From the NCBI GenBank assembly GCA_041940025.1, contig JBGTSY010000002.1, positions 129,396 to 193,395 on the forward strand: 64,000 bases of DNA, written 5' to 3'. The notes beneath the pieces are model-generated. The model was not told where the DNA came from. It made no database searches and saw nothing but the letters and a program-made list of their open reading frames with translations. The position numbers were made by a program, and so were the translations under genes. This stretch comes from Thiotrichaceae bacterium (GTDB lineage Bacteria; Pseudomonadota; Gammaproteobacteria; UBA5859). Below, one piece after another: positions 1 through 64,000 of this stretch; the stretch's first letter is position 1, and each line of letters opens with the position of its first letter.

Positions 1-175
1 CAGTGAAATGCGTGCATTGCGAGCACTGCAACGTTAATTTAGGGGTACTCTCTCAATCGATTGAATCCGCTAGGCTGGGGTGTGGCAGTTCAGTTGGTTG
101 TCCGTGCTGGATCCAGAGTTCTCTCTAACTAGAGAATCTGCAGGTGATTCAATCAGGGTGCTGAAGGGGTTGCCA

Positions 176-469
176 TTACTCCTCGCTGGAGTAGAGAATC
201 AAACTGCCAAAGCGGTTGTTTCTAGTTTTTGCAACTGTTCTGGAAGACGACTGAAATAGTGAATATTGCACACGGAGTCGTAGCTCGATGCCGCTAGACT
301 GCCATTTGGGCACCAACGACAATTCAACAGAATCCACTAAATTAGAGACATCTTGGAACGGGTGTGATTGTTGCGTAGCAGGTGTGATATCAACCTGTGC
401 CGACAGTGGTGGCACGCAACAAATCAATAGTGTGGTCAACACACTGCAACGTAAAATAGAAATTTTCAT
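176..469 (-). CDS. hypothetical small secreted protein (N-terminal signal-peptide-like hydrophobic segment)
   Basis: 97-aa ORF with hydrophobic N-terminus (LTTLLICCVPPLSA); no recognisable family; divergent from the mrp cluster. Confidence 0.25.
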   Translation of the reverse strand: MKISILRCSVLTTLLICCVPPLSAQVDITPATQQSHPFQDVSNLVDSVELSLVPKWQSSGIELRLRVQYSLFQSSSRTVAKTRNNRFGSLILYSSEE

Positions 470-750
470 GACTTGCCCTCGCGCATACTAGAGCACGTAC
501 CTTAGCGGTAGGGATGTCACCAAAAGTTGAATAAAATGTGAAAAATTTGTCATATCCTGAGACAGACCAACTTAAGTTATGGGGCAATGCTCGTGAGCGG
601 TAATTTTGACAAGTTAAGTGGCTAGGTGAACGGACAATCGGGAATTAGGAATTTTGACAATTATGCCCTACAATTTATTCCCGGATGATTGAAATCCTCG
701 GAAAAAGAGAAATAGAAGTGTGCCCCGGTGTTTGATCAAACGGACAACCC

Positions 751-1224
751 ATGCGCCATACCTTAAGCTTAATTGTAGTTCTCGCCACTATTTGGTTGCT
801 GAATTCCGGCCACTATACTCCCTTATTGCTTAGTCTCGGGCTGGTATCCATACTCTTCGTTGTCTACTTATCTCACAAGATGGATGTGGTGGATGAGGAA
901 TCTCAACCCTTTCAACTCAAAGCAACAATTCTGTTTTACTGGATCTGGTTGTTAAAAGAGATCCTCACGTCAAACCTAAATGTGGTGAAGCATATTTGGT
1001 TAGGACCTACCAGCATCAGCCCAACAATGAAAAAAATAAAAGTCAGCCAAACGACGGACATGGGCAAGGTCATTTACGCAAATTCGATTACCTTAACACC
1101 GGGTACGGTCACAGTTGATATTGACGGAGAGTTGTTTTTGGTCCATGCCCTAACTGAGGAGACATTGCACCAGTTGATGCAGGGTGATATGGATAGACGT
1201 GTCACACAACTGGAGAAATCTTGA
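751..1224 (+). CDS. mrpE: Mrp/Mnh-type Na+/H+ antiporter subunit E
   Basis: 157 aa, two N-terminal TM helices, followed by small F and G subunits; first gene of a translationally coupled cluster. Confidence 0.65.
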   Translation: MRHTLSLIVVLATIWLLNSGHYTPLLLSLGLVSILFVVYLSHKMDVVDEESQPFQLKATILFYWIWLLKEILTSNLNVVKHIWLGPTSISPTMKKIKVSQTTDMGKVIYANSITLTPGTVTVDIDGELFLVHALTEETLHQLMQGDMDRRVTQLEKS

Positions 1225-1493
1225 CTAACGTCACCATAGTTGCAGTATTGGTGTCCATGCTGTTAGCACTGGTCCGGGCCTTTATGGGCCCAAGTTTTTA
1301 TGATCGGGTATTAGCGGCGAATATGTTCGGCACCAAAACAGTTTTATTAATTGCACTTTTAGGTTTTTTATTTGGTCGTCCCGATTTTCTAGACATAGCA
1401 CTCATCTATGCGTTGATAAATTTTATCAGTGTGATTGCGATTTTGCGCTATTTCGAATATTCCAGCAGGAAATCATCTATACAGGAGAGTTAG
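1221..1493 (+). CDS. mrpF: Mrp/Mnh antiporter subunit F
   Basis: 90-aa polytopic membrane protein; 4-nt overlap with upstream gene; position between E and G. Confidence 0.6.
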   Translation: MTNVTIVAVLVSMLLALVRAFMGPSFYDRVLAANMFGTKTVLLIALLGFLFGRPDFLDIALIYALINFISVIAILRYFEYSSRKSSIQES

Positions 1494-1811
1494 ATGGAAG
1501 TTTTTTGGTTGGTAGTGACAAGCGTGTTTCTTTTCAGCGGTGCCTTTTTGGTTTTCAGCGGTGCGGTCGGCGTATTGCGATTCCCGGATTTTTATACTCG
1601 CCTGCACGCTTCCAGTTTGACAGACACAATGGGTAGCGGTCTGATTCTAACGGGCTGCTTACTGCTTGCAGATCATCAATGGTTAGTGATGGGCAAGTTG
1701 ATAATGATTTTTCTATTTTTGCTTTTGACCGGTCCAACCGCCAATCACGCCTTGGTAAAAGCAGCGTTACATAGCGGACTAAAACCGAAACTGAGTTCTG
1801 AATCATCTTAG
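1494..1811 (+). CDS. mrpG: Mrp/Mnh antiporter subunit G
   Basis: 105-aa membrane protein, start overlaps stop of F gene; typical size/order. Confidence 0.6.
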   Translation: MEVFWLVVTSVFLFSGAFLVFSGAVGVLRFPDFYTRLHASSLTDTMGSGLILTGCLLLADHQWLVMGKLIMIFLFLLLTGPTANHALVKAALHSGLKPKLSSESS

Positions 1812-1839
1812 ATTGCTCTAGGAGTTTAACATCGACTAT

Positions 1840-2823
1840 TTGATTGATATTACGCTACTGGGATTTCTAGTAAGTGTCGCCATTGCAGTGGCTCGAACAG
1901 AAGATCTGTTCGCTGCCACCATGTTGACCGGGATCTATAGCCTCTTGTCTGCGGGGTTTTTTGTGGTCATGGATGCGGTGGATGTGGCGTTTACAGAAGC
2001 GGCAGTGGGCGCCGGGATCTCCACTCTATTGATGCTCACTACTTTAAAACTAACGGGACAATACGAATCCCCAAATCGGCCACTACAGCGCATCGCATTA
2101 GTGGTGATCACGGTAACCGCCGCTTTGTTGTTTTATGGATTTGTAGACATGCCGACGTTTGGCGATCCGAGCGCTCCCATTCATCAACATGTGGCGCCTA
2201 GATACATTCAACAGTCCAGCGAAGAAGTAGGTATGCCCAATATTGTGACCTCAGTGTTGGCAAGCTATAGGAGCTATGACACCTTCGGTGAAACAGTAGT
2301 TATTTTTACTGCTGGCATAGGTGTGTTAGCACTCCTCAGTTACGTGCGCTCGAGAGAGGAGGAATCGCAAGCGGCCATCGCACCTATGTTGTCGCATACA
2401 ATATTACGTATTGTGAGCAAGATACTCATTCCACCCATTTTGCTGTTTGCTCTCTATGTACAGTTTCACGGCGATTATGGACCTGGAGGAGGATTCCAAG
2501 CCGGTGTGATTTTCGCAGCAGCGATCATTCTTTATGCGATGATTTTTGGTCTCGATGTGGCGCTTAAAGTGGTGAATCTTTCGGTGATTCAATTCTTGGC
2601 TGCCCTAGGCGTGTTGATTTACGCTAGTGTGGGCATCGTTTCATTATTATCAGGCCATTCCTTTCTAGACTACAATGTGCTTGCAGATGATGCCATTCAT
2701 GGACAACATTGGGGCATATTAATAGTGGAGCTGGGCGTGGGGATCACCGTCGCCTCGGTGATGTTAGTGATCTTTTTTAATTTCTCATCACGAGTAGATA
2801 AGAATCAGGATAATCATTCGTGA
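1840..2823 (+). CDS. mrpB: MnhB-domain membrane protein (DUF4040 + MnhB, equivalent to MrpA C-terminal domain fused to MrpB)
   Basis: 327 aa, ~9 TM helices, twice the size of canonical MrpB; precedes NuoK-like MrpC. Confidence 0.6.
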   Translation: MIDITLLGFLVSVAIAVARTEDLFAATMLTGIYSLLSAGFFVVMDAVDVAFTEAAVGAGISTLLMLTTLKLTGQYESPNRPLQRIALVVITVTAALLFYGFVDMPTFGDPSAPIHQHVAPRYIQQSSEEVGMPNIVTSVLASYRSYDTFGETVVIFTAGIGVLALLSYVRSREEESQAAIAPMLSHTILRIVSKILIPPILLFALYVQFHGDYGPGGGFQAGVIFAAAIILYAMIFGLDVALKVVNLSVIQFLAALGVLIYASVGIVSLLSGHSFLDYNVLADDAIHGQHWGILIVELGVGITVASVMLVIFFNFSSRVDKNQDNHS

Positions 2824-3176
2824 GTCTGCTGGCACAGTATAATTATTGGGTTGTCATTGTATTGATGATGACCGGATTTTATATCGTCATTGCCAGCGGT
2901 AATTTAGTCAAGAAGTTAATGGGCTTAACCATTTTTCAAACGTCAGTATTTATACTTTATATCAGTATGGGTAAGGTTAAGGGCGGTACCGCACCCATCT
3001 TAGAATCTGGCATCGAACTCTATTCCAATCCCTTGCCCCATGTGCTCATACTCACCGCAATTGTCGTGGGCATTGCCACTACCGCGTTGGGTTTGGCATT
3101 AGTCGTACGTATTAAAGAATCCTATGGCACGGTGGAGGAAGCCGAAATTCAACAGAAGGACAATGATCTGTGCTAG
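2820..3176 (+). CDS. mrpC: Mrp antiporter subunit C (NuoK-like)
   Basis: 118 aa, three TM helices, 4-nt overlap with previous gene. Confidence 0.65.
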   Translation: MSLLAQYNYWVVIVLMMTGFYIVIASGNLVKKLMGLTIFQTSVFILYISMGKVKGGTAPILESGIELYSNPLPHVLILTAIVVGIATTALGLALVVRIKESYGTVEEAEIQQKDNDLC

Positions 3177-4648
3177 AGCATTTGCCTGTGTTACAAGTAA
3201 TTGTTCCTTTAATTGCTGCACCCTGTTGTTTGATGATTCGCTCTCCCGCTGTGGTGGGTCGCTTTGTACAGCTGGCCACTGCTACCACGTTGCTTATCAG
3301 TTTTGCATTAGTGAGAGAAGTATTAGATCAGGGTGTGTTGAGTTATGCACTCAGTGGTTGGCAGGCACCTTGGGGAATTGAATATCGAATTGATGCCTTA
3401 AATGCGTACCTTTTACTGCTCGTTTCTTTGATAGGTACGATTGTTATATTTGCCGCTCCAACCAGCATTAGGAGCGAAATTGCTGAAGATAAACAGACTT
3501 ATTTTTATGTGGCTTACCTACTCTGTTTTGCTGGCTTACTGGGAATTCTAGCCACGGGTGACGCCTTTAATGTCTTTGTCTTTTTGGAAATTTCCTCTCT
3601 CTCTTCGTATACCCTAATTGCGCTGGGCCAAGATAGACGTGCGTTGTGGGCTTCTTATCAATATCTGATTATGGGCACCATTGGCGCGACCTTTATCCTC
3701 ATTGGTATCGGATTGATGTATATGATGACCGGAACTCTGAATATGCTTGATCTGTCAATGAGACTCGATGATGTTTCTGAGACCAATACGATTTTTACCG
3801 CATTTGCATTTTTATTTATCGGCGTCTGTTTAAAGCTGGCGCTGTTTCCATTGCATCTCTGGTTGCCAAACGCCTACACCTATGCGCCTTCTTTAGTGAC
3901 TGCGTTTTTAGCTGCAACGGCTACAAAGGTTGCGATCTATATTCTATTGCGATTTGTGTTTACCGTATTCGGGGTGGAGTTTTCGCTCAGCTATTTGCCG
4001 GTGCGCGAAATACTGCTGGTTTTAGGTTTGATGGGGGTAATCATTGCTTCTATCGTTGCTATCTATCAATCAAACGTTAAGAAGTTATTTGCCTATTCCA
4101 GTGTGGCGCAGATCGGTTACATGATATTAGGATTAAGCATCGGCAGTGCAGCGGGCTTAATGGCGACGCTGTTACACATGTTTAATCATGCGCTGATGAA
4201 AGGTGCACTGTTTCTAGCGCTCACTTCAGTCGCTTTTCGATTAAAGCAAACCAACTTGGCAGATATGGCCGGAATTGGCCGGCAAATGCCATTTACCATG
4301 GCAGCGGTGGTGATTGGTGGGCTTAGCTTGATTGGCACTCCCCTCACCGTCGGCTTCATTAGTAAGTGGTACCTAGTGGTAGCGGTTATTGAACAGGGCT
4401 GGTGGCCTTTAGCTTTTGTGGTGTTGCTGGGTTCATTGCTGGCGCTGATATACGTTTGGCGAGTCGTGGAGACAGCCTATTTTCAACCAATCTCTAGTCA
4501 GCTGAGTGACATCCGGGAAGCGCCTTTAGGCATATTGGTGCCGATGTGGGTATTGGTGCTACTCAATCTTTATTTTGGTATCGATTCACACTTCACAGTC
4601 AGTGTGTCCGAGTTGGCTGCCAATAGTCTATTTGCGGAGTGGCGCTAA
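3170..4648 (+). CDS. mrpD: Mrp antiporter subunit D (NuoN/NuoM/NuoL proton-pumping family)
   Basis: 492 aa polytopic; complex-I subunit 2/4/5-family signature segments (…LWLPNAYTYAPSLVTAFLAATATKVA…, …HMFNHALMKG…). Confidence 0.7.
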   Translation: MLEHLPVLQVIVPLIAAPCCLMIRSPAVVGRFVQLATATTLLISFALVREVLDQGVLSYALSGWQAPWGIEYRIDALNAYLLLLVSLIGTIVIFAAPTSIRSEIAEDKQTYFYVAYLLCFAGLLGILATGDAFNVFVFLEISSLSSYTLIALGQDRRALWASYQYLIMGTIGATFILIGIGLMYMMTGTLNMLDLSMRLDDVSETNTIFTAFAFLFIGVCLKLALFPLHLWLPNAYTYAPSLVTAFLAATATKVAIYILLRFVFTVFGVEFSLSYLPVREILLVLGLMGVIIASIVAIYQSNVKKLFAYSSVAQIGYMILGLSIGSAAGLMATLLHMFNHALMKGALFLALTSVAFRLKQTNLADMAGIGRQMPFTMAAVVIGGLSLIGTPLTVGFISKWYLVVAVIEQGWWPLAFVVLLGSLLALIYVWRVVETAYFQPISSQLSDIREAPLGILVPMWVLVLLNLYFGIDSHFTVSVSELAANSLFAEWR

Positions 4649-6150
4649 TGGTGTCACCTGCACTCGTATTACAGTTCACTATTTTTGTCCCGTTGTTAGC
4701 GGCAACGGGTCTTATTTTATTTCGTCGTCAACCCAATCTCAGAGAAGGGGTCACTTTAGTTGCAGGTGCGATCTTGTTTGCTCTGGTATTACATCTCTAT
4801 TCGAATTACCAACGAAATATTATTGCTAGCGTACATTGGTTAGAGATAGTGCCGGGTTTGGCATTGAGTTTTCGCGTGGAGGCGTTGAGTTTGATGTTTG
4901 CCTTGGTGGCCAGCTTGTTATGGCCAGTGACGACTCTCTATGCGATTGGTTATATGCGTGCTCATGAAGAGCACAATCAGACACGGTTTTACCTCTGTTT
5001 TGCGCTCGCAATCGCCGCAACCATGGCCATCTGTTTTTCGGCTAACCTTTTTACATTGTTTATATTCTATGAACTTCTAACCCTGTCCACCTATCCATTG
5101 GTCACCCATTCGGGCACAGAAGGCGCGAAACAGGGTGGTCGAACTTATCTGGGCATTTTATTGAGTACCTCCATCGTCTTTTTCCTGTTCGCAATTATCT
5201 TGACCTGGGTATATGCGGGTACTTTGGAGTTTGTGCCAGGTGGTCTGTTTGATGAGACGGTGCCACAATCGGTACTCTCAGCGCTTTTGGTGTTGTTTTT
5301 CTTCGGGGTGGGTAAAGCGGCTCTGATGCCATTTCACCGTTGGTTACCAGCCGCTATGGTGGCGCCCACGCCAGTCAGTGCCCTGCTACATGCAGTGGCG
5401 GTTGTGAAAGCCGGTGTATTTACATTATTGAAAATTTCGCTGTTTGTTTTTGGCCTTGATTTGCTAACGCAGATCCAAGCAACTCAGTGGATGTTATATG
5501 TAGCGGGCACATCAGTATTATTGGCGTCCATAGTGGCCATCAGGCAGGACAATCTAAAGAAACGACTTGCCTATTCCACCATCGGGCAGCTTGGGTATAT
5601 TACAGTGGGTGCATTACTGGCCACGCAGCTCGGCATCATTGGCGGTTCAATGCATATTGTTGCCCATGCATTTGGCAAGATCACTCTCTTTTTCTGTGCT
5701 GGAGCCATCTTGGTGGCAGCCCATAAAACGAAAGTCAGCGAACTACGAGGCATTGGCGCCCAGATGCCTATCACTATGGGCGCATTTTTTATCGCCTCCT
5801 TGAGCATCATTGGCGTGCCACCAGGAGGAGGCACCTGGAGCAAATGGTATCTGATGTTAGGCAGTCTGGAGAGTGGCCAGTGGTTTATCGTGATCACATT
5901 AGCAATCAGCACCTTGTTGAATATTGCTTATCTACTGCCCATTCCAGTATTAGCCTTTTTCCCAGCAAGAGGCAGTCGGGTTGTGATCTCTTCCCAGCAC
6001 ATAAAAGAAGCGCCCTTACCTGCATTATTAGCACTATGTTTGACGGCAACTTTGTCTATTTTATTGTTTCTTTATCCGCAGCCTTTTTATCAATTGAGTC
6101 ACGCTATTTTGGTGGCACCCGGAGCGCCCTATGCCCTCGCCGGAAACTAA
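4639..6150 (+). CDS. second MrpD-like antiporter subunit (NuoN/NuoM family)
   Basis: 503 aa paralogue of the preceding gene (…MPFHRWLPAAMVAPTPVSALLHAVAVVKAG…); overlaps previous stop. Confidence 0.7.
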   Translation: MALMVSPALVLQFTIFVPLLAATGLILFRRQPNLREGVTLVAGAILFALVLHLYSNYQRNIIASVHWLEIVPGLALSFRVEALSLMFALVASLLWPVTTLYAIGYMRAHEEHNQTRFYLCFALAIAATMAICFSANLFTLFIFYELLTLSTYPLVTHSGTEGAKQGGRTYLGILLSTSIVFFLFAIILTWVYAGTLEFVPGGLFDETVPQSVLSALLVLFFFGVGKAALMPFHRWLPAAMVAPTPVSALLHAVAVVKAGVFTLLKISLFVFGLDLLTQIQATQWMLYVAGTSVLLASIVAIRQDNLKKRLAYSTIGQLGYITVGALLATQLGIIGGSMHIVAHAFGKITLFFCAGAILVAAHKTKVSELRGIGAQMPITMGAFFIASLSIIGVPPGGGTWSKWYLMLGSLESGQWFIVITLAISTLLNIAYLLPIPVLAFFPARGSRVVISSQHIKEAPLPALLALCLTATLSILLFLYPQPFYQLSHAILVAPGAPYALAGN

Positions 6151-6445
6151 ATCTTATATTTTTGATAATCCGAAAAATGTCCAGCTGGTGATGCGCGGTC
6201 TATATGTGCTCTGTGCTCTGTTGGTCATTTTTGATCTTGTGGTGCATCGACATACCTTACATCCCTGGGAACACCTATATGCTTTCTATCCCATTTATGG
6301 TTTTGTAAGCTGTGTGCTATTGGTGTTGTTAGCGAAGGTGATGCGACGTGTATTGATGCGTCCGGATGACTATTACGACAGTGTGGAATTACGTCACCTA
6401 AATGAGAGTGATCCTAGTGTGGAGAGCGCAGATGTGGATCACTGA
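6131..6445 (+). CDS. small hypothetical 2-TM membrane protein embedded in the mrp cluster
   Basis: 104 aa; overlaps both flanking genes (translational coupling); no family recognised. Confidence 0.35.
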   Translation: MPSPETKSYIFDNPKNVQLVMRGLYVLCALLVIFDLVVHRHTLHPWEHLYAFYPIYGFVSCVLLVLLAKVMRRVLMRPDDYYDSVELRHLNESDPSVESADVDH

Positions 6446-8123
6446 ACTACCACCCTTTGTTCCTTTTTACCTAGCTGCTCTGATGGCTGCCATAGTGACG
6501 GATCGCTTGCGTGCACTGATCATGTTGCTGGTGCCGGTGTTGGGAGGCGTGCATTTACTGAGCGTTCCCGAAGGTGTGCATTGGAGTGTTCAACTTTTAG
6601 AGTATGAGTTAGCGCCCTATCGGGTAGATAAACTAAGCCTGTTGTTTGGCTATATTTTTCATATCGCAGCCTTTATATCAATTCTATATTCCCTGCATGT
6701 ACGGGATAGGATCCAGCAAGTAGCGGCATTGCTGTATGCCGGTAGCGCGCTGGGCGCTGTATTTAGTGGCGATCTGTTAAGTTTATTTGTGTTTTGGGAG
6801 ATGTTGGCGCTCACTTCAGTATTTTTAGTTTGGGCCAGAGGCACGGAGCGCGCCTACTTGTCCGGGCTAAGATACTTGATTATTCAGGTATTGTCGGGAG
6901 TTCTGTTATTGGTGGGTGCGTTGTTATATCTGATACAAAAAGGCAACCTGACTTTTGATTTGATCGGATTAAATGGTGTCGCTAGTTGGTTTATCTTCCT
7001 AGCCTTCGGTATTAAATGCGCTTTTCCTTTAATGCATGGCTGGTTGACTGATGCCTATGGGGAGGCCACGCCTACGGGGACTGTTTTTCTCAGTGCGTTT
7101 ACCACTAAGGTCGCGGTTTACGCATTTGCCCGAGGATTTCCGGGTACAGAGTTATTGGTCTATCTGGGTACCGCCATGGCCTGTTTCCCGATTTTTTACG
7201 CAGTGATTGAAAATGATCTGCGAAGAGTACTTGCCTATAGCATGATCAATCAGATCGGTTTTATGGTGGTGGGCATCGGTATTGGCACAGCCTTGTCTAT
7301 CAATGGCGCTGTGTCGCATGCATTTAATGACATCATCTTTAAAGGTTTGTTGTTTATGAGCATGGGTGCCGTGTTGCACATGACCGGAATCATAGAAGGC
7401 TCTCGTTTAGGCGGATTATACAAATCGATGCCGAAAACCACCCTGCTCTGTATGGTGGGTGCGGCTTCTATCTCTGCATTTCCACTGTTTAGTGGATTTG
7501 TGAGCAAATCAATGGTGATGTTGGCGGCACAGCAGGAAGGCTACGATTGGGTTTGGTTGGCGTTGTTGTTTGCTTCTGCCGGGGTGTTTCATCATGCAGG
7601 AATTAAAATTCCCTATTTCGCCTTTTTTGCCCATGATTCTGGGATCCGCACCACTGAGCCGCCTGTCAATATGTTATTGGCGATGAGTATTGCTGCGTTT
7701 TTATGTATTGCCATTGGTGTCTATCCAGAGTTGGTCTATCAACTACTGCCCTTCGAAGTGGACTATCATCCTTATGATTTGACTCACGTACTCACCCAGA
7801 CTCAATTGCTCTTTTTCTCCGCTTTGGCATTTGTCTGGTTAAATTTGAAAGGCCTTTACCCGCCCGAATTGCCTTCAGTGAATTTAGATGTGGATTGGAT
7901 ATATAGAAGGCTGATGCCAAACATTTTGGGCGCGCTGTTGGGTTTTATTTGGTCAACCGACGCATCCCTGCGACGAACCTTTTTGCAACAGAAACACACC
8001 CTGCTCAAATATCTGGCTGATCACAATGAATCTGGTTTGCTTTCCGGCACCCGTCTTTCTGGGGTGATGGTATTGAGGGTGGCAGCACTGCTGGCCGCAT
8101 TTCTCATTCTCAGTTTTCTTTAA
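6402..8123 (+). CDS. mrpA: MrpA-like / NuoL-like antiporter large subunit (N-terminal domain only)
   Basis: 573 aa PF00361-type protein (…WEMLALTSVFLVWARG…, …AYSMINQIGFMVVGIG…); lacks the C-terminal MrpB-like extension, which is encoded separately at 1840. Confidence 0.6.
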   Translation: MRVILVWRAQMWITELPPFVPFYLAALMAAIVTDRLRALIMLLVPVLGGVHLLSVPEGVHWSVQLLEYELAPYRVDKLSLLFGYIFHIAAFISILYSLHVRDRIQQVAALLYAGSALGAVFSGDLLSLFVFWEMLALTSVFLVWARGTERAYLSGLRYLIIQVLSGVLLLVGALLYLIQKGNLTFDLIGLNGVASWFIFLAFGIKCAFPLMHGWLTDAYGEATPTGTVFLSAFTTKVAVYAFARGFPGTELLVYLGTAMACFPIFYAVIENDLRRVLAYSMINQIGFMVVGIGIGTALSINGAVSHAFNDIIFKGLLFMSMGAVLHMTGIIEGSRLGGLYKSMPKTTLLCMVGAASISAFPLFSGFVSKSMVMLAAQQEGYDWVWLALLFASAGVFHHAGIKIPYFAFFAHDSGIRTTEPPVNMLLAMSIAAFLCIAIGVYPELVYQLLPFEVDYHPYDLTHVLTQTQLLFFSALAFVWLNLKGLYPPELPSVNLDVDWIYRRLMPNILGALLGFIWSTDASLRRTFLQQKHTLLKYLADHNESGLLSGTRLSGVMVLRVAALLAAFLILSFL

Positions 8124-8340
8124 ACTTAGAGATTGCCCGGCGCCTATCTGCTTTAATCGGTCACTGCAAGCCTTGGCATACAGATATGAGGTTTATCTGC
8201 ACGATTGGGCAACATGATGAAGCTCATGCTGCCACGCAGAAAAAGGGAGGTGTAACCCGGAGAAAATTTTTACTGGACGAGACTGAGGCTGCGCGCTACC
8301 CAGGGAGCACACCCAATTATCGTTCGAGGTAAACCGATTT

Positions 8341-8610
8341 TCAGGATAGGTTGATTCTTTTTATCTGCTCATTCAAACGAGACTTGTGTCGTGCAGCCTT
8401 GTTTGGATGAATAATGCCTTTTCTGGCTAATTTATCTAATTCGGGTACGGCAGCTTGGAGAGCATCTTTGGCGTTTTCGGCATCGCCACTGGCGACGGCG
8501 CTATAACCCCGCTTTAAATAAGTACGCATGCGGGAACGCAGGCTGGCATTGTGTGCTCTACGCTTATCGTTTTGGCGAGCACGTTTTCTAGCTTGGGCTG
8601 AATTGGCCAA
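8341..8610 (-). CDS. rpsT: 30S ribosomal protein S20
   Basis: 89 aa MANSAQARKRARQNDKRRAHNAS… classic S20 N-terminus; divergent from murJ as in enterics. Confidence 0.9.
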   Translation of the reverse strand: MANSAQARKRARQNDKRRAHNASLRSRMRTYLKRGYSAVASGDAENAKDALQAAVPELDKLARKGIIHPNKAARHKSRLNEQIKRINLS

Positions 8611-8783
8611 ATGTTTCTCCTAAAGGTGTCACTTAAGTCAAGAGGGCGAAATATGCTAAAAATCGACCAGATTGTCAATCTATTGAATCTCTTTTGGTCT
8701 TGGCTGGCGTAACTTTTGCCATGATAATATGTGCCCCTTTTGGTTAATTTTTAGTGGCTTAGCGTCCATTCACAGGGTCTTGG

Positions 8784-10331
8784 TTGCTTTTTAAGGAGGA
8801 TCGCCTGAAAAATCGGTTGTTAAAAGGTGCCGCCAATATTGGCTCCATGACTTTGGTTTCCCGAATTCTGGGATTTGTCAGAGATGTGGTACTGGCCAAT
8901 TTATTCGGCAGTAGTGCTGGCGCCGATGCGTTTTTCGTAGCATTTAAAATACCGAACTTTCTCCGTAGGTTATTTGGTGAAGGCGCCTTCTCCCAAGCCT
9001 TTGTTCCCGTTTTATCCGAAACTAAATCGGTGCAGGGAGAACAGGCGGTCAAAGAGTTGGTGAATCACGTCACTGGCGTATTCGGTTTAATTTTGTTCGC
9101 CGTAACCCTAATTGGGGTAATCGCTGCGCCCTTAATTATTATCGCTTTTGCACCGGGTTTTATAGACGAGCCGGCTAAGTTCGATTTGGCGGTGCAGATG
9201 CTACGCATTACCTTCCCTTATCTCCTTTTTATCAGTTTAGTGGCGCTAGCCGGTGGTATTTTAAATACCTATGGACACTTTACCGTGCCGGCGATCACGC
9301 CTGTGCTGTTAAATCTTTCCTTGATTGGTGCGGCGATTTTGCTGGCGCCAAGGATGACGCAGCCGATTGTCGCGCTTGCATGGGGCGTGTTTATTGGTGG
9401 TGTGGTTCAATTACTGTTTCAATTACCGGCCCTTTGGCGTATCAAACATCTGCCTATACCTATTCCCAAATGGCGCGATCCGGGGGTGAAGAAAATTTTC
9501 AAATTGATGATACCTGCCCTCTTTGGTGTGTCGGTGGCGCAAATTAATTTGTTATTGGATACCCTTTTGGCTTCATTTTTAGTCACAGGTAGTATCTCCT
9601 GGCTCTACTACTCGGATCGCCTAATGGAGTTTCCCATCGGCATATTGGGCGTGGCGGTGGGTACAGTGATTTTACCTCGATTGTCTAAAGATCATGCGTT
9701 GACTGAGCCGCAAGCATTTTCAGATACGCTTAGCTGGGCGCTGAAACTGATTCTGGTGGCAGGCATGCCCGCGTGTGTGATGTTGATCTTATTGGCTGCT
9801 CCCATGCTCTCCACTCTGTTCCAATATGGCGCTTTCTCCGTTGATGACGTGGTGAAAGCGTCAATGAGTTTGCAAGCTTATAGTTTAGGTCTATTTGGAT
9901 TTTTAGCGGTTAAAGTGTTGGCCCCCGGCTATTACGCCAGACAAGATACGAAAACACCGGTGCGTGTGGGTATAATTGCCATGGTGGCCAATATGATTTT
10001 AAACCTGATACTCATTTGGCCCTTACAGCATGTCGGGCTGGCAATGGCCACTGCGGGTGCCGCGTTGCTCAATGCCAGCCTACTTTGGCGAGGTTTACGC
10101 ACTGAGGGCGTGATTCAACCGGGTGTGGGTTGGCGGAAATTTATTCTGAAAGTCTCCCTGGCTGCATTGATGATGGCCGGTTTTTTAATTTGGCAAACGC
10201 CAGATCTGGTCAGCTGGCATCAATGGCCTGCTAGTGATCGTGCCCTACGCCTCTCTTGGTTACTCTTCGGAGGGGCAGTGATCTATTTAGCGATGCTGTG
10301 GATAAGCGGCGTACGTCGGACAGATTTTTAA
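8784..10331 (+). CDS. murJ: lipid II flippase MurJ (MviN)
   Basis: …SMTLVSRILGFVRDVVLANLFGSSAGADAFFVAFKIPNFLRRLFGEGAFSQAFVPVL… diagnostic MurJ N-terminus; 14 TM; start codon uncertain (TTG at 8784 or nearby; AGGAGG at 8794-8799). Confidence 0.9.
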   Translation: MLFKEDRLKNRLLKGAANIGSMTLVSRILGFVRDVVLANLFGSSAGADAFFVAFKIPNFLRRLFGEGAFSQAFVPVLSETKSVQGEQAVKELVNHVTGVFGLILFAVTLIGVIAAPLIIIAFAPGFIDEPAKFDLAVQMLRITFPYLLFISLVALAGGILNTYGHFTVPAITPVLLNLSLIGAAILLAPRMTQPIVALAWGVFIGGVVQLLFQLPALWRIKHLPIPIPKWRDPGVKKIFKLMIPALFGVSVAQINLLLDTLLASFLVTGSISWLYYSDRLMEFPIGILGVAVGTVILPRLSKDHALTEPQAFSDTLSWALKLILVAGMPACVMLILLAAPMLSTLFQYGAFSVDDVVKASMSLQAYSLGLFGFLAVKVLAPGYYARQDTKTPVRVGIIAMVANMILNLILIWPLQHVGLAMATAGAALLNASLLWRGLRTEGVIQPGVGWRKFILKVSLAALMMAGFLIWQTPDLVSWHQWPASDRALRLSWLLFGGAVIYLAMLWISGVRRTDF

Positions 10332-10355
10332 ATCCGTGTCCCCTATTTACCCTGA

Positions 10356-11306
10356 ATGATGCAAATAGTACTTGGACAACATAATTTAAAAGAGGACAGA
10401 GATCCCGCTGTGGTGACCATCGGTAATTATGATGGCGTGCATCTGGGTCATCAGTCTGTGATCTCACATCTGATCCAGAAGGCATCTTCGTTGAATTTAC
10501 CGACTACCTTGGTACTGTTTGAGCCTCATCCTCAGGAGTTTTTTAATAGGCAAAATGCGCCCTCACGCATTAGTACTTTTCGAGAAAAAGCTGAATTGAT
10601 TCGACAGGCCGGGATTCAACGGTTAGTCTGCTTACGATTCAACACCGTCCTCTCACAAATGTTGGCGGACGAATTTGTGCAACAGTTATTGATCGCTAAA
10701 CTTGGAGTCAAGCATCTTGTGGTGGGGGACGACTTTAGGTTTGGCCGGGGTCGTGAAGGGGATTTCGCCTTATTGAATCAATATGCGCAAAGGGGCGCAT
10801 TTAGCTTGGAGGCGATGCCAACCTTTGAAGTGGAGAATGCCCGGGTCAGTAGTACGAGAATCAGGCGGGCGTTAGAGCACGCAGACTTTGCACAGGCTGA
10901 AAAGTTATTAGGGCGCGCTTATTCCATCAGTGGGCGAATTTCCCATGGACAAAAATTAGGGCGCAAATTAGGATTTCCCACCCTAAATCTTCCTACTCGT
11001 CGTATGCGTTCCCCCCTACAAGGTGTGTATGTGGTGGAAGTGGCGGGACTATCAGCACAGCGAGAGCCGGGGGTTGCCAACCTGGGTAGCCGTCCGACAG
11101 TTGCGGCAGAAGGCGTCACGTTAGAAGTCCATCTACTCGAAGCAGAGGGAGATTTTTATGGCCAAAGAGTAGAGGTGTTTTTCAAACAAAAAATTCGCGA
11201 CGAGAAACGTTTTGACAACCTAGATGAACTAAAGGCTGCGATCCAACAAGATGTTAAGGCCGCTAGAGACTATTTTTACCCCAAATCGACATCCAGCTTA
11301 AAGTGA
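10356..11306 (+). CDS. ribF: bifunctional riboflavin kinase / FMN adenylyltransferase
   Basis: 316 aa; …IGNYDGVHLGHQSVI… nucleotidyltransferase motif and C-terminal riboflavin kinase; conserved murJ-ribF-ileS-lspA-ispH order. Confidence 0.9.
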   Translation: MMQIVLGQHNLKEDRDPAVVTIGNYDGVHLGHQSVISHLIQKASSLNLPTTLVLFEPHPQEFFNRQNAPSRISTFREKAELIRQAGIQRLVCLRFNTVLSQMLADEFVQQLLIAKLGVKHLVVGDDFRFGRGREGDFALLNQYAQRGAFSLEAMPTFEVENARVSSTRIRRALEHADFAQAEKLLGRAYSISGRISHGQKLGRKLGFPTLNLPTRRMRSPLQGVYVVEVAGLSAQREPGVANLGSRPTVAAEGVTLEVHLLEAEGDFYGQRVEVFFKQKIRDEKRFDNLDELKAAIQQDVKAARDYFYPKSTSSLK

Positions 11307-11315
11307 TATGTATTC

Positions 11316-14138
11316 ATGAAGGATTATAAAGAAACCATCAATCTACCCCATACTGACTTTCCCATGAAAGCCAATTTAGCGCAGCGTGAACCACAACAGT
11401 TAGCCAAGTGGGATCAGATGGATCTCTATCAAAAGTTGCAGAAGCACACGGCGGGTAGACCAAAATTTATCCTGCATGATGGGCCACCCTATGCCAATGG
11501 TTCCATTCACATTGGCCACAGTGTCAACAAAATCTTAAAAGACATCATTATTAAATCAAAGGTGTTAAGTGGTTTTCATGCGCCCTACGTACCTGGATGG
11601 GACTGTCACGGGTTACCCATTGAACTCAATGTGGAGAAGAAAAAGGGCAAAGCAGGCGTAAAAATTGATGCGGATAAGTTTCGTCTCGCTTGCCGAGAGT
11701 ACGCAAATAAACAGGTTACCGCGCAAAAGGAAGATTTTATCCGGCTTGGTGTGCTGGGTGATTGGGAGCAGCCGTATCTCACCATGAATTATCAGTTTGA
11801 GGCCGATATTGTGCGGGCTCTGGGAGGCATCATTCAAAATGGACATGTGGTGAAAGGGGAAAAGCCAGTCCATTGGTGTGCTGATTGTGGTTCCGCTTTG
11901 GCAGAAGCGGAAGTTGAATATGAAAACAGGCTCTCTCCGGCCATCGATGTGGCTTTTAAAGCGCTAGACAGCATCGCATTAGCCAAGCACCTCGGCGTTG
12001 AGTTAGAGGCCGATGGTGACATCGAGGTCGTGATTTGGACCACGACTCCCTGGACATTGCCGGCCAATCAGGGCATTGCCCTGCATCCACACTTAAGCTA
12101 TCAATTAGTGGAGGTGGCCATTGGCGCGCAACGACGGTATTTGATTTTGGCGCAAGCGTTAACGGAGCAAGCACTGGCGCGTTATGAGGGCGAACAAGTA
12201 CGAGTCATCACACAATTTGAGGGGCAAGTATTAGAGAACGTGCTCTTTCAGCATCCTTTCTACCCTCGGCAGGTGCCTATTGTCCTTGGGGAGCATGTCA
12301 CCACTGAAGCGGGTACCGGGGCGGTGCATACGGCTCCTGCTCATGGCCTGGATGATTTTATCGTGGGCACAAAGTATCGACTGCCCGTAGATAACCCAGT
12401 AGATGCGCAGGGTCGATTTTTGCCTACAACTGAGCTATTTGCAGGCGAATTTGTGTTTAAGGCGAATGCGTCAATAGTGGAAGTCCTGGAGTCGCGTGAC
12501 CGTCTTCTTGCGCACCGTGAGTTGTCGCACAGCTATCCTCATTGCTGGCGACATAAAACGCCTATTTTATTTCGCGCGACACCTCAGTGGTTTATCAGCA
12601 TGGAAGAAGCCGGGTTGAGACAACAGTCGTTGACCGCCATTGAAGCTGTCAAGTGGGCTCCCGATTGGGGGCAGGCGCGCATTGAGGGCATGGTATCTGG
12701 TCGGCCAGACTGGTGTATCTCCAGACAGCGAACATGGGGCGTTCCCATTCCACTGTTTGTGCACAAGGAGACCGGGGAGTTACATCCTCGTACCCCCCAG
12801 CTAATCGAACAGATCGCTACGTTAATCGAAGAGAATGGGATCCAGGCTTGGTTCGATCTGCCGGTCGAATCCATTCTAAGCACGGAAGCGGGGGAGTACG
12901 AAAAAATAACCGATACTTTAGATGTCTGGTTTGATTCAGGTGTGACCCATACCTGCGTGTTGCGGGCACGAAGTGAACTTGGATTTCCGGCCGATCTCTA
13001 TTTAGAAGGCTCAGATCAACACCGCGGTTGGTTTCAATCCTCTCTGTTGACCTCTCTGGCGTTGTACGGATGTGCGCCTTATAAGCAGGTATTGACCCAC
13101 GGCTTTACCGTCGATGCTGACGGCAAGAAGATGTCAAAGTCATTAGGTAATGTGGTGGCACCGCAGAAAGTAGTCAATCAGTTAGGTGCAGATGTGTTGC
13201 GGCTTTGGGTCTCGGCTACCGATTATCGAGGCGAGATGAGCGTCTCCGAAGAGATTTTAAAACGTTCTTCCGATGCCTATCGACGCATCCGTAATACGTT
13301 GCGATTTCTATTGGGTAATTTAGATGGATTCTCTGTTGATAAACACAGGCTTGTCTGGGAAGAGATGGTGGAGATCGATCAATGGGTGGTCGCACGTACT
13401 CATCAGCTCCAGGAGCAAATTAAACGGCACTATGAAGCCTATGAATTTCACCAGATTTATCAGGTAGTGCATCATTTTTGTTCTGTAGAGTTAGGTAGTT
13501 TCTATCTCGATATTCTCAAAGATCGTCTCTATACCATGCCAAAGCAGAGTGTGGGAAGACGCTCTGGTCAAACCGCGATGATGCATGTGGCAGAAGCGCT
13601 TGTGCGTTGGATTGCCCCCATATTGAGTTTTACCGCCGAAGAGGCGTGGGCCTATTTACCAGGTGATCGAGAAGAGTCCGTTTTGATGGAAACCTGGTAC
13701 AGCGATTGGCCCGAAGGCTTAATAAAAACAGGGGTGAACTGGGAGATCTGGCAAGTTAGAAGTCGTTTGCGCGATCAGGTCAATAAGGCCATTGAACAGC
13801 AGCGCGATGCAGGCAAAATTAAAGCATCTCTGGCAGCTGACGTCACTTTGTATTGTTCAGAGCGGTTGCGAGGACAACTACAACCGGTTGCTGAGGAGCT
13901 GCGTTTCTTGTTAATAACTGCGGAGACGCAGATGGATAGCCTCGAAAATAAGAGCGATTCGGCTCTACCCACAAACGACGCGGATTTATGGGTACAGATC
14001 AGCGCTTCCCAGTGCCCAAAGTGTGTCCGCTGCTGGCACCATCGCCCGGAGGTGGGTAAACACCAAAATCATCCGGAATTATGTGGAAGATGTATTGAAA
14101 ATATTGAACGTGAAGGCGAACAACGCCGCTTTTTTTAA
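11316..14138 (+). CDS. ileS: isoleucyl-tRNA synthetase
   Basis: 940 aa; HIGH motif (PPYANGSIHIGH), KMSKS motif, C-terminal Zn-finger CxxC…CxxC. Confidence 0.95.
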   Translation: MKDYKETINLPHTDFPMKANLAQREPQQLAKWDQMDLYQKLQKHTAGRPKFILHDGPPYANGSIHIGHSVNKILKDIIIKSKVLSGFHAPYVPGWDCHGLPIELNVEKKKGKAGVKIDADKFRLACREYANKQVTAQKEDFIRLGVLGDWEQPYLTMNYQFEADIVRALGGIIQNGHVVKGEKPVHWCADCGSALAEAEVEYENRLSPAIDVAFKALDSIALAKHLGVELEADGDIEVVIWTTTPWTLPANQGIALHPHLSYQLVEVAIGAQRRYLILAQALTEQALARYEGEQVRVITQFEGQVLENVLFQHPFYPRQVPIVLGEHVTTEAGTGAVHTAPAHGLDDFIVGTKYRLPVDNPVDAQGRFLPTTELFAGEFVFKANASIVEVLESRDRLLAHRELSHSYPHCWRHKTPILFRATPQWFISMEEAGLRQQSLTAIEAVKWAPDWGQARIEGMVSGRPDWCISRQRTWGVPIPLFVHKETGELHPRTPQLIEQIATLIEENGIQAWFDLPVESILSTEAGEYEKITDTLDVWFDSGVTHTCVLRARSELGFPADLYLEGSDQHRGWFQSSLLTSLALYGCAPYKQVLTHGFTVDADGKKMSKSLGNVVAPQKVVNQLGADVLRLWVSATDYRGEMSVSEEILKRSSDAYRRIRNTLRFLLGNLDGFSVDKHRLVWEEMVEIDQWVVARTHQLQEQIKRHYEAYEFHQIYQVVHHFCSVELGSFYLDILKDRLYTMPKQSVGRRSGQTAMMHVAEALVRWIAPILSFTAEEAWAYLPGDREESVLMETWYSDWPEGLIKTGVNWEIWQVRSRLRDQVNKAIEQQRDAGKIKASLAADVTLYCSERLRGQLQPVAEELRFLLITAETQMDSLENKSDSALPTNDADLWVQISASQCPKCVRCWHHRPEVGKHQNHPELCGRCIENIEREGEQRRFF

Positions 14139-14169
14139 TATAAGCTAAGGACTCAAAAGGGTAATATAT

Positions 14170-14670
14170 TTGAAACTTAAAACGTTAAAAATTGGTTGGT
14201 ACCTAATCGCGCTGTCAGTGATTGCCGCAGATCAGATCACCAAATGGGCGATTGTCTCACAATTTCAGCTATTTGAATTGAAACCCATTACTTCCTTCTT
14301 TAACCTGACATTGGTCTACAATACCGGCGCAGCATTTAGTTTTCTCAGTCAGGCGGATGGTTGGCAACGTTGGTTTTTTTCCAGTGTTGCCATCGGCGTA
14401 AGTGTTGTGCTGATTATCTGGATAACACGGTTACAGGATCAGCAAAAGATTTTGGGCGCTGCCCTTGCTTGTATCCTTGGTGGCGCTATTGGGAACTTAA
14501 TCGATCGCCTAGCTTATGGTTATGTGATTGACTTCTTGGATTTTTATGTGAATCGATATCATTGGCCAGCCTTTAATGTGGCCGATACAGCAATATTTAT
14601 CGGTGCCGGCTTACTCATTTTGGATATGTTTATTGGTGGAGAGCAGGAAGCGGAAAATGCCACTAAATAA
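14170..14670 (+). CDS. lspA: lipoprotein signal peptidase II
   Basis: 166 aa 4-TM protein, …FNVADTAIFIGAGLLIL… conserved LspA C-region; position after ileS. Confidence 0.9.
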   Translation: MKLKTLKIGWYLIALSVIAADQITKWAIVSQFQLFELKPITSFFNLTLVYNTGAAFSFLSQADGWQRWFFSSVAIGVSVVLIIWITRLQDQQKILGAALACILGGAIGNLIDRLAYGYVIDFLDFYVNRYHWPAFNVADTAIFIGAGLLILDMFIGGEQEAENATK

Positions 14671-14687
14671 TATGTTAGAGTCATATC

Positions 14688-15644
14688 ATGCAAATCTTAC
14701 TTGCCAGTCCTAGGGGTTTTTGTGCCGGTGTCGATCGTGCGATCGACATTGTCAATCGCGCATTAGAACTGTTTGGTCCGCCTATCTATGTGAAGCACGA
14801 AGTGGTGCATAATAAATTCGTAGTGGAGGATCTACGTGAACGTGGTGCCCGATTTATAGAAGACATTAACGAGGTGCCAGACGGTTCCGTGATAATTTTC
14901 AGCGCTCATGGGGTGTCACAAGCAGTACGTGATGAAGCAGAGAGTCGGGAGTTGACTATTTTCGACGCCACTTGCCCACTGGTCACAAAGGTTCATCTAG
15001 AGGTGGTGCGCCATAGCCGGGCAGATGAAGAAGTGGTGTTAATTGGTCATCGCGGGCATCCAGAAGTGGAAGGAACTTTAGGTCAGTATCATAGCCAAAG
15101 CGGCGCAATCTATCTGGTGGAGTCCTTAGAAGATGTGGCGGAACTCAGCATCGCTGATCCCACCAAAGTGGCTTTAGTGACGCAAACTACACTGTCAGTG
15201 GAAGATACTGCCGAGATAGTGTCGCTCTTAAAGCAAAAATATCCCGCTATGAGAACGCCGAAAAACGAAGATATCTGTTATGCCACACAAAATCGACAAG
15301 ACGCAGTTAAGGTGTTAACGGACCAATGTGATCTCATTTTGGTGGTGGGATCGCCTAACAGCTCCAACTCCAACCGGCTAAAGGAAATTGCCACAAAAAG
15401 AAACATCCCCGGTTATCTAATAGATGGTCCGGAACATCTGCAAAAAGAGTGGTTTGATGGTGTGCAGACCATTGGTCTGACGGCCGGCGCGTCGGCGCCA
15501 GAATTGTTGGTGAAGCAAGTACTGGAACGCCTAAGTGAATGGGGAGTGACTCAGGTTATAGAGTCGAAGGGAGTAGATGAGAACATGACTTTTACTCTAC
15601 CGAAAGAACTACGGTTAGAGATTAAATCGAATTCTGTCAAATAA
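14688..15644 (+). CDS. ispH: 4-hydroxy-3-methylbut-2-enyl diphosphate reductase
   Basis: 318 aa, [19 protein letters not shown]… and …[10 protein letters not shown]… Fe-S Cys motifs of IspH/LytB. Confidence 0.9.
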
Positions 15645-15742
15645 TAGATGGATGACTGTCGCAGAAGTCAGCGTCTATTGCGACCCTGTTCTGTTAATTG
15701 GGTTCCTGCCGGCACCAACCGAACTTTGATACAAGTGTTTGT

Positions 15743-15810
15743 GTCACTCATTTCTCCGTGCCATCGTTCGTGCTCGAGATGAAAACCGCACATGGAGATG
15801 AGTGAGTGAC
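15743..15810. repeat. long imperfect inverted repeat / stable stem-loop in ispH-fimT intergenic region
   Basis: gtcactcatttctccgtg … cacatggagatgagtgagtgac; 8-bp perfect outer stem (gtcactca/tgagtgac) plus GGAGA/TCTCC inner pairing, ~27-nt loop; no T-run. Confidence 0.4.
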
Positions 15811-16198
15811 TTGGTAAACTGGATTGGCAATGGATAAAAGTCACCAGTTAATCATCGGAAGCAAACCCTCTGCTCTGATTTGAGAGTCTGACGCCCCAAT
15901 TCAAGTCAAATAGATCAATGATAAATTAATGAGGACTTCTCTGTCGGCGTGACTCCAACGTCTAAAAGCATTAAATCCGTTAACGGTAATAGTAGAAGAG
16001 ACGGTTAAAATGGATATAAAGCTAAGAGCGATAATAGTTTCTAAAAGTCTTGGTTTAATCAGATAAAAACAAAACTCCTTCATTATTAATTGCCATTATT
16101 AAAGCAAAAGAAAAATCTTTTCAGCTGTCTCTGGCTCTGTGATAGGATTGCTTCAGATGGTCATTAAATAAAACCATTAAAGTAAAGCAAGAACACCT

Positions 16199-16711
16199 AT
16201 GCACAGTCCTGCCAGGGGAATGCATTTCATAGAAATACTGATTGTGCTTGCTTTAATTGGCATTTTGGCGACGGTAGCCATTCCTGCATACAAGTTGAGC
16301 ATTGAACGACATAGAATTAAAAATGCCACAGAGCATTTACTCAATGAGTTGCGCGGCGCAAGAAGAGAGGCGCAGCAGTCCAACCAAGTCGTCTATTTTC
16401 GATTTTCCCCCCATCACCAGTGTATCGGTGTGAGTCGTCAACACCCCTGTGAGTGTGGTTCTTCTCCAGGTTGTACGCTGAAATCATTTTCCAGGAGAAT
16501 CAAACTGGCTGACTATCCTGGTGTGAAGATGCACACAAACCTGTCTACACAGACTACATTTTTTAAGCCAGATCGGGGTGTTATAGGGAGATTAGGCCGA
16601 ATACGACTATGGACAGACAACTACGAATTACAAATCATCCTGTCAATGCATCGGATCCGGGTTTGTGTTTCTAAGCAGGGGAAAAAAATACCTGGGTATA
16701 ACGCTTGCTGA
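16199..16711 (+). CDS. type IV pilus minor pilin, FimT/FimU (GspH-like) family
   Basis: class III leader MHSPARG|MHFIEILIVLALIGILA (Gly-1, Glu+5); 170 aa. Confidence 0.6.
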   Translation: MHSPARGMHFIEILIVLALIGILATVAIPAYKLSIERHRIKNATEHLLNELRGARREAQQSNQVVYFRFSPHHQCIGVSRQHPCECGSSPGCTLKSFSRRIKLADYPGVKMHTNLSTQTTFFKPDRGVIGRLGRIRLWTDNYELQIILSMHRIRVCVSKQGKKIPGYNAC

Positions 16712-17405
16712 CAAGGTCAAGCTAAGCGGACAGCGCGCTTTTACATTGGTTGAGTTGTTATCCACATTAGCCGCGTCAGCGGTGACCATCTTGGTCATAG
16801 TGACAGCACTACAACATACCACTCAAAGTAGTGTGAGCATGAAAAGAGTCACATTGGTACAACAGGAAGTGAATTGGATAGCACACTTCATTTCTCAGGA
16901 AGTTGAACGGGCAGGATACTTTCACCACAAGGTAGCATCCTTAATAACCCAGACGCTACCGAATAACCCATATCTAGATGCCAACACTCAGCCCCAGATC
17001 GGGCAACAAGGCCAGTGCATGACACTAGGATATTTTCGACCCTGCGCGGGAGGAGGGTTAGCCTGTACCTACAGCGGATTCAAGTTGCAGAACCATACCA
17101 TCAGAAAACGCATTGGTGGCATTGGATCTACCAAAGAAGCGCCTAATTGCACTCGGGGAAGTTGGCAAACGATCAGTTCCGATGATTTGATTGTAACGGA
17201 GCTGTTGTTTACGCCTATTGCACACTCTTGTTGGGATCTCCATAAAAATGATTTCTGTATGACGTCAAAAAAGAAAAAAGGGAAGCGAAAAATTTGGATC
17301 CCCCAGTGGCGTTTGACAGTGGCAGCGCACTGGAGAAACCATCCTCAAACCAAGTATCGAGTCATGCGTCGGATAAGATCTCGCAATTATGTGGTGCAAA
17401 GATAG
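16665..17405 (+). CDS. type IV pilus minor pilin, PilW-like
   Basis: …SGQRA|FTLVELLSTLAASAVTIL… prepilin-like N-terminus (cf. PilW QRGFSLVELL), but Ala not Gly at -1 if F is +1; GTG start, long basic leader; start uncertain. Confidence 0.45.
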   Translation: MFLSRGKKYLGITLADKVKLSGQRAFTLVELLSTLAASAVTILVIVTALQHTTQSSVSMKRVTLVQQEVNWIAHFISQEVERAGYFHHKVASLITQTLPNNPYLDANTQPQIGQQGQCMTLGYFRPCAGGGLACTYSGFKLQNHTIRKRIGGIGSTKEAPNCTRGSWQTISSDDLIVTELLFTPIAHSCWDLHKNDFCMTSKKKKGKRKIWIPQWRLTVAAHWRNHPQTKYRVMRRIRSRNYVVQR

Positions 17406-17428
17406 TGTTGAGAGAGAAAGGACTCTAC

Positions 17429-18547
17429 ATGAAAAATAATCTGCGTGCCACGCGAGGGGTGACTACCTTGGCATTTACCATCACAGGATTGCTATTAATG
17501 ACTATATCCGTATTGCTCGTGAATCGACAGATACAGCTCATTTACAACGTTCAACAGAGAGACTATCAGCAGGAGCAGAGCATGCAGTTAGCTGAGGCGA
17601 CGCTGGTCAAGGTACAGAACAATCTGCGCCTCAATGTTTGGCGGGATCTCTGGATCTCCGATGGGGATCAGGATGGCTGGTTAGGCGTAGCAGGGAAAGG
17701 TAACGCAAAGCAATATAACGAGTGGGCCGGACAACACCAATTAGTTCCGAGCTCTTATTTTCGCGTGCTGTTTTCCAATCCGGTACAGTACGATTTTAGG
17801 TATCTTCGGCTTCATATCGAGGTTTGTTACAGCACCCTATGTGCGATCAAAGCAAGACTGAATCAAACATTAAAAATACCCGCCAATAATAAACTTCCCA
17901 CCGAACCTTTGACCGTTTTGGGCGATCTTGGATTAGTGGGACAGATTCGTTTGGTACATGCCAATAGTACTCCCGTGGCACGAGTGACGAACGGCTTAGT
18001 CCGGGTGTCGCCCAGCGTACAGATTACAGATGCAAATGGGACACGTCAGGCGAAGGCGATTGCCGATCCGGCAATAGAAATACAACAGAAATCTCTCTCC
18101 ACGGCGGCATTTTTTCAACAGGTGATGGATAACAGTGCAGTGAATTGGCAAGGGGCTTGCCACCTGATGCAGTGTCAATCAGGATGCGATGAAATTCAAT
18201 TTAACGCCGTTCTTCAACAAGCGCCATGCGTTTGGGTAAAAGGAGATCTGACTTTAGCCGGCTACCAGGAGTATGGCAGTCAAAAGACCCCTCTACACGT
18301 AGTGGTAGAGGGCGATCTGCACATCCTACACCAAGCAGTGTTGAATGGGTTAGTCTATCTTAAAAACTCCCATGCGCAATTCAACGGCAGGGAAGCCTGG
18401 CAGATAAACGGTGCGTTGGTGGCTGAAGGTCAATTAGAGATCCAAGCGCCGGTGACACTCAACTATAAAAAGGAGATCTTAGAGGCCATTCCTCATATGG
18501 ACATAAGCGTACCCGTCAGTGGGACTTGGACTGATGCCAGTTTATAG
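17429..18547 (+). CDS. PilX-like type IV pilus minor pilin/assembly protein (N-terminal PilX domain, extended C-terminus)
   Basis: internal ATG at 17429 with RBS agagagaaagg; MKNNLRATRGVTTLAFTITGLLLMTISVLL resembles PilX N-domain (xxRGxxLxxxLxxLLxL). Confidence 0.45.
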   Translation: MKNNLRATRGVTTLAFTITGLLLMTISVLLVNRQIQLIYNVQQRDYQQEQSMQLAEATLVKVQNNLRLNVWRDLWISDGDQDGWLGVAGKGNAKQYNEWAGQHQLVPSSYFRVLFSNPVQYDFRYLRLHIEVCYSTLCAIKARLNQTLKIPANNKLPTEPLTVLGDLGLVGQIRLVHANSTPVARVTNGLVRVSPSVQITDANGTRQAKAIADPAIEIQQKSLSTAAFFQQVMDNSAVNWQGACHLMQCQSGCDEIQFNAVLQQAPCVWVKGDLTLAGYQEYGSQKTPLHVVVEGDLHILHQAVLNGLVYLKNSHAQFNGREAWQINGALVAEGQLEIQAPVTLNYKKEILEAIPHMDISVPVSGTWTDASL

Positions 18548-18938
18548 ACGCACGAAAGGGGTGGGCATGATTGAAGTGTTGATTGCTTTAGGGGTCTTTT
18601 CATTTGCATATCTGGCTTTGCTGAGTTACCAAACCAAACTGCAGCGAGAGTATCATCATATTCAGGAGCGACAGGCGGCACTGGATCTGGCTCGCTCGCA
18701 GCTAACAGAACTGCGTACCTTGTTGACACCGACTGATTTTGATAAGTTAACCAGTGGTAGCCGAATCGATCCCTCCGCTAAATATCATTTGAGTTGGAAT
18801 GTGACGAGTGATTCCCATTACGCAAAACAGGTGACGGTACAGGTGTTTTGGCAAGGTACTGGAGGCGCCCAACAACTACACTTATCAACTTTAATTGCAC
18901 GCACTACGGCTATAGATGTGGCACGAATTGAATTTTAA
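18534..18938 (+). CDS. pilV: type IV pilus modification protein PilV-like minor pilin
   Basis: leader MPVYRRTKGVG|MIEVLIALGVFSFAYLALLSYQ (Gly-1, Glu+5); 134 aa. Confidence 0.55.
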   Translation: MPVYRRTKGVGMIEVLIALGVFSFAYLALLSYQTKLQREYHHIQERQAALDLARSQLTELRTLLTPTDFDKLTSGSRIDPSAKYHLSWNVTSDSHYAKQVTVQVFWQGTGGAQQLHLSTLIARTTAIDVARIEF

Positions 18939-18947
18939 TTCTCAGCG

Positions 18948-20042
18948 ATGAAATCACAACAGTTTGACGTCATTGTCATTGGCGCAGGAATCGCTGGGCT
19001 GATGACTGCCCGTGAGTTCCTCCAACAGGGGCAGCAGGTCCTGGTTCTGGAGAAAGGTGTGGCAGGCCGCGAAAGTTCTTGGGCGGGTGGTGGCATTTTA
19101 TCTCCCCTCTATGCATGGAATACACCTGCTGCGATTTATGATCTGGCATTGTTAGGACATCAACTCTATCCGCAAATTTGTGACGAGCTGAAGCGACAAA
19201 CAGGTTTTGACAGTGGATATCAGGCAAGCGGCTTGTTAGTACTGAATCAAACATTGGATAGCAGGGTTCAGGAATACATCAGGCAGACGCAACTCACGGT
19301 GACAGAGTCAATTGCAGAGAAGGTTTGTGCCAATCTGTCGCCGACACTTGGTTCTCTTCCGGCTCTTTTGTTTCCCCATGTGGCGGCTATCAGACCGCCT
19401 CGTTTATTAAAAGCATTGATCGCACAGTTGACTGATCTCGGTGGTGAGCTTGTTGAAGGGGCGGCAGTGGATAATATTGAGATTGCGGATTCGAGCGTTC
19501 AGGGAGTTCATACTAATGGGGAATTTTATGCAGCCAATAGAGTGGTGATTTGTGCCGGTGCGTGGAGCCGCGAACTCTGTGCGCAATACCAATTTCCCCC
19601 AGATATCCGTCCGGTGAAGGGACAAATGGTGTTGGTGAAACTGGACACATCGCCACTGTCCCACATTCTATTGGCAGAGGGCCGGTATATCATTCCACGA
19701 GGTGGCGGTGAATACCTGATTGGTAGCACGGTGGAAAATGTTGCATTTGATAAATCGATTAGCAGTGATGTGGCCGAATCTCTGGTAGATTTTGCCTCAG
19801 GCGTCTGCGAAGATTTTTCTGCTGTCTCAATTGTCAAGCAATGGGCAGGCTTGCGTCCCGGAAGTCCGGAAGGCGTGCCTTACATCGCGTGTCATCCACA
19901 GGTGGAAGGATTATTTATCAATGCAGGACATTATCGCAATGGTGTGGTAATGGCGCCCGCGGCGGCGAAACTAGTAGTGGATTTGGCTCGAAGGCAAATG
20001 CCGATACTGGATCCGATACCTTATCGATGGTGCAGAGATTAG
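18948..20042 (+). CDS. FAD-dependent oxidoreductase, glycine oxidase ThiO / DadA-like
   Basis: N-terminal Rossmann DVIVIGAGIAGL…, RPVKGQMVLV motif typical of ThiO-type glycine/D-amino-acid oxidases. Confidence 0.5.
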   Translation: MKSQQFDVIVIGAGIAGLMTAREFLQQGQQVLVLEKGVAGRESSWAGGGILSPLYAWNTPAAIYDLALLGHQLYPQICDELKRQTGFDSGYQASGLLVLNQTLDSRVQEYIRQTQLTVTESIAEKVCANLSPTLGSLPALLFPHVAAIRPPRLLKALIAQLTDLGGELVEGAAVDNIEIADSSVQGVHTNGEFYAANRVVICAGAWSRELCAQYQFPPDIRPVKGQMVLVKLDTSPLSHILLAEGRYIIPRGGGEYLIGSTVENVAFDKSISSDVAESLVDFASGVCEDFSAVSIVKQWAGLRPGSPEGVPYIACHPQVEGLFINAGHYRNGVVMAPAAAKLVVDLARRQMPILDPIPYRWCRD

Positions 20043-21391
20043 GATGATTCGAGCCCCAGTTTTTTCATGCGGTAGCGCAATGAGCGCAGGGTCAGTCCCA
20101 ATTCTTTTGCCGCAGCAGTGCGGTTCCATTTTGTCTCATTCAAGGCAAGCTCAAGGATTTCTTTTTCGATAGTAGCGAGATGGTGTTCTAAGTTGAAGTT
20201 GTCTCCTAGCTCGGGAGAGATCTCTGTTGGTGGGGCAGAAATCTTCTCTGCTGTTGGTGCAGAAAGTAAACCCAAATCTTCGATGCGAATGGTTTCTTGT
20301 TCACATAAAGTCAAAGCTCGCTCTAGTATATTTTCTAGTTCACGCACATTCCCAGGAAACTCGTAAGTCGTCAGCGCCGCTAAGGCATCTGCGTCTATGG
20401 TTACATGTGAATTTTGATGGTGTTGTTTCAGATAATTCTCTACCAGCAATGGAATGTCTTCTGGTCGATCACTTAACTTTGGAACGGGTAATTCAATCAC
20501 ATTGATACGGTAATAGAGATCTTGTCTAAATTCCCCCTTATCTACCAGAACACTAAGTGGTTTGTGAGTGGCGCATAATATTCTCACGTCAATGGTCTCT
20601 TCCTGATGGGAACCCACAGCCCGAACAGATTTTTCCTGAATGGCACGTAATAATTTCACCTGCATCTGCATGGGTAGATCCGCTATTTCATCTAAAAACA
20701 GCGTCCCGCCTTGTGCGGCACTAAAGAGACCTTTTTTATTTTGAGTGGCGCCGGTAAAACTGCCCTTGAGGTGTCCAAAGAATTCACTCTCCATTAATTC
20801 ACTGGGAATGGCACCACAGTTAACAGGGACAAAAGGTTGTGCCTGCCGTGAACTGGAGTCATGGATGAGCCGCGCGACTCGCTCTTTGCCGACGCCGGAA
20901 GGGCCACTGATATAGACAGGTGCTTGACCGCGTGCCACTTTTTGAATCATCTCTCGTACTTTAACAATTGCCTGTGACTCACCGATCAGATCCGTATCTA
21001 CCTGCAATTGCGCGCTGGGGTGGTGCACTAACCGTAAGGCGTGCGTAATCAGATTTCTTAATACCACGATATCAACAGGCTTCGAGACAAAATCAAATGC
21101 GCCTGACTTTAATGCGGTGACGGCAGATTCAGTATTGCCATGGGCCGTGATGACGGCTACCGGTGTGTGTGATGAAATCTTTTGCAGATATTGCACCAGT
21201 TCAATTCCATTGCCGTCTGGTAACCGCATGTCAGTCAAGCAGAGATCAAATTGTTTCCGGTCACATATCGCTTTAGCTTCACTCACAGATTCTGCGGTGG
21301 TGGTGAGAATATCCATCTGCTCCAAGGTAATAGACAACAGCTCGGTGATGTCTGTTTCATCGTCTACTACTAACGCATGGGCTTTCCTCAT
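20039..21391 (-). CDS. pilR: sigma-54-dependent response regulator, PilR/NtrC family
   Basis: receiver domain (LVVDDE…DMRLPDGNG), AAA+ sigma54-interaction (GPSGVGKE, GAFTGA-like FTGATQNKKGLF), C-terminal Fis-type HTH; adjacent to PilS-like kinase and pilin genes. Confidence 0.8.
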   Translation of the reverse strand: MRKAHALVVDDETDITELLSITLEQMDILTTTAESVSEAKAICDRKQFDLCLTDMRLPDGNGIELVQYLQKISSHTPVAVITAHGNTESAVTALKSGAFDFVSKPVDIVVLRNLITHALRLVHHPSAQLQVDTDLIGESQAIVKVREMIQKVARGQAPVYISGPSGVGKERVARLIHDSSSRQAQPFVPVNCGAIPSELMESEFFGHLKGSFTGATQNKKGLFSAAQGGTLFLDEIADLPMQMQVKLLRAIQEKSVRAVGSHQEETIDVRILCATHKPLSVLVDKGEFRQDLYYRINVIELPVPKLSDRPEDIPLLVENYLKQHHQNSHVTIDADALAALTTYEFPGNVRELENILERALTLCEQETIRIEDLGLLSAPTAEKISAPPTEISPELGDNFNLEHHLATIEKEILELALNETKWNRTAAAKELGLTLRSLRYRMKKLGLESS

Positions 21392-23049
21392 GAGTGTTCT
21401 CTATTGTTGACAGGTGCTTTAAAATAGATGCGAAAGCAGCTCCCTTTTTGTGGTAGAGAGAGATACTCCACCTGGGCCTGATTTGCTTCACAAAGTTGTT
21501 GCACCATGTATAAGCCTAACCCCATGCCTTGATGTTTTGTGGTGTAGAAGGGCTCAAAAATGCGTTCCTGAATTTCTTCATCGATACCAGGCCCATTGTC
21601 TATGATGTCTAATATGGGCGCGTTGAATTCCGTACCGATCCCACCGAGCAATTTTAGCTGGACTCCGTTGTTTTGTCCGTTGGTTTTCGAGTGGTGTATG
21701 GCGTTGTTAAATAGGTTGGCGAGCACTTGATGCAGTTGTACGACATCAAATTGAACCTGAGTATTCCGCGGTTTAATATTTAATTCTATGTGCAGATCCT
21801 CATTAGCATGTCTTTGTCTTAGTTCGTTAAGTGCATTTTCCAAAAAATTATAGAGATCAATTGACTCTGTTTTAACATGGTCCCTATTAGACAGATTCAT
21901 CACATTTTCGATGATTTGGTTGACTCGCTTGCTGTGCCTGATGATGATGTCTATCAACTTTGACTGCCGGTTATCTGTTGTTTCTTGTTCCCATAACAAT
22001 TGGGCCGCATGAGAGATCGCACCCAGGGGGTTTCGAATTTCATGGGCGATACCTGCTGTCAACCCACCCAGAGAGGCCAACTTCATCTTTTGCGCCTGTT
22101 GTTTTAAACGAGAGCTGTCTTCCAGTAATATTAATACAGGCTCTGTTTTGGGATCACCGAGAGGGGAAAACCGGGGAGTCACCGTTTGGCCTCCAGGTGT
22201 AATAGTGAGATCTTCCGAGGGGAGTTCAGGATGACGACGCCACGCACTGTAGTTTTTGTAGAGGGCTTGACTAAGCTGCTCTAAATTGTGTGCGTCGAAT
22301 TGCTGCGGATAGCCCAATAGGTGCCATGCCACTTCATTCATTAATTTAATTTGACCATCTGGTTGAGTGACCACGATACCCGAACTGAATCTTTGCACTA
22401 TGTGAGAATTTAGCTGTTGCATTTCAGCGATGAATTCACTTTGCTCCCGCGCGACTGTTTCGCTCACTCTGAGACGATTCGATAATCTCCGGACTAGAAA
22501 GGCGCAGACGAAAAAAGCGATGCCCATCAATCCTGCCTGGGTGTATTGCGCACCCTGTTGGTCGGGATGCAACTGAAGTAAGATGATCAAACCCAATAAG
22601 CAAATGGTTGCCAGCGCCGCGAAAGGGAAGGCGAGTTCGTTTAGTAGAATACTGCCACTTGCCACGGCCACTAAGATTAGTAACCCCAATCCGCTGGTTA
22701 GTCCTGCACTGGCGTAAATCATCAGGCTTAACGCTACAATATCTCCAGCGACGCCGAAAGCCACCTGATAGAAATAGCTCGGTTGACGGCGGAGAACGGC
22801 GATGATGCCAAAACAACAGGCCAGCAGATGAACCAGCAGTATGGTGTGGAACAGCTGTGCATCTAGCGCTCCCAGAGGGGCACGCGCGGAAGTGAAATTG
22901 AACAGAATCAGTATCAAGCTGGTGAGAAACAGGCGGTAAAATGAGTAGACCTTAAGTGGCCCCCACTGCCATTCTTGCTGTTTGTCACCTTTTCTGTGGC
23001 TTGGATCATGCAAGCCCAACACTACGAGATTGTTAGAATCCACCACCAT
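21388..23049 (-). CDS. pilS: sensor histidine kinase PilS-like (multi-TM N-terminus + HisKA + HATPase)
   Basis: 6 predicted TM helices, H-box IAHEIRNPLGAI, N/G boxes; overlaps pilR start by 4 nt. Confidence 0.75.
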   Translation of the reverse strand: MVVDSNNLVVLGLHDPSHRKGDKQQEWQWGPLKVYSFYRLFLTSLILILFNFTSARAPLGALDAQLFHTILLVHLLACCFGIIAVLRRQPSYFYQVAFGVAGDIVALSLMIYASAGLTSGLGLLILVAVASGSILLNELAFPFAALATICLLGLIILLQLHPDQQGAQYTQAGLMGIAFFVCAFLVRRLSNRLRVSETVAREQSEFIAEMQQLNSHIVQRFSSGIVVTQPDGQIKLMNEVAWHLLGYPQQFDAHNLEQLSQALYKNYSAWRRHPELPSEDLTITPGGQTVTPRFSPLGDPKTEPVLILLEDSSRLKQQAQKMKLASLGGLTAGIAHEIRNPLGAISHAAQLLWEQETTDNRQSKLIDIIIRHSKRVNQIIENVMNLSNRDHVKTESIDLYNFLENALNELRQRHANEDLHIELNIKPRNTQVQFDVVQLHQVLANLFNNAIHHSKTNGQNNGVQLKLLGGIGTEFNAPILDIIDNGPGIDEEIQERIFEPFYTTKHQGMGLGLYMVQQLCEANQAQVEYLSLPQKGSCFRIYFKAPVNNREHS

Positions 23050-23156
23050 TTGACGTTAACCGATTCATTTGATTCAGATCGCAATGAGTATTCGTAACCA
23101 ATTTATTAGTTGCGTATGATTGCGTTTTTTCAGGTCCTAATGCATATTTCGGCAGA

Positions 23157-24827
23157 TTGGCGCAGTGGCATAGCTTTTCTAAGGATATAGATATCGTGAA
23201 TGAAATTGAGATCGTAATTGCTCAGTGCAATTTGCTGGTGGGGGACGTGCCTGGCAACCTATCGCACATGAACCAAATAATAGAAAAGATAAGGGATAAC
23301 AGACGCCCACAAATAGTCGTCTTTCCGGAGTTGGCGCTCTGTGGATATCCTCCGGAAGATCTTATTATGCGCCAGGACTTTCTCCAGCAGGTGGCCAGCG
23401 CCTTAGAGAAATTAGCCAAGCGCCATAGCGATCTGGTGCTGATAGTGGGGTATGTGGAAGGCTCGGGCGATCACAGATATAACAGTGCCGCAGTGCTTTA
23501 TGGTGGAAAAATAATTGCCAATTATCGGAAGCAGCAGTTACCCAACTATCGACTATTCGATGAGAAACGCTATTTTACCGCCGGGCAGGGGGCCGTGGTT
23601 TTTGAATTTCAGAAGCTGCACTTTGCACTCACCATTTGCGAGGACATTTGGTCACCTCAGCCGGTGCAGGAGGCTAAAACAGCTGGTGCGGATTTGATTC
23701 TCTGCCTCAATGCATCGCCATTTCATGCTGAGAAAAGTCTCTTGCGAGAGTCAGAGCTTAAAAAACGTGTGGCGGAAACTGGATTGCCGATTGTGTATTG
23801 CAACTTGGTGGGTGCGCAGGATGAGTTCGTTTTCGACGGAGCCAGTTTTGCTGTTGACACTGGGGGCGTGGTGGTGGCTCGGGCACCCCTATGCAAAGAA
23901 GTAGAGTTGACACTTCTTTTCAGTCAGCAGAAAAAGTTGTCGGTGGAAAGCGGAACCATTGCAGCTTGGCCAGCTCGATTGGAGTCCATCTATAGCGTCT
24001 TGGTGCTTGCGGTGCGGGACTATGTAGTGAAAAACGGTTTCCCTGGGGTAGTCGTCGGTTTATCTGGGGGCATCGATTCCGCGTTGACCCTGGCTATTGC
24101 CGTCGATGCCTTAGGAGCGGAAAAAGTCACGGCTGTCTCCATGCCGTCCAGGTACACGGCTGATATGAGTGTGGAAGATGCACGACTGGAGGCGGAGAGT
24201 TTAGGCGTTCGATTCGAAGTCATTGCCATTGAAAACATATATAAAAGCTACCTTGAGTCTTTGCAGTCATTGTTTGCGGGTATGCCCGTGGACACGACTG
24301 AACAGAACTTGCAGGCCAGATGTCGAGGTAACTTGTTGATGGCGATTGCAAATAAACAGGGCACCATGGTGTTGACCACCAGCAACAAAAGTGAAACGGC
24401 GGTGGGTTATGCAACCTTATATGGTGATATGGCTGGTGGCTACGCAGTACTGAAGGATGTGCCCAAACAGCTGGTGTACGAACTCAGTCACTATCGAAAT
24501 CAAGTGAGTCAGGTGATCCCAAATAGAGTATTAGAACGGCCGCCCACTGCCGAATTAGCGCCGGATCAGAAAGATGCGGATACGCTACCTGAATATAATG
24601 TATTGGATGATATTGTTGCCCGATATGTTGAAGGGGACGAATCTTTCGATGACATAGTGGCCGCCGGTTATCGGCCAGATGAAGTGGAGCGCATATTGCG
24701 GCTGATTAATCGTAATGAATACAAACGATACCAGGCTCCTCCGGGACCCCGTATCAGCCGACGGGCTTTTGGTCGGGATCGTCGTTTCCCGTTAACTTCG
24801 GGATTTTCAAGCCGAGCTAAGATTTAA
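23157..24827 (+). CDS. nadE: glutamine-dependent NAD+ synthetase (nitrilase + NAD synthase domains)
   Basis: 556 aa; CN-hydrolase N-domain, P-loop SGGIDSALTLAIAVDALG of NAD synthetase. Confidence 0.85.
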   Translation: MAQWHSFSKDIDIVNEIEIVIAQCNLLVGDVPGNLSHMNQIIEKIRDNRRPQIVVFPELALCGYPPEDLIMRQDFLQQVASALEKLAKRHSDLVLIVGYVEGSGDHRYNSAAVLYGGKIIANYRKQQLPNYRLFDEKRYFTAGQGAVVFEFQKLHFALTICEDIWSPQPVQEAKTAGADLILCLNASPFHAEKSLLRESELKKRVAETGLPIVYCNLVGAQDEFVFDGASFAVDTGGVVVARAPLCKEVELTLLFSQQKKLSVESGTIAAWPARLESIYSVLVLAVRDYVVKNGFPGVVVGLSGGIDSALTLAIAVDALGAEKVTAVSMPSRYTADMSVEDARLEAESLGVRFEVIAIENIYKSYLESLQSLFAGMPVDTTEQNLQARCRGNLLMAIANKQGTMVLTTSNKSETAVGYATLYGDMAGGYAVLKDVPKQLVYELSHYRNQVSQVIPNRVLERPPTAELAPDQKDADTLPEYNVLDDIVARYVEGDESFDDIVAAGYRPDEVERILRLINRNEYKRYQAPPGPRISRRAFGRDRRFPLTSGFSSRAKI

Positions 24828-25668
24828 GGCGCGGTGCCTTGGTCAGCACATTCGATCCCAGGCCCAGAGTGATGGATGAGCCCTCTGGCAACTGATATTT
24901 TTTTTGTAGTTCCCTAATTTCTGGCCTATCGGGATGGTTAAGTAGCAAAACTCGGTAGGCATCGAAGGCCAAATCCGAGCGGTCAATAGCCATATAGGAT
25001 TCAATCATTATGGCTAAAGCGTCTGGTACGGCACTGGTACCTGGGAAATTGTGTAACACATAATCGGCACGATTGATAGCAGCAATATAAGCGCCTCGTT
25101 TATGATAATAACGGGCTGCGTGAATTTCATTTTTAGATAGATTGTCACGCAAGTAGATCATGCGCTTACGTGCGTCAGGTGCGTATCGACTGTTGGGAAA
25201 GCGCTGTACAAGCATAGAAAAATCTTGGAATGACTGGTTCGCTGCGCCCGCATCTCGTTCCGATGGATCAACAGGCAAATAGCGACTAATAGAGGTAATA
25301 CCCTGATCGAAGTTGGCTAAGCCTCGCATATAGTAGGCATAATCCACATGGGAGTGGCGCGGGTGCAATTTAATGAATCTATTGGCTGCGGCGATGGTGG
25401 AAAGTGGATCATCGAACTTATAATAGGCATAGATAAGATCCAATCCGGCTTGTTGGGCGTAAGGTCCAAATGGGTATTTGGCCTCTAAAAGTTCATATTG
25501 TTCAACCGCAGTACCGAAATTACCTGAGTCCAAGGCAGTTCGGGCTTTAGAAAAATAATCTTCGACCGGTAGTTCTGGTTCCTCTTTATCTTTACCGGCG
25601 CACCCTGTCAGTAAAATAGTGACAAATAACAGAAGAGAATAAAGTTGTGGCAAAAATTTATCATTCAT
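24817..25668 (-). CDS. bamD: outer membrane protein assembly factor BamD (YfiO)
   Basis: lipobox LLTGC, TPR repeats, …YAYYMRGLANF…; divergent from rluD as in E. coli. Confidence 0.85.
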   Translation of the reverse strand: MNDKFLPQLYSLLLFVTILLTGCAGKDKEEPELPVEDYFSKARTALDSGNFGTAVEQYELLEAKYPFGPYAQQAGLDLIYAYYKFDDPLSTIAAANRFIKLHPRHSHVDYAYYMRGLANFDQGITSISRYLPVDPSERDAGAANQSFQDFSMLVQRFPNSRYAPDARKRMIYLRDNLSKNEIHAARYYHKRGAYIAAINRADYVLHNFPGTSAVPDALAIMIESYMAIDRSDLAFDAYRVLLLNHPDRPEIRELQKKYQLPEGSSITLGLGSNVLTKAPRLKS

Positions 25669-25731
25669 CCACTAAGGGTACTGAATTTTTAATTTAATTC
25701 AACGAGAAATTGCATCACAATCGATCACAAG

Positions 25732-26694
25732 ATGAAACAGTCTATCGAACAAAATGTAGAGATCCCGATGGAGATGTCAGGTCAACGGCTCGATGTGGTA
25801 TTAGCGCGGCTGCTTCCCCAGTACTCCCGCGCTCGACTACAACAGTGGGTCAGGTTATCGCAGGTCACCGTCAATGGGATTCCGGCATCAAACAAATCGA
25901 AGGTTCAGGGCGGTGAACAGGTAGAGATCCGGGCCACGTTACAGAACGAGATACCGTGGCGGGGACGTGATATCAGTTTTGATCTTATCTACGAAGATGA
26001 AGACATATTGGTAGTCAATAAAGAGCCGGGACAAGTGGTACATCCTGCGGCAGGACACCATGAGGATACCTTAGTTAATGCTTTGTTGAATTCATATCCC
26101 CAACTATCCAAAGTGCCCCGAGCCGGTATTGTCCATCGCTTGGATAAGGATACTTCAGGATTGTTGGTGGTGGCGAAGCATCTACAGTCACACACTTCAT
26201 TGGTGGAACAGTTGCAGGCCAGATCGGTTCATCGCGAGTATTACGCTTTAGTCAATGGGGTATTGGTAGCGGGGGGAACTGTGGATGCACCCATTGGTCG
26301 CCATCCCAAACAGCGTAAAAAAATGGCGGTGCACATGAGCGGAAAAGAGTCCATCACCCATTACAGAATCGCACAAAGATTTCGCATTCACACCTTGCTG
26401 AAGGTGAAGCTAGAGACGGGAAGAACCCATCAGATCAGAGTGCACTTAGCACATGTGCGTTTTCCACTTGTGGGAGATCCTGTATATGGTCAGCGCCTAG
26501 TGTTACCCCCTCAAGCCAGTGACGATCTGGTGCATCAACTCAGGGAGTTCAAACGTCAGGCCTTACACGCATTTCATTTACAGTTAAGACACCCTGTCTC
26601 CTCTAAGCCCATGAGGTGGGAGATACCCATGGCGGTGGATATGCAAAGTTTACTGAAAGCGCTGGATAGCGATAATCAGAGAAACATGGAATGA
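25732..26694 (+). CDS. rluD: 23S rRNA pseudouridine synthase RluD
   Basis: S4 domain then catalytic HRLDKDTSGLLVVAK motif. Confidence 0.9.
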   Translation: MKQSIEQNVEIPMEMSGQRLDVVLARLLPQYSRARLQQWVRLSQVTVNGIPASNKSKVQGGEQVEIRATLQNEIPWRGRDISFDLIYEDEDILVVNKEPGQVVHPAAGHHEDTLVNALLNSYPQLSKVPRAGIVHRLDKDTSGLLVVAKHLQSHTSLVEQLQARSVHREYYALVNGVLVAGGTVDAPIGRHPKQRKKMAVHMSGKESITHYRIAQRFRIHTLLKVKLETGRTHQIRVHLAHVRFPLVGDPVYGQRLVLPPQASDDLVHQLREFKRQALHAFHLQLRHPVSSKPMRWEIPMAVDMQSLLKALDSDNQRNME

Positions 26695-27410
26695 AGCTGA
26701 TCCTACCCGATTGGCCCGCATCACCAAGGGTACATGCGTTGAGTAGTTGTCGTATAGGCGGTCACTCCCAACCACCCTATAGCAGTTTGAATTTGAGTGA
26801 TGCAGTGGGTGACGATGCCGTTTCAGTGCGTATCAACCGGGAACAGCTAGCGAAATACAGCGGCATGCCGCAAATGCCGCGATGGCTGAATCAGGTTCAT
26901 GGCACCACTGTCGTGGCTGCGGATTCGTTGCTGCAAGAAGCAGACGGGAGCATTGCCGCCACTCGAGGTCAAGTATGCGCTGTGTTAACAGCAGATTGTT
27001 TGCCCGTGCTGTTCTGTGATCAGTCGGCGACTCGGGTCGCCGCCGTACACGCAGGTTGGCGCGGGCTAGCGGGTGGAATTTTGTCAGCCGCGGTTAGGCT
27101 TCTTAGGGTTAGGCCTGCTTCCCTATTGGCTTGGTTCGGACCCGCAATCGGTCCGCAGGCATTTGAAGTGGGCGCGGAAGTTTACCAAAAATTTCTCGCA
27201 GTACATCAGGACTATGGCGCAGCCTTTCAGGGTCAGGGGGAGAAATATTTGGCGAATATCTACCAGATTGCGCGCATACAGTTGGCCCAGGCAGGCGTGG
27301 AACAGGTGTATGGTGGAGATTATTGTACGTATCAACAACAGACCCTCTTCTACTCCTATCGAAGAGACACTCAAACTGGACGCATGGGTAGCTTTATCTG
27401 GTTAGATTGA
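26691..27410 (+). CDS. yfiH: YfiH/PgeF family (laccase-domain / purine nucleoside phosphorylase) protein
   Basis: 239 aa, …NQVHGTTVV…, …ADCLPVLF…HAGWRG… conserved YfiH Cys/His motifs; follows rluD. Confidence 0.8.
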   Translation: MKLILPDWPASPRVHALSSCRIGGHSQPPYSSLNLSDAVGDDAVSVRINREQLAKYSGMPQMPRWLNQVHGTTVVAADSLLQEADGSIAATRGQVCAVLTADCLPVLFCDQSATRVAAVHAGWRGLAGGILSAAVRLLRVRPASLLAWFGPAIGPQAFEVGAEVYQKFLAVHQDYGAAFQGQGEKYLANIYQIARIQLAQAGVEQVYGGDYCTYQQQTLFYSYRRDTQTGRMGSFIWLD

Positions 27411-27475
27411 TTCGGTTGTTTTAACGAGTAGAATGAACAACCTTTGCGCATTCGCCGCGACTAAGGATTTTTTAA

Positions 27476-28258
27476 GTGTTGTTATTTTGGATTGTTTTAT
27501 TTTCTCTATTTGGTGGCGTTTTGAGTGTCACTGCGGCCGGCGGTTATTTGCTTTTTTCGGCAGAAGTGCGCAATAAAACCATTGAACATTTAATCAGCTA
27601 TGCCGTTGGCGCACTACTTGGTGTGAGTTTTATCGCTCTCTTACCCCATGCATTTGATTCCAGCCACACTGAAGTGAGTTCACTGCACATTTCGGTGACT
27701 GTGTTAGCGGGCATTTTTATTTTTTTTATTCTGGAAAAGATGGTGTTATGGCGCCACCACCACCATCATCATGGTGATGGTGAGGACGAACAGTTGGCGC
27801 GACATCGGCAGAAGAGTTCTGGCGTCCTCATTCTTTTGGGTGACAGCATCCACAATGGTGTAGACGGCATTTTAATCGCTGCCGCGTTTTTAACAGATTT
27901 TGATCTGGGCGTATTGACCGCCCTAGCGGTGGCCACTCATGAAATCCCACAAGAATTAGGTGATTTTGCAATTCTGTTAGCAGGTGGAATGAACCGCTCA
28001 AAAGCGTTAGTACTCAATCTGCTGGTGAGTTTAACCACAGTAGTGGGCGCAGTGGTGGGGTATTTCGCCTTAGAAATGAGCCACTCTTTATTACCCTATT
28101 TATTAGCCTTGGCCGCAGCCAGTTTTATCTATATAGCTGTGGCGGACTTATTGCCTAATCTTAACCGCAAAATAAAAATTGTGGACACTCTGTCTCAATT
28201 GGGGCTGATGGGATCAGGCGTGGCCACTATTTGGTTGCTTGAGCATTCGCTTCATTAG
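27476..28258 (+). CDS. ZIP-family zinc/divalent metal transporter (ZupT-like) with cytoplasmic His-rich loop
   Basis: 8 TM; HHHHHHGDGEDE loop; HNGVDGILIAAAF and HEIPQELGDFAIL ZIP signature helices. Confidence 0.75.
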   Translation: MLLFWIVLFSLFGGVLSVTAAGGYLLFSAEVRNKTIEHLISYAVGALLGVSFIALLPHAFDSSHTEVSSLHISVTVLAGIFIFFILEKMVLWRHHHHHHGDGEDEQLARHRQKSSGVLILLGDSIHNGVDGILIAAAFLTDFDLGVLTALAVATHEIPQELGDFAILLAGGMNRSKALVLNLLVSLTTVVGAVVGYFALEMSHSLLPYLLALAAASFIYIAVADLLPNLNRKIKIVDTLSQLGLMGSGVATIWLLEHSLH

Positions 28259-28301
28259 CAGGTGGAGTGCCTGGTGTAAGCGCAAGATTTGAGCTAGATC
28301 A

Positions 28302-28329
28302 CTTGAAGAATAGCAGTTCACCGCCATAT
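28302..28329 (+). promoter_or_regulatory. candidate sigma-32 (RpoH) heat-shock promoter of clpB
   Basis: CTTGAAG (28302-28308) - 13 nt - CGCCATAT (28322-28329) vs consensus CTTGAAA-N13/14-CCCCATNT; 50 nt upstream of clpB ATG. Confidence 0.45.
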
Positions 28330-28379
28330 TCAACAAATGTTGGATCTAGTCTAACTAATTTGCGCAGCAGGGGAACAGG

Positions 28380-30989
28380 ATGCGTCTAGATAAGTTAACC
28401 ACAAAATTTCAAGAGGCACTGGCGGAGGCACAATCTCTAGCAGTAGGCCGAGACCACCAATTTATCGAGCCAGTGCACATTGCGCTGTGTTTGTTGACAC
28501 AAAAAGGGGGCACCGTTGCGCCACTATTGCGGCAATGCAATGTTCCCACTGATCAGCTACAAAAGGCATTGGAATCAAAGTTAGAGCAGTTGCCCCGCAT
28601 TCAAGGTCATGGTGGCGACATTCACATTTCAAACGATTCGGCTCGCTTGCTCAATTTGGCAGACAAAGCGGCGCAAGAGCGCAAGGACGCCTATCTATCA
28701 AGTGAGCTGTTTATATTGGCGGCGCTTGATGATAGAGGGAGTCTGGGAGACTTATTGCGGCAGTCCGGTCTTAACAAGCAGACGCTCGCAGCAGCGATCG
28801 AACAAGTACGGGGAGGAGAAAGCGTGCAAGAAGCTTCAGCGGAAGATCAGCGACAGGCACTGGAAAAATACACCATCGATCTGACTCAACGAGCCACAGA
28901 GGGTAAGTTGGATCCCGTCATTGGGCGTGACGAGGAGATTCGCCGCACCATTCAAGTATTACAACGTCGTACGAAAAACAATCCGGTGTTAATCGGTGAA
29001 CCAGGTGTCGGTAAAACGGCTATAGTAGAAGGATTGGCGCAGCGGATTATCAATGGTGAGGTGCCAGAGGCGTTAAAGGAAAAACGCTTATTAGCGCTGG
29101 ACATGGGTTCTCTTATCGCTGGCGCAAAATACCGAGGTGAGTTTGAAGAACGACTCAAGGCCGTATTAAAGGAACTTTCTCAACAAGAGGGCGGCATCAT
29201 TCTATTTATAGATGAACTGCATACCATGGTGGGTGCCGGTAAGGCAGAAGGTGCCATGGATGCCGGAAACATGTTGAAACCGGCGCTAGCCAGGGGTGAG
29301 TTGCATTGTGTGGGAGCAACCACTTTGGACGAATATCGTCAGTACATCGAAAAAGATGCGGCGTTAGAGCGACGTTTTCAAAAGGTGTTAGTAGATGAAC
29401 CCAGTCGGGAAGATACCATTGCCATTCTACGGGGACTCAAAGAACGATATGAGATCCATCATGGGGTGGAGATAACCGACCCTGCCATAGTGGCGGCTGC
29501 CACGCTCTCTCATCGCTACATTAGCGATCGTCAATTACCTGATAAAGCGATCGATCTGGTGGACGAGGCGGCGAGTCGAATTCGTATTGAAATAGACTCC
29601 AAACCAGATGCATTGGATCGACTGGAACGCCGTTTAATCCAGTTAAAAATTGAGAGAGAAGCCTTAAAAAAGGAGAAAGACGAAGCCTCGAAAAAACGCT
29701 TGGAGAAGTTGATGCAGGATATCTCTGAGCTAGAGCGGGAGTATTCAGACTTAGAACAGGTGTGGAATGCGGAGAAAGCCACTTTACAAGGAGGCGCGCA
29801 GATCAAAGAGGCGTTGGAAGCCGCTAGACTGGAGATGGAAGCGGCAAGACGGGCAGGTGATTTAAGCAAAATGTCCGAATTGCAGTATGGACGAATTCCA
29901 GAGTTGGAAAAACAGTTACAACACTCAGATGATGCGCCAGAATCTTTGACTTTGTTGCGCAATAAAGTGACCGAGGAAGAGATTGCTGAAGTGGTCTCTC
30001 ACTGGACTGGGATCCCGGTTGCGAAAATGTTGGAAGGCGAGCGGGACAAACTGCTACGCATGGAAGAAGCGATACATGATCGCTTGGTTGGGCAGGACGA
30101 AGCCGTGACCGCGGTGTCAAACGCCATCAGACGATCGCGGGCAGGTTTGTCCGATCCTAATCGACCCAACGGATCCTTCCTATTTTTAGGGCCCACTGGT
30201 GTGGGAAAAACAGAACTCTGTAAAGCCTTAGCGGAATTTTTATTCGACTCCACCGATGCCATGGTGCGCATTGATATGTCGGAATTCATGGAAAAACATT
30301 CGGTGGCGCGATTAATCGGTGCGCCCCCCGGCTATGTGGGATATGAGGAGGGCGGTTATCTCACAGAAGCAGTACGACGTAAGCCCTATTCAGTGTTGTT
30401 GTTAGATGAAGTTGAAAAAGCGCACCCGGATGTATTTAACATCCTGTTGCAAGTTCTGGACGATGGCCGGTTGACGGATGGACATGGCCGTACGGTAGAT
30501 TTCCGTAATACAGTGATTGTGATGACCTCTAATCTGGGTTCACAGCTGATTCAGGATTTGGCAGGAGAAGATAATTACGATGCCATTAAAAGTGCGGTCA
30601 TGGGGGTGGTGGCGCAACATTTTCGACCAGAGTTTATTAATCGTGTGGACGAGGTGGTGGTTTTTCATCCATTGGTACAGGCCCAGTTACGCTCGATTGC
30701 GGCTATCCAGCTGGCGGGCTTAAACGCACGCCTAAAGGAGCGAGATATTGAATTTAGCATTTCTTCAGCGGCGTTGGATCATTTGGCGGAAGTTGGATTT
30801 GATCCCGTCTATGGCGCACGCCCACTGAAGCGTGCCATTCAGAACTATATCGAAAATCCCCTGGCACAGCGGATATTAGCCGGCGAATTTACGGCTGGAA
30901 CGGGCATAGAAGTGGACTACGATGACGTCCAAGGATTTCAATTTGAGCCTATCACCGAGAACACACAGGCGAAGGTTTCTAGTTTATAA
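28380..30989 (+). CDS. clpB: ATP-dependent chaperone ClpB
   Basis: 869 aa; two Walker A motifs ([16 protein letters not shown]), long coiled-coil middle domain. Confidence 0.95.
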
Positions 30990-31130
30990 AACTGGTGGTT
31001 AATTTATTTTCCTGCCCCTTATCGGTTTGTGCGTCACAATTATCGGAAGTTTTTCATCTGATTAGCGCTCTCTTTAATGTCCTGTGATTGAAATGCAGAT
31101 ACAAAAGAGAAGTAGCCGGGGATGCATTAG

Positions 31131-31715
31131 ATGAAATATCGAACCACAGGATTCACCTTAATAGAAACCATGATAGTACTTGCAGTGGCAGCGATTTTGG
31201 TCGCCGTTGCCACGCCGTCCTTTAACCAATTCATGATCAATAATCGCTCTCAAAGCACACAGAGTTTCTTGGCAGCGACCTTATCCCAGGCGCGATCAGA
31301 AGCGCTCAAACAAAATCAACATATCACTATTTGCAATACCAACAGAACACATACCCGTTGCCGTCGGCGTAATCAACAGTGGGACCGGTTTGGGTGGATT
31401 ATGTTTGTCGATAGCAATGCTAACGAACAGTTGGATGCGGGAGAGTTGATTTTAGCATCCCGAGAGTCTGTGAGTGGCGCGATGACGATTCGTTTAAAGC
31501 GAACCGGCAATCGAGTGGGCGTGTTTCGATTTACCGGTGACGGTTCCTCAGCAAACGATCTGAGCGCGACATTTGTGGCCTGCCACAATGGTGCCAGTGC
31601 CAATCAGTTTCGAGGCGTGACCATTGCTGCCACGGGTCGGATAGCGGCCACTCGAGATATCGATAATGATGGGATCCATGAAGACCATTTAGGGAATGAT
31701 CTGAGTTGTAGTTAA
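31131..31715 (+). CDS. orphan FimT/GspH-family type IV minor pilin
   Basis: leader MKYRTTG|FTLIETMIVLAVAAILVAVA (Gly-1, Phe+1, Glu+5); 194 aa. Confidence 0.55.
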   Translation: MKYRTTGFTLIETMIVLAVAAILVAVATPSFNQFMINNRSQSTQSFLAATLSQARSEALKQNQHITICNTNRTHTRCRRRNQQWDRFGWIMFVDSNANEQLDAGELILASRESVSGAMTIRLKRTGNRVGVFRFTGDGSSANDLSATFVACHNGASANQFRGVTIAATGRIAATRDIDNDGIHEDHLGNDLSCS

Positions 31716-32072
31716 GACTCAGCATGTGCCCATGAGGCCTGGGAAGAGGGCGTTTCAATCAGCTCTATCGGCGCATAGTTATCCGCACACAACAAGAGAT
31801 GCTTGAGATGAGGCCACCGCTTTTGTGAATGGCTTTGCTGGGTTACCCCACCGCGCTTGCTTGGAACGCTAACAACCCCTTGCTGAGTGGGCGATTTAGT
31901 CCAAGAACTGATTCAGATTACCTTTGTGCGCAAAGGGTAACAACAGCCCGTTTTCATGCCGTCCTCGAATCCAGTAGCCTGGGTCCCCGATCTGGGGTAA
32001 ATTCTCTTTTGTCATTTTTACAAACTTGCTATTGAACTGTATCATAGCGGCGCTAAACTGTCGGACGGAAAT

Positions 32073-32099
32073 ACCCGCGATGATGCGGGTTTTTCTTTT
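32073..32099 (+). terminator. rho-independent terminator-like hairpin / possible attenuator 27 nt upstream of ilvI start
   Basis: acccgc-gatgat-gcgggt stem-loop followed by ttttctttt. Confidence 0.4.
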
Positions 32100-32126
32100 G
32101 CGGCTATCAATTTCTTAGGTGATCCA

Positions 32127-33827
32127 GTGGGTGAAAAATTAAACGGTGCTGAAATAACGGTCCGGTTTCTCAAAGACGAAGGTGTGGAATTCCTCTTCGG
32201 TTACCCGGGTGGCGCGGTATTGCACATCTATGATGAGCTTTATAAACAGGAAGATGTGAAACATATTCTTGTCCGTCATGAGCAAGGCGCAACCCATATG
32301 GCAGACGGGTATGCCCGTGCCACAGGCAAGCCTGGAGTCGTACTGGTCACCTCTGGTCCGGGTGCCACCAATGCGGTGACTGGCATTGCCACCGCTTACA
32401 TGGATTCCATCCCAATGGTGATTATCACCGGTCAGGTGCCTACCGACCTGATTGGTAACGATGCTTTTCAGGAAGTGGATAATGTGGGTATCACCCGTCC
32501 CTGCGTGAAACACAATTTTCTCGTTAAGCACGTGGAAGATCTCGCGATGACGCTAAAAAAGGCCTTTCATATCGCCACCACTGGTCGACCTGGTCCGGTG
32601 TTGGTGGATATTCCCAAGGACGTGTGTCGCCAAAGCGTGCTTTACGAATATCCTAAGCAGGTTTCATTGCGTTCTTATCGTCCGACCACTGAGGGACATT
32701 TGGGGCAAATTAAACGTGCCGTAAAACTGATGTTAAGCGCAAAACGTCCGATGATTTATACCGGCGGTGGCGTGGTGATTGGCAATGCCTCCGATGCGCT
32801 GCGTCAGTTGGTCACCACCTTAGGATTTCCAATTACCAGCACTCTTATGGGATTAGGGGCCTATCCAGCACCTGAGAAACAGTGGCTGGGCATGCTCGGT
32901 ATGCATGGTACCTATGAAGCCAACATGGGGATGCATGGTTGTGATGTGCTGATTGCTATCGGTGCTCGTTTCGATGATCGAGTCACAGGCAATATCGAGA
33001 AGTTTTGTCCGTCTGCAAAAATCATTCATATTGATATCGACCCTTCGTCGATTTCAAAGAATGTGAAAGTTGATATCCCCATTGTCGGAGATGTTGCGTC
33101 GGTATTGGCGCAAATCAATAGAGTGTTAAGTGAAAGTGGCAAAACACCTGATCAGCACGCTTTGGCCGAATGGTGGCAACAGATCGAAACTTGGCGCAGT
33201 GAAAACTGTCTTCGATACGATCAAAAGAGTGAGCAAATCAAACCACAAATGGTAGTGGAAACACTCTATAAGGTGACCAAAGGTGATGCTTTTGTGACCT
33301 CAGATGTGGGCCAACACCAGATGTGGGCGGCCCAGTTTTACCACTTTAAACAGCCTCGTCGCTGGATAAACTCCGGCGGGCTTGGCACCATGGGCTTTGG
33401 TTTGCCGGCAGCGATGGGGGTTCAGTTTGCTTTTCCCGATAGTATTGTTTGTTGCATCACCGGTGAGGGCAGCATCCAGATGAACATTCAAGAGCTTTCC
33501 ACTTGTCTGCAATATAAGTTACCGGTGAAGATCATCAATCTCAATAACCGTTATCTAGGTATGGTGCGCCAGTGGCAAGAGTTCTTCTATGAAAATCGAT
33601 ACGCCATGTCTTATATGGATGCACTGCCAGACTTTGTCAAACTAGCTGAAAGTTATGGTCATGTGGGCATGTGTATCGAAAAGCCTGGTGATGTAGAGAG
33701 CGCTTTGAAAGAAGCGATGAGCCTAAAAGATCGCCTTGTATTCATGGATTTTGTCACTGACCGCACCGAGAATGTTTATCCAATGATTCCGGCAGGTGCG
33801 GGATTAAACGAAATGATACTGGTGTGA
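32127..33827 (+). CDS. ilvI: acetolactate synthase large subunit
   Basis: GTG start; TPP-binding [14 protein letters not shown] motif; FAD-binding region; followed by small subunit. Confidence 0.9.
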
Positions 33828-33828
33828 T

Positions 33829-34320
33829 ATGCGTCGTATAATTTCTGTATTGATGGAAAACGAATCGGGTGCGCTGTCTCGAGTGGTGGCGCTCTTTTCC
33901 GCCCGTGGGTACAACATTGAATCTTTAACAGTGGCTCCCACTGAAGATCCCTCATTGTCACGTTTGACATTGGTGACTCACGGTTCTGAACAGATCATTG
34001 AACAGATCACCAAACAGTTAAACAAATTGATCGAGGTGGTGAAGTTGGCCGACCTCACCGACGGCAGTCACATTGAGCGGGAAATGATGTTAGTAAAAGT
34101 GCGCGTCATTAGTGACAAGCGGGAATTTATATTACACATAGTGGATATCTTTCGCGGTAGAGTGATTGATGTGAATCGATCTGTTTTTACCATTGAATTG
34201 ACAGGCACTTCCGATAAGTTAGACAGTTTTTTGGAAAATTTATCTGAGGCTAAAATCATAGAAGTGGTACGTTCTGGTGTCATGGGTATTGCGCGCGGTG
34301 AGAAATCACTCAGTCTATAG
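33829..34320 (+). CDS. ilvH: acetolactate synthase small (regulatory, ACT-domain) subunit
   Basis: 163 aa MRRIISVLMENESGALSRVVALFSARGYNIESLTVAPTEDP… classic IlvH/IlvN ACT domain. Confidence 0.85.
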   Translation: MRRIISVLMENESGALSRVVALFSARGYNIESLTVAPTEDPSLSRLTLVTHGSEQIIEQITKQLNKLIEVVKLADLTDGSHIEREMMLVKVRVISDKREFILHIVDIFRGRVIDVNRSVFTIELTGTSDKLDSFLENLSEAKIIEVVRSGVMGIARGEKSLSL

Positions 34321-34359
34321 TGAAGCAATAGCGGTTTAAATTAGTTAAAAGATAGTTAG

Positions 34360-35385
<1,026 letters not shown>

Positions 35386-35470
35386 GTCTCGCTGCGTCGG
35401 CATGAGGACTGGTGTCAATTTTGCTGTGAACTCTAGAATAGCTGCTCAAAAGGGATAGATTAAGAGTCAC

Positions 35471-36286
35471 ATGAAACATTTGAAGCCCGTTGATTCCGAT
35501 TCAACTCAGTCAAAAAATAAGGAATCGGCCTCTGCAGAGGATGAAGCGAACCCCTTGCGTCGTCAGCCGAAAGGCATATACCTACTGCCTAATCTATTTA
35601 CCACAGCCAGTCTGTTCGCTGCGTTCTATTCTATTGTGGCTGCCATGGGACAGCAGTACGAGGCTGCCGCAATAGCTATCTTTGTCGCCATTATGATGGA
35701 TAGCTTAGATGGCCGTGTGGCCAGGCTGACCAACACTCAAAGTGCCTTTGGTGCTGAATATGATAGCTTGTCCGATATGGTGGCATTCGGATTGGCACCG
35801 GCATTGGTGATGTATGAATGGGTGTTAGTGGAGTTTGGCAAGTTGGGTTGGTTGGTGGCGTTTTTGTATGCTGCGGCTACCGCACTACGTTTAGCCCGGT
35901 TCAACACCCAACTTGGTGATGAAGACAAACGCTTTTTTCAAGGATTGGCAAGCCCGGCGGCTGCGGCGATGATGGCTTCTCTGCTATGGTTTGGTGTCAG
36001 CCATGAATGGGATCTTGAGGTGCTGAAAAATTATGCCGTTGTGATCACTTTATTTGCTGGTGGCATGATGGTGAGCAATTTTCGTTATCGTAGTTTTAAG
36101 GATTTTGACCCTCGAGGACGTGTACCTTTTGTGACGATGTTGATGGTGGTATTAGGGTTAGTGTTTATTTCGTTAGATCCTCCGCAAATTCTATTTGCCA
36201 TGTCGGTGATTTATGCGCTTTCAGGTCCGGTATATACCGTATGGAAAGTACGTGAACATCGGAACAATCGAGCAAAAAACCATTAA
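35471..36286 (+). CDS. pssA: CDP-diacylglycerol--serine O-phosphatidyltransferase
   Basis: CDP-alcohol phosphatidyltransferase motif D(S)LDGRVAR…GAEYDSLSDMVAFG. Confidence 0.85.
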   Translation: MKHLKPVDSDSTQSKNKESASAEDEANPLRRQPKGIYLLPNLFTTASLFAAFYSIVAAMGQQYEAAAIAIFVAIMMDSLDGRVARLTNTQSAFGAEYDSLSDMVAFGLAPALVMYEWVLVEFGKLGWLVAFLYAAATALRLARFNTQLGDEDKRFFQGLASPAAAAMMASLLWFGVSHEWDLEVLKNYAVVITLFAGGMMVSNFRYRSFKDFDPRGRVPFVTMLMVVLGLVFISLDPPQILFAMSVIYALSGPVYTVWKVREHRNNRAKNH

Positions 36287-36503
36287 ATTGGCCGCTATAT
36301 TTTTTCAGTACTGATGGTCTCCGTTTTCCTGTGTTAATTATGGGCTAGAGCGGAGTGGCCATGCTCTGCTGGTGACAATCATCTAATCTATTTCCTCACG
36401 ATGTGGTGTTGGAAATATCACAAATAGATCACAAATTAGAATTGCTATTGAAACGACTCTCCTTTTCTGGCTTCATTGATGTATCCATTTCGGCTTAGGA
36501 GAA

Positions 36504-37412
36504 GTGATGATGGCGTTGCCAAAAGAGTGGCAAATCAAGGAACATGAGGTCACTGAATACTCTCTCTATCTGCGTCGTCGAGAATTTATTGCAGGCAGCT
36601 TGGCATTCGCCGTTTCAGCACTGACTTCAAGTCAGGCAATGGGCGAAGAGCCAGAGAAAGATAAGTTAACGCCTAAACGTGCAGTGACCTCCTATAACAA
36701 CTTTTATGAGTTTGGCACGGATAAACGCTCACCGGCAAAGCTATCAAAACACTTCAAAACCCAACCTTGGTTCGTGGTTGTGGATGGGAATTGCGCAAAA
36801 CCTGGCAAGTACCCGTTGGAAGATCTGATTGCGAAGCAGCACACAGAGGAACGAATCTATCGCTTACGCTGCGTGGAAGCCTGGTCAATGGTAATTCCGT
36901 GGAAAGGCTTTGAGTTGGCCCCCTTACTGAAATCATTTGAACCTACCAGTGATGCAAAGTTCGTTCGATTTGAGACTCTTTTCGATCCTGAACAGATGCC
37001 GGGACAAAGGCGAAAAGTGTTGGCGTGGCCTTATGTGGAGGGGCTCACTATACAGGAGGCAATGCATCCTCTCACATTCATGGCCACCGGGTTGTATGGT
37101 GACGATCTTCCTAATCAAAATGGCGCACCTTTGCGTTTAGTGGTGCCGTGGAAATATGGCTTTAAGAGCATTAAGTCTATTGTGCGAATTAGTTTTGAAA
37201 AAGAGATGCCGAAAACCAGTTGGAGTCTTTCCGCCCCTCATGAATATGGTTTTTATGCGAACGTGAATCCAGATGTGGATCATCCACGTTGGAGTCAGGC
37301 CACTGAGCGTCGTATTGGTGAACGTGGTCGTCGTGACACATTGATGTTTAACGGCTATGAAAAGGCGGTGGCCGCACTGTATGCAGATCTAGATCTGCAA
37401 AAATGGTATTAA
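36504..37412 (+). CDS. msrP: periplasmic protein-methionine-sulfoxide reductase, molybdopterin catalytic subunit MsrP (YedY)
   Basis: Tat signal [14 protein letters not shown]; YedY-type oxidoreductase molybdopterin-binding domain; followed by msrQ. Confidence 0.85.
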
Positions 37413-38018
37413 ATGACACTGAACAAATTTTTTTCTTCTAACTATCTTATCTATTCAGTTGCGTTCATCCCTGCTTATTATCTCCTATATCAGTTTTATT
37501 TTGGGTTGGCTTGGATTGATCCTATCGAAGAGGGATTGCATGGGTTTGGAATTTGGACATTACGTTTTTTGTTGATGAGTTTGGCTGTCCGGCCTGTTGT
37601 TCGATTAGCGGATAAGCCTCACTGGTTCAAATATCGACGGATATTTGGTTTGGTGTCTGTATTCTACCTATGTTGCCATATGCTGATTTATGTGGTTTAC
37701 GATCAGGACTTGATGTGGCGAACCTTAGTAGAAGAATTAACCACACGTGTGTATCTGCTCATTGGCCTGGTGGCGGCAACAGGTTTACTCAGCATGGCAT
37801 TGACTTCCAATCAGTTCAGTATTGCTAAGTTAGGTCACCATTGGCAGCGACTGCATCAATGGATCTATCTATGGGTATCCTTGGCAGTGCTTCATTTCTA
37901 TTTATCTGTTAAAGCGGACATTCTAGAGCCCCTTCTCTATGCCGGCATTGTGTTCGTATTGTTAGGGATGCGGATCTGGTGGCGAATTAATTGGTATCAT
38001 CAGAAGAACGCGCTTTAA
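37413..38018 (+). CDS. msrQ: MsrQ (YedZ) heme-b membrane subunit
   Basis: 201 aa, 6 TM ferric-reductase-like domain, start adjacent to msrP stop. Confidence 0.8.
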   Translation: MTLNKFFSSNYLIYSVAFIPAYYLLYQFYFGLAWIDPIEEGLHGFGIWTLRFLLMSLAVRPVVRLADKPHWFKYRRIFGLVSVFYLCCHMLIYVVYDQDLMWRTLVEELTTRVYLLIGLVAATGLLSMALTSNQFSIAKLGHHWQRLHQWIYLWVSLAVLHFYLSVKADILEPLLYAGIVFVLLGMRIWWRINWYHQKNAL

Positions 38019-38039
38019 GAGTGCCTTAGTGTGTCACTT

Positions 38040-38099
38040 AAAATTTGATAAAAATTTGATAATTTGTCGCTTATCATTCATTTAAAATTGCACCATAAT
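38040..38099 (+). promoter_or_regulatory. candidate promoter/operator of the RiPP cassette: tandem AAAATTTGATA x2.5, inverted repeat TGATAA-N8-TTATCA, -35 TTATCA / -10 CATAAT
   Basis: direct repeats 38040-38050 and 38051-38061; IR arms 38057-38062 / 38071-38076; CATAAT at 38094-38099 (17-nt spacer from TTATCA). Confidence 0.3.
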
Positions 38100-38244
38100 G
38101 GCGTTATCCTGTGACTGGATAGAGTGTAATTTGCTTCAACCAAAGGAGTCTAAAAGGCATCTGGGAGAAGCCTGGAGGTGGGTCAAGACAGTCTTGCGGT
38201 CACCGGCAATGCCAATAATATTCAATTAAACTAAGGAGATATGC

Positions 38245-38613
38245 ATGTCAGCAAGTAAATCCAAATCCAATGAGTTGGCGAAAAAGTCAGGGTTGGTCGC
38301 GGCCGCAGGCGCAGCAACATTCGTCGTATCCTTGACTGCTTCACCCTTGGCGCAGGCAGATGTGAACCCATTTTCTACCACAGACTTAGGTTCTGGCTAC
38401 TTGCAATTGGCTGAGGGCAGTTGTGGCGAGGGTAAGTGTGGTGAAGGCAAATGTGGTGAGAAAAAAGGTAAAGAAGGAAAATGCGGCGAAGGCAAATGCG
38501 GCGAAGGTAAGTGTGGTGAAGGCAAATGCGGTGGTAAGAAAGGTGCCGAAGGAAGCTGCGGTGATAAAAAAGGCGGTGAAGGCAAGTGTGGCGAAGGCAA
38601 GTGTGGCAGTTAA
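38245..38613 (+). CDS. secreted Cys-rich EGKCG-repeat RiPP precursor (HvfA-/MbnA-like substrate of the adjacent DUF692 MNIO enzyme)
   Basis: RBS aaggag 5 nt upstream; Sec signal (…SLTASPLAQA|DV); 10 Cys, all in x-C-G context within (E/K)GKCG pentapeptide repeats; immediately followed by DUF692 + DUF2063 genes. Confidence 0.7.
   Translation: MSASKSKSNELAKKSGLVAAAGAATFVVSLTASPLAQADVNPFSTTDLGSGYLQLAEGSCGEGKCGEGKCGEKKGKEGKCGEGKCGEGKCGEGKCGGKKGAEGSCGDKKGGEGKCGEGKCGS
38418..38610 (+). repeat. tandem 15-bp coding repeat (ggtgaaggcaaatgt-type) encoding the EGKCG units
   Basis: visible period-15 repetition with synonymous tgt/tgc and ggt/ggc alternation. Confidence 0.8.
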
Positions 38614-38623
38614 TCATTAGCTG

Positions 38624-39484
38624 TTGAACCCGATGACCACTCAGCCTATTCAAGGTGCTGGATTAGGATTGCGGCGGAGTCTATTGGATCCGCTGCAATG
38701 CTCTAATCAACAGAGCATCAATTTTTTCGAAGTCGCCCCAGAAAATTGGATGGGGGTGGGCGGTCAATTAGGAAAAAAATTTCGCCAGTTTACGGAAGCC
38801 TATGACTTTGCATGTCACGGTCTCTCACTAAACGTTGGTGGTGTTGCGCCCCTAGACGAAGCATTTATTCACCGTCTAAAGCAGTTTCTTCAAGAACACC
38901 AGATCCAAATTTACAGTGAACATCTCAGCTACTGTGGCGATGCGGGTCATCTCTATGATTTAATGCCCATTCCGTTTACTGAAGAAGCTGTGGCTTACGT
39001 GAGCGAGCGCATCCAGCGTGTACAGGATATTTTAGGCCAGCGCCTGGTGATAGAAAATGTATCTTACTATGCAGCGCCGGGACAGGAGATGGCGGAAATT
39101 GATTTCATCTGTGAAGTATTAAAGCAGTCCGACTGTGAGCTTTTATTGGATGTCAATAACATCTACGTCAACAGCATTAATCATCAATACGATCCCATAG
39201 CTTTTATGAGATCCTTACCTGCTGAGCGTATTCGCTATATGCATATCGCAGGTCATTATGAAGAAGCTGAAGATTTACGAGTGGATACCCATGGCGCTGA
39301 AGTGATCGATCCGGTTTGGGATCTGCTTGATAAAACCTACGAACACTTTGGAGTCTATCCTACGTTGTTAGAGCGGGATTTTAATATACCTGCTCTGCAT
39401 GAACTGTTAGCGGAAGTGGAAAAAATTCAGCACTACCAGCTGAATCATCAACAGATCACACATTCGAGTTATGAGTCTGCCTGA
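38624..39484 (+). CDS. DUF692 family multinuclear non-heme iron oxidative (MNIO) RiPP maturase, MbnB/HvfB-like
   Basis: TIM-barrel DUF692 signature blocks GLGLRR, FFEV, HGLSLNVGG, SEHLSY, ENVSYY, LLLDVNNIYVN, HIAGHY, DTHG, LLERD; TTG at 38624 or ATG at 38633. Confidence 0.8.
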   Translation: MNPMTTQPIQGAGLGLRRSLLDPLQCSNQQSINFFEVAPENWMGVGGQLGKKFRQFTEAYDFACHGLSLNVGGVAPLDEAFIHRLKQFLQEHQIQIYSEHLSYCGDAGHLYDLMPIPFTEEAVAYVSERIQRVQDILGQRLVIENVSYYAAPGQEMAEIDFICEVLKQSDCELLLDVNNIYVNSINHQYDPIAFMRSLPAERIRYMHIAGHYEEAEDLRVDTHGAEVIDPVWDLLDKTYEHFGVYPTLLERDFNIPALHELLAEVEKIQHYQLNHQQITHSSYESA

Positions 39485-40244
39485 TTTCCAAAAGGTTCAA
39501 AACCAATTTACCGCGCATATTCGCGATTCGCAAAAACATCCATGTCCGGCTGATGTGGCAGATCGGCGCATGAAGATCTACCGGGAGCTGTTTTTCAATA
39601 ATGTGGAAAGTTTGATGGCGGGTACTTTTCCGGTATTGAAAGCGGTGATGGCGGAGAATTGGTACCCTTTCATGCGAGACTTTTTTTCGTCCCACCAATG
39701 CAGTACCCCCTATTTTCCGCAAGTGCCTCAAGAGCTGTTGCGCTTTTTGGAAGCACCGGCTCAGCAGCAGAAATATGCCGCCTGGATCTGGGAGTTAGCC
39801 TATTATGAATGGATGGAGCTGGCATTGGCCATAGAGACACGCGAAGTCAATGATGAGCAGCTCTCCCCCAATGCCGATTGGCGGTCTCAAGCGCCGGTGG
39901 TATCCGATCTTGCCTGGCCGCACGCATTTAGTTATCCTGTGCACCAAATCTCCATAGATAATTTACCTAGCGAACCCTCCGCCGAACCTTACTACATAGT
40001 GGTTTATCGTAATCGCCAGTTGGAAGTACATTTTTTGCAGCTGAATGCGGTTTCCGCCCGGTTGTTGGCGTTGATGCAAGAAAATAACGACGCCAACCAG
40101 TTGAGATCCGGGTTATCGTTATTAGAGCAAGTTGCCACAGAACTCAATCATCCTGAGCCCCAAATAGTGATCCAGGCTGGGATTTCTCAGATGGATGATT
40201 TTCTACAACGCGGGATCCTATTAGGTGCCAGAACGATCGGCTGA
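39471..40244 (+). CDS. DUF2063 family partner protein (MbnC/HvfC-like) of the MNIO enzyme
   Basis: 257 aa; 14-nt overlap with DUF692 gene; N-terminal FQxxF…IRD and …YRELFFNN…L… pattern typical of DUF2063 'putative DNA-binding' proteins. Confidence 0.7.
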   Translation: MSLPDFQKVQNQFTAHIRDSQKHPCPADVADRRMKIYRELFFNNVESLMAGTFPVLKAVMAENWYPFMRDFFSSHQCSTPYFPQVPQELLRFLEAPAQQQKYAAWIWELAYYEWMELALAIETREVNDEQLSPNADWRSQAPVVSDLAWPHAFSYPVHQISIDNLPSEPSAEPYYIVVYRNRQLEVHFLQLNAVSARLLALMQENNDANQLRSGLSLLEQVATELNHPEPQIVIQAGISQMDDFLQRGILLGARTIG

Positions 40245-40500
40245 ATTGGATTCAGCTATTGGCAAATGGGCATCATGCCGTTATAGTGAACCGTTGAGAA
40301 CCCGCATTGATTTAATTCATGAAACTCCAAATAATACAATTCGCTGCTGTTAGTCGTTGTGACAACTCTGGTCGCAACTCCCTTCTATGGAAGTTTGGCT
40401 CTTCTCTACTCCTGCCCTAAGGGGCAAATTCACTGATTGATTAAAATAAATTAAGTTTCAATTCCGCTTCGACTCGGAGTTTGATTTAATAGTTGGAATA

Positions 40501-42075
40501 TTGGTAGGCAGATTGGTGATGCCTACAGGAGTAGCAAAAATGAGAGATAGAATCATAATTTTTGACACCACTTTGCGTGATGGGGAGCAAAGTCCTGGCG
40601 CCTCGATGACTCGGGATGAAAAATTACGTATTGCTCATGCCTTAGAACGAATGAATGTGGACGTGATAGAAGCCGGTTTTCCTGCGGCAAGTCGTGGAGA
40701 TTTTGAGTCAGTTCATGCGGTGGCTGAAGCAATAAAAAATAGTACCGTATGTGGTTTAGCTCGGGCCTTAGATAATGATGTGGACCGTGCCGGAGAAGCG
40801 GTTGCACCTGCTGAGAGAGCCCGAATCCACACTTTTATTGCCACCTCGCCTATTCATATGCAACAAAAACTTTGCATGAGTCCCGACGAGGTGGTCTCAC
40901 AGGCAGTGCATGCCGTGAAGCGTGCTCGAGATTTCACCGATGATGTGGAATTTTCTCCGGAAGATGCAGGGCGATCCGAACTTGATTTTTTATGTCGCAT
41001 CATAGAGGCGGCCATCGATGCCGGTGCCACCACCATTAATATTCCGGATACAGTGGGATACAACGTACCAGAACAGTTTGGCGCGACCATTCGGCACTTA
41101 ATTGAACACATTCCCAATTCAGACAAAGCTATTTTTTCCGTGCATTGTCATAACGACTTGGGTTTGGCTGTGGCCAATTCCCTATCAGCGGTGCGAAACG
41201 GTGCCCGCCAAGTGGAGTGCACCATCAATGGTTTAGGCGAACGGGCCGGAAACGCCGCTTTGGAAGAGATCGTGATGGCTTTAAAAACCCGTACAGACAG
41301 TTACCAATTGGAGGTGGGCATTGACAGTACCCAGATAGTGCCCTGCTCTAAGTTGGTCTCTAGTATCACCGGGTTTGCAGTACAACCCAACAAAGCTATT
41401 GTGGGCGCCAACGCATTTGCCCATGAGTCCGGTATCCATCAGGATGGCGTGCTTAAGAGCCGCGAAACCTATGAAATCATGTTGGCGCAAGATGTGGGTT
41501 GGGGCTCTAATCGCATGGTATTGGGCAAGCATTCCGGTCGCGCGGCTTTTCGCGCTCGATTGCAGGAATTAGGCGTGTCCTTTTCAAGTGATGAGGAATT
41601 CAATCTCGCTTTTAGCCGCTTCAAAGATCTTGCTGACAAAAAGCACGAAATTTTTGATGAGGATTTGCAGGCCTTGGTCTCTGAAGCCAGTGCAGACATT
41701 CAGGAAGATGTGGTCAAATTGGTCTACATGCAGGTCTGTTCCGAAACCGGAAAAATTCCGCAAGCGCATTTGATTCTCGATATTGGCGGCAAGGAAGAAA
41801 AAGGTCAAGCTGAAGGTGATGGACCTGTGGATGCTGCCTTCAAAGCGATAGAGGCAGTGATGCACAGTGGTGCCAAATTACAGCTCTATTCGGTGAACAA
41901 TATCACCAGTGGCACGGACTCGCAGGGAGAGGTCACAGTGAGATTAGAGAAAAATGGGCGGATTGTGAATGGGCTAGGGGCCGACGTAGACATAGTTGCG
42001 GCCTCGGCAAAAGCTTATATACATGCGTTGAATCGATTGGAAGTCGACTATGAGCGCATACATCCTCAAGTTTAA
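40501..42075 (+). CDS. leuA: 2-isopropylmalate synthase
   Basis: …[14 protein letters not shown]… HMGL-like domain and C-terminal LeuA dimerisation domain; true start probably ATG at 40540 ([17 protein letters not shown]). Confidence 0.9.
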
Positions 42076-42078
42076 TCG

Positions 42079-42840
42079 ATGACTGAAAGCCAATTTCGAT
42101 TGAGTCCGCGCCGTCGTCGCTATTTGCAGGCGATGGACATTGCTGTTTTACCAATAACCAGGACTCAAGCAAAAAAGCCCGCTGCACTATCAGGCTCGCC
42201 AGAAGTTGTGGCCGACGAAGTGTCAGTAGAGTCGGACAAGGCATCCGCAGCGTTAGCCGAGGTACCCGGGATTGCAGCAGTATCCGCTCTTGGTTGGGGT
42301 GAATTGCAGTCCCAGGTGTCCGTTTGTACTGCCTGTGATTTGCATAAAGGCCGAACTCAAACCGTATTTGGTGTGGGTAATCATCAGGCAAAATTGCTGG
42401 TGATTGGCGAGGCGCCGGGCGCAACTGAAGATCGTCTAGGTGAACCCTTTGTGGGGCGTGCGGGTAAGTTGCTTGACGCGATGCTGGCGGCAATAAATTT
42501 GCAACGAAATCAGGTGTTTATCGCCAATATTGTCAAATGTCGCCCCCCCAACAATCGAGATCCAAGTGCACAAGAGGCTGCCGCTTGTCGAGGGTATCTA
42601 GAACGCCAAATGGCGTTAATTGAACCCCAGGTTATTTTGGCTGTGGGTCGAATTGCGGCACATAATCTCTTGGAAACCGATCAAGCAATTGGTAAGTTAA
42701 GGTGTCGGGTGCACACAATTGGGAAGCAGCAAATACCCATGGTGGTGACATATCATCCTGCTTATCTACTGCGTAGCCCGAAAGAAAAAGCCAAAGCTTG
42801 GCAGGACTTAAAGCAGGTTTCCCAACTGATGAGGCAATAG
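42079..42840 (+). CDS. family 4 uracil-DNA glycosylase (phage SPO1 DNA-polymerase-related UDG) with ~75-aa N-terminal extension
   Basis: GEAPGATEDRLGEPFVGRAGKLLD, Cys ligands CTACDL…; C-terminal …HPAYLLR. Confidence 0.8.
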   Translation: MTESQFRLSPRRRRYLQAMDIAVLPITRTQAKKPAALSGSPEVVADEVSVESDKASAALAEVPGIAAVSALGWGELQSQVSVCTACDLHKGRTQTVFGVGNHQAKLLVIGEAPGATEDRLGEPFVGRAGKLLDAMLAAINLQRNQVFIANIVKCRPPNNRDPSAQEAAACRGYLERQMALIEPQVILAVGRIAAHNLLETDQAIGKLRCRVHTIGKQQIPMVVTYHPAYLLRSPKEKAKAWQDLKQVSQLMRQ

Positions 42841-43338
42841 ATGGTTGCAAGGCTCTGGGATGAGGATGTGGTGCAATTCCGCTCCATGGAGTTGACGGAT
42901 TTACCGGAAGTGATGCGAATCGAAAATCTTTCGCACCTTTTCCCCTGGTCTGAGCGAGTGATGCGAGATTGCCTACAGGCGGGATATACCTGTTCTGTGA
43001 TTGAACTCCACCAACTGGTGGTTGGTTTTAGTCTGCTCTCTTTTGCCGCCGATGAAGCGCATTTACTCAATATTTGTATTGATCCTATGTTCCAACGCCA
43101 GGGATTAGGGCGCCACTTAATGGAGCACGTGTTGCGCCAATCGAGAGAGAATAAGGTGAAAAGAATATTTCTTGAGGTGCGGATCTCCAATCAGGGTGCA
43201 TTGAATTTATATCAGTCGATGGGATTTCGTCAGATAGGTATTCGCCGAGGCTATTATCCCGCAGAAGAGGGCAAAGAAGATGCACTGGTTTTATCCAAGT
43301 CTTGGAGCAAACCGCTATTTAAACGCTGGCGCTATTAG
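42841..43338 (+). CDS. rimI: ribosomal-protein-alanine N-acetyltransferase (GNAT)
   Basis: 165 aa GNAT; acetyl-CoA motif QRQGLGRHLMEHVL; directly follows UDG as in many proteobacteria. Confidence 0.65.
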   Translation: MVARLWDEDVVQFRSMELTDLPEVMRIENLSHLFPWSERVMRDCLQAGYTCSVIELHQLVVGFSLLSFAADEAHLLNICIDPMFQRQGLGRHLMEHVLRQSRENKVKRIFLEVRISNQGALNLYQSMGFRQIGIRRGYYPAEEGKEDALVLSKSWSKPLFKRWRY

Positions 43339-43359
43339 CTAGCATGCCTCTATCTTTTG

Positions 43360-44514
43360 CTAAAACACGACATTGATAGCCGCATTCACGCCGATTACTT
43401 CGTCGTCAAGTACGACAGTATTTCCCAAACTGGGGTGAAATGTATCGTAAGAGCCCGTGGTTAAAGGTCCGTCGTCCAACTCGCTCTGGACCACTTCAAT
43501 TTTAAAAGCACTACTTGGGTTCAGATCATATCGAACCCCTAGAATAATACTTTTTTGTGAGCGATCTACCGCTGCTATCTCGTCGGCATCACTATATGAA
43601 TAGGTGAAGTGGGGCAGAAATTGGCCCAATTGGTAACCAATATTAATAAAGGCGGATTCAGCTTTAGATAGAAAAACCGAATCTACAATTTCGAAGTATG
43701 AGAGCTCCGCCAACAGACGTATCGGTCCGTTACTGTAACTGAGGGATAAGTTTTCCACTTCAATCTTTTCTGAAGGGGGAGCATTAAGCAAATCAATCCC
43801 CAATTGAGTTAAGGTCGTCAGGGCGGTCGCATTAGACAAGGTATCCCTTAAGCCGGTGCTATCGGCCAGTGCTAAATCCTCTCCTCGGTGGATAGCTCCT
43901 CGGATAGTAAGATGGTCAGATCGCCATCCTAGAATCAAGCTGTAGAGTTTTATATCCTCTATATCTATTGATTGGCCAAATAGTTGCAGGGACAGTCCAC
44001 TGCCTTCTGCTAACAATAGTTGAGGTTCTAATTCCCCTCCCAATAGTTGTGTCCGATATTTAATCCTTAATCCATCAGCGGAGGTGAAGGGGATAAAAAA
44101 TACTTCGCTGGGGGGGCGGGCCCAGGGATAGGTCAGCCCAACATGAATCGATTCGGAAAGCAGAGTAAGAGGCACTCGAACCTTACCCATTTGCAACTCT
44201 AAGTTGTCCCATGGGGTATATTTAAAAAAGGCCCATTCGGCGCTCGCCTCCCAACCATCTATCCCTTCTGCAAGAATTTGAACGATAAATTGCATACTTG
44301 GGTCGGTGGGGATAAAAATAGTTTGCACGCCAATTAATGAGGATTGGCTAAAGTTCATTTCATCTTTCACGCCCGCGAAGGGAACTTCACTGTCGACCTG
44401 ACTAAATGCGGCAGTTATAAATCCGTTTGCGATTAAATTTCTCTCGGCCAAGGCGGTTTGATGAAAGGCCACGATTACAATTAAGATGGGTAAATTTCGG
44501 TACAGTCGGTCCAT
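43360..44514 (-). CDS. putative outer-membrane beta-barrel protein
   Basis: signal peptide (…AFHQTALA|ERN), alternating amphipathic strands, C-terminal …NAAINVVF (terminal Phe). Confidence 0.4.
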   Translation of the reverse strand: MDRLYRNLPILIVIVAFHQTALAERNLIANGFITAAFSQVDSEVPFAGVKDEMNFSQSSLIGVQTIFIPTDPSMQFIVQILAEGIDGWEASAEWAFFKYTPWDNLELQMGKVRVPLTLLSESIHVGLTYPWARPPSEVFFIPFTSADGLRIKYRTQLLGGELEPQLLLAEGSGLSLQLFGQSIDIEDIKLYSLILGWRSDHLTIRGAIHRGEDLALADSTGLRDTLSNATALTTLTQLGIDLLNAPPSEKIEVENLSLSYSNGPIRLLAELSYFEIVDSVFLSKAESAFINIGYQLGQFLPHFTYSYSDADEIAAVDRSQKSIILGVRYDLNPSSAFKIEVVQSELDDGPLTTGSYDTFHPSLGNTVVLDDEVIGVNAAINVVF

Positions 44515-44761
44515 CGACTTTCCTTTCGGTCTCTGTAACTTGTTTTAAATGCTACAGATAGTGGCGGGGTAGAAATATCATTAAGTGTGAACGATAGCAC
44601 TATCATTTATCAACAAGAACTTTAAGTGTATATCTGTTTAAATTAACCGCTGATTTGTTTTTATGATTAGCTGAATATGTATTAAAAATATTTATAGACG
44701 AACTAAATACAATCGGAATACAGAATTAAATCGAAATCATCTTGATGGCAATCGCCTGGTT

Positions 44762-45340
44762 TTACATACCAGGCATGCCTAAATCTAGGTTTGATTGCAG
44801 ATTCATTACAAAACCCATATCGCCATCTAGTTGAACCTCACCTGCCATAAATGCTTGCATCATTTTTGGTTGTGCGTCATCACCGCCGCCGCTTAGTTCT
44901 TGCATCAGGTGAATCGGCATCGTGATGGTGGTGGTGGGAGAGTCGTAGTCTAATCCACAAAAACCGATAGCGAGCGTTTCTTCACTGTCGTCTTCGGTTT
45001 TGATCACTAATTTTAGTGTGCCATTAATGGATTCACGAATGGTGTCCGCTTTTTGGATCATTTCGTTTATCTGTGTCATTTGATCCATCATGCCGTTACC
45101 ACTTGACTCTTCATTCATGAGGATAGGCAGTGCGTTTTCGCTAAACAGTATGGTGACTAATGCATTGTCGGTAGAACCTTCCTCCACCTCTGGTTTGCCC
45201 TCTTTTAGACGAATGACCCAACTCGCATCATCCTTAATGCCCAGTAAGATTGTTTCATCAGAGTCTGGGAGATTTTGTCCTGCAAATTCTTCCATGCGTT
45301 CATTAATGAGTTTTTCGATGAGTTCTCTGGATGAGGACAT
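44762..45340 (-). CDS. acidic SCP2-like (sterol-carrier/lipid-binding fold) domain protein
   Basis: 192 aa, C-terminal G…VQLDGDMGFVMNLQ pattern resembling SCP2 domains (UbiJ/UbiT-like); weak. Confidence 0.35.
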   Translation of the reverse strand: MSSSRELIEKLINERMEEFAGQNLPDSDETILLGIKDDASWVIRLKEGKPEVEEGSTDNALVTILFSENALPILMNEESSGNGMMDQMTQINEMIQKADTIRESINGTLKLVIKTEDDSEETLAIGFCGLDYDSPTTTITMPIHLMQELSGGGDDAQPKMMQAFMAGEVQLDGDMGFVMNLQSNLDLGMPGM

Positions 45341-45774
45341 GCTCTAGTCTCCTAAAGTAAAAGTTTTATAAAACACAGTATTAATGTCGGTTAGTTACGA
45401 TGAGGCTAGCAAGTTTATCGAACAGAGGTAAATAAGTGCAACTCTATTCCGAATGATTCTTGCGTTAACAGTTCGTTTAGTCAGGATGCGCAAAGGAGAG
45501 GATCGAGACGTTTTCCCGATGTTTACCCGTTCAACTAACAGATAAACTTTAAAATTAATTTTAATCAGTTTTTTCAGAATAGGATTGCCATTTAATGGTG
45601 TTGTCAAATGGCATCTTGGGGCAATGTGACTCTCGAATCGAAGTCTATTTGTACTCAACTATGATATGGATCCATTCAACTGAAGAGACACGGATGTTCA
45701 TTCATAGATCTCAGACAATAGAAAAGGTAACGCGCTGGTTGATTTCGGTTATATTCCAAGAAACGGAAATCATG

Positions 45775-47004
45775 TCATTTTCCGTAATGGGATTTCACGT
45801 ACTCTAGAATTATTTGTTGAAATTCTGCGGCTATGTGATCGCCTTTTAAGGTGACGCTTTTTTCTCCATCAATGTAGACAGGGGCCACCGGCCGCTCTCC
45901 TGTTCCTGGCAGACTGATGCCAATATTGGCATGTTTACTTTCTCCGGGACCGTTCACCACGCAACCCATGACCGCGACGTTCATCTCTTCCACACCTGAA
46001 TACTGTTGTCGCCATTGGGGCATCTGATGTCGTAAATAGGACTGGATCTGCGACGCCAAAGATTGAAAATAAGTACTGGTGGTGCGTCCACACCCAGGGC
46101 ATGCAATGACCATTGGAGTAAAAGAACGCAGTCCCATCGATTGCAATATTTCTTGGGCAACGATCACCTCTTGGGTGCGATCTCCACCTGGCTCTGGAGT
46201 GAGTGAAATTCTGATAGTGTCGCCGATGCCTTGTTGTAGCAGTACAGCTAATGCAGCAGTAGATGCCACAATTCCTTTTGAACCCATACCTGCTTCTGTC
46301 AAGCCTAGGTGTAACGCATAATCACACTGTGAGGCTAAATCACGGTAAATAGAGATCAGATCCTGCACCCCGCTCATTTTGCAGGAGATAATAATCTGAT
46401 CCTTTTTTAACCCCAGATCTAAAGCGCGTTCAGCACTCTTAAGTGCGGATTCTATAATGGCTTCATGCATCACCTCCGTGGATTCTTTTGGGTTGTCCAC
46501 TTGAGCATTTATATCCATCATATGCGCCAATAAATCCTGATCGAGGCTGCCCCAATTGACACCAATGCGAACAGGTTTCTCGTATCGACAAGCCATCTCT
46601 ATCATCGACGCATATTGGAGATCTCTTTTTTTACCTTTACCCACATTCCCTGGATTGATTCTATATTTGCTTAGTGCTTCAGCACATTCGGGATACTGTG
46701 TTAATAGTTTGTGACCATTAAAGTGGAAATCGCCCACTAAGGGCACGTCGCAATCTAGTGCTAACAGACGCTCTTTGATGGGGGCGACTTGCGCAGCGGC
46801 TGCTTCAGAGTTAACCGTAATGCGAACTAACTCAGATCCTGCTTTGGCCAGTTCAATAATTTGTTGAACAGTGTTAACTGCATCCGCCGTATCCGTATTG
46901 GTCATCGACTGCACGACAATGGGGGCATCGCCCCCCACGATAACATGACCGATGGCCACCGGAATGGATGTTCTACGTGTGAGGCAAGGTTCGGATTGAG
47001 ACAA
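45775..47004 (-). CDS. ispG: 4-hydroxy-3-methylbut-2-en-1-yl diphosphate synthase
   Basis: …[24 protein letters not shown]… and C-terminal CPGCGRT Fe-S motif. Confidence 0.9.
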
Positions 47005-47052
47005 AACTGGATACCTAAATTTTTAGGGCAACACCGCTATTGTAGCATTGCT

Positions 47053-48822
47053 TTAGAATGGCCAGATCATTGGTGCTAAAACGAGGGTGACTACTGCTAC
47101 CACTATAGTGAGTGGGATACCCGCGCGTAGGAAATCTGCAAAATGATAACCGCCGGGTCCAGCCACCATTAAATTGGTTTGATATCCGATGGGACTAGCG
47201 AAGCTGGCGGAGGCGGCCATCATCAAGGTCATGGCAAAGGGCATAAAACTGACTTCTAGTTGTTGACTGGCCGCAAGGGCGATTGGGAACATAATGACTG
47301 CTGCTGCATTGTTACTGACCATGGAAGTGAGTAATGCGGTTACGGCAAAGATTATTCCCAGAGCCCAGAGCGGATGGCCCGCACTAAAGATACCCACACC
47401 TGAACCAATCAGCTGTGCCAATCCGCTGCTTTGCATGGCCTCACCAAGAGCAAATGCAGCGCCAATAGTGATCAAGATCCGCCAGTCTAAACTATTTCTT
47501 GCGTTTTCACCGGTGGTGCAGCGGCTGATCAACATGGCACCGGCGGCCAGGATGGCAGCATTTAACACCGTAGTTACCTGAAATGCGATGAAGGCAATCA
47601 TCAGTCCCAGTATGACTCTGGCAATCCAGCGTTTCTCATGTTGCGGAGGCGTCGAGTCATCTAGTTTGCTGATGAGAAAAAAATCTGAAGAGTTACGGTA
47701 TTGGTTTAAAAAGCGTGGAGAGGTTTCGAGCAAAAGTGTATCACCTGCAAGTAGTTCAATTTCACCAATTTTCTGTTTCAGTCGTTCACCATTGCGGGCG
47801 ACGGCGATTATGGCTGCATTGTAGTGGGTGCGAAATCCTCCTTCTTTAATGCTTTTTCCCACTACAGGACAACTAGGTGACACCACGGCTTCTAGCAAGC
47901 AGCGCTCTTGCAGGGAGGAATCCAACTTAAATACTTGATTAGTGGCAGGTACCAGACCGCGGATCCTTCTCAGCTCTAACATGCTGTCCACTACTCCGGT
48001 AAAAATCAATTGATCCTCGGATTGCAGGACCTCATCCGGTGAAACCGCAGCAATGGCGCGTCCCTGTCGATTGATCTCCACCAAGTAGGAGCCCGGTAGA
48101 TTTCTCAAGCCAGCTTGCTCGATACTGCGACCGATGAGTGGACTATCTTCGGAGATCTGCATTTCTATGACATATTCTCTAGGCTGGGAGAATTGATAGG
48201 TCTGGATATTTCGATTGGGCAATAACCATTTTTGACCAAAGGTAATGGTGAGCACGACAGCAGCCGCAGTAGGGACACCCAGCCAGGCGATATCGAACAG
48301 CCCGACCTCGGGAAGTTCTGAGTGATTCAAAATTAAGCCGTGCACAATCAGGTTAGTGCTCGTGCCGATGAGTGAACAGGTGCCGCCTACAATGGCAGCG
48401 AAGCTAAGGGGCATCATCAATTTAGAGACCGGGATCTGCAGCTTTTTCGCCCAATCGTTCACCATCGGGATCAACACCGCTACCACTGGTGTGTTATTCA
48501 TAAATGCACTAATGGCCGCTACCGGGGGCATCAATCGAATTAAACTGGCTGTAATGCCCTTTGGACGTCCAAACAGCAATGGCACCAGATCGGTCAGGCT
48601 ACCGGTGTCTTTCAGTCCAGCGACCACCACAAACAACACCGCAATGGTAACCACTCCGGGATTAGAAAACCCGTTAAATGCCTGGCCAGGCTCGATGACG
48701 CCGCTTAACAACAGAAATGACAAACCACCCATGAGCACCAGATCTGGCGAGTAGCGAGTCAAAGTGAGCACGCTGAAGCAGGTGAGAATTGTGGCTAACG
48801 TGATAGCAGCGGCTGGAGTCAT
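47053..48822 (-). CDS. SLC13/DASS-family anion permease with two central TrkA-C regulatory domains
   Basis: 589 aa; N- and C-terminal permease halves flanking two TrkA_C-like segments (…GRSIEQAGLRNLPGSYLVEINR…, …GKSIKEGGFRTHYNAAIIAVARNG…). Confidence 0.7.
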   Translation of the reverse strand: MTPAAAITLATILTCFSVLTLTRYSPDLVLMGGLSFLLLSGVIEPGQAFNGFSNPGVVTIAVLFVVVAGLKDTGSLTDLVPLLFGRPKGITASLIRLMPPVAAISAFMNNTPVVAVLIPMVNDWAKKLQIPVSKLMMPLSFAAIVGGTCSLIGTSTNLIVHGLILNHSELPEVGLFDIAWLGVPTAAAVVLTITFGQKWLLPNRNIQTYQFSQPREYVIEMQISEDSPLIGRSIEQAGLRNLPGSYLVEINRQGRAIAAVSPDEVLQSEDQLIFTGVVDSMLELRRIRGLVPATNQVFKLDSSLQERCLLEAVVSPSCPVVGKSIKEGGFRTHYNAAIIAVARNGERLKQKIGEIELLAGDTLLLETSPRFLNQYRNSSDFFLISKLDDSTPPQHEKRWIARVILGLMIAFIAFQVTTVLNAAILAAGAMLISRCTTGENARNSLDWRILITIGAAFALGEAMQSSGLAQLIGSGVGIFSAGHPLWALGIIFAVTALLTSMVSNNAAAVIMFPIALAASQQLEVSFMPFAMTLMMAASASFASPIGYQTNLMVAGPGGYHFADFLRAGIPLTIVVAVVTLVLAPMIWPF

Positions 48823-49158
48823 GTATCAACTAATTCTGTCATCGTAGCGGTCCGGTTTATCCGCTGAACTCAAAGGCTTGTATGGCTGTCAAAGGAGCAG
48901 AGATATTAAAGTGGCTGGAAGAATATATCCAGTATTACTCGTCTTCCAGTGAGACTGCTTCTCTGCGAAAAAACTATTGGATCCTATGGCCCGAAGCCTT
49001 TGAGTGTTCTCTATTTTAACGTTAAAGACCGGTGCCAACGGGCCGCTTATCAATAGAGGCGAATCACTTCCGGAAATTTGCTTTGTACAGCTATCCGGAG
49101 ACTAAGAAAGGTGTTCTAACGTGGTTGCTAGGCGTGTACTGAGTTCAAGGCAAACTGA

Positions 49159-49560
49159 ATGGACTTAAAAATCTTATTAGTGGCAGGAGATCTTGGTGTG
49201 GCGCACTACCTAGAGTCTGTGATGCGGCAGTTTGGAGAGGTAGAAATCTATACGGATTCATCAGATGCATTGGAGGAGTTCGAACAGGCGCTCGCGAAGG
49301 CTGAGCCCTATGATTTAGTCGCCGTTGATCTATTTATGCCGACATTAGACGGTGCTGCTTGCGTTGAAAAAATGCGTGATATTGAGAATCGACGCAAAGT
49401 TCCTGAGGTCTACGCCGCTCGAATTCTGATGATTAGTGTGTTGCATGATGGACTGGATGGATTGGACGCTGAGGTGGAAGGGTGCAACGGCTATCTATTT
49501 AGGCCATTTGCACCAGCTGACTTGGTCTCGCAAATACGTAATGTTGTGGTGTTAGACTAG
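49159..49560 (+). CDS. stand-alone response-regulator receiver domain protein (CheY-like)
   Basis: 133 aa; phospho-acceptor context LVAVDLFMPTLDG; no output domain. Confidence 0.5.
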   Translation: MDLKILLVAGDLGVAHYLESVMRQFGEVEIYTDSSDALEEFEQALAKAEPYDLVAVDLFMPTLDGAACVEKMRDIENRRKVPEVYAARILMISVLHDGLDGLDAEVEGCNGYLFRPFAPADLVSQIRNVVVLD

Positions 49561-49858
49561 CAAAAGTTAAATCTCGGTCGAGGTTATCAATCTGTGTACA
49601 CCTCTTCTCACTAATTGATAATTCTCTGTATGCATCCTCGGCATTGTGCATCATGAATTCAACCTACCTTATCGCTGTGATTTTTCACCATTAAATTATC
49701 CAGTCATCTCCCCTGAACATGCTTCCAAGTTCGCATTTTATCATCGCAGATCGAATCATCATTGGTTAAATCCATAGACTGATGCAGGTTGAGTTCAATC
49801 AGAATGTTGTGATTTGCCGCGAGATAGTATGTGCAAGTTGAAAGTCATTGTTATTATT

Positions 49859-49901
49859 GATAATAAGAATGATTTGCATTAAGATTATCGATATGTATAA
49901 T
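49859..49901 (+). promoter_or_regulatory. sigma-70 promoter (-35 TTGCAT 49874-49879, -10 TATAAT 49896-49901, 16-nt spacer) overlapped by a Fur-box-like site GATAATAAGAATGATTTGC (49859-49877)
   Basis: 14/19 match to GATAATGATAATCATTATC; perfect -10 hexamer; ~40 nt upstream of GTG start of porin-like gene. Confidence 0.45.
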
Positions 49902-49941
49902 GTCGCTTTTCTGGCAATCGTCAAAGTCCTGTGGGGGAAAA

Positions 49942-51057
49942 GTGAATATTCGAACTCTGTTATTAATAGGCTTGGGGGGGATTAGCTCTTCCTTGCTAGC
50001 GGATCCAGCTTTAAAACAAGAGGTGTCCGATCTCCGGCAAGAGAATCAGATCTTGAGCGAACGGGTGGACTGGTTAGCCGACCAAATTGAACAAGATACT
50101 GGTGACAGCCAAAAGTCCAGCACCATAGGTGGGTACGGTGAGCTGCACTACAACAATCTGGATAGTGGTGAAGAGATCGATTTCCATCGTTTTGTGCTAT
50201 TTTTCGGTCACCAGTTTAACGAAAACATTCAATTTCATTCGGAATTGGAAGTGGAACATGTGGGCACCGGAGGCAGCACGCTGGGTGGTGAAGTTGAATT
50301 GGAACAGGCGTACATCGACTTCTACATCAACGAACAGAAGAATATCAAAGCGGGATTGTTTTTGATTCCAGTGGGATTTCTCAATGAAACTCATGAACCC
50401 CCCACATTTTTTGGCGTGGAACGCAATCCAATAGAAAAAAATATTATTCCCACAACCTGGTGGGAGGGCGGCGTGGCTGCTTACGGAGAGCTGATTCCTG
50501 GGCTACGATACGACATTGCGTTGACCTCTGGCCTGGATCTTTCCAGTGCGGACAAAGTGCGTTCGGGTCGCCAGAAAGTCTCTAATGCACGTGCCGAGGG
50601 CAAGTTAATTAGTACACGGCTGCAATATAACGCCATACCCGGTATTCAGATCGGGATGAGTGTGCTCTATCAAGATGATGTGAATCAGGATACTACCGCC
50701 GATAAGGCAGACGCGACTCTGGTGGAGGCGCATGGTGCCGTTCGTCGAGGACCATTCGCGGTACGGGCCTTATATGCAACTTGGGATATTGAGGACAAAA
50801 CTAACGGTTACGATGAACAATCGGGTTGGTACATTGAGCCTGCCTATTATCCTTGTGAAAAATGGGGCGTCTTTGTTCGTTTTAATGAGTGGGATAATCG
50901 AGCTGGGGATTCAGCAAGCGATAGTGAAATCGAGCAAGTGGATGTGGGCGTCAACTATTGGCCCCATCCCGATGTAGTCTTGAAGCTGGATTTTCAGGAC
51001 CAGGATGGTGCCAGCGATGACGACGGGTTTAATTTAGGTGTGGGTTATCAGTTCTAG
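49942..51057 (+). CDS. outer-membrane porin-like beta-barrel with N-terminal periplasmic coiled-coil (OprO/P-like architecture)
   Basis: GTG start gives signal peptide VNIRTLLLIGLGGISSSLLA|DP; heptad coiled coil (LKQEVSDLRQENQILSERVDWLADQIEQ); C-terminal …GVGYQF; the ORF-track ATG at 49900 lies inside the -10 box. Confidence 0.5.
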   Translation: MNIRTLLLIGLGGISSSLLADPALKQEVSDLRQENQILSERVDWLADQIEQDTGDSQKSSTIGGYGELHYNNLDSGEEIDFHRFVLFFGHQFNENIQFHSELEVEHVGTGGSTLGGEVELEQAYIDFYINEQKNIKAGLFLIPVGFLNETHEPPTFFGVERNPIEKNIIPTTWWEGGVAAYGELIPGLRYDIALTSGLDLSSADKVRSGRQKVSNARAEGKLISTRLQYNAIPGIQIGMSVLYQDDVNQDTTADKADATLVEAHGAVRRGPFAVRALYATWDIEDKTNGYDEQSGWYIEPAYYPCEKWGVFVRFNEWDNRAGDSASDSEIEQVDVGVNYWPHPDVVLKLDFQDQDGASDDDGFNLGVGYQF

Positions 51058-51595
51058 CTCGTCAGCTCAACGGTGGTTCAATCGCGGCAGCCTGCTGTTA
51101 TTCAGCGGGCTGCTGGCGATTTGCATGACCGATGCTATTGGCCGTGTTCATATCAGCACTCAGGAGTTTTTAACACAACATTTTAACGAGCAAGTACCCG
51201 CACCCCAAATCCTTTGGCTAACAGAAGAATTGCAACGGACTGCGACCGATTTACTGGATCATCCACCGCAGACCATACGCTTGCGTTATTGGCGGCAAGG
51301 CACTAAAGTCGCGTGGGTGATTAATGAAATAGGCAAAGAAAAGCCCATTACTTTCGGTATTGTCGTGCAAGATCACAAAATCGAATCGATTCAGGTACTG
51401 GCATTTAGGGAGTCTCGTGGTGGAGAGATCCGATACTCGGCTTATCGTCAACAATTTAACGGTTCTGCTTTGACATCGAATAATAGATTAGACAAACAAA
51501 TAGACGGTATCACCGGAGCCACCCTATCCGTACGTGCCATGCAGCGAGTGGCACGACTCGCATTATTTGTCAGTAGCGTGGTTGTGGATTCCTAA
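51038..51595 (+). CDS. FMN-binding domain protein (periplasmic/membrane-anchored)
   Basis: 185 aa; N-terminal anchor; C-terminal …QIDGITGATLSVRAMQ… FMN_bind signature (ITGAT). Confidence 0.55.
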   Translation: MWVISSSSSAQRWFNRGSLLLFSGLLAICMTDAIGRVHISTQEFLTQHFNEQVPAPQILWLTEELQRTATDLLDHPPQTIRLRYWRQGTKVAWVINEIGKEKPITFGIVVQDHKIESIQVLAFRESRGGEIRYSAYRQQFNGSALTSNNRLDKQIDGITGATLSVRAMQRVARLALFVSSVVVDS

Positions 51596-51601
51596 AATAC
51601 T

Positions 51602-52381
51602 ATGTCCCCATGGATCCGTCGGTTTCTTCTCTGGCATCGCATGGTGGGCCTTGCCGTTGCTGCGATTCTAATTATATTGGCCATTACGGGCGTATTGCTC
51701 AATCATGCCGATGATCTACGACTACATCAACGTTGGATCACACACCCTGCAATTCTGGATTGGTATCAAATTCCCACGAGTGATCACCCGCCGCTCTCTT
51801 TTAAGGTGGGTGAGAGTTGGGTTAGCCAGTTAGAAGAGCACATCTATTTTAACGAGACATTTTTACGTCACAGTGATTCTATATTCTTGGGTGCAGTCGC
51901 CTACGAAGAGGGATGGCTATATGCCTTGAACAATCAATTGTACCTCTATACCGCAGAAGCGCGGCTCATTGAACAGGTAGATTTAACCTTGGAATTTTCG
52001 CAACCTATCGAAAAAATAGGCACCAATTCAGAGAACCAATTGATTGTGATGGTTGCCCAAAATAGCTGGATAGCAGATGATGAATTATTGGGATGGTGGC
52101 CCTATTTGGAAAATGACGTGAGTTGGGCGCGTCCGGTCTCTTTACCCAACAGGCTCCAGTCCCGATTGGTTCAACTTCATCGTCAACGGCAATTGAGTTA
52201 TGAAGATCTGATACTGGATCTCCATAATGCACAGGTACTGGGCCCCATAGGCAAGTGGTTGTTAGATATTTTGGCGCTCTCTCTGTTGCTGTTGGCTACT
52301 AGTGGACCTTATATTTGGTGGCATGCGATTCGCAAAAACCGTAGCCGCAGACGCACGGTGCGGCGCACAAATCGATCATAA
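51602..52381 (+). CDS. PepSY-associated TM-helix protein (PiuB/FoxB-like iron-regulated membrane protein, short form)
   Basis: MSPWIRRFLLWHRMVGLAVAAILIILAITGVLLNHADDL N-terminal PepSY_TM motif; second TM near C-terminus with HxxR-like segment (…PYIWWHAIRKNR). Confidence 0.55.
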   Translation: MSPWIRRFLLWHRMVGLAVAAILIILAITGVLLNHADDLRLHQRWITHPAILDWYQIPTSDHPPLSFKVGESWVSQLEEHIYFNETFLRHSDSIFLGAVAYEEGWLYALNNQLYLYTAEARLIEQVDLTLEFSQPIEKIGTNSENQLIVMVAQNSWIADDELLGWWPYLENDVSWARPVSLPNRLQSRLVQLHRQRQLSYEDLILDLHNAQVLGPIGKWLLDILALSLLLLATSGPYIWWHAIRKNRSRRRTVRRTNRS

Positions 52382-52394
52382 CAAGAGGCGTTCT

Positions 52395-53420
52395 ATGCAT
52401 AAAAAATTTCTCACCTTAGTTTTATTGTTGTTTGCCTTCCCAGTGACGGCTGCCGAGCGGGAATATTGGATCGCTGCAGAAATAGTTGAGTGGAACTATG
52501 CGCCTAGCGGTCAGAATTTAATCCGAGAACAAAAGGGACTAGGCGTTTGGGGAGACTATCTGATTTATAAGAAATACCGTTATGTGCAATACGTTGACGG
52601 AAGGTTCAAGACACGGGTACCGCAACCAAAGTGGATGGGTATTTTAGGTCCGCAACTGCGTGCAGAAGAAGGCGACACCTTGACCGTACATTTTCTCAAT
52701 CGAACAGATAAACCACTCAGTATTCATCCACATGGCGTGCACTATGATGAGCAAAATGAAGGCGCAGACATGAAAGGTAAGGGCGCCTTTGTGAAGCCAG
52801 GGGATCAATTTACCTATACCTGGCACGCGGATAGTGGTTCGGCTCCAGGGGAGAATGATCATTCTTCTCTCATCTGGACTTATCATTCTCATGTGGATCC
52901 AGTCACTGAAATTTACGACGGTTTGATTGGCACAATAGTCGTCACTAAGAAAGGCTGGGCACGATCTCCCGACGATCCACGCCCAAAAGATGTGGATTTG
53001 GAATTAACCAACCTATTTATGGTATTTGACGAGAATGGTCGTGAAGCATTGGATGTGCCGGCGACTTATCAAGTTCGTAGTGAAGAAGAAGTAGAGGAAG
53101 GCCACTTAAAACACAGCATCAATGGATTTATCTTTGGTAATCTTTTGGGTATGGATCTCATTCAAGGTCAAAAGGTTCGATGGCACTTAATTGGCATGGG
53201 TACAGAAGTGGATTTACACACAGTGCACTGGCATGGCGAGACGGTACTGCAATCAGGCCAGCGGCGGGATGTCATCGATCTGCTACCGAACACCACTGCC
53301 ACAGTAGACATGCGTGCCGACAATCCGGGGGAATGGTTATATCATTGTCATGTTACCGATCACATTACGGCTGGAATGGTTACCCGTTGGCGTGTTCGCG
53401 AAAAAACAAACTCCCCCTAG
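52395..53420 (+). CDS. small (two-domain-type) multicopper oxidase / cupredoxin-fold copper oxidase
   Basis: signal peptide MHKKFLTLVLLLFAFPVTA; Cu-ligand motifs HPHGVHY, WTYHSHVD, HTVHWHGE, HCHVTDHITAGM. Confidence 0.65.
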   Translation: MHKKFLTLVLLLFAFPVTAAEREYWIAAEIVEWNYAPSGQNLIREQKGLGVWGDYLIYKKYRYVQYVDGRFKTRVPQPKWMGILGPQLRAEEGDTLTVHFLNRTDKPLSIHPHGVHYDEQNEGADMKGKGAFVKPGDQFTYTWHADSGSAPGENDHSSLIWTYHSHVDPVTEIYDGLIGTIVVTKKGWARSPDDPRPKDVDLELTNLFMVFDENGREALDVPATYQVRSEEEVEEGHLKHSINGFIFGNLLGMDLIQGQKVRWHLIGMGTEVDLHTVHWHGETVLQSGQRRDVIDLLPNTTATVDMRADNPGEWLYHCHVTDHITAGMVTRWRVREKTNSP

Positions 53421-53717
53421 TTGTATCCTGGTTGTGCATAAAAAACGTGGTTAATAAAGGTATGAATCCTTAACGTTGTCAGAATTAGGATAGGCCGACA
53501 GAACCAGTAAACAATAGATTGAATGCAATAACCACTGTTGTTCAATACATAAACTCTGTTCGCATCACTATCAAATTCAAACTAAATATTTAATTTTATA
53601 ATATTCTAAAGTATTTTACTGCTGCTCCGAAACAAGGCAAAGGGTTCAGCATTCGAAAAATCGATAGAGTTCCCCGAACAATAATCAATTACAAAAATCA
53701 TTGGGGAATGGCATCAA

Positions 53718-54479
53718 GTGAAGAATTATTCAACTACTTTAGTTTCCATAGTTTTACTCTCTTACAGTTATTCAGCTTACGCCTATGAGAAAGGTGAAGT
53801 CTTGTTACGAAGCGGGATGGCTCTGTTAGATCCGAATGCCTCCAGTGAAGCGCTTGTGGTATCCGCACCTGCAGCCGGATTAAATCAACTCTCACTCAAC
53901 TCATTCCTAGGAACAGAGACCGGATTAGGTGTGGAAACGAATATTGCCATCGCAGGCAGTATAAGCTATCTATTGGGACCAACCTGGGGTATCGAAACTT
54001 TAATCGGTCTTCCTGCCGGACTAAAAATAACTGCTCAAGGTTTATCCGCACTAGGTATCGAGGATGTAGGTACAGTGGATGTCTTGCCATTGACCGCCAG
54101 TGTGCAGTACTACCCGAGATTAAAGAATGCAAATTTTCAACCCTATTTAGGATTTGGAACCTACTATGCCTATTTTGGTGAAATTAATTTAGATGATGAA
54201 CTAATGTCAGTTTTTGCTTTTGAAGAGGGTGAATTTGATTTTCGCAGTTCGGTTGGGTACACCATGAATGCCGGCATTGATTGGCAACTGGATGGTCGCT
54301 GGTTTGCAAACCTATCCTTCTATTACATCAATCTAGAGACTGAAGTAGAGGCAAGTATGGAGCAGAATATGTCGTTAGCTTTAGCCGCTGGCTCCGCTAC
54401 CCCAGTATCGGGAGAATTAGAAACTAAAGTAGATGCCGATACTTTCATCTATTTTGTCACTGCGGGATATCGATTTTAG
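53718..54479 (+). CDS. ompW: OmpW-family outer membrane protein
   Basis: signal peptide, 8-strand-size (253 aa), C-terminal …FVTAGYRF. Confidence 0.7.
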   Translation: MKNYSTTLVSIVLLSYSYSAYAYEKGEVLLRSGMALLDPNASSEALVVSAPAAGLNQLSLNSFLGTETGLGVETNIAIAGSISYLLGPTWGIETLIGLPAGLKITAQGLSALGIEDVGTVDVLPLTASVQYYPRLKNANFQPYLGFGTYYAYFGEINLDDELMSVFAFEEGEFDFRSSVGYTMNAGIDWQLDGRWFANLSFYYINLETEVEASMEQNMSLALAAGSATPVSGELETKVDADTFIYFVTAGYRF

Positions 54480-54551
54480 AGTAAGTTCCGTACTTGTCCT
54501 CTAAACAAAGTACACCTAAATAAAATTTTAATTAGATCTGTTATGTAGCCA

Positions 54552-55640
54552 TTAAAAAGTAATGACCCCACGCGCATTCTTGCCTTGTTCAAGATCGTGA
54601 ATGGCTTGAACCGCTTCTGCTATAGGATAAGTTTTAGTTATTAGACGATCTAACTCTAGTTGATTCTGTTGGTACAATTTTAAATAGTGAGGAAAATCCG
54701 TTTTAAAATCTGCATCACCATACAGACACCCCTTAATGATTTTTCCACTCGCGGGCATCATCAAAGCATTGAGAGAGATCGTCTGATCGAAGCGACCGAT
54801 GCCTACCAATGTGACAGTACCGCCACGTCGAGTGGCAGCAAGTGCCTGTTGTACCAAGTCAGGATGGCCTACCACTTCGAAACTTTTGTCAACGCCAATG
54901 TTGTCTGTATGGTCCATAATTTCTTTAACTGAGTTCGCTTTTGCATGGATCAGATCAGTTGCACCAAACTCATTTGCTAAATCAAGTTTCTCTTGTGACA
55001 AATCCACGGCAAATATTTGCTTGGCGCCAGCGATTCGCGCACCTTGAATGACCGACAGACCGACTCCCCCGCAACCAAATATTGCGACTCTGTCTCCTCT
55101 GCACACCGGTGCGGTTTTTAACGCTGCGCCGACGCCAGTGGTTACCCCGCAGCCGACTAGTGCGGCAATTTCAAATGGCACGTCTGCATCAATTGCAGTT
55201 AAACTGATGCTGGGCACGATCGCATATTCAGCCATGTTTCCTAACATAAACAGTGTTGAGACGGGCCTGCCTTTCATGGACAGTCTTGTCGTGCCATCTA
55301 ACATTTTTCCAGGCTCTGATTGGTTGGCCGCCAAGCAAAAGTTGGGTGCCTGATGTTCACAGAAATAGCAATGACCACACTGGGGAATAAAGGAAAGCAA
55401 TACATGATCCCCACACTGAACATTCGCGACGCCTTCTCCAACCTGTTCCACAATACCGGCGCCTTCATGGCCGATGACAGTGGGGAACGGATGAGGGATG
55501 GTGCCATTGATAATAGACAGATCAGAGTGACAGACACCGGCAGCCCGCATCCGAACGAGTACTTCACCGGCTTTCGGCTTATCTAGGGAGACATCTTCAA
55601 CAGCGTATTGATTGAGTTGGTGCACAACTAAGGCTTTCAT
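54552..55640 (-). CDS. zinc-dependent alcohol dehydrogenase (MDR family)
   Basis: GVCHSDLS…GHEGAGIV catalytic Zn motif; structural Zn Cys cluster; GCGGVGLSV NAD motif. Confidence 0.85.
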   Translation of the reverse strand: MKALVVHQLNQYAVEDVSLDKPKAGEVLVRMRAAGVCHSDLSIINGTIPHPFPTVIGHEGAGIVEQVGEGVANVQCGDHVLLSFIPQCGHCYFCEHQAPNFCLAANQSEPGKMLDGTTRLSMKGRPVSTLFMLGNMAEYAIVPSISLTAIDADVPFEIAALVGCGVTTGVGAALKTAPVCRGDRVAIFGCGGVGLSVIQGARIAGAKQIFAVDLSQEKLDLANEFGATDLIHAKANSVKEIMDHTDNIGVDKSFEVVGHPDLVQQALAATRRGGTVTLVGIGRFDQTISLNALMMPASGKIIKGCLYGDADFKTDFPHYLKLYQQNQLELDRLITKTYPIAEAVQAIHDLEQGKNARGVITF

Positions 55641-55840
55641 AAAGTTATTCCTAGTCTGACATGCGGGGCTTTGCAGTTAATAAAATGTGGATCTTACTAT
55701 GGATATAGTTTTCCTTCGTTGGCTCTAGCGTTGCAATTCACCCCATATTTATCTGTCGAATAATCGCTGACAGATGTTTCACAATTTTTTCACGAATCTC
55801 CCAGTAACATGCCACTTTCAAACTTAAAGAGGAGAGTTAG

Positions 55841-56368
55841 ATGAAATTGTCTCGCTACGTAATCAGTTTTAGCATAGTTATTGTCTGTATCGCTACCCCG
55901 TCATTCGCGGAATCAGAAGACTGGCCGAAAGAGTTCGAATTAGAGAAATACTTTATTGGAAAAACGACTGCCTGGGGGATTTTTGAAAATCGTCAAGGAG
56001 AGCTTGTACGTCAGTTTAAAGTGAGCATCGTCGGGGAAATGCAAGATAATGAATTGGTCTTGACCGAAGATTTCCACTACGCCAATGGAGAACAACAAAC
56101 ACGGATCTGGCGAATCGAACGCCTAGAGAACGGAGGTTATCAAGGAAGGGCAGCCGATGTAGTCGGCAACGCAGTAGGTGAGGTGAAGGGAAATCAATTG
56201 TACTGGGCGTATCATTTAGAGTTACCCGTAGGTGATAAAAGTTATGAAGTGAAGTTCACCGATAAAATGTACCTACAGCCAAATGACGTACTAATTAATC
56301 GAGCCATAGTCACCAAATGGGGATTTCGAGTGGGTGAGGTGACAATCGTATTTCTACCAGACAGCTAG
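55841..56368 (+). CDS. hypothetical secreted protein (possibly DUF3833-like)
   Basis: signal peptide MKLSRYVISFSIVIVCIATPSFA; no confident family. Confidence 0.3.
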   Translation: MKLSRYVISFSIVIVCIATPSFAESEDWPKEFELEKYFIGKTTAWGIFENRQGELVRQFKVSIVGEMQDNELVLTEDFHYANGEQQTRIWRIERLENGGYQGRAADVVGNAVGEVKGNQLYWAYHLELPVGDKSYEVKFTDKMYLQPNDVLINRAIVTKWGFRVGEVTIVFLPDS

Positions 56369-56700
56369 ATGATTCTATTGAAGAGTCATCGTCTGTTATA
56401 GTTAATGTATTTGCTAATGATGAAGCCTGAAAATTTTTCAGGCTTGTGGCAACCTCAAAAAAATCTCCAATAAGATGATTGACTAGTAAATGCACTCCTC
56501 GCGCTCGTCAGGGTGTACAGCTTTGGCGATAAACAGTGGGGATCTAAAACGGTACTAAGTGATTAGTTACCTTCTATTGAGAAGAACATGTAAATACAGT
56601 GAGACCGCAGCTGGCGATGATAACCGATGGTGATCTAGCATGTGTTATTTTTCTTAAGACAGGAGCCGCCTAAACAGTGTCAGCGCAAATTTAGGATCTG

Positions 56701-57987
56701 CTATTCTTGTGCTTCTGCATCTTGTATTAAGGTAACTATTAACCCCCCCTCGGGTCGATTCTCGTACTTGATTCGAAAATCAAAATCGTCTACCAATCTT
56801 TTCACGATAGAGAGCCCAATGCCTTCACCGGCCTTGTTATGACCACGGCCGCGTACATGGCGTTCGAAAATATGAGGCAATAATTCCGGCTCGATGCCCG
56901 GGCCATTATCGTAGATTTGCACACGATTGCTCGAGACCCTTATTTCAATATTACCTACCTCAGAGTAACTAATGGCATTACGTATTAAATTACTCAGGAT
57001 GATGCGCACCACCTGGTGTGGTGCTTCAATCTGCCAGTCAGAAATCACCACAAGTTCGATCTCTTGAGACTTGCCGACAACAAGCGGTTGCAATTTTTCA
57101 ATTTCTTCAGAAACCAATTGCACCATACTTTGCTGTGGTTGATCATTGATAATACTGCTTTCCCGCGCCAGGAGTAGAAACACATGAATCAACTCTGCCA
57201 AGTCACGACTGGCCTTTTTCATCATTTTTAAGCGGCTTTTCGCTTTGTCTGACAAGGATGGATCGGTCAATAACATTTGAATGGCACCATCCAGAATAGT
57301 GACTGGGGTGCGCAGTTCGTGGCTGGCATCGGCTGTGAATTGACGTTCTCTTTTTATCAGTTGATCGATTCTTTGGGAATATTCCTGTAGTGCCACCGCC
57401 AGATCTGCTACCTCACCCTTTAGTTTTGGGATCTCCCGATTAAACATCTCCTGTGCGTTTTCCGCGTCCATTCCCTGAACTTGTTTGGCTAGGTGCAGCA
57501 CTGGCGAAATGGCGCCCCAGGTCAGGCGATAACTTATCCAAGTGCCAATGTAGAGTAATATTAGGATGACACTCAGCGGCAAGACTCCAAATAGGAATAC
57601 TAACTTATCTACATTTGCCTCCAGATACACCAGATATAAGCTTTGATTATCGAAATGTTGTACGTACACAGGCACTGCCGGATAAGTGTCAGAATAGAAA
57701 ACATCGATACTCAGTCCCGTCGGCAGCTGTCGTAGAGAAATGGGTAAAGGCGTCTTACCCCCATTGCTAGTGAGGTAACCGATGAGGTTTCTTGTACGTG
57801 GTAGTGGGAAACTGGGATCCTTTCGATATTCTTCAATGAAACTGTGTGCCTCCAGCTCTAACGCTTCTTCCACTAAAACCTGTTCGGTTATCCAGCGAAC
57901 CAAGAGAATGGTGAGCACTAACAACAGGGAGATAAACACCAGTTGCAATGCTAAGGGATTTGAGCGCAGGCGGCTAAAGGGATTCAA
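56701..57987 (-). CDS. two-component sensor histidine kinase (2 TM, HAMP, HisKA, HATPase_c)
   Basis: H-box ADASHELRTPVTIL; N/G boxes LIRNAISYS…, DNGPGI…GEGIGLSIV. Confidence 0.8.
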   Translation of the reverse strand: MNPFSRLRSNPLALQLVFISLLLVLTILLVRWITEQVLVEEALELEAHSFIEEYRKDPSFPLPRTRNLIGYLTSNGGKTPLPISLRQLPTGLSIDVFYSDTYPAVPVYVQHFDNQSLYLVYLEANVDKLVFLFGVLPLSVILILLYIGTWISYRLTWGAISPVLHLAKQVQGMDAENAQEMFNREIPKLKGEVADLAVALQEYSQRIDQLIKRERQFTADASHELRTPVTILDGAIQMLLTDPSLSDKAKSRLKMMKKASRDLAELIHVFLLLARESSIINDQPQQSMVQLVSEEIEKLQPLVVGKSQEIELVVISDWQIEAPHQVVRIILSNLIRNAISYSEVGNIEIRVSSNRVQIYDNGPGIEPELLPHIFERHVRGRGHNKAGEGIGLSIVKRLVDDFDFRIKYENRPEGGLIVTLIQDAEAQE

Positions 57988-57992
57988 ATTTA

Positions 57993-58730
57993 CTATGTGG
58001 GTTGGTCATGCAAGCGATAGCCAATGCCATGAATGGTATGTAGCAATTTTTTCTCAAAAGGTTTATCGATGGCTTGACGGATAGCGGACATATGGGTGCG
58101 TAACGCATCACTGTCGGTGGGTTCATCGCCCCACACCGCCGCTTCGATTTCCTGCCTGGATACCACGCGATGGCTCTGTTGCATGAGTAGGTTTAAAATT
58201 TTTAGCCGTACGGGGTTCAGCGTAATCTGTGTGTTTTCTCGAGTGACCTGAAAGGTTTCAGTGTTTAGGATTAAATCCCCGACCTTAATTTCTGTATCCA
58301 TGCCATGACGTGTTCGACGCCATAGTGCGGTCAATCGTGCTTCCACCTCCGGTAAGTCGAAAGGTTTCACTAAATAATCATCCGCGCCTATATCGAATCC
58401 GGTGAGTTTATCCTCGAGGGTGTCCCGAGCGGTTAACATTAAGATGGTGACTGATGAGTGTGCCTCTTGACGTAGTTTGCGACAAACTTCAATCCCGTCC
58501 ATGCCAGGCAATGCCCAATCCAGGATGATTGCGTCATACTCATTTTCTGTGGCCAGCTGGTATGCGGCATGGCCATCTGCGGCGTGATCCGGAATGTGTC
58601 CCAGATCTGCGAGATAATCTAATAGCAATGTTGCGATGTCTAAATTATCTTCAACCACCAAGACACGGCATTTAAGATCGGTGATTTTATTCATAGGAGT
58701 CAGACCACAGGGTAAGGTGATACTGACCAT
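57993..58730 (-). CDS. OmpR-family response regulator
   Basis: receiver (RVLVVEDN…ILDWALPGMDG) + winged-helix trans_reg_C (…HTIHGIGYRL); real start probably internal MNKITDLK. Confidence 0.8.
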   Translation of the reverse strand: MVSITLPCGLTPMNKITDLKCRVLVVEDNLDIATLLLDYLADLGHIPDHAADGHAAYQLATENEYDAIILDWALPGMDGIEVCRKLRQEAHSSVTILMLTARDTLEDKLTGFDIGADDYLVKPFDLPEVEARLTALWRRTRHGMDTEIKVGDLILNTETFQVTRENTQITLNPVRLKILNLLMQQSHRVVSRQEIEAAVWGDEPTDSDALRTHMSAIRQAIDKPFEKKLLHTIHGIGYRLHDQPT

Positions 58731-58756
58731 TTTATCTTAGGTTGGAAAATTTAGGT

Positions 58757-58784
58757 ATAAAAAACCCCGAGCCGGAGCTCGGGG
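58757..58784 (-). terminator. rho-independent terminator downstream of DUF4397 lipoprotein gene
   Basis: on minus strand ccccgagc-uccg-gcucgggg followed by UUUUUU (plus-strand aaaaaa 58759-58764, stem 58765-58784); preceded by G8/C8 homopolymer 58793-58800. Confidence 0.55.
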
Positions 58785-58804
58785 TCAGTCAAGGGGGGGG
58801 TGAA

Positions 58805-60109
58805 TTAATTCAGATCTGCAAGTAGTAAGGCACCAAAGTCGCTTGAGCCCGGAGCGGGATCCAGCGCAAATGCAGTGCGGATTTGACCATCCGTTAAGAC
58901 AACCGCACCGGAATCGATTGCCACAGTCTTGGTGTCGGCGACCGCGATGAGTACGCGATAGGTACCTGCCGGTACTTCCAAGTACCCACTATCTTGTTTG
59001 AAATCAAAGTCTTCGATAGCTGGATCGATACTGGAAATGTCATCTGTACCGGCGGTGATATAAATATCCACTAATCCAGCGCTGGGTGCAGCGTGAACTA
59101 GCCTCAATTTAATGTTGCCGACCTCCGGTTGGCTGTTATCGTCAACCAGCACCAAAGGTTCGATGCTTGCTAAGAAATTCACTGCGGCAACGGTGTAGTC
59201 AGTACCGGCATCGATACCAAGGTCGGCGTCAATGACAGTGGCATTGGAGGCAGCAGCGTTGACTTTGAGATTGGTCTCACCCGAAAGAATGGTCAAATAT
59301 TCCGAACCGATTCCAAATGGCACATCGCTCAAAGCCACTTCGTCGTTGACCAGCACATTCACTTCCGGCGCATCGGCGGAGGCGTGTACGGCTCGTACCC
59401 GGGCTCGAGCATCATTCAGTGCGATGACAGGTGTTTTCTTACTTTCTTGCATCAACACTAAGCCGATGGGAGAAAGTCCCGTAGACACCTCAGTGGCCAC
59501 TGCAATGATCTCACTACCCGCAGGGATATTCAGCGGTCCGGAATCATAGACTACATTGGAGTCGCCGGCTAAGGTGGCACGAACTCGATAGTCACCTGCC
59601 GCCACTTCCAACTCATCAGAGACTGCTTTGAACGGCACTGCAGAGAGCGTAGGGGTAGCGCCAACAAGATTGTCTTCTGCACCGGTGATGTAGATATCTA
59701 CTTCGGGTATGCTGGGTGCCGCATGAACCACTTGCAACTGAATAAAGCCTTCGGCAGGAGAATCAGCCTCGTTGGCGATGACCAGCGGTTCAATGCTCGC
59801 CACGTTATTCAATGCTACGATGGTGTATTCCACGCCTTTTTGAAGATCCACATCGGCGCTAATGACTGCAGTGTCAGTGCCAGCGGGTCGGACTTCAATC
59901 GGTGTGTTACCTTTCAATGCGGGAAGGAATCCAGTTCCTTCTCGGTAGTTGAGATCTTTCGCTACTTTGATACCACGGGCAGTGATGTCCACTGCAGGGG
60001 CGTCAGGAGAGGCATGTAAGAATCTGACTTTGACGATCGATTCTTCGTTACATCCTGCAAGTGAAATACCGAGCACGGATGCCATTGCTAATGAGAGGGG
60101 ACGTTTCAT
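58805..60109 (-). CDS. DUF4397-repeat lipoprotein
   Basis: lipobox SLAGC; ~4 internal repeats of a ~100-aa module (…RFLHASPDAPAVDI…, …QVVHAAPSIPEVDIYI…, …RAVHASADAPEVNVLV…, …RLVHAAPSAGLVDIYI…). Confidence 0.6.
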   Translation of the reverse strand: MKRPLSLAMASVLGISLAGCNEESIVKVRFLHASPDAPAVDITARGIKVAKDLNYREGTGFLPALKGNTPIEVRPAGTDTAVISADVDLQKGVEYTIVALNNVASIEPLVIANEADSPAEGFIQLQVVHAAPSIPEVDIYITGAEDNLVGATPTLSAVPFKAVSDELEVAAGDYRVRATLAGDSNVVYDSGPLNIPAGSEIIAVATEVSTGLSPIGLVLMQESKKTPVIALNDARARVRAVHASADAPEVNVLVNDEVALSDVPFGIGSEYLTILSGETNLKVNAAASNATVIDADLGIDAGTDYTVAAVNFLASIEPLVLVDDNSQPEVGNIKLRLVHAAPSAGLVDIYITAGTDDISSIDPAIEDFDFKQDSGYLEVPAGTYRVLIAVADTKTVAIDSGAVVLTDGQIRTAFALDPAPGSSDFGALLLADLN

Positions 60110-60292
60110 ATCTAGCTCCTATAAAATGAAATGATTTGATTAAGCGAGAGCCACTATAGGACACAGAAGGTGAAATCTTGCTCAAGAAAAACTCAAAAAA
60201 ATGTTAATCTTTAAAATCATTTCGCTTAGAAATTGACATTTTTTTCACGCCTGTGCTTCTAAGCTGTGCTAAAGGATTAACTATAGGTACCA

Positions 60293-60856
60293 GTGATGAC
60301 GAATAGAACTAACCAATTGATGCTGAGCAGCCTGCTAAGCAAATCGACAATTTCCGCACTCATATTTGCATGCCTAATTTCATTTGTTGACGCAGTAAAA
60401 GCTGAGGAAACGAAGGTATTGGAAAATTGGCAACAGGTGGGCACAGGCACACTTAAATATTTGGGGTTCCGCTTATATACCGCGAGTTATTACCAGAACG
60501 AGGCGGATGTGGCGTCCAGCGGCGAGGCGCTGCGTATTCAGTATCATCGCCGGATTAAAAGCGACCAACTGCTCTTTGCTACAGAAAAAATCTGGCAGCG
60601 AATGGGCGAGCTCTCTGATGAGCAGATCGAGTTGTATGTGGACAGACTCAGATCTATCTGGCCATCTGTAACCGCAGCGGATGAATTGATATTTAAAGTG
60701 GATAACACTGGTGCAGGTGAGTTTTATTTCAACGGCCAGCTGATTGGTAAGGTGACAGATAGCGCCTTAAGTGATGCCTTTCTAGGGATTTGGTTATCAC
60801 CTGAGAGTCCCAATAAACAACTGAGAAATCAACTTCTCGGTTTAACAAATTCTTGA
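60293..60856 (+). CDS. chalcone-isomerase-like family protein (CFA-synthase operon-associated)
   Basis: signal peptide; …LKYLGFRLYTASYY… motif typical of bacterial chalcone_isomerase-like proteins. Confidence 0.55.
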   Translation: MMTNRTNQLMLSSLLSKSTISALIFACLISFVDAVKAEETKVLENWQQVGTGTLKYLGFRLYTASYYQNEADVASSGEALRIQYHRRIKSDQLLFATEKIWQRMGELSDEQIELYVDRLRSIWPSVTAADELIFKVDNTGAGEFYFNGQLIGKVTDSALSDAFLGIWLSPESPNKQLRNQLLGLTNS

Positions 60857-60859
60857 TCT

Positions 60860-61312
60860 TTGATTGCGTATACTTGTTTCAAATTTAGGGAAACAATTAT
60901 CATGAATATAGAAGAGTTTAAACAGACGTTCCAGCAGATTAATAAAACCAGTCTGCACCTTTTAGAGTCCATTTATGAACCAAATGTGGTTTTTCAGGAT
61001 CCCTTGCATCGCATAGAAGGCTTAAATGCGTTGCGCGATTACTTTTCCCGAATGTATGAAAATGTCAGCCACATTGAATTTGATTTCATTACTCACATTC
61101 AGCAGAACGACATTCACATGCTCACATGGGAGATGCATTTTTCTCATCCGCGACTGAACAGCGGTAGACCGATTCTTGTACCGGGATGCAGCCACTTAAA
61201 GTTCGCTGATAAATGCCTTAACCATAGAGACTATTTTGATCTAGGTGCACTGCTGTACGAAAACATCAGCGGCCTGGGTACGCTGATTCGGTTTGTTAAA
61301 GGAAGGGCTTAA
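60860..61312 (+). CDS. SnoaL-like / NTF2-fold protein
   Basis: 150 aa, pattern typical of nuclear-transport-factor-2-family proteins in cfa-associated operons. Confidence 0.5.
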   Translation: MIAYTCFKFRETIIMNIEEFKQTFQQINKTSLHLLESIYEPNVVFQDPLHRIEGLNALRDYFSRMYENVSHIEFDFITHIQQNDIHMLTWEMHFSHPRLNSGRPILVPGCSHLKFADKCLNHRDYFDLGALLYENISGLGTLIRFVKGRA

Positions 61313-61314
61313 AG

Positions 61315-62082
61315 ATGGATAAAACATATTATGAGAATCGCGTTATCTGGATAACCGGCGCCTCTTATGGGATTGGTAAAGCTTTGGCTGAAGAGATGAG
61401 CCGACGCGGCGCCCGTCTGGCTCTATCTGCACGAAGTGAAGACAAGTTGACTCAACTCGTCGATTCCCTTCCGAACGAAGCCATAGCCTATCCTCTTGAC
61501 GTCACGGATCGAACAGCGAATAAACAGGTTGTCGATCAAATTGTCACAGATTTTGGTCAGTTAGATACGGCTTTATTTAATGCGGGTACCAATCAATATG
61601 TTGAGGTCAATGAGTTCAATAGTGACCCTTTTGAACACATCATGAAAGTCAACTTTATGAGCATGGTATATGGCATTGAGGCGGCCTTGCCTCAACTGAA
61701 GATTTCTCGCCAACCTCATTTGGTCGGGGTGAGTAGCACGGCAGCCTACAATGGTCTGCCCAGAGCAGAGGCCTATGGCGCCAGTAAAGCCGCTATTCGT
61801 AATATGCTTGAGGCTTTAGGATTGAGTTTAATGCCCTTACAGATTCCGGTATCAGTCGTCTGTCCGGGCTTTGTGAAAACACCCTTGACAGACGAAAATG
61901 ATTTTCCTATGCCTTTTCTGGTTGAAGCGGAAGAAGCAGCACGCATCATCGCTGACGAACTGATGCGTTATAAAAAAGAAATACATTTTCCAAAATTGTT
62001 TTCGACTACATTGAAAATAATTTCTTATTTACCTAAATCGTGGTCAGCACGATTATTAGCAAAGACTGTGAGGACGCAATGA
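61315..62082 (+). CDS. short-chain dehydrogenase/reductase (SDR)
   Basis: TGASYGIGKA cofactor motif, YGASKAA catalytic motif. Confidence 0.85.
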   Translation: MDKTYYENRVIWITGASYGIGKALAEEMSRRGARLALSARSEDKLTQLVDSLPNEAIAYPLDVTDRTANKQVVDQIVTDFGQLDTALFNAGTNQYVEVNEFNSDPFEHIMKVNFMSMVYGIEAALPQLKISRQPHLVGVSSTAAYNGLPRAEAYGASKAAIRNMLEALGLSLMPLQIPVSVVCPGFVKTPLTDENDFPMPFLVEAEEAARIIADELMRYKKEIHFPKLFSTTLKIISYLPKSWSARLLAKTVRTQ

Positions 62083-63341
62083 AAATAGCCATTATTGGGG
62101 CAGGAATATCGGGACTGGTGGCCGCACACAAGCTCAAAGCACAACACGAAGTGGTCTTGTATGAAGCCAATAATCATATCGGTGGGCATACTCATACACA
62201 TGAAATTCATGATGGTCAGCAGATCCATCGAATCGATACTGGATTCATTGTTTTTAATGATCGGACTTATCCGAATTTTCTATCTCTACTGAATGAACTG
62301 GGCGTGGCCTATCAAAAAACTCACATGGGCTTTAGTGTCAACCAACGAGACGCAAAATTCGCGTATGCGGGCACTTCCCTCAATGCGCTGTTTGCGCAGC
62401 GTAGCAATTTAGTGAATGTGTCCTTCTGGGGTATGTTAAGAGATATACTTCGTTTTAATCGCCAAGCGGTCAATGATATAAACGAATCGCAAACATTTGG
62501 TGATTATCTATTGAGGGCGAACTATTCTCAGTACTTCATAGAACGGTACATTCTTCCTATGGGAGCGGCTATATGGTCTTCGGATCCGCAGCTCATCTTA
62601 GACATGCCGATGAAGTTTTTTATTCGCTTTTTTGATAATCATGGGTTACTCACCGTAACCAACCAACCTCAGTGGTATGTGATTCGTAATGGTTCTAAGT
62701 CCTACGTAGATTCGTTGATGCAGAGCTTTAACCATCGAGTCGTGACAGAGACACCTGTTCGTGCAGTATATCGAGACGCCAACAAAGTAGGCGTGTTGAC
62801 AGAAAAGTTTGGCAAAGAGATATTTGATGAGGTGATATTTGCATGCCATAGTGATCAAGCATTGTCCCTATTGTCGAATCCCTCTAATGAAGAGCGGGAG
62901 ATATTGAGCGCCATTCCCTATCAGCACAATACTGCTGTATTGCACTCAGACACTCGATTATTGCCCAATCAAAAACGAGCCTGGGCAGCCTGGAATTATC
63001 AGATCAATGAAAACCGGGGCGCGACACTGACCTATAACATGAATATTCTACAGGGATTAAATACATCGCAAACCTATTGCGTGACCTTAAATCAGACAGA
63101 ACAGATCGCGCCAGAGAAAGTAATTAAGGTCTTACAGTATGAACATCCTGTATTTAATGAGCAGAGCGTTGCCGCACAGGGGCGTTGGTCTGAAATATCT
63201 GGTAAGAATCATACTCATTATTGTGGTGCTTACTGGAGATGGGGATTCCATGAGGACGGTGTAGTGAGTGCGTTGAGAGTGGTAGAACAAATCGAGAATG
63301 GAGGCAGGCATGAACAGTTGCCTTTACGTCGGGTCAGTTAA
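62079..63341 (+). CDS. NAD(P)/FAD-dependent amine-oxidase-like oxidoreductase
   Basis: ATGA overlap with SDR; MKIAIIGAGISGLVAAHKL Rossmann; C-terminal …GAYWRWGFHEDGV typical of this cfa-associated oxidase. Confidence 0.75.
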   Translation: MKIAIIGAGISGLVAAHKLKAQHEVVLYEANNHIGGHTHTHEIHDGQQIHRIDTGFIVFNDRTYPNFLSLLNELGVAYQKTHMGFSVNQRDAKFAYAGTSLNALFAQRSNLVNVSFWGMLRDILRFNRQAVNDINESQTFGDYLLRANYSQYFIERYILPMGAAIWSSDPQLILDMPMKFFIRFFDNHGLLTVTNQPQWYVIRNGSKSYVDSLMQSFNHRVVTETPVRAVYRDANKVGVLTEKFGKEIFDEVIFACHSDQALSLLSNPSNEEREILSAIPYQHNTAVLHSDTRLLPNQKRAWAAWNYQINENRGATLTYNMNILQGLNTSQTYCVTLNQTEQIAPEKVIKVLQYEHPVFNEQSVAAQGRWSEISGKNHTHYCGAYWRWGFHEDGVVSALRVVEQIENGGRHEQLPLRRVS

Positions 63342-64000
63342 CCATACTCGATTGCACCCTTTTGAGCACCATTTTAACTACTCTTTGTTTATGGCTTATT
63401 TGGATTTAGCTGAATTGGATGAAGTGTTTCATTCAATCAAGGGATGGGCTTTGAATCGCGCTGCATTGGTGTCGTTTATGAGGAAAGAACATCTCGGAGA
63501 CGAGACGCAAAGTCTGGACCATTCAGTAAGGAAGTTAATTGAGCAATCAACAGGTAAACAGGCTACTGGTCCGATTCGCTTGCTGACTCATTTACGCTAT
63601 TTTGGTCACTGTTTTAATCCCGTTAGTTTCTACTACTGTTTTGATGAGCGAGGTGACACCGCACACACAGTTGTAGCTGAAGTGAATAACATACCTTGGC
63701 ATCAACAACACTGTTATGTGATGCCGGTCAATGATCTTCACCCACAAGGCAGAGTCATGTTAGAAACAGAGAAAGCATTTCACGTGTCACCTTTTTTGCC
63801 TATGGATTTAAGTTATCGCTTTTTACTCTCTGTCCCTGAAGAGAAATTATCGGTGAACATTGATGTGCAGAAAGTATCGCAATCAGTTTTTAATGCCAGT
63901 ATGCAGCTTTCCCGTGTCCCGTTGACACAATTCAATGCTTGGAAAAGTATTGCCAGATTTCCCGCCATGACCATGCAAGTGGTTTTCGGAATCTATTGGC
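63310..64000 (+). CDS. DUF1365 family protein (5' partial within window; runs off 3' end)
   Basis: MNSCLYVGSVNHTRLHPFEHHFNYSLFMAYLDLAELDE… matches DUF1365 N-terminus; overlaps previous stop; no stop before window end. Confidence 0.6.
   Translation, partial: MNSCLYVGSVNHTRLHPFEHHFNYSLFMAYLDLAELDEVFHSIKGWALNRAALVSFMRKEHLGDETQSLDHSVRKLIEQSTGKQATGPIRLLTHLRYFGHCFNPVSFYYCFDERGDTAHTVVAEVNNIPWHQQHCYVMPVNDLHPQGRVMLETEKAFHVSPFLPMDLSYRFLLSVPEEKLSVNIDVQKVSQSVFNASMQLSRVPLTQFNAWKSIARFPAMTMQVVFGIYW

Follow-up and report, generated by a model that had tools for sequence, protein, structure and literature searches.

A conserved four-gene operon behind a Fur-type box, encoding a porin, an FMN_bind protein, a PepSY_TM protein and a ceruloplasmin-type multicopper oxidase: a putative iron redox module of the cell envelope

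Four co-oriented genes lie behind one sigma-70 promoter at 49859-53420, on the forward strand of the window (the whole 64-kb stretch of Thiotrichaceae DNA that was analysed). Their order is porin, FMN_bind protein, PepSY_TM protein and multicopper oxidase (MCO), and the intergenic spacings are -20, +6 and +13 nt: the porin and FMN_bind reading frames share 20 nt, the PepSY_TM gene starts 6 nt behind the FMN_bind gene and the MCO gene follows after 13 nt. The promoter, the box and the four tightly linked or overlapping genes of the initial annotation were all found at the positions it had given, and Pfam matches were obtained for the porin, FMN_bind, PepSY_TM and Cu-oxidase domains. The operon includes no TonB-dependent receptor gene and hence gives no hint of a siderophore substrate, and an inner-membrane iron permease (Ftr1, FeoB, FbpBC) is encoded within none of the gammaproteobacterial operons.

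The sigma-70-type promoter (49874-49901, forward strand) has TTGCAT at -35 (49874-79) and TATAAT at -10 (49896-49901), and in a promoter scan across 49000-54600 the top site was TTTGCA-17-TATAAT, with a match of 10/12. The -35 hexamer, 16-17 nt upstream of TATAAT, falls within a 25-bp Fur-type operator, GATAATAAGAATGATTTGCATTAAG (49859-49883, forward strand), identified by consensus match and by a cross-genome matrix; at its core stands an imperfect inverted repeat, AATGATTTGCATT. It is clear that the arrangement claimed at the outset, a box lying over the -35, is present, and the claimed 14/19 match to the 19-bp Fur consensus was reproduced for GATAATAAGAATGATTTGC at 49859. Single 14/19 matches are no rarity here: the window has 4 of them, shuffled sequence 1.9. 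Matches of at least 13/19 occur here in 6-bp phase at 49859, 49865, 49871 and 49877, with one more at 49840, and the Fur-like matches flanking the operator span 49840 to 49895. When a weight matrix built only from the orthologous promoters of 7 other genomes was run over both strands of the window, its top score, 25.5 bits, fell on the operator, the claimed Fur box, and the next unrelated site scored 11.9.

A 25-bp Fur-type box at the -35 was present in all porin-led operons examined (13/13), and the geometry between box and TATAAT is the same in the orthologous promoters. The same box, at 33.8 bits, was found in Sulfuricaulis (locus L097) upstream of bfd-bfr-hemP-FTR1. Compared by hand, the core AATGAGAATGATTTGCATT agrees at 15 of 18 positions with AATGATAATNATTATCATT, the gammaproteobacterial Fur inverted repeat. 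The operon is thus probably repressed by Fur and induced by iron starvation, although its half-sites, GAGAAT/GCGAAT, depart from the canonical GATAAT and the regulator may therefore be another member of the Fur family.

The first gene encodes an outer-membrane porin of 371 aa (49942-51057, forward strand; Pfam Porin_O_P, 5e-8, and Porin_4, 2e-7). Its likelier start is the in-frame GTG at 49942, which is preceded by GGGGGA, given that the alternative ATG, at 49900, shares bases with the -10. The signal peptide ends in ...LLA/DP and is followed by an N-terminal coiled coil encoded at 49999-50097. The coiled coil had been described earlier as unusual; it is present, but trimeric porins such as DcaP, ScrY and FapF provide precedents. 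The protein belongs to the OprO/OprP porins (PF07396), with a profile match above the cut-off and an OprP-like 16-strand barrel in the predicted model (moderate confidence, pLDDT 72), and it ends in GVGYQF, with the C-terminal Phe noted before. Two invariant motifs, SELEVEH (50239-59) and GEVELEQAY (50287-313), precede an acidic L3 loop, PVGFLNETHEPP...TTWWE (50368-466), with an invariant Glu/His motif. The family alignment shows invariant E, H and D residues at alternating strand positions, together with invariant basic residues (VRSGRQK), and the net charge of the barrel is negative in 27/27 homologs. The Glu/His motifs and the net-negative barrels suggest a selectivity opposite to that of the anion (phosphate) type represented by OprP. 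A search of PDB sequences with the porin family profile matched no porin, hence no residue-level alignment with OprP was obtained.

The second gene encodes a secreted FMN_bind protein of 185 aa (51038-51595, forward strand; PF04205, 2e-9). The start chosen by the gene caller, ATG 51125, would delete the signal peptide found in all FMN_bind orthologs, so the true start should be GTG 51038 or another one upstream of that ATG. DGITGATLS, a predicted site of flavinylation by ApbE, is encoded at 51503-51529, in agreement with the initial assignment as an ITGAT-type FMN_bind protein. In an alignment of 14 orthologs, the signal peptide and DG(I/V)(S/T)GAT(L/M)S were found in the 13 from operons, whereas the paralog in L097 reads QNISGATLS. 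The features of ApbE-flavinylated proteins, namely an FMN_bind domain, an export signal and an (S/T)GA(T/S) motif, are all present. We found no apbE gene within the window, and no ApbE, DUF2271 or DUF4198 in the operon or within +/-10 kb of it; in L097 an ApbE gene adjoins the homologous FMN_bind gene.

The third product is, as initially proposed, a short PepSY_TM membrane protein (259 aa; 51602-52381, forward strand), which matches PF03929 at 1e-12 with a score of 49 bits, above the gathering cut-off of 28.8. Its AlphaFold2 (AF2) model has 2 TM helices, residues 3-34 and 215-258, and between them a periplasmic three-blade fragment of a beta-propeller at about residues 65-167. Three histidines are conserved (H12, H35 and H208). 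When it was aligned with FoxB, only the first and last TM helices of FoxB, which bear histidines, found a match. The chain, with its 2 TM helices and 3 His, thus departs from the FoxB type of architecture, in which one chain has 4 or more TM helices and supplies four heme-ligating His, and the heme bundle could be restored in an oligomer.

The fourth gene encodes a two-domain MCO of the ceruloplasmin-unit type (341 aa; 52395-53420, forward strand; Cu-oxidase_3, 2e-16, and Cu-oxidase_2, 2e-17), starting at ATG 52395. A Sec signal peptide covers residues 1-20, leaving a mature protein of about 321 aa. The four His-rich copper motifs are HPH and HSH in domain 1 and HTVHWH and HCHVTDHITAGM in domain 2. 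They supply the trinuclear-cluster histidines H111/H113, H164/H166, H278/H280 and H317/H319, and the type-1 Cu ligands H275, C318, H323 and M328 lie in domain 2 only. The ligand set is complete and is invariant or nearly so among 20 homologs, which bears out the earlier description of a secreted MCO of about 320 aa with four complete Cu motifs. Two cupredoxin domains, eight trinuclear His, and HxxHxH and HCHxxxHxxxxM in domain 2 place the protein among the two-domain type B MCOs.

The closest relatives, however, are not the small laccases, against which the E value was 1e-21. Every ceruloplasmin unit aligned with the whole MCO at E of about 1e-52 to 1e-60, and the sequence was 37.9% identical to unit 1 and 39.9% to unit 2 of human ceruloplasmin, and 49.3% identical to rat domain 6. 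In addition, E235, H240, D322 and E271 of the MCO align with E935, H940, D1025 and E272/E971 of the Fe(II) site in human ceruloplasmin and are invariant in the 20 homologs; the ceruloplasmin numbering is presumably correct, being consistent with the motifs ESNKMH, HCHVTDH and GNE(V/I)D(V/L)H in the alignments. Judged by these alignments, the MCO is a single-unit homolog of ceruloplasmin at one-third of its size, with two domains in 341 aa and not six in a single chain, and its family appears to be undescribed. The initial annotation had noted that small MCOs can be ferroxidases or cuprous oxidases. Because the ceruloplasmin Fe(II) site is retained, Fe(II) is favoured over Cu(I) as the substrate of this MCO, although enzymes of the ceruloplasmin type act on Cu(I) and amines as well.

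All four genes stand together in this order at 8 distinct loci, which represent several gammaproteobacterial families and include one of Beggiatoa alba. The carriers are mostly gradient-dwelling sulfur oxidisers, e.g. Thiotrichaceae, Beggiatoa and Thioalkalispiraceae. The conserved core is the porin/FMN_bind/PepSY_TM trio, an operon family that is much larger and has no name, to which the MCO is added as an accessory fourth gene. The trio often occurs without the MCO (loci L089, L096, L098 and L099) and the MCO often without the trio (in Poribacteria and in YdjM and ABC contexts), so the two are mutually independent. In about 64 Poribacteria loci the MCO gene is followed by genes for FbpA (PDB 7w3w, 1e-99) and an FbpB-like fused permease. 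In L097 the gene order behind the box is bfd-bfr-bfr-hemP-(cyt c-FTR1)-FMN_bind-ApbE-x-porin, so that a porin of the same family sits inside an FTR1/ApbE iron locus. The in silico checks on synteny, copper ligands and box all agreed with the initial interpretation, which is thereby supported.

Taken together, these sequence data point, in our estimate with a somewhat better than even chance, to an iron-starvation-induced envelope pathway in which a ferric reductase in the periplasm works alongside a ferroxidase of the ceruloplasmin type. In iron-replete cells Fur-Fe(II) would occupy the box over the -35, and when iron is scarce the four genes would be co-transcribed. The porin, presumably a trimer joined by its periplasmic coiled coil, would have invariant Glu/His in place of the OprP arginine ladder and would admit iron species, most simply Fe(II), to the periplasm. 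The PepSY_TM protein is probably a homo-oligomer with a FoxB-like bis-His heme bundle and, on top of it, a propeller of three-blade fragments; it would take electrons out of the cytoplasmic membrane and hand them to the secreted FMN_bind protein, with its covalent FMN presumably installed by ApbE, and the two would jointly constitute the periplasmic ferric reductase. The MCO, as a homotrimer of one-unit ceruloplasmin, would convert Fe(II) into Fe(III) at the ceruloplasmin-type site next to its blue copper and reduce O2 to water. Fe(III) could thus be safely captured by a ferric binding-protein transporter encoded elsewhere, by the same logic as with the yeast Fre reductase and Fet3, or ceruloplasmin and transferrin. 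If this reading is true, the operon points to an undescribed redox route that handles iron across the cell envelope. We also noticed that a reductase and an oxidase encoded by one operon are seemingly antagonistic.

Cu(I) is oxidised by both ceruloplasmin and CueO, and the operon could instead serve copper handling: the PepSY_TM and FMN_bind proteins would reduce Cu(II) to Cu(I), the MCO, each protomer of which needs four Cu, would be a CueO-like cuprous oxidase or a copper-loaded client, and the porin would admit copper. According to recent literature, the CrpH subfamily of PepSY_TM is tied to copper, not iron; it supports heme-copper oxidases and is a proposed copper reductase. Moreover, two trio-only loci adjoin CzcB/ACR_tran-type heavy-metal RND pumps. 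Nevertheless, the operator is Fur-like and also stands ahead of bfd-bfr-hemP-FTR1, all four Fe(II)-site residues of ceruloplasmin are invariant in the MCO, and in Poribacteria the enzyme adjoins FbpA/FbpB. A Met-rich segment of the CueO/PcoA kind is missing from the MCO (8 Met in 341 aa), and the operons showed neither cop/cus/cue genes nor boxes of the CueR/CopR type. A copper role therefore seems unlikely to us.

The Fe(II)-site residues and the linkage of the MCO to FbpA and to a Fur-type box also argue against Mn(II), phenolics, catechol siderophores or amines as substrates, with which the operon would serve detoxification or mineral/metallophore processing and not iron uptake. The sequence of an MCO is a poor guide to its substrate, type B two-domain MCOs are usually described as laccases, and amines are oxidised by ceruloplasmin itself; nevertheless small laccases are far more distant from the enzyme than ceruloplasmin is (about 1e-60 per unit), and we regard such a substrate as quite unlikely. 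It is also conceivable that electrons run from the membrane over the PepSY_TM hemes, FMN_bind and the MCO blue copper to O2. The chain would then be a copper- and flavin-based oxidase that scavenges periplasmic O2, for instance so that Fe(II) stays reduced, or to spare iron as a substitute when iron is limiting. The genes of the relay directly precede that of an O2-reducing enzyme, the operon is without an iron permease, and the gradient-dwelling habit of most carriers would suit such a role. This electron disposal is, however, very unlikely, since it leaves the invariance of the Fe(II) site unexplained, the trio and the MCO are each common without the other, and the PepSY_TM protein itself requires heme iron.

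A ferric reductase paired with a ferroxidase, the reading we prefer, can be compared with several known systems. By its gene content the locus belongs to the 'PepSY-like flavinylated systems', in which a PF03929/PF16357 gene is clustered with an FMN-binding or ApbE gene and which were defined by bioinformatics only (Meheust et al. 2021, eLife, PMC8238504). The literature assigns PepSY_TM proteins and these clusters to iron reduction; the role proposed for the clusters is to reduce and assimilate iron, and such clusters in Shewanella and Caulobacter are reportedly repressed by Fur (PMC8238504). As in those systems, a PepSY_TM-family membrane protein is clustered here with an ApbE-type flavinylation substrate; however, they usually contain ApbE, DUF2271 and DUF4198, and their proteins are said to have three TM helices (PMC8238504), whereas here we find an FMN_bind substrate and a 2-TM protein with a propeller fragment. 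In further contrast, an OprP-fold porin stands first and a ceruloplasmin-type MCO last in the present operon, and that paper and its available supplements mention neither (PMC8238504). The PepSY_TM signature is shared with the ferrisiderophore reductases FoxB (PDB 7ABW), FpvG, FhuB, FsrB and HiuB (VciB represents a related family), as are the His-bearing first and last TM helices of FoxB and, presumably, heme electron transfer to the periplasm. In FoxB and its relatives a single chain has 4 or more TM helices and a large cavity on the periplasmic side, whereas the present protein, with 2 TM helices and three conserved His, would have to oligomerise for a comparable heme bundle.

OprP/OprO carry an arginine ladder and a lysine cluster for anion (phosphate) selectivity; in the present porin conserved glutamates and histidines would take the place of the ladder, and no solved porin was found with the family profile; OprP is controlled by phosphate starvation, in contrast to the Fur-type box seen here. 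Type B two-domain MCOs (small laccases, SLAC) likewise have two cupredoxin domains and type-1 copper only in the C-terminal one, and as in these a trimer with trinuclear clusters at the subunit interfaces would be expected; small laccases are not known to have the ceruloplasmin Fe(II) site. Periplasmic oxidation of Fe(II) for iron acquisition is also the task of bacterial Ftr1-type systems (FtrABCD, EfeUOB, P19-Ftr1) and of the ferroxidase MCOs of Pseudomonas aeruginosa and Legionella (McoL). Their gene sets differ from the present operon: these MCOs are three-domain and CueO-like, and the partners in the Ftr systems are cupredoxins or peroxidases. In the FTR1/ApbE locus there is again a porin of this family, together with a related FMN_bind protein. 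The yeast Fre-Fet3-Ftr1 pathway of reductive-oxidative iron uptake combines a reductase and a ferroxidase, as would be the case here, although the present operon is without an Ftr1-type permease. With ceruloplasmin and hephaestin the MCO shares the cupredoxin pair, the Cu ligands and the E-x4-H / D / E Fe(II) site beside the type-1 copper; it differs in having two domains, not six, a full trinuclear ligand set per protomer, and a bacterial, periplasmic, Sec-exported setting. In Poribacteria this MCO adjoins a transferrin-like Fe(III) binding protein, which recalls the pairing of ceruloplasmin with transferrin.

The porin gene (ORF 49900-51057) is followed on the forward strand by those of an FMN_bind protein (51038-51595), a PepSY_TM protein (51602-52381) and a two-domain multicopper oxidase (MCO, 52395-53420), and Pfam agreed with all four domain identities proposed in the initial annotation. 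The genes of this quartet are spaced by -20, +6 and +13 nt and were therefore treated as one operon. An intergenic region of 300 bp precedes its sigma-70-type promoter, for which the hexamers claimed earlier are both present on the same strand (-35 TTGCAT, 49874-79; -10 TATAAT, 49896-901) and form the best promoter match within 49000-54600. Because the ATG at 49900 falls within the -10 hexamer, the in-frame GTG at 49942, which follows GGGGGA, is the more likely start of the porin. Similarly, the FMN_bind protein was taken to start upstream of the ATG at 51125 chosen by the gene caller, since a signal peptide is present in all orthologs. An Rfam scan of 48800-54600 gave no match, and no convincing intrinsic terminator was seen 3' of the MCO gene.

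The nearest genome is that of Thiotrichaceae bacterium UBA5859, in which the MCO is 90% identical and the neighbourhood syntenic. On its upstream side the operon directly adjoins a gene for a receiver-only response regulator (49159-49560), and on its downstream side one of the OmpW family (53718-54479). Apart from the window organism, only its closest relative, L007 (L-numbers denote loci compared from other assemblies), shares these flanks; the other carriers lack them. The window has a GC content of 46.7%, and outside the operon it is occupied by housekeeping genes, with no apbE and no further iron genes in the 64 kb. At 38245-40244, directly after MsrP/MsrQ (36504-38018), a small ORF of 122 aa precedes genes for an MbnB/TglH/ChrH-family protein and for HvfC (DUF2063), a grouping reminiscent of HvfABC-type clusters for putative metal-binding peptides. 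A further cluster at 55841-64000 (DUF3833, a sensor kinase and OmpR-type regulator, DUF4397, a chalcone-isomerase-like protein, SnoaL/DUF2358, a short-chain dehydrogenase and an amine oxidase) resembles clusters that have been tied to photo-oxidative stress in other proteobacteria.

The promoter had also been suggested to carry a Fur box, and the 19-mer in question does score 14/19 against the Fur consensus, inside a 6-bp-phased run of matches of at least 13/19. A single 14/19 match is weak evidence, because there are four in the window compared with 1.9 in shuffled sequence. Phylogenetic footprinting decided the matter: a 25-bp element (49859-49883 in the window; consensus about GAGAATGATTTGCATTTAG) was found at the -35 in all 13 porin-led operons examined (the window, L007, L023, L038, L074, L078, L085, L087, L089, L095, L096, L098 and L099), 16-18 nt upstream of a TATAAT-like hexamer. 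When a weight matrix was built from the orthologous promoters of seven other genomes, it ranked position 49859 highest in the whole window with 25.5 bits, the next unrelated site reaching 11.9. The same motif, at 33.8 bits, lies upstream of bfd-bfr-bfr-hemP-(cytochrome c-FTR1)-FMN_bind-ApbE-x-porin on a Sulfuricaulis contig; of these genes, bfd and hemP are classic members of Fur regulons. From the footprinting, the matrix ranking and this iron locus we conclude that the element is, as judged from sequence, a Fur-family operator, and that the regulator is most probably Fur itself. In the Sulfuricaulis locus (L097, 1-7200 of Sulfuricaulis sp. contig JBTSEO010000014.1), "x" is an ORF of 163 aa and the porin belongs to the porin family of the operon. 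The other Fur-like matches in the window (1415, 1700, 2797/2803, 31397, 33524, 52851 and others) are coding, score low with the family matrix and were rejected as chance. One of them is a palindrome within the MCO coding sequence, GAGAATGATCATTCTTCTC (52851-52869), which matches the consensus at 14/19 on both strands; it is missed by the family matrix and is probably fortuitous.

The four genes had been expected to co-occur elsewhere, and eight separate loci do show the full order: those of the window, UBA5859 and Beggiatoa alba, and those of members of Thioalkalispiraceae, Ectothiorhodospiraceae and Pseudomonadales and of two unclassified gammaproteobacteria. One further locus is truncated by a contig end. 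The loci sampled were few relative to the sizes of the families, and those from the MCO search were biased towards MCO-containing ones. The porin, FMN_bind and PepSY_TM genes (the trio) occur without the MCO in L089/L090, L096, L098 and L099 and probably in L091. The MCO in turn is followed on the same strand by FbpA/FbpB genes in about 64 loci of Poribacteria (e.g. L013, 7860-11727), and in other gammaproteobacteria it directly follows a YdjM-family membrane protein (L016, L024, L054; about 6800-9020 in the last) or an ABC/MacB pair (L008, L011). These contexts led us to regard the trio as a conserved core and the MCO as a mobile accessory, whose best-supported other partner is ferric iron transport. 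In Poribacteria, here sponge symbionts, one neighbour is a ferric binding protein of the FbpA type (7w3w, 1e-99; H. influenzae FbpA, about 1e-47) and the other an FbpB-like fused double permease, an arrangement that amounts to a bacterial 'ceruloplasmin next to transferrin'. Assignment of the binding protein to a 2-aminoethylphosphonate or thiamine type was rejected, as the NCBIfam hits were sub-threshold and ambiguous and the PDB sequence search gave the FbpA type.

Some details of individual loci were also recorded. A Fur-like box of 18.9 bits lies about 300 bp upstream of the YdjM gene in L054, and the order in L008 and L011 is ABC ATPase, MacB/FtsX permease, a 405-aa protein without Pfam match, and MCO. 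In the trio-only loci L096 (8453-12720) and L098 (9224-13155) the immediate neighbour is a convergent CzcB/ACR_tran heavy-metal-type RND efflux pump. L087 and L088, from independent assemblies, both end about 250-320 bp past the PepSY_TM gene, perhaps because a repeat or variation between strains lies at this common break point. In L003 (7411-8105; MAG GCA_041941165.1, same organism) the MCO was called in two pieces of 125 and 107 aa, which suggests a frameshift or an assembly error.

The porin belongs to a very large family (at least 7,977 relatives) and is 43-82% identical to its orthologs; no solved porin was detected when the family profile was compared with PDB sequences, and the predicted structure is of moderate confidence only. 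Its N-terminal coiled coil, described initially as unusual, is indeed present and is kept in eight of nine aligned orthologs, but it has precedents in DcaP, where it stabilises the trimer, ScrY and FapF. Glutamate and histidine dominate the invariant residues, at alternating positions on adjacent strands (SELEVEH, GEVELEQAY), and further invariant Glu/His are found in the L3 loop (NETHEPP...ERNP.EK). A net negative charge was calculated for each of the 27 barrels examined. From these features the porin would be a cation-selective channel whose charge is reversed relative to the arginine ladder of OprP.

The FMN_bind protein retains, in 13 operon orthologs, a signal peptide and the motif DG(I/V)(S/T)GAT(L/M)S, which is the ApbE flavinylation motif (Meheust et al. 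2021, PMC8238504). The PepSY_TM protein is a short form with a 12-strand domain between two TM helices in its AF2 model (pLDDT 92.6), and its subfamily comprises at least 1,187 clusters (50% identity, E <= 1e-30), all of about 240-270 aa. The conserved histidines are H12, H35 and H208. The protein aligns with FoxB only at the latter's first and last TM helices, each with its histidine, which suggests that a homo-oligomer might rebuild a FoxB-like heme bundle beneath a composite propeller.

As for the MCO, the complete copper motifs read from the sequence were borne out: across 20 homologs there is little or no variation at the eight histidines of the trinuclear cluster or at the type-1 ligands H275, C318, H323 and M328. 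Human ceruloplasmin has three two-domain units, and every one of them aligned with the whole protein (E 4e-59, 3e-52 and 5e-60), whereas the best small laccase gave only E 3e-21. The MCO shares 37.9% of residues with unit 1, 39.9% with unit 2 and 49.3% with rat domain 6, and units 1 and 2 are 37.4% identical to each other over the same columns. It resembles the ceruloplasmin units (38-40%) as closely as they resemble one another (37%). In addition, E235, H240, D322 and E271 are invariant and align with ceruloplasmin E935, H940, D1025 and E272/E971, the residues of its Fe(II) holding site; this numbering is consistent with the aligned motifs. No Met-rich segment was seen in the MCO. That an animal recently donated one ceruloplasmin unit is less likely, because the full trinuclear-cluster ligand set is found in no single unit, whereas the MCO keeps a complete copper ligand set, and because the MCO is about equally similar to all three. 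At E <= 1e-10 the family has 2,218 members, which carry only generic names in their source databases.

The whole analysis was performed in silico, and from it we infer the oligomeric states, cofactors, substrates and regulation. The most economical reading, which we consider somewhat favoured, is that the operon responds to iron starvation and serves redox-assisted iron acquisition. The porin would let iron in, PepSY_TM and FMN_bind would constitute a periplasmic ferric reductase, and the ceruloplasmin-type MCO would act as a ferroxidase, safely converting Fe(II) to Fe(III) for a binding-protein transporter; the quartet operon itself contains no permease gene. Reductase and oxidase might work in sequence, as reductive release followed by oxidative capture, or might be alternative branches in organisms living in opposed gradients of O2 and Fe(II)/sulfide. 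We set aside a FoxB/FoxA-like siderophore reductase function, because a TonB-dependent receptor is absent from all the operons. Copper handling by the operon, a reading prompted by work on CrpH, seems unlikely; we hold it quite unlikely that the MCO acts on other substrates, and very unlikely that it ends an electron chain to O2.

We found no description of the trio, the quartet or a bacterial ceruloplasmin-unit MCO in the literature searched, which was not exhaustive. If the iron acquisition reading is true, the trio family would be a new envelope-spanning route of iron acquisition, centred on environmentally important sulfur oxidisers, and Beggiatoa alba, with the full module (MBN4080426.1 to MBN4080429.1), offers an experimental handle. 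The evolutionary angle of the MCO is possibly more far-reaching than the operon variant. Tentatively, and as a possibility rather than a probability, the large unnamed bacterial MCO family may be the present-day equivalent, two-domain and presumably trimeric, of the ancestor long postulated for ceruloplasmin, hephaestin and the factor V/VIII A domains, already with the ferroxidase Fe(II) site. It would stand beside a transferrin-like Fe(III) binding protein in Poribacteria, and in sulfur-oxidising gammaproteobacteria would have been added, as a fourth gene, to a widespread Fur-controlled trans-envelope iron pathway made up of an acidic 'iron porin' with the OprP fold, a flavinylated carrier in the periplasm and a PepSY cytochrome of minimal, 2-TM form. 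If bacteria have a one-unit ceruloplasmin whose ferroxidase site is intact, this would bear on the origin of six-domain ceruloplasmin and the clotting-factor A domains, and would give a small, expressible model of ceruloplasmin iron chemistry.

Among known systems, the FMN_bind and PepSY_TM pair qualifies operationally as a PepSY-like flavinylated system as defined by Meheust et al. (2021, PMC8238504), but the usual partners in such systems are missing from the window operon, and the porin and the MCO are additions not mentioned there; the parts of the supplements that were searched contain no entries for PF07732, PF07731 or PF07396. The proposed pathway has its parallels in yeast Fre/Fet3 and in ceruloplasmin/transferrin, and would provide a bacterial case of pairing a periplasmic ferric reductase with a ferroxidase, a logic so far best known from yeast.
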